Both the position numbers and the translations under genes were made by a program. From Acidobacteriota bacterium (GTDB lineage: Bacteria; Acidobacteriota; UBA6911; JACQSX01), in NCBI GenBank assembly GCA_036507075.1, contig DASXQR010000146.1:40662-104661 (forward strand): a stretch of DNA of 64,000 nt, written 5' to 3'. This document shows, in pieces, positions 1-64,000 of the stretch. Below the pieces are notes generated by a model. That model made no database searches. It had not been told where the DNA came from and saw nothing but the letters and a program-made list of their open reading frames with translations. The first letter of the stretch is position 1, and each line of letters begins with the position of its first letter.

Positions 1-183
1 TCCCGTTACGAGCACGGGCGATCCTTGCCGCCCTTGCTGACCGCCTTGAAACTGGAAATTATCTATCGCGTGCCGGTGGCTTTCCTCTATCCGGAACTTT
101 ACGAAACTTTGCGTAATCGAATTCGCGCCGAGGAAGGGAAACTCTCCGTCCGGGGTCTTCAACAAGCCCTGCCCTTGAATTAA
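1..183 (+). CDS. XRE-family HTH regulator (5' partial)
   Basis: Frame 1 reads SRYEHGRSLPPLLTALKLEIIYRVPVAFLY, a typical cro/C1 HTH C-terminal half; TAA at 181-183. Confidence 0.75.
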   Translation, partial: SRYEHGRSLPPLLTALKLEIIYRVPVAFLYPELYETLRNRIRAEEGKLSVRGLQQALPLN

Positions 184-194
184 CCGCAAGACAA

Positions 195-488
195 ATGACC
201 AAGATTCTTGATCGTCTCAGCTCGCCACAAGACCGCTTCCACCCGCAGACGGCCAAAGAGTTTTTCGCGTTGCAGCTTGCCCGCAAGCTGGGAGCCCTGG
301 ACCGAGTTGGTCACTTTGTGTTGCTGGTCGACCAATATTCACAAGGAACACTGCTGCGGATCTACCGGAGGGCTCGCAAGACTCAGCAAGGAACAACGGG
401 GCTGGCAGACCGCTTCGAGGCGGAATTGGCGCATATCAACCACAAGGAGGAAGGTAATGACTCACAAGTTAGCCGCCATCAAGGTTGA
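195..488 (+). CDS. Hypothetical protein
   Basis: 97-aa ORF in operon position between the XRE and RuvC-like genes. Confidence 0.6.
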   Translation: MTKILDRLSSPQDRFHPQTAKEFFALQLARKLGALDRVGHFVLLVDQYSQGTLLRIYRRARKTQQGTTGLADRFEAELAHINHKEEGNDSQVSRHQG

Positions 489-921
489 GCGGCGAAGCGT
501 GGCGACGGCCGTCTTTGTCGGCGACAGACTGGACTACGTGCAACGACGCCAACTTTCATCTGCGCCATCAAAGGCCGAAGCCAGTGCCGTGGGTTTTGTC
601 AATTGGACCGTCAATACGTTTGAAATTCACTCGGTCGCGCTTGAGGCCGTAACCAATGGAGACGTGCGCCGCGTCCAACTAACAGAATCGATCCTGAAAA
701 TGCTTCGGGAAAACGGCGTCCCCATCTGGAAATTGTCAAAGCAGGACATGTTTGCCGCTTACGGAATCCCACCGCTTCGCACGCGTCGGGAGTTGTGGAA
801 AGTAATTCTGTCGATCTGGCCGATTCTTGACCGCGGTGAGCAAGGAAACGACGGCATTTTGGACGCCGCGGCGTTGGGTCTGCTGGTTGCTACTGAACGC
901 CTGCTCCTTACAGAGACCTGA
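457..921 (+). CDS. RuvC/RNase H-fold-like protein, probably inactive
   Basis: ATG at 457 after AAGGAGG. Pattern LAAIKVE...VALE...ILDAAALG parallels RuvC LGIDPG...E...DAADALA. Confidence 0.5.
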   Translation: MTHKLAAIKVERRSVATAVFVGDRLDYVQRRQLSSAPSKAEASAVGFVNWTVNTFEIHSVALEAVTNGDVRRVQLTESILKMLRENGVPIWKLSKQDMFAAYGIPPLRTRRELWKVILSIWPILDRGEQGNDGILDAAALGLLVATERLLLTET

Positions 922-950
922 TGGAATGAACGTGAGAGGTATTAAACAAA

Positions 951-1763
951 ATGACATCTTCCATGGTTGGACCCTTGAGTTACATCGGCGGCAAGAATCG
1001 CCTGGCCAAACGAATCATCGCCCTGTTTCCCGAGCACACGACCTATGTGGAACCGTTTGCCGGCGGCGCGCAAGTGTTCTTTCACAAGGAACCGTCGCCC
1101 GTAGAAGTGCTCAACGACTTGGACTTTGAAATCGTAAATTTCTTCCGCGTCTGTCAGTGGCACTTTGACGAATTGGTTCGCTATTTAAGATACATTCTGA
1201 TCAGTCGAAAGTGGTACGAGCTGCTGTCGGCGACAAATCCAGAAACATTAACTGACATTCAGCGGGCCGGACGCTTCTTTTATCTGCAGAAGAATTGTTA
1301 TGGAGGCCTCGTCGTCAACCCAACGTACCACTACGGCGTCATCAAGCCGTCAAACTACAATCCCCGGCGCATAACTGAAATAATCCAGAAAACTCACGAG
1401 CGGTTGCAAGGCGTTCAAATCGAATCGTTGCCGTACGAAAAGATCCTGGAGAAATATGACCGAAAGACCACGTTGTTCTATCTGGATCCGCCATATTGGA
1501 ATCGCCGATTGTACCGTTTCAATTTCAAGGAGGAAGATTTTATCGAACTGGAAAGGCTCCTGCACGGCGTGAAAGGCAAGTTCATCTTGTCTCTGGATGA
1601 CAGACCAGAAGTGCGGCAACTTTTTTCCCGCTTCTCAATCACCGGAATTGAGCTGTCCTACACGGCACAGAGAAAAAGCGGAAACCGCTATGGAGAGGTC
1701 CTAATCATGAATTACGGCTCAGCTTCTCATCGGGAACCGCGCGCGACTGCCGCACAGATTTAG
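951..1763 (+). CDS. DNA adenine methyltransferase (Dam/D12 class)
   Basis: Motifs YIGGK, YVEPFAGG, LND and FYLDPPY. Confidence 0.92.
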   Translation: MTSSMVGPLSYIGGKNRLAKRIIALFPEHTTYVEPFAGGAQVFFHKEPSPVEVLNDLDFEIVNFFRVCQWHFDELVRYLRYILISRKWYELLSATNPETLTDIQRAGRFFYLQKNCYGGLVVNPTYHYGVIKPSNYNPRRITEIIQKTHERLQGVQIESLPYEKILEKYDRKTTLFYLDPPYWNRRLYRFNFKEEDFIELERLLHGVKGKFILSLDDRPEVRQLFSRFSITGIELSYTAQRKSGNRYGEVLIMNYGSASHREPRATAAQI

Positions 1764-3111
1764 AAACCCTGGGGTCCATCGTCGTTGGTACTTGGAGTCT
1801 CGTTAGAATATCCTCTTCGCGCAGAAATACCAGGAACTCTTGTCCGACTTGCTTCTTGCAGTTTTCAATCGCTGCCCGCACCGCGTCGGCTTCTCCTCTC
1901 AAAATGTGGACCCCAGCTAGCGCTCGGTAAGAGAGCGCAATGCAACGCTGATTTCCTGCGCGGATTGCGATTTCGTTGGCGGCGATTGCCGCCTCCCAGG
2001 CTCGTTTGATCTGGCCCAGTCGCCGGTACAAATGTGACAGCAAAATCTCGGCGTCGCTTATGTCATCGGCGATGGCGAGATGCTGGCAAAGGGCAATACA
2101 TTGCCGAATCCATTCGACGGCCATCCCATAACGGTCTTTGGACAAGCGTGTGTGACCGGCGTTCCAGCTTTGATCGCCCAGCATCGAATGCACTCGACCG
2201 ATATTGAAATACGCACTCTGGATACCGTAGTAATCCTCCGCCAGCACGCAGGCCTCAAGGGCCTGTTGGTAGAACCGCAAGCCTTCCCCATATTGCCCGC
2301 GCTCTTTACAAAGCAGTCCCAGACCGTTATAGATCTCACCAAGCAACTGATGGTCACGCTTCCGCGCAACTAACGTGAGCGCTTTGCGATAGAACTGCTC
2401 GGCTTGATTCAATCGGTGTTTACGCCAGTGAATCCACGCCGCTGTTGCGCAAGCCTTCGCCTCGGACCAATCGTGATCTTCTGTTGTATGCTTCAACGCT
2501 CCTGCCGCTCTTGAATGAAGCTTCAACGCTTCGTCGTAATTCCCCTGACGTTCCAACGTCCGCGCTGCACTGCAAAGCGCCATTACCTGATGATGGGGCA
2601 GCGCTGCCGCCTCGGCCGCGCGCTGATAGTGATCCAAGGCCTTCTTGAGCTTGCCGTCGTTGAAAGCTCTATCCGCCCGCCAAAAATGCTCGACAAACCT
2701 GTAGAACCGTTTTTGATCGTCATCTTTCAATCCAGAGATACGCGACGCCGAACCCAGAAAAGATTCCATTCTCGATAACTCAACATCGAGTCTGATCTGT
2801 CCAGGAGCAACCTTCAGGCGGAACGGGCCGTAAACCTTCTGCTGACTCTCAATCGGCGTAGCGCCTCCCTTTCTTTGAATGTGACGCCTGATCTGCTTTC
2901 CCACACTCAACAGCGAGTTCTTTCCCCAGGAAGGAAGCAAGGCGATTTGCTCGGTCTCCACGAATCCTTCATCCGATTGAGGGCTCTTCAATCTCGCGAT
3001 CGCAAGAAGGCAATACAGTTCAAAGAACCTCTTTGACAGAGCCAGATGATGGCCGCGGAATTTCACCACACGATCAGCCAAGGTGATTGCCAGCGTTTCT
3101 GCGCGACTCAT
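1705..3111 (-). CDS. TPR protein with a possible N-terminal DNA-binding domain
   Basis: Repeated TPR helices (YNGLGLL...A...YQQAL, AYFNIGRVH); the N-terminal ~110 aa resemble a winged-helix effector. Confidence 0.75.
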   Translation of the reverse strand: MSRAETLAITLADRVVKFRGHHLALSKRFFELYCLLAIARLKSPQSDEGFVETEQIALLPSWGKNSLLSVGKQIRRHIQRKGGATPIESQQKVYGPFRLKVAPGQIRLDVELSRMESFLGSASRISGLKDDDQKRFYRFVEHFWRADRAFNDGKLKKALDHYQRAAEAAALPHHQVMALCSAARTLERQGNYDEALKLHSRAAGALKHTTEDHDWSEAKACATAAWIHWRKHRLNQAEQFYRKALTLVARKRDHQLLGEIYNGLGLLCKERGQYGEGLRFYQQALEACVLAEDYYGIQSAYFNIGRVHSMLGDQSWNAGHTRLSKDRYGMAVEWIRQCIALCQHLAIADDISDAEILLSHLYRRLGQIKRAWEAAIAANEIAIRAGNQRCIALSYRALAGVHILRGEADAVRAAIENCKKQVGQEFLVFLREEDILTRLQVPTTMDPRVSKSVRQSRAVPDEKLSRNS

Positions 3112-3212
3112 CGCGATTTGTGAAGTTTTGTGAAATTACGTTGCAGACAGCTTAACACAGGAACGGGCAGGATCTGGAGCGTAGGGGCTCGGAATGAGAG
3201 CTCAAACACGAG

Positions 3213-3629
3213 ATGCGGAGAGACGGTATGGGATTGTATGACTCAGAGATCCTGCTCTTTCAAACTTGTCGAGGTTTTGACGGCAGGACTCATCCCGTAG
3301 ACATCGGAAAACGTAACGGTCGGCTCGCCCTGCTGTTTCATCCCCGACTAGTCGCTCTCCCTTCCGGCATCGCAGCCAGTTGCGCTGAGGACCGAGCGCG
3401 CAGAAGAATTCGTCAAGCGTTCTTTTGGGGACTGACGCCCACGGAAAAGCGAACGTGGCAAAAGGCGCTCGAGGGCAGCTCTGTCCGGCAGATCGCGCGT
3501 GAGGAAGGCGTGAGTCGCTCGGCGATTTATGAGCGATTCCGGGGCAACTCTAAAGGTCAAGGCGGCATGATCGCCAAAAATCCCTATGTGGCCGTCTGGT
3601 GGTACTTCCGCTCGGAAAAGATTCTATGA
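3213..3629 (+). CDS. HTH (sigma region 4-like) protein
   Basis: LTPTEKR...GSSVRQIAREEGVSRSAIYER HTH; the stop overlaps the next ATG (ATGA). Confidence 0.65.
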   Translation: MRRDGMGLYDSEILLFQTCRGFDGRTHPVDIGKRNGRLALLFHPRLVALPSGIAASCAEDRARRRIRQAFFWGLTPTEKRTWQKALEGSSVRQIAREEGVSRSAIYERFRGNSKGQGGMIAKNPYVAVWWYFRSEKIL

Positions 3630-5002
3630 GCAAAATCGTCGAAAAATTTATTGCCGGGATTTGGAACCGGTCGGCTACCGAAGGCGAGCCCCAAGTAGTC
3701 ATTCGCGGTCTGGACCTTGGGCTGTCCATTGTTGACGGCCAGCTTACTCGGAGCCACACGGGCATTCCCCATTCCAAACGACCGGAGCACGTGGCGATCC
3801 TCGGAAAGACCGGCACCGGCAAGAGTTCACTACTTCGATATATGGCGCGCCAGGACATTGGTCGGGATCAAGGCTTTTGTTTCTTCGATCTTCATGGTGA
3901 CGCGACTTCTGTCCTGCTCGGCCTGGTGGCATCAGAGGAGCGAAGGAGTAGCCGGGACCTGAGTGAAAAGCTCGTCATTATTGAACCGGCTGACCGCGAG
4001 TTCTCGGTGGGCCTGAACGTGCTGGAGGAAACCGGCCTACAAAGCAGCTTTGTTCAGATCGCCGAGTTTGCGCAGATTCTAAAACAGCGCTGGCATTTGG
4101 ACGCCCTGGGCGCGAGAACCGAAGAACTGCTCCGAAACGCGCTCGCGGTCGCCTTGGACAACAATTTGACCTTACTCGAAGTGGCGCCGCTTCTAACCAA
4201 CCAAGCGTTTCGCGCCGCTTGTCTTCGCCGCACTGCCAATCCGGAAATCAAGGATTACTTCGAGGGACGCTACAACCGTGCAAGCGAAGGGATGCAGGCG
4301 ACGACCAACAACGCGATTCTGAACAAACTGACCGCTTTTACGGCCGATCCACACTTCCGCCACATTCTCGGCCAGCGGCAATCGACGTTTTCGCTTCTTG
4401 ATGCGCTGGACCACGGCTGTTGGGTCGTCGTGAATCTGGACAAAGGGCGCTTAGGAGAGCAGGCCGCAACGCTCGGAAGCCTGCTGTTGACCAAACTGAA
4501 AAACGCTCTGTTCTCCCGTCGCAGCCGGAACCTGTTCACCATTTACGCCGATGAAATTCAAAACCTGGTGACCTTTGACAGCGGCTTGGATGTGTTGCTT
4601 TCGGAAGCTCGAAAATTTGGTATCTCCGTCTGTTCGGCGAATCAATATCTTGATCAGTATCCCCAGCAGATGCGCGCGGCGATCATGGCGGTCGGCACGC
4701 ACGTTTGCTTCCAGCTTTCCGCCGCGGACGCCGACAAGCTCGGCGCGGCATTTGACGGCGGGAAAACTCTTGCTGAGATTCTGAAAAACCTCCCGCAGCG
4801 TCACATCGTAATCAAGTCCGGTCATCATCGATGGCGGCAGGCCGTGGTTCCTCAGATCGAAATCCCACAGGTTGACTGGAGAGATCTTTACAACAGATGT
4901 CGTCACCGATGGGCCAGACGGCGAACGGAGATTGACGCGGAAATCCGCGCACGCCAACAGCGTTTCAGTCGCCAGGATGAGGTGCTCGATGACTGGGAAT
5001 AA
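3626..5002 (+). CDS. Type IV coupling protein-like ATPase (VirD4/TraD/HerA-FtsK superfamily)
   Basis: Walker A GKTGTGKS, FDLHGD, Walker B IYADE, LLSEARKFG, ANQ. Confidence 0.85.
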   Translation: MSKIVEKFIAGIWNRSATEGEPQVVIRGLDLGLSIVDGQLTRSHTGIPHSKRPEHVAILGKTGTGKSSLLRYMARQDIGRDQGFCFFDLHGDATSVLLGLVASEERRSSRDLSEKLVIIEPADREFSVGLNVLEETGLQSSFVQIAEFAQILKQRWHLDALGARTEELLRNALAVALDNNLTLLEVAPLLTNQAFRAACLRRTANPEIKDYFEGRYNRASEGMQATTNNAILNKLTAFTADPHFRHILGQRQSTFSLLDALDHGCWVVVNLDKGRLGEQAATLGSLLLTKLKNALFSRRSRNLFTIYADEIQNLVTFDSGLDVLLSEARKFGISVCSANQYLDQYPQQMRAAIMAVGTHVCFQLSAADADKLGAAFDGGKTLAEILKNLPQRHIVIKSGHHRWRQAVVPQIEIPQVDWRDLYNRCRHRWARRRTEIDAEIRARQQRFSRQDEVLDDWE

Positions 5003-5753
5003 CAAGAAGGCGGTGGTGATCCAGGAACGCGACCGTTTGCTGTTTCGAGAGCTCTCGCGAATGAGGGTGATCGATCGGGAACAGGTCAAAGTGGTGGCAG
5101 GTTTCCGGTCCACGACTGCCGTCAACCTTCGCCTGTCGAAATTGCTTCACGCCGGTTTCTTGCGGCGCATCTTCATTGGTACTGCGCCAGGTAACAAGAA
5201 GGCACTGTATACGTTGTCCTCCACCAGCGCGGCGCTCGTGGGAGATGACCGATCTCGCAAGTCGCTCTCTCTGTCAGGAACCCTTGGCCTCGAGCATCAA
5301 CTTGCCGTCAACGCAATCTACCTGACCATCAAGTTCCACCCGATCGCAGTTAACGACCTTAGGTTTGAGCGCTGGATTACTTTCCGCCAGCCCCTTCCCG
5401 GCACCGCTTTGATTCCCGATGGGTACTTCGAGCTGCAGTCGCCAACCGGAATTCACCCAATGTTTTTGGAAGTGGATCTCGGCACCGAAGTCTCAAGAAT
5501 CTGGCGGGACAAGACGGCAGCCTATCTGCAGTTGGCCACCTCAGGTCAGTTTGAAAAGCTCTTTCATCAATCCAGATTCCGGGTCCTGGTCGTGGCCACT
5601 ACGAGGCGGCGCCTCGAAACCATCCGGTCGAGCGTTGCCAAATCCACTGAAAAGATCTTTTGGTTTTCCAACTTCGAGCAAATCAAAGGCAATTCCTTCT
5701 GGGCTTCGGTTTGGCTTCGACCGAAGGGCAACCAACTTCAATCACTTTTCTAA
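4989..5753 (+). CDS. Replication-relaxation (Replic_Relax) family protein
   Basis: N-terminal wHTH (QERDRLL..., RLSKL..AGFL), HQLAVN, IPDGYF, FLEVDLGTE, K..AY; adjacent to the coupling ATPase. Confidence 0.8.
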   Translation: MTGNNKKAVVIQERDRLLFRELSRMRVIDREQVKVVAGFRSTTAVNLRLSKLLHAGFLRRIFIGTAPGNKKALYTLSSTSAALVGDDRSRKSLSLSGTLGLEHQLAVNAIYLTIKFHPIAVNDLRFERWITFRQPLPGTALIPDGYFELQSPTGIHPMFLEVDLGTEVSRIWRDKTAAYLQLATSGQFEKLFHQSRFRVLVVATTRRRLETIRSSVAKSTEKIFWFSNFEQIKGNSFWASVWLRPKGNQLQSLF

Positions 5754-5762
5754 AGAATTCTT

Positions 5763-6194
5763 ATGCGCTATTGCAACAACTGTCATCGAATCACTGAAGG
5801 CGACCCGCTCTTTTGCCAGTTCTGCGCCAGAAGCTATGACGTCAAGCTCTGCCCTCATCGACACGTCAACCCGCGAATCGCCGATGTCTGTTCTGAATGC
5901 GGCTCGCGGGATCTGAGCACGCCGGCTCCCTCGATGGGACTCGGCAAGAGACTTCTCCTATTTTGCTTGTCGGCGGGCCCCGGCGTGTTCCTCTTGCTGA
6001 TGACGATCCTTCTCGTTGTCGGCTTCATCCAGGTCATCTTCGGCGATCCTGCAATGCTCTTCCGCTTCCTGATCTTGGCCTTGTTGTTCGGCATTCTCTG
6101 GCGGATTTATATGTTTTTCCCACCTCCGCTTCGCAACTTGTTCAAATCCATATGGCCCAAAACTCGACCCAAGCGACAAACGCCCAGGCACTGA
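5763..6194 (+). CDS. Zinc-ribbon membrane protein
   Basis: CNNC, CQFC, CPHRH and CSEC motifs followed by two hydrophobic helices. Confidence 0.7.
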   Translation: MRYCNNCHRITEGDPLFCQFCARSYDVKLCPHRHVNPRIADVCSECGSRDLSTPAPSMGLGKRLLLFCLSAGPGVFLLLMTILLVVGFIQVIFGDPAMLFRFLILALLFGILWRIYMFFPPPLRNLFKSIWPKTRPKRQTPRH

Positions 6195-6333
6195 TACCCC
6201 AACTCGCCGCGTCGGCCAAACGCGCAACCACGCCATTTTATTGGCTTTCTCTGGCCTATCCCATAGGCAGCCCTGCCTATGCCGGTGCCTACAACTCTGC
6301 CTATACCGAAACTCCCAACCCGAGGTGTCCCGC

Positions 6334-6618
6334 ATGAGTGAAGACATTCTTGGCAAGCCGATAAACATCCGTGACGTTGCCAAATTGATCGGCCTCTCGC
6401 CCTGGAGTGTAAGACACCGGCTCATCCCGAAGGGATTGCCGCACTTCCGCTCCGGGGCCAGCGGCAGGTTGATTTTCTACACCAACCAAGTCGTCCGCTG
6501 GATCGAAGACCAACAGAAAGGAGGGAAACAAAGTGGGTCTCTGGAAAAGAGGACAGGTCTGGTGGGCTTACTGGTACGTCGACGGCGTCCGGCACCAGGT
6601 ATCGACAGGCACAGGTAA
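6334..6618 (+). CDS. Excisionase-like HTH protein
   Basis: ATG at 6334 after GAGGT; INIRDVAKLIGLSPWSV...GLPHFR...LIF...V.RWIE; directly upstream of the integrase. Confidence 0.7.
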   Translation: MSEDILGKPINIRDVAKLIGLSPWSVRHRLIPKGLPHFRSGASGRLIFYTNQVVRWIEDQQKGGKQSGSLEKRTGLVGLLVRRRRPAPGIDRHR

Positions 6619-7573
6619 TCGAAGACAAGCCGAGAGCATCATGCAGAAGCTCAAGCAGGAGGCCAACGCGAGACGCCACCAACTAATCGAAGCGGACCCG
6701 CACATGACGTTTGGGGCCTTGGCCGCCAGGTTCATCGCAAACGGCAATCCGTCTCATCATCACCTGGAGCGGCTCGAAATGCTGCTTACGTACTTCGCCG
6801 ACACGCCGGTGGTGCGGATTAACCGGGCCATGGCGGGTGAGTACAGGGCGTGGCGCCACGCCGCCAAGCAAGTCTCCGACGCGACCATCAACCGGGATCT
6901 ATCCGTGATGCGGCGGCTGCTCTACTGGGGCGTCGAGCAATCCTTGTTGCTGGCAAACCCTCTAGCGCGCCTGCGAATGGAGAGGGAGCGCAGAACAGGA
7001 CGGCCGGTGGTCAGCATTGTCGAGGAAGCTAACCTTTTGAAAGCCGCAGCCGACCACCTGAAGGACATCATCGTCGCCGCGCTGGACACTGGCATGCGGC
7101 GCGGCGAGATCCTGCATCAACGGTGGGAGCACGTTGATTTTACGAGGCGCTTGCTCTTTGTCACCCGGTCAAAAACGCCCGAAGGGGAAGCCCGAGAGAT
7201 CCCGCTGACCCGGAGACTGCTGACCCTGCTCTGGAGTCGGCGGCAGCCCGAAGGCCTGATCTTCACCTTCAACCAGGTAGCCATTCGCGACATTAAGACT
7301 GCCTGGAAACGGACGCTGAAGAATTCAGGGAGCCGCCACATCCGCTTCCACGACCTGCGGCACACGTTCAACACCCGGCTGCTGGAAGCCGGAGTCATGC
7401 AAGAGGTGCGGATGGCCCTGATGGGTCATTCCAACCGCGAAAGAGTGCATTCCATTTACACCCACGTGGAACTGCCGGCTAAACGCGAAGCGATCGCGAA
7501 GCTTGAACAGTGGGTGCAAGACCAAAAGCAACTAAAGGGAGGAGGAGAAAATGCCATCACCCAAGCAGTCTGA
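6533..7573 (+). CDS. Tyrosine recombinase/integrase
   Basis: Catalytic R-K-H-R-H-Y set in DTGMRRGE, SKT, FHDLRH, MGH and IYTH. Confidence 0.95.
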   Translation: MGLWKRGQVWWAYWYVDGVRHQVSTGTGNRRQAESIMQKLKQEANARRHQLIEADPHMTFGALAARFIANGNPSHHHLERLEMLLTYFADTPVVRINRAMAGEYRAWRHAAKQVSDATINRDLSVMRRLLYWGVEQSLLLANPLARLRMERERRTGRPVVSIVEEANLLKAAADHLKDIIVAALDTGMRRGEILHQRWEHVDFTRRLLFVTRSKTPEGEAREIPLTRRLLTLLWSRRQPEGLIFTFNQVAIRDIKTAWKRTLKNSGSRHIRFHDLRHTFNTRLLEAGVMQEVRMALMGHSNRERVHSIYTHVELPAKREAIAKLEQWVQDQKQLKGGGENAITQAV

Positions 7574-7760
7574 AGCTGCCTCTGCAAAGGCCGCCTCAAC
7601 CGGACGAAAACCCTGGAAGAAAAGGACGCCTGTCGAAGTTGTATTGGAACAGGCCGACAAGCTCAAACAGGAGATCGCCCAGACCGAAGACGACCTGAAG
7701 CAAAAGCGCAAGCAGCTTGCCAAGTTCGAAGAGGCACGCAAGATCTTCGAAACAAGCTAA
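7551..7760 (+). CDS. Small basic coiled-coil protein
   Basis: ATG after GGAGGAG; 69 aa; followed by a terminator. Confidence 0.6.
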   Translation: MPSPKQSEAASAKAASTGRKPWKKRTPVEVVLEQADKLKQEIAQTEDDLKQKRKQLAKFEEARKIFETS

Positions 7761-7766
7761 ACAACC

Positions 7767-7806
7767 AAGGAGTTTGCCCGATGGGGGCAAACTCCTTTTC
7801 TTTTTT
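7767..7806 (+). terminator. Rho-independent terminator
   Basis: AAGGAGTTTGCCC-gatgg-GGGCAAACTCCTT stem followed by a T tract. Confidence 0.8.
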
Positions 7807-8786
7807 GACCCAGACCCGGCCTCCTTACAGGGGAGTGTCAGAATCAAATTAGGGGCAATGACGCCTCAAATCCAATCAGGGAGAGAAACATGAAGCGAAG
7901 TATCCATAAAGAGAGCGGCATCGGACGAGATGCCTCGGGATGTTGAAGTCGAACCGGGAACGACGGCCTATGACCTCTGAATTTCGATCCGCACCAGCAT
8001 GCCATCGGCACCGCTAACGGCGAAATCCTGCACGGCAACGATGCGCTCTATTCCAAGGTGAGCGAAGGCGAACAAGCTGCTGGTCACCTCGGGAGAAAAG
8101 TCTTTTTTTCTTCCCAGGGGCGCCCGACCATTTTCCTGCGATCCTGCCGGTAGCCCCGAGGGTGGCTGTTCTGGAATCTCGTCGCTCGCATGGCGTTGGT
8201 CCCCCCCCATTTTTTTTCTTCCCAGGACAGATCGCGGACCACCGAATCATCGATCCATTGGGGCACCATTTGATTCCTGACCGAAGTGGCCTGCAGCCAA
8301 ACGCAAGAGTTGATTGCTCCTTGGTGCGCGTCGGCTGGTGTGCGCAAGGCTCGTTGTGGCGGATCCGCTCGGGGGGCGCGCCGCAAGAGAAAAGGGTTAC
8401 TTCCCCCAAGGCCCCGGTCAGGATATGCCGAGAGATCGCCATTTTGACTGAGAAATTTCTCACCAGAAAAGACCTGCGAAATTCGCAGACTTGTCACCGG
8501 CCGATGACGTCACAAGCACTCTCGAAGGTCGGCGAACAAAGGAGAGTAAACCCCACAAAGGGTGGTACAGTTCGGAGCATTAGGAAGAACAGTTTTGGTA
8601 TAACCAATATTGCTTGACTCCTCTGCGCTGTTTTTGCGGATAATTGCGCCAACAGCAAGAGCAATTCTCCCGGACTCTTGTTTTTCTCAAGACTCGAAGA
8701 CGGCACGGCGTAGGTGACCTTCCACGTCAGGAGCCATCGGAGTGACGAGGAAACGTAATTGTCGGGCTGCGTATTGGAGGCACATC

Positions 8787-9257
8787 ATGGGGACCAAGCA
8801 AACCACGAAACGAGGTACGGACAGGACGAGGTCGAAGCAGCGACTGAAAGCACTTGCCCGTCGGTACGCGCAGGTCTTGCGCGGGATTAACACCCAGGAG
8901 GCCGCACGACGCAAGCTCTCAAAGGAACTCTATGAGCTCGCGTTGGATTCCGAAGATGCGGAGCTGGCGTTACACGAGCACACCTTCGGCCCCCGCAAGA
9001 CCAAGCCAGTTGTCAAACATGTGCCATTGGCGAGTCCGGAAGCGGCGTTATGGCTGATGTGCTGCAATATTTGGGTGCCCCTGCCGATCATCGTGTGCAT
9101 CCTTGCTGGGTGCCCGCCCGTCCTGCTGCCCCCGGGCAGAGTCTGCTTTTTAATAAACTGTCAGATGAAGGTCCGTTCTCGAATCGCAGGCCCCTGCCCT
9201 AGAACGACAGCCAAACGAGTCAGACTGCGTTTTCTATTGACCTGGACTGACACGTAG
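8787..9257 (+). CDS. Hypothetical protein, basic N-terminus and Cys/Pro-rich C-terminus
   Basis: ATG at 8787 after GGAGG. Confidence 0.55.
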   Translation: MGTKQTTKRGTDRTRSKQRLKALARRYAQVLRGINTQEAARRKLSKELYELALDSEDAELALHEHTFGPRKTKPVVKHVPLASPEAALWLMCCNIWVPLPIIVCILAGCPPVLLPPGRVCFLINCQMKVRSRIAGPCPRTTAKRVRLRFLLTWTDT

Positions 9258-9321
9258 GAGCAAGCTTTGTGAAACCCCAAGGAAGTTGGACTCCGAGGCT
9301 AAACCTGCTTAAAAGACTACG

Positions 9322-10602
9322 GTGTTGCTCACAATGAACACAGAGTATGTCATTGACGCCCTAAGCATCTGCAAAGAAAGGCCCGGCCAGACAAGGCTTT
9401 CCATACTGCTTACGCTATTGCTTGAACTAAGACGACGTGGTGATTTGTTCTTCTGTGTCTTCGATCAGTCAGCATTTCACGAGTTTAATAAAAGGGGGGG
9501 TACACAGTCGAAGCTGTACCAACAACTTCGAAGACATCCTAAATATTTTTCTCAAGTGCGCGGTCAGGCAGATGTCAAGATTCTTGACCTTGCCGAGCGG
9601 AATCACTCACGGATCATTAGTAACGACAATTTTCGGGAGCACCGGGCAGCTTACCGTTGGTTGCAATCAGACAAAGATCGTCTAATAAACGTTAGTGTAG
9701 TGAAAGATCGAATTATTTGTGAACCACTGGCTATAAACGTGTCTGAGATCACCGACGAAGCTCAACTTTGGAAGGACCTCGAGACAACTCTAGTTGGTGA
9801 CGTTGTCACACCGCCGCCTCCGCAAACACTACTACGCTCCGCTAACCCATCACCAGCAAAGTCCGCGAAGGCCCAAGGAGGCGATGATTTCGTTGCTTTA
9901 ACGCAGCCTTCAGGATCCCCTCCGGCAACGGGAATCCATCAACACGCCGCGAATTCTAAAGGAGGTGCTGCAGTGGAACAGAGAATAGGAACGATAACCG
10001 AAACAAAGGCTCGTGAGCAGCTCGGAATCTTGGTACTTGATGGATCGGGATCTATGAGTGCCCAAGGGGAGACGAATTTGACGAAAGCCGGTGAGGTCAA
10101 CATCGCCGTTCAGGGTCTTATGGCGCGACTTAGAATTTCAAGGCTAAGGGAGAATTTCTATTTGGCAATTATTACTTACGATGATCAAGTTAATTCGAGC
10201 CGCCTACCGCCCACTCCAGTTACTCAGGTCGATCCGACCTCCGACTACAACCCGCTCCACGGCCATGGAAATGAGACCGCCATTGGCGATGCTCTAAATG
10301 CGGCTGCATCTGTCGCATTTCAGTTCCTGTCTGAACAACAAAGCTTTCCCCGCTCAGTAGTAATTGTCTTAATGACTGATGGCCAAAACAATTGTGGTCA
10401 GGACCCGGTCGAGGTCGCAAATAAGATCAAAAACAGCGGCAAACGTATCACTATATGCGCTGCTGGCTATGGGAAGGGCGACGATGTGGATGCCCTAACC
10501 CTGCAAAAGCTTGTGACCGATGGCAACGGATATGTGCGTGCATACGATCCAGAAGTGCTTCGTAAGTTCTTTGAAGCAAGTATTAGCAGGGTCAGAGGCT
10601 GA
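9322..10602 (+). CDS. NYN/PIN (Zc3h12a-like) ribonuclease fused to a TerY-like vWA domain
   Basis: N-terminal YVIDA, FDQS, ADVKIL, IISNDNFRE; Pro/Ala/Ser linker; vWA MIDAS LDGSGSM...ETAIG...MTDG. Confidence 0.8.
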   Translation: MLLTMNTEYVIDALSICKERPGQTRLSILLTLLLELRRRGDLFFCVFDQSAFHEFNKRGGTQSKLYQQLRRHPKYFSQVRGQADVKILDLAERNHSRIISNDNFREHRAAYRWLQSDKDRLINVSVVKDRIICEPLAINVSEITDEAQLWKDLETTLVGDVVTPPPPQTLLRSANPSPAKSAKAQGGDDFVALTQPSGSPPATGIHQHAANSKGGAAVEQRIGTITETKAREQLGILVLDGSGSMSAQGETNLTKAGEVNIAVQGLMARLRISRLRENFYLAIITYDDQVNSSRLPPTPVTQVDPTSDYNPLHGHGNETAIGDALNAAASVAFQFLSEQQSFPRSVVIVLMTDGQNNCGQDPVEVANKIKNSGKRITICAAGYGKGDDVDALTLQKLVTDGNGYVRAYDPEVLRKFFEASISRVRG

Positions 10603-10614
10603 CATCTAAACTTC

Positions 10615-11646
10615 ATGCTTCGGAAATTCTTGCGCTGGCCGCGCATTAAAGGGCCTAACATTAAGAAGCAGCCCGACGGCGGGCTTCGTGCTGACGCACC
10701 TTTAGAAACTGCGACAAGCAGGGATTCTACACTCGCCCAACTACCCCCAGGAACCACGTCCCTCATACCAAAAAGACCGCAAAGAGCGGCCGCTGTGAGT
10801 AGTAAGGCTGCCAAATTGACGAATGAAGATCACTGCGACTTGTATAGGAGTGATCGGATCCTTGCGGTTGCACTTGCTGACGGCCTCGGCTCATCCGCCG
10901 ACAGCTCAGTTGCTGCAAAGTTAGCTGTCAAGACTTTTTTGCACCAAGTGGAACAAGTTGATGCGGAGCTCCGAGAAGTATCAATTGCGGACCTTCACAG
11001 TTTTTGGAATCGCACGTCACAGAAAATAACAAATCACTTTCAGACTAATTTCGCCAAATATGCTGGTCTAGCGCATCCCCTTGAGACGACCTTGATTACG
11101 GTAGTCGACCAGGGAGATAGTTACCTAATCAGTTACTTGGGGAATGGCAGCATCTGGTATGTCCGGGGCGACTTCTGGGAGTTTCTGGATCGCCGTTGGC
11201 CATGGTCAATCTCCGACTTACTTATAAGTCAAAGCGTTCTCGACGATGACGGTCGTGATGCGCTCTATGGATTGATCGGTCATACCGGCCTACACGGAGA
11301 GATTCGAACACTCATAGTCAACAAAGATCATCACCGCGGTGAGATACTTATCGTGACAACAGACGGAATAAGCTCTCCAGATCACCTAAAAGTCGGCCAC
11401 GACCCGAACAACAAACTGTGGCTAGAGGTTAATCCCTACATTGAGCGACTACTGCGTGACCACCTGCGCCGCTATCTCACGTCCAATTCGCCGAGCGTGA
11501 CATGCCGTAACGGCTGCCTTCAAAAAGTCTTGGACGATTTTCTTACCGTGGAAACCTTCGATGACGACGCCAGTCTCGGTATTATTGTTTCAGACTCGGT
11601 CTTCACCTATCCCAACAGAAACCATCTGGCAGCTCATAGCAAATGA
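10615..11646 (+). CDS. PP2C-like protein phosphatase (TerY-P/YegK type)
   Basis: NEDH, ALADGLGS, TTL, TTDGI, DDDASL. Confidence 0.85.
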   Translation: MLRKFLRWPRIKGPNIKKQPDGGLRADAPLETATSRDSTLAQLPPGTTSLIPKRPQRAAAVSSKAAKLTNEDHCDLYRSDRILAVALADGLGSSADSSVAAKLAVKTFLHQVEQVDAELREVSIADLHSFWNRTSQKITNHFQTNFAKYAGLAHPLETTLITVVDQGDSYLISYLGNGSIWYVRGDFWEFLDRRWPWSISDLLISQSVLDDDGRDALYGLIGHTGLHGEIRTLIVNKDHHRGEILIVTTDGISSPDHLKVGHDPNNKLWLEVNPYIERLLRDHLRRYLTSNSPSVTCRNGCLQKVLDDFLTVETFDDDASLGIIVSDSVFTYPNRNHLAAHSK

Positions 11647-13355
11647 GGATCACAGTCCGCCCCGGCTCGTGCGTATCAACTGGTTTGTCGAATGTTCCTT
11701 CTCACAGCGAGGCGCACTCGATCCTTATACATAGTGTACATTTCAACGAGGGCGGTCAGGGAAAGATCTACAAAGTAGACCAGATAGACGGCAGAGGCAG
11801 TTCTGACCTAGTCTTGAAGTTGTTTGACGCTGGAATCCCTTCCACCTTGAAACAGATAGCGGCTGCAGTCCGGGACGGCATATCGTGTCACAACATTCGT
11901 CAAGTAAGCTCTCTACGAGCTCTACCCCTTTTTCTTTTTGAAGGCACGGCGTCCGGTCATGCTGTGATGGGTTATGTGATGCGCGAGGTGCCTGGCCGAG
12001 CGTTTAGCGAGATTTTGGAAGGGCACCTAGACGACTATCTCACTCTTAGCCTCAACGATCGACTCGACTTATGTCGTCAGTTTGTAGAGGGAATGTGGAT
12101 CCTTTATGCTCTCACGATTGTTCATGCGGATCTAAATGGTCAGAATCTGATGATTGACCTATCTAACAGGACTCTGGCGATCATTGATGTGGACGGCGGC
12201 GCCGTCGCAAGAAGTGGCTCTGTCCCAATCGTTGTCAAACAGGAGCCAGGATGGCTTGCTCCAGAGATATTCGCTCAGCTAAGCAGAACGATCAGGGCCG
12301 AACCTGTTTTTGTCAGCATGGAGGCAGACCTCTGGTCTATCGCCTCTGGGGTTCACTACTTACTATTCGGAATGTCTCCCTTCTTTTTTATCGCTAATCA
12401 GCCCGACATACCTGAATATCTGCGTCGGTATCAATGGCCAGAGCACCGAGGCGTTCATACTATCGCAACAAGAAATCACCATGCTTTCCGACATTACGAG
12501 GATGTGTATTCTCAAGTGCCCGACTTGCACAGGATGTTTTTTGTGACCTTCCAAGAGGGTTATGAAAATCCGTCGCGACGAATAGCCGCATATACTTGGC
12601 TCCAGGTGATCAGCGGCGTCTTAAAGTCGACGGGTCATTCCGAACGGCGTTCTCCAGTGAAACCGCAGCCAGAGGAACCAGCTGTCGTATCGCCTCTGCC
12701 AGCCCAACCGAGACGGCCCGTTGCCCGTCCCCCGTCCCCGCTTAGGCCGCCAGTCCAAAAACCCGCTCCCAAACCACCGCCCCCAGTGATTCCTTTCGGC
12801 CCAAAACCGCCGACACTGGTGGGACAGCGCAGGCAGAGTTCGTTCACGGTGTTTGCGGTCGCTGCAATAGCGGCGATCCTCGGTGTGGCCATCGTCGCGG
12901 TTATGCTGAATCCAGACGTAACCCGGCCTTCGATAGAAACGTTTACTGTCAACCCTGCGACCCTGCAGGCTGGTGAGCATGCCACCATTCGATGGGTTGT
13001 AAGAAACGCGGGGGAGGTCAGAATCGACAATGGCATCGGTATTGTCGCTACCAGCGGGAACATCGATATTACTCCACCGATGTCTACAGTGTATCGCCTC
13101 ACTGCGACGTCATCCGTGGGTACGATCGAGGGAGAGGCTGTGGTGGCAGTTGCCGCGCCTCCGCCCCCACCGCCACAGGAGAAAACGGCCGCCGACTACG
13201 TCCAAGAGGCCAATGTTTTGTATGAAAATCGACAGTATCTCAGAGCGATAGACGCTTGTGATAAGGCATTGGTTATATCTCCCGATGATCAAGAGGCTAC
13301 GCGCTTGAAAGCGCAGATCAGGAACACAATCGAGATCTTGAATGGATCGAAATGA
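11643..13355 (+). CDS. Ser/Thr kinase (YegI/TerY-P type) with Pro-rich linker, TM helix, Ig-like and TPR domains
   Basis: EGGQGKIY, VLKLF, HADLNGQN, IDVD, WLAPE, DLWS; TM VFAVAAIAAILGVAIVAVML; ATGA overlap with the PP2C gene. Confidence 0.87.
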   Translation: MRITVRPGSCVSTGLSNVPSHSEAHSILIHSVHFNEGGQGKIYKVDQIDGRGSSDLVLKLFDAGIPSTLKQIAAAVRDGISCHNIRQVSSLRALPLFLFEGTASGHAVMGYVMREVPGRAFSEILEGHLDDYLTLSLNDRLDLCRQFVEGMWILYALTIVHADLNGQNLMIDLSNRTLAIIDVDGGAVARSGSVPIVVKQEPGWLAPEIFAQLSRTIRAEPVFVSMEADLWSIASGVHYLLFGMSPFFFIANQPDIPEYLRRYQWPEHRGVHTIATRNHHAFRHYEDVYSQVPDLHRMFFVTFQEGYENPSRRIAAYTWLQVISGVLKSTGHSERRSPVKPQPEEPAVVSPLPAQPRRPVARPPSPLRPPVQKPAPKPPPPVIPFGPKPPTLVGQRRQSSFTVFAVAAIAAILGVAIVAVMLNPDVTRPSIETFTVNPATLQAGEHATIRWVVRNAGEVRIDNGIGIVATSGNIDITPPMSTVYRLTATSSVGTIEGEAVVAVAAPPPPPPQEKTAADYVQEANVLYENRQYLRAIDACDKALVISPDDQEATRLKAQIRNTIEILNGSK

Positions 13356-13396
13356 CTTAAATCGCGACTATTTGACTGGAATATGGTCGGCAGAAT

Positions 13397-13759
13397 CTAT
13401 TTGGAAAGAGATTGTCGATACGTACCCGCTAGTTGGACATTGCCTTCTCTATCCATCCTGATTTGCAAGATCTGGCCATTGATACCGACGAATTGGTGTT
13501 CCACATATGGACCGGTTATTTTTTGGTGTTGGTTGTTCCAACCTTGAAGCATTTTGAAAAAACTCTCCGGTGTTAAGCTGGGATTTCGTATTAACTGGAT
13601 TGAGGCCTGTAATTCAGCAGATGCCGCTATGAACGTATCTAAGCGTCGCTTCTCCCCAGATATGTATGGATCGTATATTTCGTCTATTTTCTTAGGCAAA
13701 ATAGATTCTTCGGCCTCGCCGTTTTCTGGCATAAAGGGCCGCTCGCCTTCTCGCGGCAT
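13397..13759 (-). CDS. Hypothetical protein
   Basis: 120-aa ORF with plausible composition; no recognised motif. Confidence 0.45.
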   Translation of the reverse strand: MPREGERPFMPENGEAEESILPKKIDEIYDPYISGEKRRLDTFIAASAELQASIQLIRNPSLTPESFFKMLQGWNNQHQKITGPYVEHQFVGINGQILQIRMDREGNVQLAGTYRQSLSK

Positions 13760-13934
13760 GTTGTAGTAGGAGATTTAATGAGTCAGACTGAGTCCCGCTG
13801 GAGGGGTTGGGGTAATAGTAACAGTCTAGTGAGAACTGTCAAGCAAGCCAGTAGCAATGTTAGAAGAATCGGTTGTCGCGAGTACGTTAGCAAATCTTCG
13901 CCAGCGAGGAGCTGGCCCCAAAACAATCGCGAGT

Positions 13935-14400
13935 TCGAATCCACAGGGTGTGAGATCTCAGTCGATGGGCTTTATCGTGGCAGACCTGACACTCGTGGCA
14001 GGCTAACAGTCTCCGACCTTGAGCCTGGCAGCCATAATCTCATCGCCACACAACGGCCTCGTTACCGCGATGAAACCGTTGAAGTCGTGTATCACCTGGT
14101 CAGAATACGATAACTGCGACGCTCCAAATGGCAGTTGGTTTCCTTATGTCAATCGTGATCATTACCGGACTCCAACCGCAGGCTACGCCTTTGACTCTTG
14201 ATCGGATCGAAACGATTAATTGAATCAGAAGCAACTGACGCCCCTCATTGCGGGCGAGATGACCGCCAGAGGCCTGCGGTTTCCCGTCGGCGCGAGGTCA
14301 TTGACGCGCACTCAGCCAACGGGGACAGGACCTAAGAGACTGGGAGCACTGAGTCGGTTCCTTGTCAGTCTGCACGTTGGTCATTTCGAATCGAGTTGCC
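13935..14400 (+). pseudogene. Degenerate fragments of a PEGA-domain gene paralogous to 15086-17188
   Basis: CEISVDGLYRGRPDTRGRLTVSDLEPGSH and IAGEMTARGLRF...ALSRFL match segments of the intact gene. Confidence 0.6.
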
Positions 14401-14700
14401 TAAATGTGATATGATCGCCGATGGAATTGAGCGTGGTGGCACGGACTTCTTTGGCACGTTAGCAGTTTCCGACGGTTGACCCCGGCACCCGCTCCGTTGG
14501 ACCGAGTGGCCTCGGTACCGCTATGAGAGTGTTCACGCGCGCCTAACTCCGGGGCAGAATCTAGTCGGAGTGCCCTTGCGTCTGGGAGCCTTTATATCGA
14601 ACGCACTTCGTCAGATTAGCAGTCAGTTCGCGGGACGTGTTCTTCGACGTTTTGGGCGACACTTGCACTTTCAAGCCATTTACCAACTCAGAGGATATCG

Positions 14701-14859
14701 ATGAGAATCTGTGACAAGTGTGGCAAAGAGCGTGTTTTGGATGGCGGGAGGACATGTGAGACGGGCCACTTCATATGTAAAAAGTGCGTTTGGGAAACAG
14801 CCAGCTTCTTTAGTGCAGAGCGAAAACACTGTCCGCTTTGCAAGAAGACCCTAAGATAA
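14701..14859 (+). CDS. Stand-alone C3HC4 RING finger protein (52 aa, absent from the ORF track)
   Basis: MRICDKCGKERVLDGGRTCETGHFICKKCVWETASFFSAERKHCPLCKKTLR*; GAGGA SD upstream. Confidence 0.8.
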   Translation: MRICDKCGKERVLDGGRTCETGHFICKKCVWETASFFSAERKHCPLCKKTLR

Positions 14860-14887
14860 ATCGTACTCTGGACAGAGGGAATCCAGC

Positions 14888-15070
14888 ATGGAGTCTATTG
14901 GGGGCTTACTGCTGATAATTGTCGTGCTTTGCCTTATGCTTGGTGCTCTTTCCAGAATGATTCTTCCTCCGCGACTAAGAGAAAGCGGGTGGCCTCGCCT
15001 GGCCCGGAATCTTTTCCGTGCCCTTTGGTCTCACTTGCAAGGACGAAGGTCCGGAAAGTTTCGGCCCTGA
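14888..15070 (+). CDS. Small membrane protein
   Basis: ATG after GAGGGA; N-terminal hydrophobic helix and basic tail. Confidence 0.6.
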   Translation: MESIGGLLLIIVVLCLMLGALSRMILPPRLRESGWPRLARNLFRALWSHLQGRRSGKFRP

Positions 15071-15085
15071 GGTCCGTTTACACCA

Positions 15086-17188
15086 ATGTTTGGATCGGAG
15101 ATATTTCCATGTCCGACGGCCAAGCGAATAAGTACGCGATGGACTATCTTGTTGTGTATTCTCACCGTCCTCCTTGGGATCCGGCTGATCGGCCAGGAAC
15201 GAGCCTTGAGCCTTGAGCAGGTTCAAAAGCTAGTCGACCAAAAGGTGCCGGATGTAGTTATTGCTGGTGAAATCCAGGACCGCGGCTTGGGATTTGATGT
15301 TTACCGCAGTACGATAACGCACTTCCAACGCCGAGGAGCCGGACCCCAGACCGTGCGCGCGTTATCACGATTTCTTCTTACCGCGAGCCTTGTCGTTTGG
15401 ACGAATCCACCGAATTGCGAAGTTTATATGGACGGTTTGCATCGTGGCCAAACCGATAGCGTGGGTAAATTAGAAGTATCTGGTCTGGAACCCGGCAGGC
15501 ACGCCGTAATGGTCTCTAAGGCGAACTATTCTGGAAGAGATGCGGAAGCCATGGTTTCACCAGGGCAGAATCTTTTAAGAGTGGAGTTGCAAAGGGCCGT
15601 GGGTTATTTGACAGTATCCCCCAAGACTTCGGGAACGCATATTGCAGTTAAGGGATTGGGGAATTATGACAACTCTATTCGAGATCTTGAATGTTCACCC
15701 GGCGTCTACGACATCACTGTATCAAGGTCATATTTCAAAACATTCACGACACGAGTAACCATCTTGGCAGGACGGAAGGTCGAAATTTCACCGGCCCTCG
15801 ACTTCGATCCTCGTATCCAGTGGAAGCAGCTCAAGAATGGGCTAACTAACATTAACGTTTATTGTATCGGTATTGACGAGCGTCAGAGACTCTACGCGGG
15901 GACGGGGAATGGGGTCTTTGTTAAGTCTGCAAACGCCGACTCTTGGAGCTTTTGGGCGCTTAAGGGCCTTGAAGTGAGGTCTCTCTCAATCGATCCCAAA
16001 AACTCCGATATAGTTTACGTCGCTCTCGAGCATGGAGGCGTCGTCAAGACCACGAATGGGGGAGCCTCGTGGCATCGAATTGATAAAGGACTGCCCAACA
16101 CAAATGTCAATGCTCTCGCTGTGGATCCTCGAAACAACCGTGTTGTCTACGCTGGTCCAGACGCCTTTGGTATCTGGAGGACCATTGACGGTGGCAGCAA
16201 CTGGCGCAGAGTTGGTCCCGGTCGAGATGTCAGGTCGTTCTCGATAGACCTGCTAACCACCGGCATCTTATACGCCTCTACTTCGACTGGCATCATGAAA
16301 ACCGTTGATCTAGGTACCACGTGGTATTCTCTAAACTCGGGTCTTCCAAACCCTTTTATAAATGGGTTGAGCATAGATCCCACGAAGTCGGAAATATTGT
16401 TTGCAGGGCCGTCTGGTCGCGGCGTTTGGAAGAGTGTCGATGGTGGGGCGACCTGGTTCGAGGTGAACAACGAACTTACAAAGGCCGTCACGATTTTGGC
16501 ATTTATTGTCCATCCGCAAAACTCTCAGATAGTTTATGCAGCGTCAGACGCCGCTGGTGTGTTTCAAACAATCGACGGGGGATTGAGTTGGTCTCCCATT
16601 AATAATGGACTTGGCAATCTAACGATTGGACGGCATGCGGTCGTGATCGATCCCAATGATGGAAGGGGCGGTGTGATGTACGTGGGAACCGTTGGTGCCG
16701 GTGTATTTACAACTGCCCTTCCTGCGCTCACGATCTTGTCTGAAATGGCTAACTCGCAAATGAGCTCCTCCTCGACAAAGTTTGTGGCTACTCTGAATTG
16801 CGCGCTTGACTCTGGTGTGATCACTGTTCGTGCAGATTCGCCAAATGGTGCAAGTTTTGAAAATTCCTGCGACAAACAAATCACGGTTCAGTTCAAAGCT
16901 GCCGGAAGGTGGAGTTTCCGGCCAGCCGAAGGTCTTCACGGCGCTTCTGGACACACGACCTATCCTGTTACTTCCTTTTCGAGAGCAAAGTACAGGGTTG
17001 AAAGCGCTCCGCCTGGTAGTCTCGTCATTCGACGCCAAGGCGGCAGTTATCAATTTGTCGGAGATGCAGGGACACTGATTCTACATGAGCATGAGACTGT
17101 GGCTTTTGTGATGAACGATGAACCGAATGGCTATTGGGATAATCGAGGCAGCGTCGAGGTGTCATGGCGTTGTATAGATTGTGAGTAG
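15086..17188 (+). CDS. Exported PEGA-domain / BNR (Asp-box) beta-propeller protein with a C-terminal LecA/PA-IL-like domain
   Basis: N-terminal hydrophobic helix; PEGA-like repeats; T/S-x-DGG-x-W repeats; C-terminal AAGRWS...FVMNDEPNGYWDNRGSV. Confidence 0.75.
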   Translation: MFGSEIFPCPTAKRISTRWTILLCILTVLLGIRLIGQERALSLEQVQKLVDQKVPDVVIAGEIQDRGLGFDVYRSTITHFQRRGAGPQTVRALSRFLLTASLVVWTNPPNCEVYMDGLHRGQTDSVGKLEVSGLEPGRHAVMVSKANYSGRDAEAMVSPGQNLLRVELQRAVGYLTVSPKTSGTHIAVKGLGNYDNSIRDLECSPGVYDITVSRSYFKTFTTRVTILAGRKVEISPALDFDPRIQWKQLKNGLTNINVYCIGIDERQRLYAGTGNGVFVKSANADSWSFWALKGLEVRSLSIDPKNSDIVYVALEHGGVVKTTNGGASWHRIDKGLPNTNVNALAVDPRNNRVVYAGPDAFGIWRTIDGGSNWRRVGPGRDVRSFSIDLLTTGILYASTSTGIMKTVDLGTTWYSLNSGLPNPFINGLSIDPTKSEILFAGPSGRGVWKSVDGGATWFEVNNELTKAVTILAFIVHPQNSQIVYAASDAAGVFQTIDGGLSWSPINNGLGNLTIGRHAVVIDPNDGRGGVMYVGTVGAGVFTTALPALTILSEMANSQMSSSSTKFVATLNCALDSGVITVRADSPNGASFENSCDKQITVQFKAAGRWSFRPAEGLHGASGHTTYPVTSFSRAKYRVESAPPGSLVIRRQGGSYQFVGDAGTLILHEHETVAFVMNDEPNGYWDNRGSVEVSWRCIDCE

Positions 17189-17334
17189 TTAACTGGCTCC
17201 TCTCCCTAGCAGGAGGGCATTTCGACGTACACCGAGCCGACTAAACCTGGGAAGCGTGGCTTCGTCCCGTGTCATCCGATAGCTAGTTCCCAACTGGGGA
17301 TTAAGTTGACTTTGGCGCTTTAACTGGAGAACAT

Positions 17335-17964
17335 ATGGGTGTGACACATAAAACCTTAACAACGCTGTTCCTGACAATGTGTATCGCGGGCAGTTTGACA
17401 CTCACCACACAAGGTGCGCCGATAGAACAGATGTCCAGTCTCGGCCTTGACAATACGGAAATGGTTGTCAGTCTTAATACTCCGATTAGTACGAAGGCGT
17501 CGAGGAGAGGAGATACATTCGCTGCTCAGATCGTTTCACCAGAGGAATACCGCAGTGGAACTATTGAGGGACACATCAATAGTGTGAAGAGAGCGAAGAA
17601 AAGGAATAGAGCGGAAATCCTGTTCGTCTTCGAGACGATAACGATGAATGGTAACAATTACCTCATCAGAGCTGATTTGACAAACGTTGCAAATTCGAAG
17701 GGTGTCAAAGAAGTGGATGAAGAAGGCCGAGCGATAGGTAAAACGTCGAGGAAGAAAGCCATCGGCTCAGCCGCGGCAGGAGCTACTATTGGCGCTATCA
17801 TTGGTGCCATAGCAGGCGGCGGAAAGGGAGCTGCTCAAGGCGCAGGTGCTGGCGCTATTGCGGGTCTCCTGATAGGTATCACGTTCACCACTGCTAGTTC
17901 GGACCTGGAATTTGCTCCGGGTTCACAATTCACCATCATGGTATCGGATAGATCACGGGAGTAG
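17335..17964 (+). CDS. Exported glycine-zipper protein
   Basis: SD GGAGAA; signal peptide; LNTPIST...GDTF; GAIIGAIAGGGKGAAQGAGAG. Confidence 0.75.
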   Translation: MGVTHKTLTTLFLTMCIAGSLTLTTQGAPIEQMSSLGLDNTEMVVSLNTPISTKASRRGDTFAAQIVSPEEYRSGTIEGHINSVKRAKKRNRAEILFVFETITMNGNNYLIRADLTNVANSKGVKEVDEEGRAIGKTSRKKAIGSAAAGATIGAIIGAIAGGGKGAAQGAGAGAIAGLLIGITFTTASSDLEFAPGSQFTIMVSDRSRE

Positions 17965-18186
17965 ACTGAGCACGTCGTTTGTGCGGAAGAAGGCGCTGCA
18001 AGAAGGAGGGATGGCAACCAGTTCCTGAGGGCATACTATCGATGTGGATTCGCACTTAAATCGCCGTGGACTGCGAACCCGGGTGATTCCCGAGAACAGG
18101 CACAGAACATGGTCGCGCGTTCGGAAAAGCGGTATCATAACTAGATGCTAACTAACGGCTCGGCCTTATGCCGGAGTTGACACTCA

Positions 18187-18441
18187 ATGAGGCCGTCGAG
18201 CAACTATTGCAGACATTGCCTCCGAGATCAGAACAAATTCGGTTGTCGTCGTATGAAACACCACCGCAATTTACGCCTGCTTTTAACAGATGATGAATGC
18301 TATCTAGCTGAAGTCAACAAGGATCAACCACGACATCTCATTGATGTTCGACGGCTCCACAAGAAGCCCGGCGTTCTGAGGGTTATCCGTCAAATGATTC
18401 GAGAGATGCAGCGTTCCTTACATCGATGGAATCTTGAGTGA
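18187..18441 (+). CDS. Small basic hypothetical protein coupled to the NYN gene
   Basis: The stop overlaps the GTG start of the next gene (GTGA). Confidence 0.4.
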   Translation: MRPSSNYCRHCLRDQNKFGCRRMKHHRNLRLLLTDDECYLAEVNKDQPRHLIDVRRLHKKPGVLRVIRQMIREMQRSLHRWNLE

Positions 18442-19022
18442 GCGCACCACGACCATTTCCTGAAGGCATCTACCAAGCCGCGAAACTCATGTTCTTCATC
18501 GATGGTGAGAACCTTGCAATTCGTTACGGCAGCATCTTGGCTGACGGAGAGACGCAGGACCACGTGGAATATGAGCCTAATGTCTTCGTTTGGTCGCGCA
18601 TCGCTAATGTTACCCAGCACACGCGGTGGGAGGTGCTGCGCCGGTATTACTACACGTCGATCCAGGGCGACGTCGTGAGACTCGAGGAGATTGAGGAACG
18701 ACTAAAGGGTCTTGGTGTTGAGTCACCGCGCGTTTTTAAGAAACATGCGGGAAAGCGGTCGAAGCGCGTTGATATTTCGCTTGCAACCGACATGCTCACC
18801 CACGCGCACCGCAAGAACTACGATGTCGCGGTACTCATTGCTGGCGATGAGGATTACGTCCCACTCGTGGATGCTGTCATGGGAGAGGGCAGACGCGTCC
18901 TTGTGTGGTTCTTCGAGAAGGGATTAAACCCGACTCTCCGCCGCAGAGCTGATTATTTCTTTGACATCGGCAAGTTTTTTTTCCAATCTCGAAAGGACCT
19001 CGGGATTTACGGTTGGATCTGA
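18438..19022 (+). CDS. NYN domain protein (LabA/DUF88 PIN-like)
   Basis: FIDGENL, KRVDISLATDML, AVLIAGDEDYVPLV, ADYF. Confidence 0.9.
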   Translation: MSAPRPFPEGIYQAAKLMFFIDGENLAIRYGSILADGETQDHVEYEPNVFVWSRIANVTQHTRWEVLRRYYYTSIQGDVVRLEEIEERLKGLGVESPRVFKKHAGKRSKRVDISLATDMLTHAHRKNYDVAVLIAGDEDYVPLVDAVMGEGRRVLVWFFEKGLNPTLRRRADYFFDIGKFFFQSRKDLGIYGWI

Positions 19023-19442
19023 ATGGGTTATTGCCAAATCTCACTTCAGTCGCCAGCCCAAGTTCGGGTTATAGCTCGTGACCTGGAGCGGCGTCCCCGC
19101 GAGTGTGATTAGTGGGGTTGCTGTTCCCGACGTTGATTCCCGACACAGTGACGAGTTGCTTGACAACATTCGCCTCAACCTTAATGACAACCGCGGACTG
19201 TCTGACAAAAAAGTTAAAACCAATCAAACACACCCCCCGGGAAAGGTTATGAAAACCCCCTGCGGGTAAGCCCGTGAAAATCCACAGGAGGGATATCTAA
19301 GCCGGGTCGAAGAATCGTCAGCGCGGCTCGCGGATGAGCGGCAGGTTGTGAGAACGATGGAGGTGACAATATCGCGGGAAGAACTGGTGCCCTGTGGGCT
19401 TCAGTCTAGGCTTTTTCTGTTGACCCTTTCGTAAAGCGCATG

Positions 19443-19451
19443 TGCTATAAT
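19443..19451 (+). promoter_or_regulatory. Extended -10 promoter
   Basis: TGcTATAAT upstream of the 19619 ORF. Confidence 0.45.
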
Positions 19452-19618
19452 TTGGTGTCCCAGTTTAAGAGAGCGTAATCTTCGACGATCCTTCTGACCC
19501 TCTGATTTTCCAGGCCCTTGAGGCACTCCGAGATGCCGTCCACAAGAAAAGGGCAGAACTCACACGAGCGATAAAGCGGCAGGATAAGTCGGCTTCTTCG
19601 TCGCAACCCGATGACGAA

Positions 19619-21082
19619 GTGCGGCGCTTGGTGAGTGAGGTGCAGCGGGCTAACGAGGCTTTGGGCGAAGAATTGAAGAGAGTCCAGGAAAAGCTCGGCA
19701 TTCCCGAGCAACTCCTTAGGGAAATTGAGGCTAGCAGGCTGCCCAACGAGGAAAGCCGTATCTGGCACCAACAAGTTGAAGGGGCACCCCCAACAGCTTA
19801 TCTTGACGATCTTGCCGCCTCTGGTCTAGAAGAATTACGCTCGTTAGTGGACAGAGCCTGGTTGAGCGATCAAGCGGCTCGAACATATCGGCTTGGGACT
19901 GAGTTTCTATCCACGCCCCTCCACATTCTGAATGGGCAGAGATTCATCTCTACAAAGCAAGTGAGTCCTCAGCGCTTTGCTCAAATGATCTTAGTGTGCC
20001 GGGATCATTTGGCCAAGCGCGATGATCTTGATTTCTTTGCAGCCCCTCTTCTGGTGACTGAAATCGCAATGTTGGGGAATCATCTAGACGATCTTCGATT
20101 CCTCGGCAAGCATGCAGCAACGAAGGTCAGTATGCTTCAATCGATGATAGATGATGAGGTCAGTGCGACGGTTTACGAACTACTTGTGGGAGCTGCGTGT
20201 GTGAGGAGTGGATTAGATCTGGAGATGCTGATTCCGGAGTTGAACGCGAGGACGCCAGACTTTCGTGTACATAGCTTGAGTGTACCAGCTGTTATTGAAT
20301 GCAAACGCCGTCTTGGTCCGTCGCAGTATGAAGTTAGAGAAGCTAATCATATCGAAATGCTCTACCACTCCGTAGTTCGGCCACTCACGAACGAGAGACA
20401 TCTTCATGTATCAATAGAAATCGTGTTCACTGACGAAGTGGAAAGTGTTGGGCCTGAGCCTTTTGCGGCGGCTTTGCAGTCGCTGCTGAGGGCCAGCGAT
20501 ATGTCTGGGGAGTGTGAGGTCAATTGGGGCAAGCTTTCATACGAAACTTTGCCCTATTATGACGACGTTGTACGCACGCGTCTGTATTCCCCTGATTTCA
20601 TGGAAGGCGTTTTTGGCTGGTCAACCTGTCAGAGACGGTGGGATGGAATAATATGTGAAGTGGAACCACCTAATAGAATTATTGTCTCGAAGTATCGAGA
20701 GCCGCGGTGTCTGAAGTGGATGAGCAGGAGCCCTACTGCCGTCTTGAAGAAATCGCGCGGTATCACATCGCTCTGGGCAAAGGCCATCCGGCAGATTCCG
20801 GCTGGAGAGATGGGATTCGTTTACCTAGCTTATCCGGAAGGGGGTGGGACCGAAATAGCGGATGCAAGGTCATCCCATATCATAGATACCTGTAAAGAAT
20901 GGAGGCATCGTTGGACGATAACCGTTCCACTCACAATGGTTAACCGGCTTTATATGAGAACGTTTGGCCCAGGCAGTCCCGATTTGATCGAGAGCACTCT
21001 TGTATTCGTAGAGGGCAATTCGCACCATTTTTTGAAGGATTTTCCCACCTGTGTCTTTACGGTCCCGCCACGGCGCTCTTAA
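19619..21082 (+). CDS. Hypothetical protein with a PD-(D/E)XK nuclease-like motif
   Basis: YELLV...RTPDFRV...VIECKR. The frame is open from 19469, so the true start is uncertain. Confidence 0.65.
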   Translation: MRRLVSEVQRANEALGEELKRVQEKLGIPEQLLREIEASRLPNEESRIWHQQVEGAPPTAYLDDLAASGLEELRSLVDRAWLSDQAARTYRLGTEFLSTPLHILNGQRFISTKQVSPQRFAQMILVCRDHLAKRDDLDFFAAPLLVTEIAMLGNHLDDLRFLGKHAATKVSMLQSMIDDEVSATVYELLVGAACVRSGLDLEMLIPELNARTPDFRVHSLSVPAVIECKRRLGPSQYEVREANHIEMLYHSVVRPLTNERHLHVSIEIVFTDEVESVGPEPFAAALQSLLRASDMSGECEVNWGKLSYETLPYYDDVVRTRLYSPDFMEGVFGWSTCQRRWDGIICEVEPPNRIIVSKYREPRCLKWMSRSPTAVLKKSRGITSLWAKAIRQIPAGEMGFVYLAYPEGGGTEIADARSSHIIDTCKEWRHRWTITVPLTMVNRLYMRTFGPGSPDLIESTLVFVEGNSHHFLKDFPTCVFTVPPRRS

Positions 21083-21584
21083 TGCGGGGATTCGGATTAT
21101 TTATGACCGAGACGACCGCTAGCTGCCGATGGTCTCGTGAAGGAACCATCCCTGCTGGAACTGGGCCAAACTGTGGTGAACAGGGTGAATCGAGTAGTCA
21201 TAATTATTAACGCAAAGCGACTTTTCGTCGAATGGGCCGATCGCTTCGATGACGGCGGTAAGTCTTTCGGAGTGCAGATTCGGCTGAACTGCCTTTCTCG
21301 TTCCGGTATTCGAATGTGACGAAAATTTCCCCACATTCATCAAGGCTCATTACGCCGAGATTTTTGAGAACGCACTTGAGACTTGGATGCTGAAGTCTCG
21401 GTCAGGGTCCGGTTGAGATCGAACGGTGAAGGGTTCCCGAAGTGCAAAACTTTCTGTAGTTAAAAACGTAGCTACAAGGGCTACGGGCTTCAATAAATCG
21501 CAACAGGTTTCAATAAGAATGCCATAAGCGCTTGAAAAGTAAGTAGTTGGAAATAGGCAATTTGCGGCGTTTGCCGCGAACGGA

Positions 21585-21629
21585 CTTACAAGCAGGAGGT
21601 CCGCGGTTCGAGCCCGCGAGCGCCCACCA
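21585..21629 (+). tRNA. tRNA-Val(TAC) 3' half (att scar)
   Basis: CTTACAAGCAGGAGGTCCGCGGTTCGAGCCCGCGAGCGCCCACCA; no D-arm or 5' acceptor strand upstream. Confidence 0.88.
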
Positions 21630-22061
21630 ATGTTTTCGATGCTTTACGGCCATTTTTTGATGGCCTGGAAATGCCTGGGGTGAACCCCTTGGGGTGGACC
21701 CCTCCTCTGGCCGACAAACCATGGCAACTAGCGCTGCCCGATTCATCAGGGATTGCGGACTGCAAGGTGCCATCTAAGTTATCCCGAGGGTACCCAGGGA
21801 ATTTGACTTTCACTTTGGCGGGGCACCTCTGGAATGACCAGAACTGGCGAGGGACAAAGTCGGCGAAAAAGACGTGCGCGGGGAGGGAAAAAACAGGTAC
21901 CCAGGAGGGAAAACGCAGACTTCCGAAAACAATCTCAGTAATGGCAGCTACTTACGTACTTCACCTGTGACAGGCAAACGCAAACCCTGTTTTCCTATAC
22001 GACCACACCGAGAAATTTTTCTGTATTACCCGCAACACCGGTTCCAGCATAATATGTCGTC

Positions 22062-22385
22062 ATGCGAATTGCGGGCGGGTCAGCGAAGCTGAAGCATGCA
22101 GTTCTCCCGCTGGCTGCGGTTCTGTTTTTGGCCTTTACCGCCGAATACGGACACCTGGTCGAAGAATCCGTCGCGCATGCTGCGGCAACGGGCGCAAGAA
22201 CACCTGCTCCGAACGGCCACAGGTGCCACAACTGCGTCACGTCGCAGCCCCAGATAGACTCCCCAAGCTGCTCTTTTCAGGCCTCTTTCTCGGTGCTTGA
22301 AATTGCGCCGATTCGTCAGACGCGCGGGCCGGTCTCTCTGGCGCTGCGCGAACTCCCAGCCAACCGGGCGCCTCCTTCCAACTAA
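22062..22385 (+). CDS. DUF2946-like small metal-binding protein
   Basis: Hydrophobic N-terminus, HRCHNC and C-terminal RAPP; upstream of a TonB receptor. Confidence 0.6.
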   Translation: MRIAGGSAKLKHAVLPLAAVLFLAFTAEYGHLVEESVAHAAATGARTPAPNGHRCHNCVTSQPQIDSPSCSFQASFSVLEIAPIRQTRGPVSLALRELPANRAPPSN

Positions 22386-22615
22386 TAACACTCGTTGGCG
22401 TTCCTCTCTGATCGCGTTTTCGGCAGCCGGAGTCCCGATTCCGCTGTTTGCGCGATTTGACCGGATCCATTTCATCTACAACCGAATTGCCGGCATTCCA
22501 TCCGGCGGATGACGCGGTCCGTGCACTATGCCGATGGGCAACCAACGCAGAGGGTGCCGCGCGGCAAGGTCGGGGGGCAGTTTCCGGTTTCGATTTCTGA
22601 GCTTGTGGAGAATTT

Positions 22616-24821
22616 ATGTTACCTAAAAGGAATTTCCTGGAATCTATCGGTCTGATTTTCGCCGTTTGCCTGTTGCAGGTTCCTGCATTGGCACAGGCTG
22701 GCGCGACTGGGACTGTTCACGGTGTAGTCACGCTCGAAGACTCGGGCAAGCCCATCCACGGCGTGTCGGTCACGATCATTGAATTGCGCGCCTCGGCAGT
22801 CACCGGTGATGACGGTTCGTACGAGATCAAAAACGTGCCCCCGGGTACGTACACTGTTATGGCCCATCTGGACAGGGTTCCCGACGTTGTGCAAACCGTC
22901 CAGGTGCCGGGCGGCGCCACAGTGGAAGCCGGTTTCAAGATCCGGCTGAGAGCCGCCGGGGAAAAAGTAACGGTAACGGCCAGCGGAAGCGAGGAGACCT
23001 TTCTCAACACGATTTCACCCGTGACCTCTCTGGACTCAACCGACTTGCTGGAAAAAAACACTCAATCACTGGGTGAGGCGCTCGATCACGAACTGGGAAT
23101 TGCCAAGCGCACATTCGGGCCCGGAACCTCCCGGCCCGTGCTGCGCGGCTTCGATGGAGACCGGGTACTTGTCTTGCAGGATGGAAATCAAATCGGATCC
23201 CTTGGCTTCCAGTCCGGCGATCATGCCGAGCCGATCGATGTTTTGACCGTCGATAAGCTTGAAGTAGTAAAGGGCCCGGCCACACTTCTTTATGGCAGCA
23301 ATGCCATCGGTGGCGTGGTCAACGCCATTACCGGGCATGAATCGGCCCACCCGGGCACACGAGGCTACGTGACAGGCGTGGCCGGCACGAATAACTATCA
23401 GGCAGGCGGCAGTGGAGGTGTCGAGTATGGCACGCACGACTGGGTCGTCTGGGGAAACGCCGGCGGCCAGCGGTCCGGCGATTACGATACTCCCATGGGA
23501 CGAATCACCAATTCCTACACACGCGACGGCAACGGCTCCGGTGGCTTTGGTTACTATCCGGGGCGCAGCTTTCTCAGCGTCGATTACACGTTAGATAAGA
23601 GGCGCTACGGCATTCCCTTTGACCCTGAAGAAGAGGATCCCGAGGTGGTATACCTGAACCCCCGCCGCCACAGTTTCCGCCTCAACGGAGGAATTCGCGA
23701 TTTGAAATCCTCCATTGGCGGCGCGCAGGTTTCGGTGCAATACAACGATTACAGGCACTCTGAAATTGACTCCTTCACCAGGGAAGTGGCAACCTCGTTT
23801 GAGAACAAGACATTCGACTACCGGGCCGTCTTCGATGAGCGAAAGGCAGGACGCCGGTCCGGCAGTTTCGGTTTCTCGGGCATACATAGAGATTACCGTT
23901 CTTCCGGGGCGGAAGCTCTCGCACCTCCGACCGTACAGGTCGCTTTCGCGCTTTTCGGCCTGCAGAAGTTCGACTTCGAACGCGTAAGTTTTCAGCTCGG
24001 TGGAAGGTTGGAACATAACGATTACAACCCAAGGGGCATACTGGATCGGCCCACTCCCGATCGCTCGTTTAACGGTTTTTAGGTCGGCCGGGTTGCGAGT
24101 GGCTCTCTGGAACGACGGCGCCCTCACCGCCAATTACAGCCATTCGTACCGCGCCCCGTCCCTTGAAGAGCTATACAACAACGGCCCTCACGCCGGCAAT
24201 GCCACGTTCGAGATCGGGAATCCCGACTTGGAACGTGAGAAAGGCGACGGCGTTGATTTCTCGCTTCGCCATTCTTCAAGGAGGCTGAGAGCCGAAGTTA
24301 ACTACTTTTACTATCACCTTGACGATTTTATTTTTCTGGCGCCTACGGGGAATATCGAAGACGGTTTGATCGAGGCAGATTATGCACAGGGGACGAGCCG
24401 ATACACAGGCGCCGAGGGGCGGCTGGAAATCGGTCTGCATCCAAATCTATGGCTCCTCTCAAAGTTGGATTACGTTAATGCCAAACTTACGGATACCGGC
24501 ACGCCGCTTCCGCGCATTCCGCCTCTGCGAGGTGTAGTCGGAATTGAGGCCACGTATGGGGGATTCCGCCTTCATCCTGAGCTTGTAATGTCGAATCATC
24601 AGGAGCGGATTTTCCCGACAGAGACCCGAACGGCCGGATCCACGGTGTTCAATTTCACAGCGTCCTACACGATCGCGCAACAGCACGACGCACACATCTT
24701 TTCAATAACCGCCTTCAACCTGGGGGACCGGTTGTATCGCAATCACCTTTCCTTCATCAAGGACTTTGCGCCGGAGATCGGACGGGGCGTGCGCATCAGC
24801 TACACAGTGAGGTTCTTCTGA
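22616..24821 (+). pseudogene. TonB-dependent metal receptor (ZnuD-like), frameshifted at ~24080
   Basis: Carboxypeptidase-like N-domain; plug SRPVLRG...DHAEPID...VVKGPATLLYG; barrel continues in the +1 frame to YTVRFF. Confidence 0.85.
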
Positions 24822-24959
24822 TGTGGACGGCTGCATGTATTCACCCAGACTGAGACTGGCGGCCGTGCCGCGAGCATTCTGATGAAAAAAACGCTCTGCG
24901 TACCAGCAATTTGATGGTGTTGGAACCGGTTCGGCGGCTCTGAGACATTTTGGGAAGTG

Positions 24960-25975
24960 ATAGGGGTAGGGAGAGCCGCTAGGCTCCCCCACCCTCCGAA
25001 CCGGACGGGCGGATTTCCCGCATCCGGCTCTCCAGTCGACAGGTCGTTGGTCCAGCGTTGATGATCCTGCCAGCCGCGTGAAACTCCTTTCCTGCCACGC
25101 CGCTTGCGCAGAATTGTGCGTAACCTCCGACGTATCATCTGATCAAGGATCCTGAACGTCGGGCGGTTGCTGTGTTTGAAATATTCGAACCATCCGCGTG
25201 ACGTTTGATTCAGCTCTGCGATGATGTCTCGCAGGCTCGTGCCATTGGTCCGTTTTGTCTTGCCACGGATGCTGTCCTTGAATTTCATAAAACTCTTCTT
25301 ACGTGGCCATCGCCGACCTCGGTCGAATCGATATCCCAGAAATTCAAATCCATCTTTGCCAGCGTCAATGATGCGGGTCTTGGTCGGATGCAGCTTTAGT
25401 CCATTACCAGCCATCCATTGCTGTATTCGCTCCAAGACCTGTGTTGCCTCCTCTTCTGTTTGGCACAGAACTACGAAGTCGTCAGCATATCGAACCATCT
25501 GGACCCCTTGCTCAGCCATCTCCTTGTCGAGCGGATTTAAGTAGATGTTGGCCAGCAGGGGACTGATCACCGCTCCCTGCGGAGTCCCCTCCTCAGGTTC
25601 GTAATACTTCAGTCCTTCCATCACTCCCTGCTTCAGAAAACCCGCCATCAGTGCCAGCATTCTCCCGTCACTGATCTTTCCCTCTACGCGCTCCATCAGT
25701 CTGGAATGACGGATGGAATCAAAATAGCTCTTTATGTCCGCATCCACCACCCACGTGTATCCCCGCTTGAGCAGATTGTCGACCTGACGCAGCGCCTTCT
25801 TACAACCCCGTTTCGGTCGAAATCCGTAGCTATGTTTGGCAAACGTCTGCTCAAAAATCGGCTCTACCGTGTCTCGTATCGCTGTCTGCACGATCCGGTC
25901 TCTTACTGTGGGTATGCCCAGCGGTCGCTTTTCCTTACTCCCGCTTTTGTTGATCCACTGCCGCCGCACCGGCCC
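24960..25975 (-). mobile_element. ltrA: Truncated group II intron with RT/maturase remnant
   Basis: RPLGIPTVRDR, SYGFRP, DADIKSYFD, GTPQG..ISPLLAN and YADD. Domain V GAGCCGGATGCGGGAAATCCGCCCGTCCGGTTC and domain VI end in CCCCTAT at 24960. The 5' part is missing. Confidence 0.9.
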
Positions 25976-26214
25976 AGTGCAGAGATTGTGCCTCTCACCG
26001 TCTCCCACCTTTTATTCTATATTAGCGGACGCTTGCCGGAAGTCCGGTTACGTTTAGGCAGAGACCGGTGCCTGGGTTGCTAAACTTTTTTTCGTGTTTT
26101 TTCCGACTCGTCAGTTCTGTTATGCGTGCAAAGAACTGAAGGTGGTCAAAAAGCTGCTCCCCCTCTTGGATGCTACCGCGTGCGCCTGCGCGGTTTGCCC
26201 GGCAGTATCGATCG

Positions 26215-26462
26215 CAGCGCTTGAACAAACGATCACCGACGCGGGTGTGGTGATCACGCGGCTGGCGGATCTCAGCGGTGCCCACGGCTACTCACAACCA
26301 GGCCGCATCACGATCCTCGAGTCGCTCACGCCAGCGGATACGGCGACGGTGCTCGTCCACGAATTCGCACACGAGCTCCTTCACCAGCGTGGCGACGATC
26401 GACCAACGTTCAAGACCGTGCGCGAAACCGAAGCCAAGGCCGTGGCGTTCATCGTCGGCACA
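26215..26462 (+). pseudogene. ArdC/IrrE-type zincin metallopeptidase fragment
   Basis: GYS..G.ITI...VLVHEFAHELLH...VRETEA.AVAF; both ends missing. Confidence 0.6.
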
Positions 26463-26579
26463 GCGAGTTTGCTCGATGCGGCCCGCGATGCCATAGCCAT
26501 GCTGGGGGCCCATGGCACTAAGCGTTTTCACGACCATGAGAGCCAGCGTGCCCTGCCAGACTTCGGCCTTCGCGCTCAT
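26462..26579 (-). pseudogene. PadR regulator 5' fragment
   Basis: MSAKAEVWQGTLALMVVKTLSAMGPQHGYGIAGRIEQ, then homology is lost. Confidence 0.7.
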
Positions 26580-26864
26580 ATTGGTTGCCCAAATGAGTAT
26601 CGCAGGTTTCCGTCGGAAGGCAACAGCACGGATGAATCCAGCCATTATGCTGGAGGCAATTGTCTTAGCATAGAAAGGGAAGCTACAGCGAGGTGTCGAT
26701 GACGTCTGGTTCTGCGACACGTCGATTCCATCGTCCATCCAGTTTCGCCAACTCACCCATCTGATTTGCCGATAATCTGTGTCGGCGACTTTGCTTGAAA
26801 CTTGGCCCGCGAGGATCGCAAACGGCCTGATTTCCACCCAACTCCAGCCAATAGACATAAAGAA

Positions 26865-26898
26865 AAGCTCCCGTTAAACAAATGATTTAACGGGAGCT
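26865..26898. repeat. Inverted repeat next to the tRNA-Leu fragment
   Basis: AGCTCCCGTTAAA...TTTAACGGGAGCT. Confidence 0.7.
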
Positions 26899-26911
26899 AC
26901 GTTTTGCGACG

Positions 26912-26970
26912 TAGGACTTAAAATCCTGGGCCCCGAAAGGGGCGTACCGGTTCGATTCCGGTCCCGGGCA
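26912..26970 (+). tRNA. tRNA-Leu(TAA) 3' fragment (att scar)
   Basis: AGGAC-TTAAAA-TCCT anticodon arm, long variable arm GCCCCGAAAGGGGC, T-arm ACCGGTTCGATTCCGGT, then CCCGGGCA; 5' half absent. Confidence 0.85.
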
Positions 26971-27025
26971 GTTCAAGTCAACAACTTAGCGCGTCTGACA
27001 ATTTTGGCACGGTACATACCGGACG

Positions 27026-29439
27026 TCACTTTTCTTCTTGGCCCCGGTTCTCCACTTCGGCAATCCGCCTGATCAGTTCGACGACACGAGCCGGACTTAG
27101 GGAGATCGAATCAATTCCAGCCTTCACCAGAAATTGGGCGAACTCCGGATAATTGCTCGGCGCCTCGCCGCAAATTCCAACCTTGCGGCCCTTCTTGTGG
27201 GCCTTTTTGATCAATTCCTCAACCGTTACCTTGATCGCGTCATTACGCTCGTCGAAAAGCGGCGCGAGCAGTTCTGAATCCCGATCAATGGCCAGGACGA
27301 ATTGCGTCAGATCATTGCTGCCGATGGAAAAACCGTCAAACCGCTCGGCAAATTGCTCGGCCAATATAATGTTGGAAGGAATTTCACACATGACATAAAT
27401 CTGCAAGCCGTCTTCGCCGCGCTTCAATCCGTTTTTCGCCATGACCTCCAGGACTTTGTCGGCCTCCTCCAGAGTGCGGCAGAACGGAATCATCGCGATC
27501 ACGTTTTTGAAACCGATCTTGTCGCGGACGCGTTTGAGCGCGGCGCACTCCAGTTTAAAGCCGTCGCGGTAGCGTTCATGATAGTAGCGCGAGGCACCGC
27601 GAAACCCGAGCATGGGATTGGCTTCTTGGGGCTCAAATTGGCTGCCGCCGATGAGATTCATGTATTCATTCGTTTTGAAATCGCTCAGTCGCACCAGCAC
27701 AGGACGCGGATATTGCGGCATGGCAATTTTGGCGATCCCTTTTGCCAGATGCTCGATGAAGTACTCCTTTTTGTCCGGATAGCCGCGTGTTAACTTTTCG
27801 ATCTCTTTGCGCGCGTCTTTATCCTGCAGCTTGTCAAAATGAACCAGCGCCATCGGATGAATTTTGATGATGTTCCCGATGATGAACTCAATGCGCGCCA
27901 GGCCGATGCCCCGGCACGGCAAATTCCACCAGCGCAAGGAGCCAGCGGGACTGGCGATGTTGATCATGATCTCCGTTTTAATTTTTGGAAGGTCCTCGAT
28001 ACTGACCTCCGCCTCTTCGTAGTCGAGAATGCCTTTATATACATAGCCCTGATCGCCCTCGGCGCAGGAAACCGTGATTTCATCGCCGTCCTTCAATCGT
28101 TTCGTCGCCTCACCGGAGCCAATAATGGCCGGGATACCCATTTCGCGACTGACGATCGCGGCGTGACAAGTCCGCCCGCCAAGGTCTGTCACGATAGCTT
28201 TGGCTTTGCGGAAGATCGGCCCCCAATCCGGTGTGGTCATTTTCGTGACCAGAATATTTCCCTCCTTGAATTTCTTTAGTTCCGCGGTGCTGTGAATCTG
28301 CTTCACTCCTCCGGCGGCGATTGATTCACCAACACTCACGCCGGACAGAATTCTTTCGCCTTTCTGCTTGAGACGATAACTCTTGAGGATGCCGGGTTTT
28401 TTCTTGGAATGCACCGTCTCGGGCCGAGCCTGAACGATGTACAACTCGCCGCTCTCCCCATCCTTCGCCCATTCGATGTCCATTGGACGTCGGTAATGCT
28501 GTTCGATTAAACAGGCCCATTCGGCCAGCTTCAGGATTTCCTTGTCGTCCAGAACAAATCGGGACTGATACTTTTTGGGAACAGCGATTTCCTTTGTGAC
28601 CTGGCCGCGGCCCCTGGCGTAAATGATCTTTTTTTCTTTTGCTCCAGGCACCTTGTCCAGAAGAGCCCGGGGCTTGGGCAGAAATGGTTTGAACACAGTG
28701 TATTCATCGGTGTTCACTGCGCCTTTTACAACAATCTCACCCAACCCCCACGCAGCACTGATGCGAACGGTCCCGGGAAAACCGGTTTCAGTATCGATGG
28801 TGAAAAGGACGCCCGCGCCCGACTTGTCGGAGCGCACCATCTTTTGAATGCCAATTGAAAGGGCGATTTTGAGGTGGTCGAAATTTCTGTCTTCGCGATA
28901 ACTGATGGCGCGGTCGGTAAAGAGCGAGGCATAGCACTTGCGGCACGCCTCAATCAGTGCCTTTTCACCCGTGATGTTCAGATAGGTTTCGAGTTGGCCG
29001 GCAAAACTGGCGCCGGGAAGATCTTCGGCTGTGGCGCTGCTGCGCACCGCAACGTCTGCTTCCTTTTTTTCGTACCGCCTCGCAAGCTCACGATAGCAGT
29101 CCCGAATCTCTTTCTCGATCTCCTCGGGGATATGTCCGGCAATGAACAGCTTTCGAATGGTTTTGCCGACCTCCGCCAGGGTCTCCCTGTCTTTTTTCAG
29201 GCGATTCACCTGGTCGCGGATCTTTTCCTCGATATTATTCTCCCGAACGAACCGCCAATATGCTTCAGCCGTTGTTGCAAAGCCATCCGGTACATGGACC
29301 TTTTTTCCCTTCAGGACACGAATCATTTCGCCCAGCGACGAATTCTTTCCGCCGACGATGTTTGCGTCCGCTGAACTCAATTCCTCGAACCACCGCACGT
29401 AAAGCTTTTTCTCATTTGCCATCACCGCTTTGCTTCGCA

Positions 29440-29443
<4 letters not shown>
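27026..29443 (-). CDS. ppsA: Phosphoenolpyruvate synthase
   Basis: VGGKNSSLGEM, VAVRSSATAED, GGRTCHAAIVSRE, EANPMLGFRG, SIGSNDLTQ. Confidence 0.95.
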
Positions 29444-32295
<2,852 letters not shown>

Positions 32296-32333
32296 GGTGA
32301 GAGCAGTTTTCGAACGTTCCTAACTTGGCATGG

Positions 32334-32846
32334 TCAGCTTCTCGACCGGGCGCGGGTGCGAGCAGCCTTGCGGGCGGCAGCCGACCGGCCCCCCGGACCT
32401 TTAGTACGAACGGCCTTTTGTGCCGCGGCGGAGCGAGCCTTTGCTCCGCGCTTGCGGGCAGCCGTGCGCGCCTGGCGGGCAAGCGACGATTTCGATGCGG
32501 CTGAATGGCCCTCGCGGCGCAGAGCAGCTCGGATGGCTCGCGAGCGGGCTGCCGAAGGCTTCTTTCTTGATCGGGCGCGCTTTAAAGCCAACTTCGCGCT
32601 GCGGCGGGTTTTGGCCGACGTCTTCCCCTTCTTGGGCGGCCGGAGTTTCACGCCGGCACGCCTCGCCTTTGAGAGCCCGATTGCGATCGCCTGCTTGGTT
32701 GAGCGCGCGCCGTGCTTCCCTTCGCGAATGTGGTGCATTTCCTCACGCACGAACTCGCCCGCCTGCGTCGAGGGTGCCTTGCCTTCGCGCTGATCCTCTT
32801 TAGCCTTTTCCAAGGCCTCCTTATCCGTATCCTGCTCTGACATCAT
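32334..32846 (-). CDS. Basic histone-like DNA-binding protein (DUF6496-like)
   Basis: STQAGEFVREEMHHIREGKHGARSTKQAIAIGLSKARRAG with an R/K/A-rich tail; SD AAAGGAG. Confidence 0.75.
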   Translation of the reverse strand: MMSEQDTDKEALEKAKEDQREGKAPSTQAGEFVREEMHHIREGKHGARSTKQAIAIGLSKARRAGVKLRPPKKGKTSAKTRRSAKLALKRARSRKKPSAARSRAIRAALRREGHSAASKSSLARQARTAARKRGAKARSAAAQKAVRTKGPGGRSAAARKAARTRARSRS

Positions 32847-33054
32847 GATTCTCCTTTCCGGGAATATGTGGTCGCGCGGCTCACGTTCTCTCTTGTCAAG
32901 GAAACAAATGCAATCCCATCGCGAAGCCCGAAGATTCCTATCATCATGAGGTAATCGTACATTAGACCGGCACGGTCTCGTAGGAATGAACAAACTTGTC
33001 ATACGGACTCACCGCCAACGACACCGCTTCCTCAGAACCTGAGAAAAAATCGAC

Positions 33055-33276
33055 GCCACCGGGCCTGGAACGTGAGAAAAAATTCACCGCGAAGGCGCGA
33101 AGGCGCGAAAACAAGAATTACTGTAGTCCTCCAAGTGACGCAATGACGGCAGACATTGCAGTATTTACGGGTACTTAGATAACAAAGCTATCTCACCTTA
33201 AGTCGCTTTTTTCGCGCTTTCGCGCTTTTGCGGTTCCAGTTTTTTGATTTTTTCTCACGTTCCTGCCCCGGTGGTG
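33055..33276. repeat. Imperfect long inverted repeat (REP/MITE-like)
   Basis: GGAACGTGAGAAAAAAT...CGCGAAGGCGCGAA versus its reverse complement at ~33206-33276. Confidence 0.6.
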
Positions 33277-33397
33277 AGCACGAATTTTCACTAGAGCTGA
33301 ATATCCACTCACTTTGGAGACACTCGGGCTGACGTTGAAGGTTCGGGCATTTGTTGGCGCCTTGACGGTCGCATTGCACACAAGGTACCCTTTACAC

Positions 33398-33637
33398 ATG
33401 AAACGTACAAATCTTGTGCTTGATGAGCGACTGCTCGAGGAAGCCCTGCGCTTGAGTGGTGAGCGGACTTACTCGCGAGCGGTGGAGCGCGCTCTTGAAG
33501 ATTTCGTTCGTCGCGTCAAAGCGTCGCGTATCCTGGAGTTGGCCGGATCCGGTCTTTGGCAGGGCGACCTGGCGCAGATGCGCGGCGACCGGGCAGTAGC
33601 AGGCTCCCGAAGGCGGACCAGGCGTGGTTCTAGTTGA
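33398..33637 (+). CDS. vapB: VapB-type antitoxin
   Basis: MKRTNLVLDERLLEEA...WQGDL..MR; overlaps the PIN gene. Confidence 0.85.
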   Translation: MKRTNLVLDERLLEEALRLSGERTYSRAVERALEDFVRRVKASRILELAGSGLWQGDLAQMRGDRAVAGSRRRTRRGSS

Positions 33638-34022
33638 TACCTCGGTCTGGATTGAAGTTTTTCGTCGTCCGGCCCCCCTTAGACTTGACTCAATTGTCGA
33701 CCTTGAGGATGTCGTCACGTGCCTGCCGGTAATCCAGGAAGTGCTTCACGGTTTTGACCAGCCGCGAGCCTTCCAGATCGCCCGCGAATCGATGTATTCG
33801 CTGCCGCTGGTAGAGTCCCCCCTTGGCAGAGAGGTCTTTGACCAGGCTGTTGAGCTTTACCGGGGCGCTCGCCGCGCTGCGCTGACAATTCGCTCCAGCG
33901 TCGACTGCCTTATCGCAGCCTGCGCGCTGCGCAACGAATTGACGGTCTTGCATTACGATCGCGACTTTGAACTGCTGGCGCGCGTATCGCCGTTGCAGGT
34001 ACGCTCCATCTCCCGAACCTGA
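33624..34022 (+). CDS. vapC: VapC PIN toxin
   Basis: VLVDTSVWI, QEVL.G, DCLIAA, HYDRDF. Confidence 0.9.
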   Translation: MVLVDTSVWIEVFRRPAPLRLDSIVDLEDVVTCLPVIQEVLHGFDQPRAFQIARESMYSLPLVESPLGREVFDQAVELYRGARRAALTIRSSVDCLIAACALRNELTVLHYDRDFELLARVSPLQVRSISRT

Positions 34023-34385
34023 CTTGGGCTCCCGTCAATCGCCGCGCAGCGGCGCGGCACCAGCACGCCGATACAGGTACGATCGCGGCACTGCCTCTCA
34101 CCAGCGGGGCGCGTAAATCGCTGATGGAATTGGATTCTGTGCATCAGCAGTGCTGTTTGAAGAGATCTGTTTGGCGCTGTCTACTATCGCTCGAAATAGC
34201 ACGACCGTTCGGCTCTATACTGACTTCGACTGGCCTCGAGAACAAAACCGCCGGTGTCATAGCTGGGCGAGAACCATGCGGGCGGGAAAACAGCACAGGC
34301 ATCGGGACATTTCAAATTTGACAGGTGTTTAGGCGCTGCATTAGTGACAGGCATCAGCGCCTATTCTGGCATCAGCGCCTATTCT

Positions 34386-37300
34386 TCATCGAATTGTTAA
34401 GTTCATCGCACCGCCGGCCTGATTGAAGATCTGCATCATGGCCGTTGATGCTTGACCAGCTCTTCCACTGAATAGAATGAACTGAGTGGTGTAGCCCCCA
34501 GAATCTGCTATGTGTGGAAAAAACACTTCGGATGTCGAAGCGGGCGCCGCTTCATTGGCTGTCGGCATCGTAGTGATCAAGAAATCGCTGCGCTCGTTGT
34601 GGCGTCCGCGCAATCCGATCACCGAAAGAGGGACAGCGCCTGAGACACGTACCACCCCTTGAAACGGAGTAGAGAACGACGTTAATCCCGGAATCTGATT
34701 CAAGAACTTTGCCACCTGCCCATTAGGCGGAATTGACAACATGCCGATCAGACCAGCGGATGATCCATCAAGCCTCGTAAGTTCAACTGTCACACTGGCG
34801 GTCGAGGCTGCTGTATTAACAATTGCAATTCCCGTCTGGATCGCTCCAATCTCGCTTTGATTGAAATTGCCTGCCGCTTCCGCATACAGGCGGAAAGCCG
34901 ACGCAACGGGGACGGCCGGGACCGCCGCCTCGATGACGGTCGTGCCGCCGTTTCGAAAGGAAAAGATTGCGAGGCCGGATGGCGCCGCAGACCCAGCGGC
35001 GGGCACCACTCGCGCCCAACCGACTACACTCGTAATTCCTGCGCCGGATGTCGTCAACTTGAGTGATGCACGCGGAGGAATCGTATATGCAAAACTACTC
35101 GTCGATTCGCCGTTGACGGTCACAGTCGCCTGTCCTCCGGACTGATCCTGAAAGTGCACGGCGCCGTTGAGTGCTCTTTCGCTACTGTTAAGTAAAAGGA
35201 TCTGAGTCTTCCACCCGCCCCCGTCAGCGAAGTGGGGAAACACAACCACCCCGGTCGCGGGTGCAGCATCAAGGTCGATGACGGGCAATGTAGTAATCAG
35301 GAATTCACTTCGTTCATTGGCAAGGCCTCGAAGGGCGATCGCACCGATTGGAACGGACGAGTTGAACGTGAAAGTCCCGCTGACGGACGAGCGCCCGTTG
35401 AAAGGAGGTTGGTTCAGAAATGCGGCGATTTGCCCGCCTGGAGGAATCGTCGTAGTGCCCTGATCAAAGTTACCGCTCTGGTCACTGAAGAAGAATGAAA
35501 CAGCCGCGGCCTGACTAGTAGCGTTTGCCAAAGCCAGACCCGTATTCACCGGGCCGTCTATTTCCGCCGCAATTCGCCCATTCTGGATCAGCGGCGTAGC
35601 AGCAACACCCGCTTCGCTGACCAGCACGCCATTCTGACGCAGGCCGAAAATGGCGACGCCGTAGGGTGACGTGCTTCCGGTATTCGGACGAACGCGAGCA
35701 TAGCCTGTAGAGACTGTCTGCAGCAGTCCCGCACTCACCATCGATACACCGCCTCGATCGGTGAATGACACAGGAACGCTCATATCGACTGCGGAGACCT
35801 TACGAATACGATGATTGCCCGTATCAGCGATATAAAGGTTTCCTATCGGGTCGAATGCGACGCCTTCCGGAACGAAAAGCTCCGCCGAGCCCGGCGGGCC
35901 GCCATCACCGCGAAAGCCGGTCCTGCCATCGCCCGAATATGTCGAGATAACGCCCGCAGGCGTGACCCTGCGAATCCTGCTATTCCCCCATTCCGTGATG
36001 AAGAGATTACCCGCGCCGTCCACGGCAACGCTACGCGGGCGATTGAGCGCGGCAGAAGTCGCCGGGCCGCCGTCCCCTTCGAAACCCTGTGTGCCATTTC
36101 CAGCAACAGTAGTGATAATTCCAGACGCGTCTATTTTGCGCACACGATTCGTGCCGTCCGCAATGTAGAGATTTCCACTCGTGTCCACCCCGATTCCCTC
36201 AGGCGACTGAAGACTTGCAGACGTCGCAAGTCCACCATCTCCGGAGAATCCGGCCGTTCCATTACCAGCCACGGTACTGATAATTCCGGGCGGCGATACT
36301 TTTCGAATGCGGTGAGTTCCACTATCGACGATGAAAACATTTCCCGCCGCATCGATCGCCACACCTCGAGGGCTGGAGATTCTCGCGGATGACGCAGGCC
36401 CGCCATCTCCGGCGAAGCCTCCCGTGCCGGTGCCGGCGAAGGTGCTGATCATCCCGTCAGGAGTGATCTTGCGAATGCGGCTGTTAAACGTGTCGGCGAT
36501 ATAGATGTTACCCCGCGTATCCACAGCGATCCCCTCAGGACGGCTGAGTCGGGCAGAAGAAGCGGGCCCGCCGTCGCCGCCGGAGCCGGATGTTCCATTT
36601 CCTGCAAGCGTGATAATGATGCCGGCAGGAGTCACTTTTCGAACGGCGTGATTGCGAGTGTCGGCGATGAAAATATTTCCTTGAGCATCTACGGCTGCGC
36701 CTTCAGGCCCGTTCAGTTTTGCCGCGGTCGCCGGCCCGTCGTCGCCGCTCAGTCCAAATGTGGCACTTCCGGCCACTGTGTCGATGCGTAAAGCCGGCAC
36801 CCATGTCGGAGAAATATCCTGGAGAATGGTGACCCGCGGCGAGTCGCTACGGACCACATAAACTCGGCCGGTTCGCTGGTTGATGGCAGCGTCCGTACTA
36901 AGCAGCGAACTACTCATCGAAATGCTTTGGGGAAGCCTCTCAATCTGCTGCGTGGAGCCATTCAAGACGTAGATGTTGCCGCTGCCGGCCACCATGTAGG
37001 CGTTATCCGTTGCGCGACGGATGGCAATTTTACCGATCCCGTCGTTGCCTCCGGTGGAGGACAGTGTCACCTCGGTGAGTCCGTCATTTCGTCCATCGAC
37101 AATAGCCGACGCGATCCCGATTCCTACACCGGCAAACAACCGGTTTGTCAGCGGATTAAAGGCCAACGTTCGCAGGTCTTCCCTTCCCACGTACCGATAG
37201 TTACCGTTGCCGCGATTCAGGATCAGAATGCCCGGTCCGGCCTGGTTCGGAGCAAACAACATCGTCACGTACACTTTGTTCTCGAGTTCATTAACGCTTA

Positions 37301-37979
37301 TGGCGAGTGGCGCTCGTCCTCCGGTTGGAGTAAGCTCGAGAATGGAAGTCTGCAGTGTTTGCGAGTTGACGACGAACAGCTGGCTCGTACTGAGTTTGGT
37401 GAAGAAGATTTCACCTGTTCGTTCGTTGAAGCTCATCAGCGACTGAGAGTCGCAGCAATTCATCGTGATCGGGCTGAACTGGTCTGTGCGAACATCAATG
37501 ACACCCGACGACGCGTCGCCTCCTCCCCATAAAACATAAACCTTGTCGCGGCTCTCATCGTTCTGGACGTCGAGCAACACCAAAGCTCCCCCGGAAGTAA
37601 TCTTTTGGGTGATCTGTCGTATCGGCTCATTGCGCACAGCATCAATGACCCAAATCGAAGCTTCCGGTCCCGTCGTATCATGGCTGACGGCGGCATAGAC
37701 CTTGCCAAAAGTTTCATTGACTGCAATGTTATCGACTCTGCCCTGGCCGACCGGAATCGATCGGATTATCTGATTCGTGTTTCCGTCGATGACCAGGACG
37801 CTTTGGGTTTGTTGATCGGCCACAAAAATCTTGTTGGCCGCTTCATATACCGCTACCGCAGTCGGACTACCTGCGGGAACCGTACCAACCAACTGCGATT
37901 GCGCGGTCGCATCGGTGCCAACACGGGCCAAAACGCCAAGAACGAGAAACGTCAAGAACAGGAGTCTCCGCTGGCGCAT
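34386..37979 (-). CDS. Exported YVTN/NHL-repeat beta-propeller protein
   Basis: Signal peptide; repeated GDGGPA..A.L..P.G.AVD..GN..IAD..N.RIRK; C-terminal FPHFADGGG domains. Confidence 0.88.
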   Translation of the reverse strand: MRQRRLLFLTFLVLGVLARVGTDATAQSQLVGTVPAGSPTAVAVYEAANKIFVADQQTQSVLVIDGNTNQIIRSIPVGQGRVDNIAVNETFGKVYAAVSHDTTGPEASIWVIDAVRNEPIRQITQKITSGGALVLLDVQNDESRDKVYVLWGGGDASSGVIDVRTDQFSPITMNCCDSQSLMSFNERTGEIFFTKLSTSQLFVVNSQTLQTSILELTPTGGRAPLAISVNELENKVYVTMLFAPNQAGPGILILNRGNGNYRYVGREDLRTLAFNPLTNRLFAGVGIGIASAIVDGRNDGLTEVTLSSTGGNDGIGKIAIRRATDNAYMVAGSGNIYVLNGSTQQIERLPQSISMSSSLLSTDAAINQRTGRVYVVRSDSPRVTILQDISPTWVPALRIDTVAGSATFGLSGDDGPATAAKLNGPEGAAVDAQGNIFIADTRNHAVRKVTPAGIIITLAGNGTSGSGGDGGPASSARLSRPEGIAVDTRGNIYIADTFNSRIRKITPDGMISTFAGTGTGGFAGDGGPASSARISSPRGVAIDAAGNVFIVDSGTHRIRKVSPPGIISTVAGNGTAGFSGDGGLATSASLQSPEGIGVDTSGNLYIADGTNRVRKIDASGIITTVAGNGTQGFEGDGGPATSAALNRPRSVAVDGAGNLFITEWGNSRIRRVTPAGVISTYSGDGRTGFRGDGGPPGSAELFVPEGVAFDPIGNLYIADTGNHRIRKVSAVDMSVPVSFTDRGGVSMVSAGLLQTVSTGYARVRPNTGSTSPYGVAIFGLRQNGVLVSEAGVAATPLIQNGRIAAEIDGPVNTGLALANATSQAAAVSFFFSDQSGNFDQGTTTIPPGGQIAAFLNQPPFNGRSSVSGTFTFNSSVPIGAIALRGLANERSEFLITTLPVIDLDAAPATGVVVFPHFADGGGWKTQILLLNSSERALNGAVHFQDQSGGQATVTVNGESTSSFAYTIPPRASLKLTTSGAGITSVVGWARVVPAAGSAAPSGLAIFSFRNGGTTVIEAAVPAVPVASAFRLYAEAAGNFNQSEIGAIQTGIAIVNTAASTASVTVELTRLDGSSAGLIGMLSIPPNGQVAKFLNQIPGLTSFSTPFQGVVRVSGAVPLSVIGLRGRHNERSDFLITTMPTANEAAPASTSEVFFPHIADSGGYTTQFILFSGRAGQASTAMMQIFNQAGGAMNLTIR

Positions 37980-38040
37980 TGGCCGAAATTCTACCAGTTA
38001 GCCCGAGGGATTGCGAACTTGGACGAAGGCCTGCCACCGC

Positions 38041-38082
38041 CTTGGGAGCAGGGGGGCGGCAGTTCAAATCTGCCCGCCCCGA
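38041..38082 (+). tRNA. tRNA-Pro(TGG) 3' half (att scar)
   Basis: CTTGGGAGCAGGGGGGCGGCAGTTCAAATCTGCCCGCCCCGA; no 5' half. Confidence 0.75.
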
Positions 38083-38388
38083 TTCAATGATGCGAGTCTT
38101 GTGCAGTCGGATGGGTCGGCAACCTTCCAGAACTGGCAAAACAGCGCTTCTACATCCCCAATTCCTGTCACCTGTATTCTCTTCTTACTACCGTGACAGG
38201 CACTTTCAGTTTTTTGATGGGTTCTGGCTTATCGGACTACCATGTGGCCCCAGGTCAGTGTAGTCAATTTCGTAGCTGTGAAAGCCTCCAACTTCAACAA
38301 ATTTCAGCAAGTTTCAATAGGGTCGCCGCAAGCGCTTGAAAATTAGTTAGTTGGAAATAGGCCATTTATTGGAATTGCCGGGAACAGA

Positions 38389-38433
38389 CTTACAAGCAGG
38401 AGGTCCGCGGTTCGAGCCCGCGAGCGCCCACCA
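38389..38433 (+). tRNA. tRNA-Val(TAC) 3' half, second copy (att scar)
   Basis: Identical to 21585-21629. Confidence 0.88.
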
Positions 38434-38526
38434 AGGTTTTCGATGATTTGCGGCTGATTCCAGCCGCGCACCAGGGTCCCCGTACCGGCGAAGACGGGTC
38501 CCAGCTCGCCTTTTCCAACAATCCCG

Positions 38527-38718
38527 ACGGAGCCGCGAAGTGTAAGCGAGCGGCACTCCAGACTGACGAGCCGGATCGGCAGCGTTGACGGCACGGCACG
38601 GGATCAAGGTCGCTGCAGAACTGCGGTTCTGCCGCGACGTTACTGTGCTGGATCCTCAGCCGTTGCTGATCTGCCTTGTCAGTCTGGATTGCCGCTCGCC
38701 TACACTTCGCGGCTCCGT
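38527..38718. repeat. REP/MITE-like element with ~41-bp inverted arms
   Basis: ACGGAGCCGCGAAGTGTA...CCAGACTGAC / GTCAGTCTGG...TACACTTCGCGGCTCCGT. Confidence 0.8.
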
Positions 38719-38722
38719 TAGA

Positions 38723-41575
38723 TCACTCCTGACGCAGCGCCTCGAGGGGGTCTACTTGCGCCGCCTTGCGCGCCGGCAACCAGCAAGCCAGCAGCGCGAC
38801 CAGCGTCAGCAGCGCCGCGATGATGGCAATGATCACTGGATCAGTCCCCTTCACCTCGTAAAGCTGCTCGGCCATCTGGCGCTGCCAGGCGCTGCCGGCG
38901 AAATATTGGCTCTCGAGCAAGCGCTTCAAGGCGTAACCACCCAGTGCGCCAACGGCCAGCCCCAGCAGCACCAGCTTCATCCCTTGCCGGGTCACCAGCA
39001 GCAGGACGTTGGCCCGTTGCGCGCCAAGCGCCATGCGGATGCCGATCTCGTTGGTCCGTTGGGCCACCGAATAGGCCAGCACGCCGGAGAGTCCGATGGC
39101 TGCGAGCAAGAGCGCCAGCCCGCCAAAGAAACTCAAGAGCCGGGCAGACAGGCGTTCCTTTCCCAAGGTTGCCTGCGAGCGTGCCGCTTGCGTGCCGATT
39201 TCTGTGACCGGCAGATTGCTGTCCAGTTCACGCACGACCTGGCGCACCGTGGCAGTGAGCGCGGCCGGTTCGCCCGCGGTGCGCAGAGTGAAGTGCATCT
39301 CGCCGACTTCTGCGCCGTCTTGTTGCCAGGGCGTGTAGAGCAGCGGCTTGATCTCCTCGCGCTGGCTCATGTATTTGGTATCGGCGACCACACCGATGAT
39401 TTCGACCTCGCGTTTGCTGCCTCTAAATGTGACACGCTTGCCGAGCGCGTCATCGTTGGGGAAGAACTGGCGCGCGAAGGTTTGACTGACGATGGCGACT
39501 TTGGGCGCACGCTGGTCATCCTGCGCCGTGAAGCCGCGCCCGCGCAGCAGCGGGATCTCCATCGTCGCAAAATAGTTCTCGCGCGCCATCTGGCGGTTGG
39601 TGGGGTGCGGTCCGGCGGTCATTGCCGACTCCCCGGGCAGCAAGATGCCGTTGACGAAATTGTCCTGAGCGATAAGCGCGACGCGCCCGAACGTCGCCGC
39701 GCGCACGCCCGGCAGGTTATCCAGCCGCGCAAAGAGTTGCTGATAGAACTGCACCAGCCGTTCGTCTTTGTACCCGCCCTGTTGCGGTTGTAATCTGAAG
39801 AGCAAGAGATTCTCCTGATTGAAACCGAGGTTGATTCGTTGCAGGTTGTGGAGTGTGCGGATGAACAAACCCGCGCCGACCAATAACAACAGCGAAAGTG
39901 CAACCTGCGCGACAATCAGACCTTTGCTCAAACGCGACACTGCCCCCGTCGTGCGGCGGCCCTGTTTAATTGCTGTCGCCAAATCCAGACTTGTGGCGCG
40001 CCACGCAGGCGTCAATCCGAACAGCACGCCGGTCAATACCGAGATGGCAAGCGTGAAGGCCAGCACACGCCAATCCAGACGAAGGTCGACGACGACGCCG
40101 GGCAGGATTCCTGTGTCTTTGTCGGTCAGCGCCAGGAGCGCGCTCCTGCCCCAGAAGGCGAAGAGCACGCCGGCCGCGCCGCCCAACCCCGCGAGCAGCA
40201 CACTTTCGGTCAGCAGTTGCCGGATCAAACGCCAGCGCCCCGCGCCGACCGCGAGCCGCACGCTGATCTCTGCGCTGCGCTGGGCTGCCCGCGCCAGCAG
40301 CAGGTTCGCCACGTTGGCACAGGCAATCAGCAGCACCAGCGCCACCACGATGAACAAGCCGTAGATCGTGGTTGAATACATTCTGCGCCTGTCCAGCATC
40401 CCTCGGCCGCCGGATTCCGCAAGCAGGCGCGGGTAATCTTTCGGCTCGAGTTGCGCCGGTTGATTCGCTTTGCGCGGGGGCGGCATGACCTCCAAAGCGG
40501 CGGCTTGAAAAGCGCCGTTCAAGCTGTCGCGCGCCTGTTCGCAGGTCGCGCCCGGTTTGAGCCGTCCCATCAAATCCAGCCACCAGGCGCCTGGTTGGTT
40601 CGCCGTGCCCAATCTGCTGCGCTCACCCCGCAGCAACGGCTCGCAGGCAATCGGGACGGTGACGGCGGGGCGATAATCCACTTGCAACGTGCCGGTGAAC
40701 GCGGGTGGCGTCACGCCGATGATGGTGAAGGGAATTTTGTTGAGTTTGAGCGGCTGGCCGATGACGGCGGAACTGGCGCCGAATCGCTCCTGCCAAAACT
40801 GATGGCTGAGCACGACCACTGACGCTGCTCCTAGCTTATCATCCTCGTCGGTGATGCCGCGTCCCAAGACCGGTTGTACTCCGAGTCCGGCGTAATAGCC
40901 GCCGGACACGGCTTGCCCGTTGATGACCTCTACCTGGTCGCCCGCTGCCGCGGTCAATTCGCGGATTGGAGCGAAGGCAAAGAAATCGCTCAGCGGGCTT
41001 TCCGGCGCAGCGGCGCGCGCCTGGCGCATCTTTTCAAAGACCTCGTAGCAAAACAGCGAAAGCCCTTTTGTGCCCGGCGGCGTTGGCACAAACGACGTGC
41101 CGCTCATCCCACCCGTCCTGAACGGGAGCCCGGCTTGCCATTCAAAGAGCACCAACCGCTCCGGCTCAGCGACCGGCAAGGTATTCAGCAGCACGGCATC
41201 CATCACACTGAACAACGCCGTGTTCGCGCCAATGCCGAGCGCCAGCGAAAGTACGGCTACCAGCGTGAACCCTTTGCTCTTGAGCAGCATCCGCACGCCG
41301 TAGCGCAAGTCCTGAAACATTTCGTCCTCCAGTCTTCTGGGTTGCAGCAGCAGCGCGTCCCAGAACGCGCCCGCGCTTCGCCGCAGCAGATCAAGCCTGT
41401 GTCGCCGGTCGAGCCGGTTCCACTCGGCCAGGAGCATTTCGCGGCAGCGCAGCTCGGCCTCCCACTCCTGCCGCCAATCGGCTCGCAAGCGGCGCGGCAC
41501 AATCACGCCGATGACGCGGATCAGCCGGAGGTGCGGTCTGGTGAAGAATCTTTTGCAGCGGGATAGCAGCAGCAC
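38723..41575 (-). CDS. ADOP-type duplicated ABC permease (MacB/FtsX domains)
   Basis: QDLRYGVRML, LALGIGANTA, LLIACANVANLLLAR, EIGIRMALGA, PARKAAQVDP. Confidence 0.92.
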   Translation of the reverse strand: MLLLSRCKRFFTRPHLRLIRVIGVIVPRRLRADWRQEWEAELRCREMLLAEWNRLDRRHRLDLLRRSAGAFWDALLLQPRRLEDEMFQDLRYGVRMLLKSKGFTLVAVLSLALGIGANTALFSVMDAVLLNTLPVAEPERLVLFEWQAGLPFRTGGMSGTSFVPTPPGTKGLSLFCYEVFEKMRQARAAAPESPLSDFFAFAPIRELTAAAGDQVEVINGQAVSGGYYAGLGVQPVLGRGITDEDDKLGAASVVVLSHQFWQERFGASSAVIGQPLKLNKIPFTIIGVTPPAFTGTLQVDYRPAVTVPIACEPLLRGERSRLGTANQPGAWWLDLMGRLKPGATCEQARDSLNGAFQAAALEVMPPPRKANQPAQLEPKDYPRLLAESGGRGMLDRRRMYSTTIYGLFIVVALVLLIACANVANLLLARAAQRSAEISVRLAVGAGRWRLIRQLLTESVLLAGLGGAAGVLFAFWGRSALLALTDKDTGILPGVVVDLRLDWRVLAFTLAISVLTGVLFGLTPAWRATSLDLATAIKQGRRTTGAVSRLSKGLIVAQVALSLLLLVGAGLFIRTLHNLQRINLGFNQENLLLFRLQPQQGGYKDERLVQFYQQLFARLDNLPGVRAATFGRVALIAQDNFVNGILLPGESAMTAGPHPTNRQMARENYFATMEIPLLRGRGFTAQDDQRAPKVAIVSQTFARQFFPNDDALGKRVTFRGSKREVEIIGVVADTKYMSQREEIKPLLYTPWQQDGAEVGEMHFTLRTAGEPAALTATVRQVVRELDSNLPVTEIGTQAARSQATLGKERLSARLLSFFGGLALLLAAIGLSGVLAYSVAQRTNEIGIRMALGAQRANVLLLVTRQGMKLVLLGLAVGALGGYALKRLLESQYFAGSAWQRQMAEQLYEVKGTDPVIIAIIAALLTLVALLACWLPARKAAQVDPLEALRQE

Positions 41576-41585
41576 GGTTTTGACC

Positions 41586-41912
41586 TCACGCGCGTGACGG
41601 TTTCGGGTCGCGCACTTTGGTCGGTCGTCTTTGCTCCAACAGCCGGTAGCGTTTTACCGCCTCGGCTAACGCCTCCCGCCCTGCGCGCGTGAGCTCGTAG
41701 TATTTGCGCGGCGGGCGCGGCTCGGCCTGCGCGATACTCTGCTTCTCCCACTCGGAAGCGAGATATCCGGTTTCCTGCAGCCGTCTCAACGCCGGGTATA
41801 CTGTCCCGCCCGGCAAGCCCGTGATGTCAATGATGTCAAAACCGTAAAGATAGCCGTTGGCCACCGCTTGCAGGATGACCGCCGTCGAGTAGGTGAGAAA
41901 CCCTTTGCCCAT
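41586..41912 (-). CDS. PadR family regulator
   Basis: YGFDI, GTVYPALRRL, RKYYELT..G. Confidence 0.9.
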   Translation of the reverse strand: MGKGFLTYSTAVILQAVANGYLYGFDIIDITGLPGGTVYPALRRLQETGYLASEWEKQSIAQAEPRPPRKYYELTRAGREALAEAVKRYRLLEQRRPTKVRDPKPSRA

Positions 41913-41930
41913 TGCGAACCCCTGAGGTTG

Positions 41931-41970
41931 TCTACGATAGAATCCTATCTAGAAAGAATCCTATATAGAT
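41931..41970. promoter_or_regulatory. Possible PadR operator (repeated AGAATCCTAT)
   Basis: Two AGAATCCTAT direct repeats just upstream of padR; function inferred. Confidence 0.35.
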
Positions 41971-42276
41971 CAGGGCGCGAATTCAAGTTTTTGGTTTTTT
42001 TCAGGATGACGATTCGCCACCCGGGGGCACGTTTTCTTGGTCTGGTTAAATGAGAGCGTACAGAAGGACCTGGTGCGATTACGTGACGACGCTAAGCTCC
42101 GTGGCCAGTGGCCACCGAAGTGGAAGGGAGGGAATGGCAATTGGCTGACACCACCCACAGAGAGGCCGCATTGGGGGCAAAGGGAAGTGATCACCGTCAT
42201 GGAAGTCGGTCGGGGCACTAGGTCTTCTTGGTGCGCAGAAAGTTCACAATTCGGTCAAATTTTGGAGCAGCGCCGG

Positions 42277-42581
42277 GACCGCAGAGTGGTCAAATAACAT
42301 AGCCCGGGGCAGAGCGCGTTTTTTGCGCGACGCCCCGGGTTTAAGTGTCCCCAAAAGTTGAAAACCCCGGCAGGGGTTTCATATTTTGCGCAAAAACGAC
42401 GTTGCAAGAGGTATTCCTTGAATGGATCCGAACGTGCGACATGCCGTTTAAGAATGCTATCGATTGAAGCCGATTATTGGACCCCTCCGGGGTCCGGACA
42501 AACATTGGAGGATACTTGACCCGGGGCGCCGCGCAGAAAAACGCGCTGCCCCGGGCTGTTCTATTTGACCGCTCCGCGGTC
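42277..42581. repeat. MITE/REP-like element with ~70-bp imperfect inverted arms
   Basis: GACCGCAGAGTGGTCAAATA...AGCCCGGGGCAG / CTGCCCCGGGCT...TATTTGACCGCTCCGCGGTC. Confidence 0.8.
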
Positions 42582-42694
42582 TAAATGCAGCAAGACACTC
42601 ACAGCCAGGCCTTCCTCCTTGGCGGTATGAGGTCGCTCGCTAACACTGGTCACCTTCATCTTAGTAACAGAAAGTTCCCGAGGAGGAGGACGAA

Positions 42695-44659
42695 ATGCAA
42701 GGAGTTAATCCGGGCCAGACAATAAGCCACTCGAGGTTCAGGTGGATCAGCCCACTCGCCGCGTGTTTCGTTTTGACCGTCGGTCAGATCTTTGGTCAGT
42801 CCATGTCAACACGCTATGAGTGGCGCTCCTACGGCGGCGACCCGGGTGGCATGCGTTACTCCCGCTTGAAGCAGATCAACCGTTCCAACGTAGCCCAGCT
42901 TGAGCGCGCCTGGACCTACCACACCGGGGAGATCGATCAGAATACCGGAAAAGGGATAGACAGTTTTGCGTTCCAATGCACGCCGATCATGGTTGACGGG
43001 ATGCTGTACCTGTCAACCCCCAACAACCGCATTATTGCGCTGAACGCAGAGACGGGAAGGGAGCTGTGGGTCTTTGATCCGAAGCTGGATTGGACAAAAG
43101 TGCATAACTACCCCCGCAGTCGCGGCGTGGCGTATTGGGAAGAAAGCGTCAAAAGGAGCGCAGGCAAACGTATCTTCTTCGGCACAAACGATGGCCGTCT
43201 GATTGCGCTTGATGCAATGACGGGCAAGTTAATTGCTGGTTTTGGTCAAAACGGTGAGGTCGATTTGCGGCCGGGAGTCGCCGATAATCTCCCGGACGAG
43301 AATTACATGGTGACCTCGCCACCGGCCGTTTATCGCGATCTGGTGGTAGTCGGCGGCGCACGCATCACGGAGACCTCCTTTCCGGGACCGAGCGGAGATG
43401 TGCGCGCTTTTGATGCCCGAACGGGCAGGCTCGTCTGGCGCTTTCACACTGTGCCGCGGCCCGGAGACTTCGGTCACGAGACCTGGGAGGGAGATTCATG
43501 GCGGGGGCGTTCGGGTGTCAATGCCTGGGGGCCGCTGAGCGTGGACGTGGAGCGCGGGCTTGTTTTCATCCCGCTGGGCGCCCCGGCATATGATCACTTC
43601 GGCGGGGATCGGAAGGGGCAAAACCTATTCGCCAACTCTGTGGTCGCGCTCGAAGCGGCAACGGGCAAGCGGGTCTGGCACTACCAGGTGGTCCATCACG
43701 ATATCTGGGATTATGACATCCCGGCGCAGCCGAACCTGATCAGCCTGCGTCGCAATGGCCGCAGGATTCCCGCCGTTGCCGTGCTGACTAAGAGCGGCTT
43801 TGTCTTCGTCTTTGACCGGCGCAACGGGACCCCGCTCTTTGAGATCAAAGAACAACCGGTGGCGAAGAGCGCTGTGCCCGGTGAAGCCTCGTGGCCTACT
43901 CAGCCGATTCCGGTCAAACCGCCGCAACTTGTCAGAAACAGGATTACTCGCGAACAACTATCTCGCGCTACCCCCGAATCGCACAAGTATTGCATGGAAC
44001 TCTTCGATTCACTCGACCATCCCGGCGGCGCGTATCAGCCTTTTGGAACGAAGCCGACACTGCGGTTTCCGGGAACGCTCGGAGGTGCTACCTGGTCTGG
44101 GGCCTCCTTTGATCCGGCGACCGACTCGCTATACGTGAACGTTAATGAACTGGGGACCATGGGCTGGGTTGCCGGGACAGGTGAAAAGCGTGCCCCTTGG
44201 CCAAAGCGCTTTTGGGACCAGAACGAATGGCCGTGCCAGCAGCCACCCTGGGGGAAACTGGTGGCGATTGATCTTGACAGCGGCAATGTCCGCTGGAGCG
44301 TGCCGCTGGGCGTTGTTGAAGAGTTGGCGTCCAGGGGCATTACCGATACAGGCGCCCCTAACCTCGGCGGCTCGATTGTCACGGCCGGTGGCCTCCTTTT
44401 TATCGGCGGCAGCAACGACCGCCGCTTCCGCGCTTTCGACACGCGGACCGGCAAGGAACTCTGGGTTGCAAAGTTGGAAGCGAGCGGCCACGCGACACCA
44501 GCCACGTACAGGGGCAAGAGCACCGGCAGGCAATTCGTGGTTATTGCAGCGGGCGGCGGTGGCTACCTGAGCCGCCATTCGGGTGACGTCCTTGCCGCCT
44601 TCGCTTTACCAGCTTCAACCGCCGCGAAGAGAGCCGCGGGAGGCAAAAGGCAACGATAG
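42695..44659 (+). CDS. PQQ-dependent (glucose/quinate-type) dehydrogenase
   Basis: WRSYGGD...RYS.LKQIN, FQCTP, VHHDIWDYD, PPWG, PNLGG, ATPATY. Confidence 0.9.
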   Translation: MQGVNPGQTISHSRFRWISPLAACFVLTVGQIFGQSMSTRYEWRSYGGDPGGMRYSRLKQINRSNVAQLERAWTYHTGEIDQNTGKGIDSFAFQCTPIMVDGMLYLSTPNNRIIALNAETGRELWVFDPKLDWTKVHNYPRSRGVAYWEESVKRSAGKRIFFGTNDGRLIALDAMTGKLIAGFGQNGEVDLRPGVADNLPDENYMVTSPPAVYRDLVVVGGARITETSFPGPSGDVRAFDARTGRLVWRFHTVPRPGDFGHETWEGDSWRGRSGVNAWGPLSVDVERGLVFIPLGAPAYDHFGGDRKGQNLFANSVVALEAATGKRVWHYQVVHHDIWDYDIPAQPNLISLRRNGRRIPAVAVLTKSGFVFVFDRRNGTPLFEIKEQPVAKSAVPGEASWPTQPIPVKPPQLVRNRITREQLSRATPESHKYCMELFDSLDHPGGAYQPFGTKPTLRFPGTLGGATWSGASFDPATDSLYVNVNELGTMGWVAGTGEKRAPWPKRFWDQNEWPCQQPPWGKLVAIDLDSGNVRWSVPLGVVEELASRGITDTGAPNLGGSIVTAGGLLFIGGSNDRRFRAFDTRTGKELWVAKLEASGHATPATYRGKSTGRQFVVIAAGGGGYLSRHSGDVLAAFALPASTAAKRAAGGKRQR

Positions 44660-44759
44660 CGCTGGAAGCCATTCGCCGGCGCGCTTGCAGGACCTCGGGC
44701 TAGGCGGAGTAGAATCGTTCTCGACGAGCTCGAGTTGCACGATCCGAAGGAGGGATACA

Positions 44760-46124
44760 ATGAAAAGAAAGAATCTGTCGCGACGGCAGTTCCTGGCAAC
44801 GTCAACCGGGGCGACGGTACTGGCGGCGTTGCCCCCTGCCAAGGCGGCTCCGTTCGCGCGGACCACGAAGGCCGCAACCCCTGCCCTCCTCGGCGGTGAC
44901 CCGGTTCGGACGAAACCGTTTCCCCGCTGGCCCGTCTGGACCGACGGGGATGAGCAGGCGATTCTCCCCGTGCTCCGGAGCGGCGTCTGGTCGCGCGCCA
45001 ACATCGTCTCCGAGGCGGAGAAGAAGTTCGCCCGCCTGATGGGCGCTGAACACTGCCTCCTCACGACGAACGGCACGAACGCCCTGATCACCTCGATCTA
45101 CGGCCTCGGGATCGGCGCAGGCCAGGAAGTCATCACAACCCCGTACACCTTCATTGCGACCATTCATGCGATCCTGATGAACAACGCCCTTCCGGTATTC
45201 GCGGATATCGACCCGGACACCTGGCAGATCGATCCCGGAAAGATTGAAGAGAAGATCACCAAAAACACGGCCGCGATCCTTCCGGTTCACATCATCGGCG
45301 GAGTGTGCGACATGGATCGGATCAACGCTATCGCGCGCAAACACAGCCTGAAGATTATCGAGGACGCCTGCGAGGCTCACCTGGCGGAGTGGAAAGGGAA
45401 GAAGGTGGGGACGCTGGGAGACCTTGGCTGCTTAAGCTTCCAGAACGGGAAGGCCCTGACGTGCGGCGAGGGGGGCGCGATCCTGGGGCACGACGAGCGG
45501 GCGATGGACCTCTGCTACTCATTCCACAACCTGGGCCGGCCAAAAGGGAAGTACATGCCACGCGACCGTGGCGGCCACCCCATCGCCGCCTCGAAGTGCC
45601 GGATGGCCGAGTATCAGGCGTCAATCCTGATGACCCAGATGGAGTCGGTCGTGGAGCAAACGCGGCGGCGCGCCGAGAACGCGAAATACTTCACGGCGAA
45701 GCTCCGAGAGATCCCGGGAATCGTACCCCGCAAGGACTACCCCGACGTCACTCAGCTTGCGTTCTATTATTACGGCTTCCGGTACAAGAAGGATGCGTTC
45801 GACGGCCTGCCGCGCGATCAATTTCTGAAGGCAGTTCAAGCCGAGGGAGTTTCGATGTCCAAGGGCCTCGGCGTGATCGAAGGCTTTCCGATGAACCGCG
45901 AAGGAGCGGTATTGAGCAGTCTGGACTCGAAAATCTTCCGAAGCGTTTACGCGAAGGAGACCCTCGACTCGTACCGCGACCGGAATCACTGTCCGAAGAG
46001 CGACGATCTGGTCGAAGAGACGGTCGGGTTCCACCAGCGGTACCTCCTGGGTACAAAGGAAGACATGGACGACATCTACAACGCCATCCTGAAAGTGTAC
46101 GAGAACCGCAAGAAGCTAAGCTGA
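44760..46124 (+). CDS. DegT/DnrJ/EryC1 aminotransferase with Tat signal
   Basis: SRRQFL; NGTNAL, EDACEAH, SFQNGKALTCGEGG; SD AAGGAGG. Confidence 0.9.
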   Translation: MKRKNLSRRQFLATSTGATVLAALPPAKAAPFARTTKAATPALLGGDPVRTKPFPRWPVWTDGDEQAILPVLRSGVWSRANIVSEAEKKFARLMGAEHCLLTTNGTNALITSIYGLGIGAGQEVITTPYTFIATIHAILMNNALPVFADIDPDTWQIDPGKIEEKITKNTAAILPVHIIGGVCDMDRINAIARKHSLKIIEDACEAHLAEWKGKKVGTLGDLGCLSFQNGKALTCGEGGAILGHDERAMDLCYSFHNLGRPKGKYMPRDRGGHPIAASKCRMAEYQASILMTQMESVVEQTRRRAENAKYFTAKLREIPGIVPRKDYPDVTQLAFYYYGFRYKKDAFDGLPRDQFLKAVQAEGVSMSKGLGVIEGFPMNREGAVLSSLDSKIFRSVYAKETLDSYRDRNHCPKSDDLVEETVGFHQRYLLGTKEDMDDIYNAILKVYENRKKLS

Positions 46125-46230
46125 GCCCCGCCAAACGGGAGGTAGGGGGCGTGGATGCAAATATAGGGGCATGGCTGAATCCAATCTGATTCGCCACAAG
46201 ACTGATGAAGAGAGCTCCTCTGGCTCACGA

Positions 46231-46620
46231 TCAGTTTAGATACCCCAGGCCATGTCGGCCGCGGCATCGCTTGCAATAAGTGGGCGGTTCCGCGTTGTCT
46301 ACGCGGTGTCTGACCGGTTTGAGTATCAGTAGATAGGCAAAGATTGCCTTGAGATCTTCGTCCGTCATATTTCGAAAATAAACCCAGGGCATCATCGAAC
46401 TGAGATTGCGGACTCCCCCGACTCGACCGGTGCGCATGGTTTTGATGAACATCGCTTCGCCATAATGGGAGAGGCCGGATGAGTCAGGGGTGATGTTTGC
46501 GCTGGCCACATTTCCTTCGAAAACCCCGCCCCCGCCAAATTCGAGCCCTGCGATCTCCTCCCCGTTTTTATCCCTCGGCGTATGACAACCCGCACATCTG
46601 CCTACATTGACGTAGTTGGC
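46231..46620 (-). pseudogene. Cytochrome c gene 3' fragment
   Basis: CAGCHTP, SANITPD..G, MPW..FRNMTDEDLKAIFAYL; no N-terminus or signal peptide. Confidence 0.7.
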
Positions 46621-46842
46621 AAGGCAGTCCTTCTCGAAAACCCCGGCAGTGAGACACACACGTTCACCAAAGTTGCAGATTTCGGCGGAGGTTTCGTCGC
46701 TCCCCTTAACTTTCTCTCCGGCAACCCCATCCCCAGGCCTGAGTGCGCAATAGTTCTCCCCAGCGGAGACCTGGCTCCGCAGCCCGACGGTCCGGCCAAC
46801 ATTTTCGTGGAGGCGGGAGAAGCAGAAGAGGGTCACCACCGG

Positions 46843-48549
46843 CTACTTTTTGTTTTCAGTGATGGTGGTGTAGCGATCGAGCGGCACATTTGTAAATTTT
46901 TCGACTTTGCCGCTCGGAGATGGCCACCGTACTTCAAGCCAGTCCAACTGGTCGGCTTTTCCCAGGCCGAGCACTTCGCGCATATCGTGCGAGGAAAGAT
47001 AGCTGCCGCCGCTGGTCTTCAGACGCGAATGCCTCACTCCTGCGGCCGACCAGGTAATGACCGCCCCGAACGCGTCGCGATTGCAGCCAACCCCCTGCAG
47101 TTTGATTCCAATCCAGTGATTCTCGCGCGGGCTGTTGTTGCGCAGCAGCGTGGGCGCTTCGCCGTTGTTCGCGATCAGAACATCGGACAAACCGTCGTTG
47201 TTGATGTCTCCGACAGCCAGACCACGCGCGGAAAAACTCCGGCCGAACGCCGGACCGCCGCGACCGCTGACGTTTTCCAGGCGGGCTCCATTGTGGTGGA
47301 ATAGCAGCAGCGGCTCTTTATATTTCACGCGCGATGAATACCGCTCGATCATATCATCGGGATGGCCATTGGCCAGGATCAGGTCCAGATGTCCATCGTT
47401 GTCATAATCAAAAAACTTCAGACCCCAGCCGCTCAACAGCCGGGTGGCTTCCGCGATTCCATTCTGGTGGGCAAGATCACTGAACGTCTCGTCTTTGTTG
47501 TTCCGGTAAAGCGAAAACATTTCCTGGTCGACGTTCGCCACGAAGAGATCCTGCCAGCCATCCTCGTCGAAATCGGCGGCATCGACACCCATTCCCGAGC
47601 GGGGCGTTCCGTTCGCGCTGAAACCGACTTCGGACGGCAATCCGATCTCTTCCCACTTATTTTTGCCTCGGTTCATAAAAAGAAAATTCTGGACCGTGTC
47701 ATTGGCGACAAACAAATCGAGCTGCCCGTCGTTGTTAATGTCGGTGGCGACCACGCCAAGCGATTTTCCGAGTGCGCGCTGGATGTCGGTGCCCTGCCCG
47801 ACTTCAGCGAAAGTCCCATCTCCGTTGTTATGAAACAGCAGACTCGACGTCGGTTTGAAAACCCGGGGGATGCAATAGTAGCGTTTGCCAAGCTTGTTAT
47901 CGCCGCAGAAGATGTGCTTATTGAGGCCGAACTCGACAAAACTGCAGACGAAAAGATCGAGTTTGCCGTCATTGTCGGCGTCGAACCAGACCGCGCTGGT
48001 GGTCCAGCCCGGGGCCGCGACTGCCGCTTTTTGCGTGACGTCGGAAAACGTGCCATTGCGATTGTTATGATACAGAGTGCACCTACCGTAGGCCGTGACA
48101 AACAGGTCCGAATAGCCGTCATTGTCATAGTCAGCAGTCGCCACGCCCATCCCGAAGCTGCCGGCGCCGACGCCCGCCTTGTCCGTCACGTCGGTGAACG
48201 TGCCGTCGTGATTGTTCCGATACAGCGCGTTGCGCGGCGGATTCTCCGGATGGTAAAAATCCGACGGTCCGCTGTTTACCAGGTAGATATCGACCCACCC
48301 GTCGTTGTCGTAGTCGAGGAAAGCACAGCCGGGACCAAGTGTCTCCGGCAGATAGCGCATGTCGGACATGGCATTGTCATGCACCCATGAAATGCCGCTC
48401 TTTGCCGGTGTAATTTCCTCAAAGATCGCTTCGGGTATCGCCGCGCTTGTGGCACTTCGGCGCAGCCCGGCGGCGAGAATGAAGGTGAGGATGACGCACG
48501 TCAGAACAAAGCTTTTGATTCGCCCGCGCGTTGAAACGTGTTTCATCAC
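46843..48549 (-). CDS. CRTAC1-family (FG-GAP + ASPIC/UnbV) protein
   Basis: DYDNDG repeats, [14 protein letters not shown]. Confidence 0.9.
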
Positions 48550-49781
48550 AAACCGGGCGGCTTTTCACCGCTGGGGATCTCTGTGCCGCCCACTGAGTGC
48601 GCTCCCAGTCTCTGGGTACGGTTGATTCTGTCCAGTCTGACAAATTCGGCGCGCTCCCGCGCCGCGTCATCTTTCCGCCCGGCGCGTGCATAGGCGCGCG
48701 CCAGAACAAAACGCATCTCAGGACTGTCGGGGGCCAGGTCAACCCCAGCTTCCAACTGTTTTACGGCCCCCGCCACATCGCCGGTTTCAAGCAGAGCGCG
48801 TCCGAGAGCGTTGCGCGCGGGGAAGAGGTTGGGAGCGAGTCGCACGGCATCTTCCGCAAAAGAGAGGGCGTCTTTGTTGCTGCCGCGCTTCAGCAGCTCG
48901 AAGGCGATTTGAAGCATCGCGGGAACGTGGGAGGGATTCAGCCCCAGTTCACGTTTGAACTCTTCCAGTGCGGCGTCAGAGTTTTCCGTCAGAAGAAAGA
49001 CTCCGTGCGCGTAATGGACATTGGGCGCCTGCGGGTAGCGCGACACCAGTTCCTGAAAACTGCTGCGCGCGTTTTGCACTCGGCGCGCTGCCATGTCAAA
49101 AGCGGCGCGGCCCGCCAACAAAACCTGTTCACGTTTGTCCGGTGGAACTTCGACCGGCAGGTAAGGCATTCTCAGAGTGTTGATTCCCATCGCTTCTATC
49201 ACGCTGGAATTCTCGTTCTGGTCGCGCGCAAATTCCCGAAGAACATCGTACGCCATTTCGTACTCCTCAAATCGGGTCAACAGAATAGCGGTGTGAAAGC
49301 GAGCAACAGACGCGAGTTGATCGTCTGGTCGGATGCCGAGAAAACGTGCGCGTTTCAAATCGGCAAGCGCCTTGGGATATTCTCGCGTTTGGAACTCGCA
49401 CAATCCCAGCAATGCCCAGGCGGGCGCATTCTTCGGCTTGAGCGCCACCAGCCGGCGAAACCAGTCGCGCGCTTCGTCATAGCGGTCCTGGTCGTACAGC
49501 ATGGTTCCGAGATACCAGATTCCTTCCTCCCAGCGGGGGCGAATCTTCAGGGCCTGTTCGTATAACGACAATGCTTCGGCGATCCGGTCCTGTTCGCGCG
49601 CCGCCGTGGCGCGCGCGACAACTTTGGCGAAGCCGTCTGAGGAAGTTGAAACGCCGGAAGGTTTTCCGGCAGTGCCGGCCTGCGGCCCGCCCTCGGCGCC
49701 GGTCGCGGCAAGGATGGCAAAAAGAGCGACAACCCGGAGCCTGAAATTGAAAAGTCGGAATGTCCTGCCTAAAGATCTCAC
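48546..49781 (-). CDS. Exported TPR protein
   Basis: Signal peptide and TPR repeats; paralog of 52748-53968. Confidence 0.85.
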
Positions 49782-51043
49782 GGCTTTTTTTCCTGAGGAG
49801 GCGCCCCCGGCTTCGATTGCTGCTGTGGCTTTTGAACCAGTTCTCCTCTGTAGGCGGGTCCCAGACCTTCCTGGGCGCCGGGAGCGGCGGCCTGACGCTC
49901 CGCCGTCAGCTTTTGCACCGTGGCTCGCTCGCGGTCTCCTTCATCCTTCCGCTTCAGACGGTAATAAATGGTCGCGAGAATGACATGCGCCTCCACGAAG
50001 TCGGGCGCGTCTTTGACCAACTGCTTCAGAATCTGCTCCGCCTCTGCGATTTTTCCTTCAGCCACACGGACGCCGGCGAGAAAGTAGCGGGCATTCGAAT
50101 CGCGCGGTCGCACCAGCAGAGCCTTACCCAGATATGCAGCCGCCTCATCGTACTTCTGTTCTTCCTTCAAGATGATCCCGAGGCTCAAGTTCGCATCAAA
50201 GTCAATGGGGCTGAGCTCCAGCTCGTCCAAGAATGCCTTCCTGGCTGCTTCGCGATCACCCGTCGCGAGCAGGGCCCGGCCGTAATATGAATTTGCCATC
50301 GGTAGCTTTGCATTCAATTCCACCGCGCTTTTCAGCTCCTTCAGGGCGTTCGGGTAGTCATGCGCCATGAACTGAGCCGTACCGAGCATCAGGTGAGCTT
50401 CAGCGCTCTCTCCCTGGCGCAGGATCCGGTCCAGCAGTATCTGTCCCTTTTCGATCTGCTGATCGCGGATGTATGCGCTTCCCAGCAAATAGTTAAGAGC
50501 TGCATCATGGGGACTTGATGACTGCAGCGGCGACAGCAGGTCTATCGTCTTTTTGTTCTCGCCCAACTGAAGATGACAGTCAGCCAGGAGCATAAGAGCG
50601 TTCCTGTTGTCCGGCATGGCAGCGACGATTTTTGAGAACTCGACGGCCGCTCTTGGAATATCGGTCGACTTGTAGTACGCGAGCGCAAGGTTGTAACGCA
50701 CGGTTTGGTTGCCGGGATCGAACTCCAGCGCCTTGTCATATTCCTTGACCGCCTCTTCATATCGGCCCAGCCGGGCGAGCGCCGCGCCCAGATTGGAACG
50801 TACCAGCAGGTTGTCGGGACCGGAGACAAGAAATTCTCGATACTTTTTGATGGCTCCTTCAGTGTCGCCGTCCTGGTGAAGTTTGACGGCCGCAGCGAAG
50901 ATTTGTTCCGGCGTCGAGCGGTCCGATTGAGCCAAAACAGTGGTGATGGAGCAGGCCAATATCGCCACGACTAAAATTCGGACCAGCGGCATGATGTAAG
51001 GAAGGATTCGGCGCCTGCTCTTCTGTGAAAGCTCTCCCACCAC
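49778..51043 (-). CDS. Exported TPR protein
   Basis: Signal peptide; NLGAAL..LGRY, YNLALAYY repeats. Confidence 0.85.
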   Translation of the reverse strand: MVGELSQKSRRRILPYIMPLVRILVVAILACSITTVLAQSDRSTPEQIFAAAVKLHQDGDTEGAIKKYREFLVSGPDNLLVRSNLGAALARLGRYEEAVKEYDKALEFDPGNQTVRYNLALAYYKSTDIPRAAVEFSKIVAAMPDNRNALMLLADCHLQLGENKKTIDLLSPLQSSSPHDAALNYLLGSAYIRDQQIEKGQILLDRILRQGESAEAHLMLGTAQFMAHDYPNALKELKSAVELNAKLPMANSYYGRALLATGDREAARKAFLDELELSPIDFDANLSLGIILKEEQKYDEAAAYLGKALLVRPRDSNARYFLAGVRVAEGKIAEAEQILKQLVKDAPDFVEAHVILATIYYRLKRKDEGDRERATVQKLTAERQAAAPGAQEGLGPAYRGELVQKPQQQSKPGAPPQEKKP

Positions 51044-51059
51044 GATGATACAGCGTGCA

Positions 51060-52751
51060 TTAGCGGGCAGTAAAGTCCGCCGCGCGACCTTCCCGGATCC
51101 TAATATATTGGTCGATCGGCGGATTCACAAACTTCTCCAGCCTGCCGGAAGGTCCGGGCCATTTTACTTCCACCCACTCCACCTTTTCGGCTTGGCCGAT
51201 ACCGAGGACCTCGCGAGGGTCATGCGACGATAAATAGCTGCCACCGCCGGTCTTAAGACGAGAACGCTGCACTCCTCCTGCAGACCAGCTAATCCGCGCT
51301 CCAATTCCTTCGCTGTTGCTCTTTACGCCCTGCAGCCGGACTCCGACCCAGTGGTGGTCGCTTCCCCAGCAGTTCTCAAGCAGCGTCGGAGCCTGCCCAT
51401 TGCTCGCCACCAGCACATCGATTTTTCCGTCATTGTTGAAATCGCCCGCGGCAAGACCGCGTGCCGGAAACGAACGCTCGAATACATGGCCTGCGGTGTC
51501 GCTGATGTTTACCAGTTTCCCTGCATCATTATGAAAAAGCAGCGGCGGCTCTCGGTATTTCACCCGGGCCGAGTAGCGATCAATCATGTCATCCGGATGG
51601 CCATTTGCCAGGAACAAATCGGTGGCGCCGTCATTGTCAAAATCCAAAAACTTCAGTCCCCAACCGCTCAACAGGCGAGTTGCTTCCGCGACATCGTGCA
51701 AATGCGCTGTATCGGTGAAGGACTGATCCCGATTGTTGCGATAGAGCGAGAAAATCTCCTGGTCGACATTGGCGACGAACAGGTCCTGCCATCCGTCCCC
51801 GTCGATGTCGGCCGCATCGACGCCCATGCCGGACCGCGGTTGGCCGTGGGCGCTGAAGCCGACATCCGCCGCCAGCGCGATTTCGTCCCACCTGTCGCCG
51901 CCCCGGTTCACGAACAGAAAGTTCTGGACGGTATCGTTGGCGACAAAAAGGTCCGAGAGTCCATCGTTATTGATATCGGTGGCAACCACGCCGAGGGCTT
52001 TCCCCAGCGCCCGCGCGATCGCGGTTCCCTCGTCGGTCTCCTTGAATGTTCCGTTACCCTGGTTGCGAAAGAGGAAGCTGTGGGTGGGCTTAAAAGTTCT
52101 CGGGATGCAGTAGTACGGTTGACCGAGCTTGTTTTGGCCGCAGAAAATGTTCTTGTCAGCGCCGAACTCGACGAAGCTGCAGAGAAACAAGTCCAGAAAC
52201 CCATCGTTGTCGTAATCGAACCAGACGGCGCTGGTAGTCCAACCCGGCGCTGAAACGCCGGCGGCATCGGCGACGCTCGAAAACGTCCCGTCTTTGTTGT
52301 TGTGGTACAGAAGACATTTTCCATACGAAGTCACCAGGATATCGGTGTATCCATCCTTGTCGTAATCGGCTGCCGCCACTCCCATCCCGAATGTCCCACC
52401 GCCCACCCGTGCCTGGTCGGTGACATCGGTGAAGGTTCCGTCCCGGTTGTTCCGATACAGCGCATTTTTCAAGATCTTTGCAGGCTTGTAAAAATCGGAC
52501 GGACCGCTGTTGACCAGGTAGATATCCATCCAACCGTCGTTGTTGTAATCGAGAAAGGCACAGCCCGGTCCCATCGTCTCCGGCATGTAGCGCTGAGGGG
52601 ACATGGCGTTGTCATGCGTCCAGATGATGTGCGACCTGGCTGGAAGAACCTCTTCGAATACCGGTCTTTGTGTGCGCTCTGCCTCTGTGGCAAAGAAAAG
52701 AAAACCACAAAGACACAAAGGGCACAAAGACAGCGCCGGCGGCGGGTTCAT
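51060..52751 (-). CDS. CRTAC1-family protein (second paralog)
   Basis: Same motifs as 46843-48549. Confidence 0.9.
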
Positions 52752-53968
52752 TTCGGTTCCTCTCGAGTGGTGTTGGATCGTTCGCGGAATTTCTGGCGCT
52801 CCTTTTCGATGCGTAAGAACTCCTCGCGCTCGCGCGCGGCTTCCGCGCTTCTGCCTGCCTTTGCGTAGGCCTTTGCCAACGCGAAATGCATCTCGGAGCT
52901 ATCCGGCGCCAATCTGACGCCGGTGCGCAGCTCCGCGATCGCGCGCGCCACCTCGCCGGTTTCCAGCAGGACCCGTCCGAGCGCATTGCGGGCCGCAAAA
53001 TTCTCCGGAGCGAGACGCACTGCTTCTTCTGCAAACATCAGCCCGAGTTGGGGAGTACCCCGCTTAAGATATTCAAACGCGATTTCCAAACGCGCTGGAA
53101 CATTGGAAGGCGATCCCGCCAATTCGCGGCGGAACTCCTCCATCGCTTTGTCCGGGGCCTCAGAAAGCAGAAAAGCGCCGTAGGCATAGTGAATACCCGG
53201 GAACGTCGGGTGACGATCGAGCAGCAGCAGAAACATTTTGCGAGCCTCCTCCGGGCGCCGCGCCGCCAGCGCGAAGCCGGCCTCCCCGGCCAGCATGACG
53301 GCATCGCGCTTGTCGGCGGGAAGCTCGGATGGGAGGTAGGGAAGGCGCAGGACATTGATGCCTGCCGCTTCCACGTACGGCTTTCCGCCCTTACCAGCGG
53401 CCGCCAGCTCACGGATCAGATCGAATCCGAGTTCAAATTGCTCGAAGCGAGCAAACAAGATTGCCGCGTGGTAAGTCGCGACCGTACGAAGTTCGTCGTT
53501 GCCGCCAAGTCCCAGCGTCAAACCCGCGTAGAGATGCCGAAGGGATTTCTCAAATTCGCGTAATTGGAACTCGCACAGGCCGAGCATGACTGCGGCGGGG
53601 CCGTTTTCCCTCTCCAGCGCAACCACACGATCGAATGCTCGGCGCGCCTCTGCATAGCGATCCAGCTCATATTGAAGCGTTCCCAAATACCACCAACCTT
53701 CCGACCAACTGGAATCCAACTTTACGGCGTCGCCGTAAAGTGCAATCGCTTCTTCAGATTTGCCCTCTTCGCGAGCGCGCGCCGCTCTGGCCTTTAACTC
53801 CTGCGACGCGGCCATGTCAGACTCGGCGCGGGCGGGCGATTTCGCAGCCGGGCCCGATCTCTTCTCCGGCGGCCGCCGTGGAGCCTGCCGAGGTGTACCG
53901 AACGTTTCAGGTGCGGAGGTGGAGAGAAATAAGGTCAGGATGAATGAGAATGATGCCAAGCGCTGCAC
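52748..53968 (-). CDS. Exported TPR protein
   Basis: Signal peptide; [14 protein letters not shown] and TPR repeats. Confidence 0.85.
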
Positions 53969-54005
53969 AAAGAACTCCTGACGTTTATCCTCCTACACTG
54001 GAACT

Positions 54006-56162
54006 TTACTTCTCCAATGTAAGGCCGATCCGCTCGCTGGCAACGGAGGCTCCCTGGCGAACTGTCGCCTTGACTTCATAGCGCCCTGATTCAAACTTGT
54101 CGAGCGGGATAGTGGCTACAAAGGGAATACGCCCCAGGGAATTTGGCGGGGGCAGGTCTGGGGATCCGCGCCCGGCAGTCTGACCGTCCTTCAGAAATTC
54201 AAGCGTGAGCTCCGGCTTGGGCGCGCCGGAATGAGCGTAGATCACAAAATAAAGGGCCAGCGGTCCGTTGGGCGCCGGGCGGAATATGTCGCCGATGTTT
54301 GGCACAACCTTTCCGTCCTCGAACCTGAATGGATCGTCTGGATTCGTTTGCCCCGCGGCAATCGGATCAATCCTTTTGACAACGGCCAGGCTGCTCAAGG
54401 CCAATTCCTTGCTGACTTCGGGCACGATCAGGATCGAGCGACGCACGCTGGCCTTGTTCGATTCCCGGTCGAGAACCACCGTCTCGAGTGTGTAGCGCCC
54501 GGGAGAAACCTGAAAGGTGCGCATCAAAACATAGTTGCGACTTTTCACATCATCGATCTTCTCCAGCGGTCCCTGCAGAGGAGAATCCTGCGTGATCTTC
54601 TCGACTACCGCTCCGTCGCGATCGCGCACCAATGCGAGCACCGAGAATCTCGCGCGATAGGTCTTCTTGTCCGCTTGGGGGGTAAGCTGGAAGCTGGAAA
54701 TCGGGACCTCGACGATCAGTGAGTGGCGGACGCCTTCGCTCTCGGGCTCGAAGCGAAATGTGGCGGCGCGATAATCAAAATCGCGCGAAGGCGTTGTCGA
54801 ACCCAACAGCGCCAGCATCGGCATCTCGAAGGGCAGCACATTCCCGACGCTCGGCGGGAGCGCAAAATAACCGTTGCGCGCCTGCAGGGTCACATTCGGA
54901 CGTGAGATTTTGACCGATATAGATCGGAACTTGCCGTTGTAGTCCTTGTTCTGCGACGTGTAAGCCAGCTCGTAATGGGTTCGCAGATCTTCTTCCACCC
55001 GCTGGATCCCGGGCCGCAAGTCATTGGTATTGGCGATCAGCAGGCCGCCGGTGCTTCGCGCGAGGTCCGCGAGCGGCTCCTGTGTATTCATGGTCGTGCT
55101 CGCCTCGGCGGTGTCGCTGAGCTTGGCTTCCTCGGCTGTGACAGGCCGGCCGGACGACTGCATCTGTCCCGCGCTGGTACGCGCCGCCCTGCCGAGCATT
55201 TGCTGCCCTTCCTGTCCCAGCAGTGTGGAATTCAAGCCCCGGGCGTCGATGGCATAAACGCTGACATTGGCGCGGTTCGCTTCGCTGATGGTGGCGCGAT
55301 ACAACTCGGCGACAGGAGGAGGCACCCGCAGACCTTCGGAAAAATAGATCACGGTCTTGCGTCCGACGATTTCACGCTGCTCTCGAACAATTCCGAGCAA
55401 TCCGTGAAGAGCCGATTGGCCCTGGATGTCGCGCTGCATCTCGTCGATCGACTGCAACATATTCAACATCACCCGGGCCATCTGGAGCTCCGCGGCTGCG
55501 CCTCCGGGGTTTTCCCTGGGTGGACCGGTCGCAGGCAACGCGGCGCTCAATGTCGCTTCCATGGCGATGGTCTTCTCAGACTCCTTCTTGATCTCATCGC
55601 TCTGGGAGGCGAACTGCGTGTACGATCCCCTGGTTGCCTTCTCAACGGCGCGCTGCAAAAGATCGCGATCGGCGGTGAACTTCTGCAGTGCATAAGTTCG
55701 GCGGTCGATTTTAAAAACGGCGGCGAAAACATTCTGCGGCAGCGATTCCTTCAGCAGCGTCATAGAGGCCTGGTGCGCCAGACGGCGCGCTTCCAGGTCA
55801 TTGAGTTGATCAAACACCAGTGTAAGCAGCGTGAGAGGGCGGGTCGGGTCAAACAGCGCGGCCGCCGATTTTTCAGCGGGACCGCCGGACACGATGAGCG
55901 GGCGTTCTACTTTACGAAACCAGCTTACATTCTGCCTTACCCCATCCTCGTAAACCTCGATCTGGGCGGCGTCCAAGTCATTCACCATTTTCCCCTTCTT
56001 ATCGCGGGCAACCAGGTCGACGAGAACCGTGTCGACTTCGGTCCTGATCGGCTTTTTCATCTGAGCCTGTTCGGAGGGGGATGATGATACCGACTGCAGC
56101 GCAAAGGCGGCGCCGGCGACGAAAGGGAGAAGGAGGAGGGAGCGCGGCAACGAAAAAGGCAT
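54006..56162 (-). CDS. Acidobacterial VWA-domain protein
   Basis: VLVDLVARDKKG, GRKTVIYFSEG, VYAIDARGL, LARSTGG, YELAY. Confidence 0.85.
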   Translation of the reverse strand: MPFSLPRSLLLLPFVAGAAFALQSVSSSPSEQAQMKKPIRTEVDTVLVDLVARDKKGKMVNDLDAAQIEVYEDGVRQNVSWFRKVERPLIVSGGPAEKSAAALFDPTRPLTLLTLVFDQLNDLEARRLAHQASMTLLKESLPQNVFAAVFKIDRRTYALQKFTADRDLLQRAVEKATRGSYTQFASQSDEIKKESEKTIAMEATLSAALPATGPPRENPGGAAAELQMARVMLNMLQSIDEMQRDIQGQSALHGLLGIVREQREIVGRKTVIYFSEGLRVPPPVAELYRATISEANRANVSVYAIDARGLNSTLLGQEGQQMLGRAARTSAGQMQSSGRPVTAEEAKLSDTAEASTTMNTQEPLADLARSTGGLLIANTNDLRPGIQRVEEDLRTHYELAYTSQNKDYNGKFRSISVKISRPNVTLQARNGYFALPPSVGNVLPFEMPMLALLGSTTPSRDFDYRAATFRFEPESEGVRHSLIVEVPISSFQLTPQADKKTYRARFSVLALVRDRDGAVVEKITQDSPLQGPLEKIDDVKSRNYVLMRTFQVSPGRYTLETVVLDRESNKASVRRSILIVPEVSKELALSSLAVVKRIDPIAAGQTNPDDPFRFEDGKVVPNIGDIFRPAPNGPLALYFVIYAHSGAPKPELTLEFLKDGQTAGRGSPDLPPPNSLGRIPFVATIPLDKFESGRYEVKATVRQGASVASERIGLTLEK

Positions 56163-56183
56163 CGGAAACTGTCCAAAAAAATA

Positions 56184-56246
56184 TCACCACAGAGGCACTG
56201 GGGGCACGGAGCTTAAGACCGCGTGCCCTCTGTACCCCTGTGGTGA
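56184..56246. repeat. Intergenic palindrome (CACCACAGAG-type REP-like)
   Basis: TCACCACAGAGGCAC...GTACCCCTGTGGTGA. Confidence 0.65.
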
Positions 56247-56278
56247 AACTACCTTACCCGGATTCTTGAAACCAAGTG

Positions 56279-59200
56279 CTAAAAATAATACTTAAACGCC
56301 ATTTGAATGATGCGGCGTCCGAATTTGTTGTCTTTCGGCAGCACTCCAAGATTGCTGTTCGCCAGCTTGCCCCCGTCGAACTGGAGAGTGATGTTCTGGT
56401 TATCCAGCGACCTCAGCGGATGGTTGAGGAAGTTATATGCCGATAACCGGAACTGCACTTTCTTGCTTTCATCGATGGGGAAGTTCTTGAAGAGAGATAA
56501 ATCATGGTTTTGATATTTCGGACCCTTCAGGTACGGCCAGACATAAGTTCCCAACTGTCCCGGTTTGGGGATGCTGAAACAACTGGCGTTGAACAACCGA
56601 TCCCCGGAGGCGCCGTCGCGCGGATCGCAGGTCAAAACGGGCATCACCGCGATCTGCGGCGAACCGGTAAAGCGGGTATTTCCGATTGAGCGTCCCTCGG
56701 CGTCGGTTCCCGTAATCGCGAAGTTGGAGTTTTGCGTCTGCAGGTTCATGCCGCTCATCAGATTCGTGATCCCCGAGAACTGCCATCCATCAAGAAAAGT
56801 GTGGGCCAGAGAGGTGCGATCGCTGACAAAATTCGGAAGCAACACGTTATATGCGATGTTGAACACATGCGTGCGGTCGCTGCCCAGCACTCCGTAGCTG
56901 AACCTTCTGGGATCCAGTCCTCCCACGGTACCTCCCACGCCACTGCCGCGGATTCCCAAGGTTTTTCCAAATGTGTAGGACGCCATGTACCCGATCCGAC
57001 CGGTCTGCCGACTCAACAGCGCCTGAAAGCTGTTGTAGTTGGAGTACAGGGTATGACCTGCACGGCTCACATTCCCATAGTTGGGGAAGGGCCTGTACTT
57101 ATTCTGATCACCGTCAGGGTCGTTCAGCATCGCGCCTAACGGCACCGCATTCACATTGGAAAGATCTCCGCTATTCAGAATGTCATCGCTCTTGCTTCCC
57201 ACATAGGAAGCCTCGAGCATCATGGCGAGCGGCAGGCGTCGCTGCACCGTCATGCTCCAGTTCCACGTGACGGGCTGTTTGTCATCTTTCGGGTCCAAAC
57301 CATTCACCGATGTAACCGCGCCAGCGGCGGACAATGCGTCGAGTGCTGAAAGAGTCGTTCCACAGCAAAAGCTGGTGCCGCGCACTCCCGCAGGTGTGTC
57401 CAGAAAATTGACCTGATTATCATGGTATCGGAAGGTCCCGAATCCGCCCCGCAGCACCGTCCGTCCTCTGCCGGACAGGTCGTAAGCGAAGCCCAGTCTT
57501 GGAGAAACGAACAGGGGCCGCGACTTGATGCCGGAGAGGGGAATGCCGTTGTCCTTCTTGTGCCAGAAAATCCCCGGAAGGGCGTCGGCCGGAGCTTTAG
57601 GGTCCAGCCGGCTCAGATCCACCACCGCCAACCCATTTCCCTCACGGTCATACCAGGCGCCCAGGTGAGAGAAACGGCTTCCCAGCTCAAGCGTGAACCT
57701 GGGTGTGACTTTCCAACTGTCTTGCACGTAAAACTCAATAATGTGATACCCGGTATTATGCAGCGCGTTTTTGGTTTGTTCTTCATACTGGGTCACTCGG
57801 CCCATCAGAAGATCCGAAAAGACATTTCCGGTTGAGTTTTCGCCCCACGTCGATGGAATTACCACACCGTTGGAGTTGCCATTGCCCGGTTGGTTATTGT
57901 TGATCCATTCGTAGTAGACGCCGAATCTGGTTGTGTGGGTTGAGAATACTTTGCTCACATTGTCGGAAGCCGAGTTCAGCCACTTTTTTGCAAACAATAC
58001 CGGGTCAAATCCACCCGGGTTGAAGATCGTACCCACGCCGCCCCACCCCGGAATGACGGAAGGTATCTGGTCCAAGCCGTTCTTGAAAATTCCTTTGTAG
58101 GGGTACCCAAGAGCGGACTTTGACACTTTCTGAGGATCCTCCAGGCGGTTGGGAAAATTTATATAGGTAGTAGAGAAGATGGTCTCGTTGGTGAGCGAGG
58201 GATTGAATACATGAGTCAGGGTTCCTGCCAGTGAATGGGAACGATTGTCCGCCACTACAGAGGTCGGATAAGGAACCTGGTTGCCGTTTCTCCACCACAA
58301 TCCGACAGGAAAAGGCTGTAATTCCGCCTGGCGGTTGTAGCGGATAAACAGCTTGGTGTTTTCACTGACGCTGTAGTCGACGCGCGTGACAAACTGCGTC
58401 ATGTCCTGATCGATCGGAATCGCCTGTACGAAGTTGTATCCATTAGCGCGAGCCGGCTCAACATTCGGCAGTGGGTAAAGATTCATCAAAACCTGTCCAC
58501 CTTTGTCGATCAGGTTGGCCGGAATCTTGCCTCCCACGATCCCCGCAGCGGTTGGGATCGCCGTGGCGTTGCCGCCGTTCTGCGTCAGCAGCTTCATATA
58601 ATTGGCGTCGCTGAAATCTCCCGCCCGCATGGCGGCCGTCGGCACCGTTGCCTGCAGTATGCCGGTATCCAGCCGCTGCTTCATGTATTCGAAACCGGTA
58701 AAGAAGAACAGCTTGTCGCGGTTCCTGTTGAAGTTCGTACCGGGAATTAAGACCGGACCGCCGATGTTACCGCCAGGGAACTTGAATTTGTTCTTGGTGC
58801 GGGGCTGTTCAAGTTTGTTCAGCAGCCACTCGTTGGAATTGAGGCGGTAATCTCGGAAGTAGTAGTACGCCTCGCCATGAAAATCTTTTCCGCCCGCCTT
58901 CGTCACGGAGTGAAACACGACCGGGCCTTTGGAGTTTTCCGCGCCGAAGTTCGATTGCAGAACTTTGATCTCTTCGATCATGTCCGGGTTCGGATTTACG
59001 GGAGATGCGCAGTTGCAACCCGGGTCTGATACGTGGGCGCCGTCCGACACGATGTCCAGAGCATCCGAGCCGCCGCCGTTGGCGGAATAATTTCCAATCG
59101 CGCTTTGCTTGCCCCCGTCTCCGTTTCCGTTGATACCGATAATCTCGCCATTGAATCCGGGGCGGTTCTGCAATCCATTGGTGAGGGGAGTCATACCGGG

Positions 59201-59701
59201 CAGTACTTTCAAAAGTTCGGCGGCGCTTCGCCCCACGATGGCAATGTTGTCGATTTGCGTGGAGGTAAGCAGCGCGCTCTTCTCGCCTGAATCCACCGGC
59301 GTGATGATCTCCGGAGTGGAAACGACTGTGATCTTTTCACCGGCGCCCGCGGGATTCAGCTTGATATCCGAGAGATTCAGTTTGTCCCCGGCATGCAAGA
59401 CAAGCTTGTTCTGCTCCCATTTTGAAAAGCCCTGGACCTCGACGGACACGGTGTACGAGCCCGGTGGGACCGCGGCAATGGTGAAGTATCCTTCATCGTT
59501 TGAAATTGTCTTTCGCACGTTCCCCGAGTCTTCATTCTTCAGGGTGATGTCGGCGCCCGGTATGACCGCGCCTGATGCATCCATGACCGTCCCGGTCAGG
59601 GTTCCATTGAGCTGCTGAGCGTTTGTCTGTCCGCTTAAACAAAGTAGCAGCGCCAGTGATAGCAGGCCTAGATTCAGTTTTCGGGTCGCACTCACTTTCA
59701 T
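56279..59701 (-). CDS. Oar-type TonB-dependent receptor with carboxypeptidase-like N-domain
   Basis: SD GGAGGT before the ATG at 59701; GTVMDASGAVIPGA, EEIKV..SNF.AE, C-terminal RIIQMAFKYYF. Confidence 0.9.
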   Translation of the reverse strand: MKVSATRKLNLGLLSLALLLCLSGQTNAQQLNGTLTGTVMDASGAVIPGADITLKNEDSGNVRKTISNDEGYFTIAAVPPGSYTVSVEVQGFSKWEQNKLVLHAGDKLNLSDIKLNPAGAGEKITVVSTPEIITPVDSGEKSALLTSTQIDNIAIVGRSAAELLKVLPGMTPLTNGLQNRPGFNGEIIGINGNGDGGKQSAIGNYSANGGGSDALDIVSDGAHVSDPGCNCASPVNPNPDMIEEIKVLQSNFGAENSKGPVVFHSVTKAGGKDFHGEAYYYFRDYRLNSNEWLLNKLEQPRTKNKFKFPGGNIGGPVLIPGTNFNRNRDKLFFFTGFEYMKQRLDTGILQATVPTAAMRAGDFSDANYMKLLTQNGGNATAIPTAAGIVGGKIPANLIDKGGQVLMNLYPLPNVEPARANGYNFVQAIPIDQDMTQFVTRVDYSVSENTKLFIRYNRQAELQPFPVGLWWRNGNQVPYPTSVVADNRSHSLAGTLTHVFNPSLTNETIFSTTYINFPNRLEDPQKVSKSALGYPYKGIFKNGLDQIPSVIPGWGGVGTIFNPGGFDPVLFAKKWLNSASDNVSKVFSTHTTRFGVYYEWINNNQPGNGNSNGVVIPSTWGENSTGNVFSDLLMGRVTQYEEQTKNALHNTGYHIIEFYVQDSWKVTPRFTLELGSRFSHLGAWYDREGNGLAVVDLSRLDPKAPADALPGIFWHKKDNGIPLSGIKSRPLFVSPRLGFAYDLSGRGRTVLRGGFGTFRYHDNQVNFLDTPAGVRGTSFCCGTTLSALDALSAAGAVTSVNGLDPKDDKQPVTWNWSMTVQRRLPLAMMLEASYVGSKSDDILNSGDLSNVNAVPLGAMLNDPDGDQNKYRPFPNYGNVSRAGHTLYSNYNSFQALLSRQTGRIGYMASYTFGKTLGIRGSGVGGTVGGLDPRRFSYGVLGSDRTHVFNIAYNVLLPNFVSDRTSLAHTFLDGWQFSGITNLMSGMNLQTQNSNFAITGTDAEGRSIGNTRFTGSPQIAVMPVLTCDPRDGASGDRLFNASCFSIPKPGQLGTYVWPYLKGPKYQNHDLSLFKNFPIDESKKVQFRLSAYNFLNHPLRSLDNQNITLQFDGGKLANSNLGVLPKDNKFGRRIIQMAFKYYF

Positions 59702-60018
59702 ATAACCTCCTGCAATTCCGAACACTGCACTCGGTAAGGATCGGCTGGATTGCTGATCGACGACAAACCGGCGCAGACTAAAGAGGATTCACGACAAGAA
59801 CCAAATATATTTTTTTGGAGCTGATCCAAGCGCTTGGGTTTTCAATCGAAATGCTCAGATAAACCACTCCCTTTGTGGATTCACACTTAATTGCGTGATG
59901 CCGCTGCATGTCAACTTATACTAGGGCTACTTTCGCTTGCAGTATAATACGGTTACCTTTTATAAAACATAACAGACTTTCCGGATATTGTTACACCGCT
60001 GGTTAACGGTTAAACGGC

Positions 60019-61332
60019 ATGGCTCCCTCCAAACAAGAGACCCTGCAGCAGCTCAACAGAATCCTGCAGAGCCGCACGCTTCACGGATCTGAAAACCTCA
60101 AGGCGTTTCTCCGCTTTGTCGTGACGGAAAGCCTGGAAAAGCGCACCAACTTGAAGGAGTACACCATCGCGACCCAGGTTTTCGGGCGCGGCGATCAGTA
60201 TGACCCCCGAGTCGACTCGGTCGTTCGGGTCCAAGCAAGCAGACTGCGTTCGAAATTGCTCGAATTCTATTCCAGCGAGGGGAAAGACGACCACATCATT
60301 ATTGAGTTGCCTAAGGGACACTACACGCCCATTGTTTCGTACTTGCCAAACGGTTCCCGCTCGGAGGCCGCGTCCCACTCCCCGATTGTTGCCGGCTTGT
60401 CGAACGTGAGACATCGGCCGGGCCTTTGGCCTTATTACGCGGCTGTTTCCGCCCTGTTCATTGCCATCTTTCTTGGCGCTGTCGCCATCTATTATCGAAG
60501 CCAGGCGCAGCAGGCCGTCAAGGGCGCCTCCAGCAGCACATCGCCGCCGCCGGAAACTTTCCCCTTGTGGTCGGACTTCCTCAATTCACGCGAGCCGGTC
60601 CTGGTGGCGTACAGCAACGCCGTATTTCGCGCCACACCGACGGGGTTGAAGCTTTTGAAGCCGCTCACAACCGCGGACAAGGATTCGGAAGCGGGCGTCG
60701 CAGGAACCTTACAGGGCACCGGCGCCAACGACTTGATTATTGATTATTACACCGGGGTGGGCGAGGTTGCCGCCGTTTTGGCGCTGGGCAATTTCTTTTC
60801 GCGCGCAGACAAGTCGTTCGCGTTAAAACGCAGTCTGGTGGTGACGTGGGAGGATTTCAAGACAGCAAACATGATCATCCTTGGTTCCACTGCAGAGAAT
60901 CTTATTTTGAGACAATTGCCTCAGAAACAGGACTTCATTTTTCGACTGGTGAGTGAAAACCGGATGACGCGTTTCGGCATAATCAATCTGAGACCGCGTC
61001 CCGGCGAGGGCAGCGCTTTCTTCACCAAACCTGATGGGAGCTTTACCAGCCGAACAACGGAGGATTACGCCCTTATCAGCCTGCTCCAGGGTTTCGATTC
61101 CAAACACAAGCTCATGATCATTGCTGGCATGACCACATTCGGCACACAGGCAGCGGCAGAATATATGACTCGACCCGAATATATTGCCGACATGACGCGA
61201 CATTTGAACACGGCGCCTTCAGGACAGCCTCCTTCGCTTCCTCGCTACTACCAGGTCATCGTCAGGATCAAGGTCAATGGCGGCGTTCCCGTAGAAACCT
61301 CGTACGTCACTCATCACGTCCTGGGAATGTAA
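60019..61332 (+). CDS. Membrane-anchored one-component regulator (N-terminal wHTH-like domain)
   Basis: LKEYTIATQVFGR...DSVVRVQASRLR.KL..Y...LPKGHY followed by a TM helix; divergent from the receptor gene. Confidence 0.8.
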   Translation: MAPSKQETLQQLNRILQSRTLHGSENLKAFLRFVVTESLEKRTNLKEYTIATQVFGRGDQYDPRVDSVVRVQASRLRSKLLEFYSSEGKDDHIIIELPKGHYTPIVSYLPNGSRSEAASHSPIVAGLSNVRHRPGLWPYYAAVSALFIAIFLGAVAIYYRSQAQQAVKGASSSTSPPPETFPLWSDFLNSREPVLVAYSNAVFRATPTGLKLLKPLTTADKDSEAGVAGTLQGTGANDLIIDYYTGVGEVAAVLALGNFFSRADKSFALKRSLVVTWEDFKTANMIILGSTAENLILRQLPQKQDFIFRLVSENRMTRFGIINLRPRPGEGSAFFTKPDGSFTSRTTEDYALISLLQGFDSKHKLMIIAGMTTFGTQAAAEYMTRPEYIADMTRHLNTAPSGQPPSLPRYYQVIVRIKVNGGVPVETSYVTHHVLGM

Positions 61333-61713
61333 TGTCGTAGAAAAAAAACGGACCGCGAACGCCCGGGAATCCAAGCATCGTCTTGTGAGTTGAAAGATCG
61401 ATGTTGTCGGGCCACGCATATGCGCCGCCCGCGCTGTGGCAGTGCATTCCACGCGTGAAGCCTCGTACGCGCGCCATCAATTCCTCTTTGGGCGTAAATG
61501 GATCATCGCCTCCGTAAACTTGCGATTTGTTGGACAACACGGCTTGTTTCATGCTCTCAAGCGAAAAGACCGCGTCGTTGTAGGCGAGCATGTCAAACAC
61601 GCCGCCGAAATAATTTTGGAAGCAAAGCGATTCGGCTTCGCCTTGCCGTAATCAAACCGATACTCCGATCACATCGCATCGGGTTTAGATTGTTTCAAGG
61701 CGGGGCGTCGCGA

Positions 61714-62148
61714 CTACCGCTTCGCGGCCATCTGGGCGCGCTGGCGCTCTTCTGCCTCCCTGAGCTCGGGAGTGAACGCGGGACCGAAATCCGACGCCTC
61801 GAACACCTGGCGAATCTCGATCTCGGCTTCCGTGCCGGGGAAGGGATTGGGGCAGCGCTTCACCCATTCGATCGCCTCATCCTTCGACTTTACCTGAATC
61901 AGCCAGAAGCCGGCGATCAGCTCCTTCGACTCGGCAAAGGGCCCGTCGATCACAGTCCGCTTCTCTCTGGAGAACTTGACGCGCGCGCCCTTCGAGCTCG
62001 GCTGGAGTCCCTCGGCGGCGAGCAGCACGCCGGCTTTCGCCAGCTCTTCGTTGTACTTCCCCATCTCGGTAAGCAGCTTCTCGTCCGGGAGAACGCCCGC
62101 TTCTGAGTCCTTGTTGGCTTTGACTATCACCATGAATCGCATTGTCAT
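61714..62148 (-). CDS. YciI/DGPF family protein
   Basis: DGPFAESKELIAGFW. Confidence 0.9.
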   Translation of the reverse strand: MTMRFMVIVKANKDSEAGVLPDEKLLTEMGKYNEELAKAGVLLAAEGLQPSSKGARVKFSREKRTVIDGPFAESKELIAGFWLIQVKSKDEAIEWVKRCPNPFPGTEAEIEIRQVFEASDFGPAFTPELREAEERQRAQMAAKR

Positions 62149-62290
62149 TTCTCCTTGTGGTTACAAGCCGGGCTTTCGGACCGGTCTCGACCGGTTATGA
62201 ACCCCAGCTCTATTATGAAGTCGAACGCGGGCCGGCAAGATCGACACGTCGAATTAACTTTTTTTGCAGGCGAGGCCTGGCTTGGCTGTT

Positions 62291-62353
62291 CGGAGCCCGA
62301 ACGCAGCGTCCTGCCGCGGCGAAGCCGTGGCAGGACGCTCCGTTCGCGCTCTG
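62291..62353. repeat. Long intergenic hairpin
   Basis: GAACGCAGCGTCCTGCCGCGGC-GAA-GCCGTGGCAGGACGCTCCGTTC. Confidence 0.65.
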
Positions 62354-62457
62354 ACATTTGGCAAAATATCTGTGTAAAAAGGGGTCTGTGTAAAAAGGGG
62401 TCTGTCCCCCTTTTTTCAGGGCATAAAAATTCCTCGTGGCCGATTTGCGATTTGGGG

Positions 62458-62835
62458 CTACTTCGCTTCGAGCACGGACAGGATGTTTCCGGCTGGATCC
62501 TTAAACCATGCTATCTTTGGACCCTCTCCCCGGGAGATGCCTCTTTTGTCTGTCTTCAGGTTTGTTTCATCGTAGATCTCGAAGCGCACGCCACGCTTCG
62601 CGAGCTGATCAACCGCTTCCTCGACATTGTCGACAGGGAAATTGAGGATGGTAAAAGTTGCCGGCGTATGGTTGGGCTTGGGGTACACGAATACCTTGCT
62701 GCCGCCGGCAATGTGTAGCTCCAACCCCTCTTTCCTCTCGGCAACCTCCAGCCCGAGCGTCTGGCCGTAAAACTTTTTGGCTTTCTGCAGGTCATTTACC
62801 GAAAAACCACTGAATGCATGGATGTTCTTGAACAT
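62458..62835 (-). CDS. VOC/glyoxalase family protein
   Basis: [30 protein letters not shown]. Confidence 0.9.
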
Positions 62836-62947
62836 TCGCTCTCCTTTAGTGAGATTGTACCCATGGACGCTAGAGGGAGCCTCGCGGCACGCCCCGGAGT
62901 GTCGGCGCGGGAGAATTGATCTACCCTTCTGACCGTTCCGGCATAGC

Positions 62948-63114
62948 GGAGAGACGTCCTGAGGGACGTCTCAGGGAATGTCGCGGGATTGCCGAGACGG
63001 CCATCGGGCCGTCTCTCCACTCTCGAAAATGTCCAAACTCCTGAAGGCGGCCTGAGGGCGTCTCAGGGGAAATCTTACATTTTGTGAGTAGAGACGGCCT
63101 CAGGCTGTCTCTAC
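62948..63114. repeat. Cluster of four GAGACG...CGTCTC palindromes (GTAG-type REP-like)
   Basis: Units near 62951, 62994, 63046 and 63088. Confidence 0.6.
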
Positions 63115-63192
63115 GCGATGTAAGCTGGTGCTTGCAGAATGGATTTCCGGGCAATGTAGCACGTAGTCTGTAACATGTGCTACACTGGAGGC

Positions 63193-63432
63193 ATGAAAAC
63201 TTATGTTCACGCGCGTCTGAGCGAGGAAGAGCGCGTGGTCCTCGAGGAACTGAAGCAATCGACAGGTTGCACCGAATCGGAAATTGTTCGGCGCGGGCTG
63301 CAACTGGTGGCGGAGGCGGCGGGCCGGCGCCCAAGTGCACTCGAACTCGCCGGAAACAGTGTTGGGCGGTTCAAGAAAGGTCCGAGGGATTTGTCCACAA
63401 ACAAGAAGCATCTGAAGGGCTTTGGCGAGTGA
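63193..63432 (+). CDS. RHH/CopG antitoxin
   Basis: SD GGAGG; TESEIVRRGL, DLSTNKKHL.GFGE; GTGA overlap with the PIN gene. Confidence 0.8.
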   Translation: MKTYVHARLSEEERVVLEELKQSTGCTESEIVRRGLQLVAEAAGRRPSALELAGNSVGRFKKGPRDLSTNKKHLKGFGE

Positions 63433-63848
63433 ACTCTGCGGGAATGCTGCTGGATACCGGTCCGCTGGTTGCCCTGCTCTCCCACAACGACGCCCATCAC
63501 GCGCGGGCGCGCCGACTGTTCGCCCAGTGCGCGCCGCCGTTTCGCTGCTGCGAAGCCGTCGTGGCGGAAGCCTGTTTCCTGATTAGGAAGGTTCATGCTA
63601 CAGGCCCCGCTGAAGTCGTGGCACTGGGACGACGCGGCGTATACCAGATGGCGATTTCCGTCGAAGAGCACTGGACGAACATCGAAGCGCTTTTAAAGAA
63701 GTACGCGAATCGACCTATCTCCCTGGCCGACGCATGTCTCATTCGATGCGCCGAGATCCACCAGGAGGCACGAATCTTCACGTTCGACCGCGATTTCAGC
63801 ATCTACCGGTGGGCACGAAACAGGAAGTTTGAACTCCTTAAAAGTTAA
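63429..63848 (+). CDS. PIN (VapC-like) toxin
   Basis: LLDTGPLVA, EACFL, SLADAC, FTFDRDF. Confidence 0.88.
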   Translation: MNSAGMLLDTGPLVALLSHNDAHHARARRLFAQCAPPFRCCEAVVAEACFLIRKVHATGPAEVVALGRRGVYQMAISVEEHWTNIEALLKKYANRPISLADACLIRCAEIHQEARIFTFDRDFSIYRWARNRKFELLKS

Positions 63849-64000
63849 TCTTCGCCACAATCTGGCCCAGGCGCGCTCCCGTGCGCGGCCCGTTCGCGAC
63901 ACCAAATCTGGTGAGATCGAGCACGTTCGGTCGGGGCGGCGTGCCGCCCAGTCCGAAGTTTGTGCGGTTGAAAATATTGAAGAATTCACCGCGAATCTCG

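Follow-up and report, generated by a model that had tools for sequence, protein, structure and literature searches.

A vWA-PP2C-kinase operon with a Regnase-type PIN domain and a predicted internal start in a mobile island of an Acidobacteriota bacterium

The window, which is the whole 64,000-nucleotide stretch of DNA analysed here, contains a three-gene operon in which a Regnase-type PIN (NYN) domain is fused to the N-terminus of a vWA protein, and in which the fused gene carries a strong predicted internal translation start. The best explanation, to which we give about even chances, is a vWA-PP2C-kinase operon whose PIN domain and internal start provide armed and unarmed forms of the vWA protein, with the RNase restrained by the kinase.

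Organization of the operon

The features of the locus are as follows.

9334-13355, + strand: three-gene triad of a vWA, a PP2C and a one-pass membrane kinase, with intact catalytic motifs
9334-10602, + strand: long ORF, NYN (Zc3h12a-type PIN)-linker-vWA, 422 aa, ATG 9334, weak Shine-Dalgarno sequence (SD, -3.0 kcal/mol)
9334-9798, + strand: Regnase/Zc3h12a-like PIN domain, with D12, D48, D84, D102 and E106 (numbered from 9322)
9799-9972, + strand: linker, 58 codons, rich in Ala, Pro, Ser, Gly and Thr, no other frame open, low pLDDT
9959-9975, + strand: internal RBS and start, AAGGAGGT at 9959-9966, 6-nt spacer, GTG 9973
9973-10602, + strand: predicted short product, TerY/YegL-like vWA, 209 aa, MIDAS intact, residues 3-14 the predicted kinase dock
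10615-11646, + strand: PP2C phosphatase, metal-binding D72, D89, D250 and D317/D318 conserved
11643-13355, + strand: YegI-type Ser/Thr kinase, with K59, HAD163LNGQN and D182-x-D-G-G
12846-12908, + strand: predicted TM helix, kinase aa 402-422 (21 residues, average Kyte-Doolittle value 2.78)

The three ORFs (9322/9334-10602, 10615-11646 and 11643-13355) are adjacent and co-oriented; a gap of 12 nt lies between the vWA and PP2C genes, and the PP2C and kinase genes overlap by 4 nt (ATGA). An earlier note on this DNA had described a tightly linked triad of a vWA protein with an intact MIDAS, a PP2C and a kinase, and this description is borne out by Pfam matches to all three proteins: P0001 to VWA (E 1.6e-13; MIDAS D240-x-S242-x-S244, T319 and D353), P0002 to PP2C_2 (E 8.2e-13) and P0003 to Pkinase (E 1.4e-11), the last with a weak TPR match at 519-559. 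The kinase is of the YegI type and the phosphatase of the PphC type, both with their catalytic residues. Downstream of its catalytic domain the kinase has a Pro-rich stretch, the single TM helix, a beta-rich repeat-like domain and the TPR; its C-terminal domain matches the repeats of the kinase of a related locus, L016 (E 1.9e-8). In the 16 family loci (L002-L017), the vWA gene precedes PP2C in 13 and the kinase follows in 11, the remainder stopping at contig edges.

The earlier note had started the first ORF at GTG 9322. ATG 9334 is favoured here and is the likely start, giving the 422-aa form on record; relatives begin MNT- at the same place. The PP2C start is 10615, or GTG 10795 according to one source. 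A promoter scan yielded two candidates against 5.0 expected, none assignable, and RNA folds around the starts were unremarkable, the upstream ATG lying in a predicted stem that is not unusual (z 0.17). No RNA samples carrying the locus are listed. A Logan contig covers 9452-10524, including the NYN/vWA junction, with zero differences; it represents an independent assembly and not an independent sample, since run X1 is possibly the source sample. An assembly artefact as the origin of the fusion is ruled out by this identical contig.

A predicted gene within a gene

The vWA gene had been taken for a simple fusion, a view that missed the SD and GTG at 9959-9975. The internal SD, AAGGAGGT, is a perfect complement match to the tail of the host 16S rRNA (-11.2 kcal/mol, vs -3.0 for the upstream start), and only two such sites occur among the 749,168 codons examined in the interior of long ORFs. 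GTG 9973 is the exact position at which stand-alone vWA relatives begin. It precedes the MIDAS Asp by 22 residues, the commonest distance in the 79 N-terminal-vWA hits, 75 of which start 21-37 residues ahead of that Asp. Because a strong internal start lies at the homologous stand-alone start, two products are likely on sequence grounds: a long NYN-vWA of 422 aa and a short vWA of 209 aa, the unarmed vWA probably forming the bulk. The ORF is fused to NYN, yet a stand-alone form is predicted as well. The earlier statement that the vWA of such triads usually stands alone is upheld for this family by its loci and the vWA profile hits.

A nuclease gene with an in-frame start for its C-terminal domain is also found in Rpn (bioRxiv 2023.05.02.539157), and the query carries the sequence signal of such a start. 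The two share an N-terminal nuclease and an anti-phage context but no homology: Rpn is a PD-(D/E)xK DNase, whereas the query is a predicted RNase. The C-terminal part of the query, unlike that of Rpn, is a conserved vWA and a predicted kinase binder, and its two products are predicted from sequence.

The PIN domain

It is apparent that the N-terminal domain is of the Zc3h12a-like NYN/PIN type, as had been proposed. The protein scores 24.6 bits against RNase_Zc3h12a (PF11977; cut-off 23, E 2.3e-5), the AlphaFold model has pLDDT values of 87-97 per block across residues 11-160, and residues 3-137 superpose on the ZC3H12C PIN domain (7ndj_A; Z 13.3, rmsd 2.7, 131 aligned). The 7ndj_A match was obtained from VIA; Foldseek with the whole model listed vWA matches only. 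The NYN profile also matches KHNYN (E 1.7e-4) and ZC3H12A (E 2.2e-3). A word-index search with residues 1-165 returned no homologues, a blank that reflects limited sensitivity, since an index-free search returned 340.

The acids noted earlier in the VID, AD and SND motifs are real (D12, D84 and D102), and D48 is to be added to them. Among 153 aligned NYN homologues, Asp is conserved in 150 at D12, 152 at D48, and all 153 at D84 and D102. Three of the four MCPIP1 active-site acids (D141, D225, D226, D244) are matched, by D12, D84 and D102. At the position of D225, whose change to Ala (D225A) abolishes MCPIP1 activity, Ala is present in the query and in 153/153 homologues; the invariant D48 may substitute for it. 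Position 15 of the query is Ser, where 148/153 homologues have Asn; MCPIP1 N144A is active, which softens the Asn-to-Ser contrast at this position. The animal proteins of PF11977 (Regnase-1/MCPIP1, ZC3H12C, KHNYN) share with the query the fold and D141, D226, D244 and, as Glu, D248; the query differs in that it lacks the CCCH zinc finger, has Ala in place of D225 and carries the additional invariant D48.

Recurrent N-terminal additions to the vWA family

That the fusion is not unique to this genome is evident from P0224/P0229 and other NYN-vWA fusions. The vWA profile gave 94 hits, in which five family members have N-terminal additions, and all five extended relatives have a Met 22-36 residues ahead of the MIDAS Asp (chance approximately 18% each). 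P0224/P0229 are NYN fusions within the same vWA family (NYN 39%, vWA 52% identical). A single origin of these fusions and that of the query was rejected (AU test p 4.8e-6, 34 rows; trees), and by these sequence comparisons the NYN gain of P0224/P0229 is independent. P0195/P0198 carry a putative Lon-like N-terminal domain on the same vWA family. The leads for the P0195 addition are both weak (profile match to LonC 4fw9, E 0.068; Atlas 0.85), its Ser-Lys motifs are taken by us as Lon-like, and its structure model (pLDDT 33) is too low for use. The addition in P0244, which we assume to be 'ubiquitin-like', gave no Pfam match. In P0224, P0229, P0195 and P0198, which are known from proteins alone, the Met is visible (24 vs 36 residues) and the RBS is not. 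These data suggest that the vWA serves as a carrier, to which effectors have been attached more than once within the family.

The vWA tree (a quick search with 84 rows, excluding fragments without the MIDAS motif and the weak hits P0272-P0278) places the query vWA among stand-alone relatives. In the NYN tree (66 of 153 homologues), the query falls in a clade with SH-aLRT 99, all five members of which are vWA-fused, to three unrelated vWA types. NYN-vWA pairing recurs, since seven of the best 150 NYN homologues are vWA-fused.

The retained internal start changes the mechanism, and a recent, incidental fusion must still be weighed. Under that account, a fragment of an unrelated NYN-vWA gene, comprising NYN and linker, came to lie in frame ahead of an ordinary triad; the short vWA, made from the original start, would still serve the triad, and the long form would be a rare product, either unregulated or decaying. 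With 62-73% identity between the query vWA and its stand-alone relatives, the fusion is young, and its internal SD might be vestigial. The strong internal and weak upstream SDs, the predicted stem at the upstream ATG, the nesting of the vWA among stand-alone relatives, the Asn-to-Ser change at a near-invariant site and the joining of the nearest NYN relatives to other vWA types all fit this account, as does the lack of any NYN hit in 27 PP2C-related loci, from which it follows that the triad works without NYN. It is nevertheless considered unlikely: the reading frame is uninterrupted through NYN and linker and all four invariant Asp are kept, NYN was gained independently in the vWA family, the P0224/P0229 fusion lasted to 39% NYN identity, and the pairing with vWA recurs among the best NYN homologues.

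The same comparisons bear on an intragenic toxin-antitoxin arrangement resembling Rpn, in which the short vWA binds and neutralizes the long RNase form while kinase and phosphatase only modulate. The gene-within-gene layout is the same, and the internal Met is kept in 5/5 extended relatives. The NYN clade, however, occurs on unrelated vWA types and the vWA on unrelated effectors, a pattern that speaks against a dedicated contact surface between NYN and vWA; this arrangement is regarded as improbable.

The query locus is the only NYN-vWA placed in a triad; the other fusions are known as proteins without gene neighbourhoods. A scan of species genomes for NYN-vWA neighbourhoods gave one locus, L029, with an NYN lacking vWA beside an ECF-like/phage-like cluster. 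Scans of viral sequences for NYN-vWA gave nothing relevant, and a plasmid tblastn gave weak single-domain matches only.

The genomic island

The triad lies inside a 38.6 kb island at tRNA-Val, with the following features.

G000:C146:23730-23806: left end, intact tRNA-Val(TAC), 16.9 kb upstream of the window
3599-7573, + strand: mobility module, with a coupling-protein-like ATPase, a Replic_Relax protein and a tyrosine integrase (6533-7573)
21585-21675, + strand: right end, tRNA-Val(TAC) 3'-end repeat, 90% over 91 nt

The repeat at 21585-21675 confirms the integrative element on which the triad was said to be carried. Other defence genes are present in the island: SspB/C/D, a caspase-DEAD helicase and a MORC-like ATPase. 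No MoxR was found among the annotated island ORFs. The related triads L002 and L008 lie among housekeeping or membrane genes, not defence genes, and the family was not found in 400 other genomes of the same phylum.

This setting is relevant to a regulatory, non-defensive role, in which an envelope- or metal-stress unit would use its tethered PIN to trim particular mRNAs or tRNAs in the manner of Regnase-1, the cell surviving. A kinase with a TM helix and extracytoplasmic domain would suit such a role, E. coli YegI being itself a membrane kinase, and TerY-P has been proposed as a metal-sensing phospho-switch (PMC11090510). The function of bacterial RNase_Zc3h12a was recorded as unknown in a 2017 PIN survey (PMC5499597), and RNA-binding domains (S1, CSD and IF2_N) are found as fusion partners of NYN homologues. 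The NYN-vWA protein, on the other hand, has no RNA-binding specificity domain; the exchange of an RNase for a Lon-like protease points to toxic effectors of a generic kind; and the island is mobile, carries SspBCD and the caspase-helicase, and holds a family not found in the other phylum genomes searched. A regulatory role is rated unlikely, slightly below the incidental fusion.

Predicted docking and proposed mechanism

Modelling supports docking of the N-terminal segment of the vWA on the C-lobe of the kinase, close to its P+1 loop. The vWA-kinase complex scored 0.70 (runs 0.00, 0.77 and 0.70), against 0.00 for the best of three controls. The docking mark was reached by 116/157 solved complexes and 2/215 mismatched pairs, rates that are only rough for this pair; no close solved relative of the vWA or the kinase was found among known structures. 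The runs shared at least 0% of contacts, with partner pLDDT at least 78, and one of the three scored 0.00. The first 14 vWA residues, common to both forms, come directly after the linker. In a complex model with vWA, kinase and PP2C, a PP2C contact was not listed, which does not count against binding.

The preferred reading of a kinase-restrained RNase would operate as follows. The weak and strong SDs would yield a minor RNase-armed long form and an abundant short form, a ratio judged from SD strengths, and the two would compete for one docking site on the kinase. The membrane kinase, with its extracytoplasmic domain as a putative sensor, would restrain the RNase until stress or infection shifted the kinase/phosphatase balance; the switch may lie in phosphorylation of the linker or of the docking segment of the vWA. 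Released RNA cleavage would then lead to growth arrest or abortive infection.

A broader version is offered only tentatively. Here the vWA gene would be a swappable effector slot, a gene within a gene whose vWA retains its start and which has received a Regnase-like RNase at least twice and a Lon-like protease; armed and unarmed forms would compete for the dock of the membrane sensor kinase, and the kinase/PP2C balance would fire the toxin.

Relationship to known systems

TerY-P triads were described by Anantharaman 2012 and as anti-phage by Gao 2020, protecting against T7-like phages (PMC7699616), both works as cited in PMC11090510, PMC4978471 and PMC7699616. The earlier assignment to TerY-P holds in the broad sense of a TerY-P/YegLKI-like triad but does not extend to the TerY-P tested by Gao: the PADLOC TerY model had no match to the query vWA, and the PP2C model matched only at E 2.1e-4. 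By sequence, the triad is a distant subfamily. It shares with TerY-P the order of vWA, PP2C and Ser/Thr kinase, tight coupling and a defence island; it differs in the PIN RNase and predicted internal start of its vWA, and in a kinase C-terminus with TM, beta-rich and TPR regions where TerY-P kinases have a zinc ribbon or OB fold.

E. coli YegL, PphC and YegI align to the query families with hhalign probabilities of 89, 80 and 94 (YegL: E 2.2e-6, 26% identity), and vWA relatives are named YegL by JGI. The E. coli operon has the same 4-nt ATGA phosphatase/kinase overlap and YegI-type motifs, but identity is only 19-26%, YegL stands alone, and YegI crosses the membrane twice, its two termini both inside, vs one TM helix in the query kinase. 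MoxR-vWA ternary conflict systems (PMC7159879, PMC8195603) likewise use the vWA as a carrier of variable effectors, including PIN RNases; their effectors are usually C-terminal and their partner is a MoxR ATPase, whereas the query effector is N-terminal and its partners are a kinase and a phosphatase. A search of open texts found neither an NYN-vWA in a triad nor an internal vWA start described.

The NYN-fused vWA triad with its retained internal start likely represents a new way of controlling a toxic enzyme by phosphorylation. No target or effector of TerY-P triads appeared in the literature found; here a predicted effector is physically attached. The kinase-vWA interface is predicted at the residue level, and the layout suits separation-of-function mutants, in either start, the NYN acids, the kinase or the phosphatase. 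The locus offers a compact route to the function of a bacterial Regnase-family RNase and a candidate gene within a gene in defence. If the effector-slot reading is true, it would give bacterial Regnase-type RNases their first function, and one governed by a kinase, as happens in the innate immunity of animals.

Coding capacity and motifs of the triad

It is apparent from the Pfam matches and the complete motifs that the three linked genes encode the vWA protein, phosphatase and kinase proposed in the earlier note, with the MIDAS intact. The ORFs are as follows (residues of the first protein, P0001, are counted from 9322):

9322/9334-10602, co-oriented with the next two: NYN-vWA ORF (RNase_Zc3h12a and VWA)
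10615-11646, co-oriented: phosphatase ORF (PP2C_2)
11643-13355, co-oriented: kinase ORF (Pkinase and a weak TPR match)

The MIDAS comprises D240/S242/S244/T319/D353. Catalytic residues are intact in the phosphatase (D72, D89, D250, D317) and in the kinase (K59, D163, N168, D182), which has a single hydrophobic helix at 402-422. ATG 9334 is the most likely start of the long ORF: this is where relatives begin, and the recorded protein is the corresponding 422-aa form. An assembly artefact was ruled out: a Logan contig covers 9452-10524 (NYN, linker and vWA) with zero differences. Contigs from a second study match other parts of the region.

The N-terminal Regnase-type PIN domain

The reading of the N-terminus as a Zc3h12a-like NYN/PIN domain is upheld by a Pfam match above the cut-off (24.6 versus 23 bits) and by a confidently predicted AlphaFold model, in which residues 3-137 align with the PIN domain of ZC3H12C (Z 13.3, rmsd 2.7, 131 residues). 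An index-free search of 1.84 billion representatives yielded 340 proteins matching the domain (E<=0.001). Across 153 aligned sequences, D12 is present in 150, D48 in 152, and D84 and D102 in all 153. Since these acids are conserved, the domain is likely to be RNase-active, with two cautions. Ser replaces the Asn found in 148 of the 153 homologues; according to PMC3413151, MCPIP1 N144A retains full activity. The position of MCPIP1 D225, described there as essential, is Ala in 153/153, and it is plausible that the invariant-type D48 could substitute. The section of the 2017 PIN survey on this family (PMC5499597) gives its bacterial function as unknown. Non-lethal, regulatory RNA decay is one conceivable role, although an improbable one in our estimation.

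The predicted internal start of the vWA

Of the 27 loci retrieved with the PP2C profile, 16 are family members; a vWA gene precedes the phosphatase and a kinase gene follows, as far as the contigs extend. As expected from the earlier note, the vWAs of related loci stand alone, and an NYN match was found in 0 of the 27. Their first residue aligns exactly with P0001 residue 218, the codon of which is GTG 9973. Six nt ahead of it lies AAGGAGGT, perfectly complementary to the 16S tail of the same genome, with a pairing energy of -11.2 kcal/mol versus -3.0 at ATG 9334. Genome-wide, long ORFs have 749,168 internal codons, and only 2 of these carry a comparable in-frame site, GTG 9973 being one. Given the stand-alone start position, the perfect SD and the GTG retained inside the fusion, the gene is predicted to yield two products, an NYN-vWA of 422 aa and a vWA of 209 aa; the shorter form is probably the more abundant. 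This putative start signal is a testable point beyond the earlier sequence-only note.

Among related triads, those at L013:9727-12597 and L015:8866-11764 have two tandem kinases, preceded by genes for an ATPase weakly resembling FtsK and for a MORN protein; the kinase of the closest triad is broken across two frames (L002:9014-10563). Kinase tails include a zinc ribbon (L004/L005), TM and beta domains (L006/L008) and repeats (L016).

Recurrence of NYN-vWA fusions

The fusion is not unique to this genome. A vWA-family profile gave 94 matches: 79 with an N-terminal vWA, five fragments, four weak and unrelated, one more distant NYN-vWA (P0151) and five family members with N-terminal additions. 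The addition is NYN in P0224 and P0229 and a domain of no assigned family in P0244; for P0195 and P0198, with P0212 as a partial third, a Lon-like domain is a weak lead. All five extended relatives have a Met 22-36 residues ahead of the MIDAS Asp (chance about 18% each). Stand-alone-type starts fall 21-37 residues before it in 75 of 79 (mode 22), and GTG 9973 lies at 22.

In the vWA tree, P0001 is nested among stand-alone proteins and P0224/P0229 form a separate clade (support 100). A single NYN-vWA origin for the three was rejected (AU p 4.8e-6). The P0224/P0229 fusion is old and has retained the Met, as the NYN tree likewise joins the two (support 95), at 39% NYN identity. The vWA of P0001 shares 62-73% identity with close stand-alone relatives, as would be expected of a young, incidental NYN fusion with the internal SD a relic; this we regard as unlikely, albeit the foremost of the alternatives.

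The NYN clade of P0001 (support 99) holds five proteins, all vWA-fused, of three unrelated vWA types. Fusions to vWA account for 7 of the 150 best NYN matches, as assessed by Pfam on 83 and by motif and own profile on all 150. P0001 is the sole NYN-vWA shown within a triad, the others being known as proteins only. Three further vWA types are fused to Zc3h12a-type NYN domains (P0004, P0005, P0006 and P0052; P0155; P0079 and P0151). Other homologues carry S1, CSD+LRR, IF2_N, TPR, ricin-B or Lcl domains. The family thus appears, from its architectures, to be a promiscuous bacterial Regnase-like one.

The integrative element

That the triad is cargo of an integrative element was confirmed. The element that carries the operon is 38.6 kb long and runs from tRNA-Val(TAC) to a repeat of the tRNA 3' end (21585-21675), with a relaxase-like protein, a tyrosine integrase and a G+C content of 52.8% (genome, 56.1%). 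The vWA family was not found in 400 other genomes of the phylum, and no close PP2C was found in 60 relatives, which is consistent with horizontal acquisition. Other cargo includes SspB, SspC and SspD (PADLOC E 3.5e-92, 0 and 4.6e-116), RadC and a serine recombinase.

The phosphorothioation genes sspBCD lie at the left end (L001:4810-10064; G000:C146:26309-31563); SspE was not found among the ORFs scanned. A MORC-like ATPase follows on the opposite strand (L001:10198-11994). A candidate defence gene encodes a 1025-aa fusion of a caspase (Peptidase_C14) and a DEAD/Ski2-like helicase with HamB-like matches (L001:13056-16133). The intact tRNA gene (G000:C146:23730-23806) has a stray 5' half upstream (19549-19586) and two 3'-half copies (62246-62336 and 79050-79115), which suggests tandem islands, the second from 21675 to about 38454 in the window. 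Contig depth at 7000-22000 is 6.6-9.7 in run X1 and about 3-6 in X2, and 14.9 and 9.6 just past the right end, a weak hint that part of the population lacks the island.

Other ORFs of the window are as follows:

951-1763: D12-class adenine methylase, convergent with the next
1705-3111 (-): 468-aa protein, TPRs and, by eye, a winged-helix-like N-terminus
8787-9257, immediately upstream of the operon: 156 aa, good SD, basic N-terminus, Cys/Pro-rich hydrophobic C-half; no Pfam match, no counterpart in related loci or the rest of the genome
18438-19022, same island: second, unrelated stand-alone NYN (PF01936 E 4e-21; PADLOC HEC-09 E 2.4e-10)
19619-21082, after that NYN: 487 aa, no Pfam, PADLOC or NCBIfam match
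24800-26008 (-), neighbouring island: reverse transcriptase/maturase-like, group II intron type (by eye)
29440-32295 (-): acyl-CoA synthetase-ACP-acyltransferase-like (by eye), long EQ/Q repeat tract

Predicted docking of the vWA on the kinase

A three-chain complex of kinase 1-330, PP2C and the short vWA was modelled. The vWA-binding score was 0.70 (runs 0.00, 0.77 and 0.70) versus 0.00 for the best control, and was lost upon kinase replacement. Of 157 solved complexes, 116 reached the score mark, as did 2 of 215 mismatched pairs; these figures are only roughly valid for this job. Contact agreement between runs was at least 0%, and the pLDDT of the partner was 78 or higher. Contacts are best defined between vWA 8-13 and kinase 245-256 and 277-281; others involve the P+1 region (199-205) and Gly-rich loop (40-41). 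This vWA segment, common to both forms, directly follows the internal start/linker and contains three Thr. The prediction is unlikely to reproduce a known complex, as no close solved relative of kinase or vWA was found. The model supports predicted binding of the vWA to the kinase.

Relation to known systems and proposed mechanism

YegL, PphC and YegI of E. coli align with the vWA, PP2C and kinase at probabilities of 89, 80 and 94, and the ATGA overlap of pphC/yegI (bioRxiv 819920) is common to both operons; on these grounds the triad is of TerY-P type in the broad sense. It differs from phage-protective TerY-P in its kinase tail and was not identified as such by PADLOC. Accounts of TerY-P (PMC11090510, PMC4978471, PMC7159879, PMC7699616) describe a stand-alone vWA and a proposed phospho-switch. 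In MoxR-vWA systems, passages of PMC7159879 and PMC8195603 place effectors, PIN included, on the vWA, typically C-terminally; a passage of PMC12839542 adds nothing further on these. No description of an NYN-vWA fusion or internal vWA start was found in the literature searched, although TerY-P/conflict-system supplements may list the architecture. Rpn, as outlined in bioRxiv 2023.05.02.539157, has a gene-within-gene layout similar to the one predicted here from sequence, and no homology; that the short vWA is an Rpn-like direct antitoxin is decidedly improbable.

The proposed mechanism builds on the observed anatomy, motifs, internal start signal and island, and on the modelled docking. The membrane kinase would dock the vWA, with abundant short and scarce armed vWA occupying one shared site and PP2C maintaining the resting state. 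A signal sensed by the outer domain of the kinase would shift the phosphorylation state of the vWA segment or the linker, which would free or cluster the RNase and lead to growth arrest. In this scheme we infer the two products, their ratio, the switch, the sensing and the role in defence. The locus is a new form of a known triad type, and there is an even chance, in our judgement, that its kinase-docked vWA carries an RNase as a phospho-controlled effector, armed and unarmed forms sharing the site.
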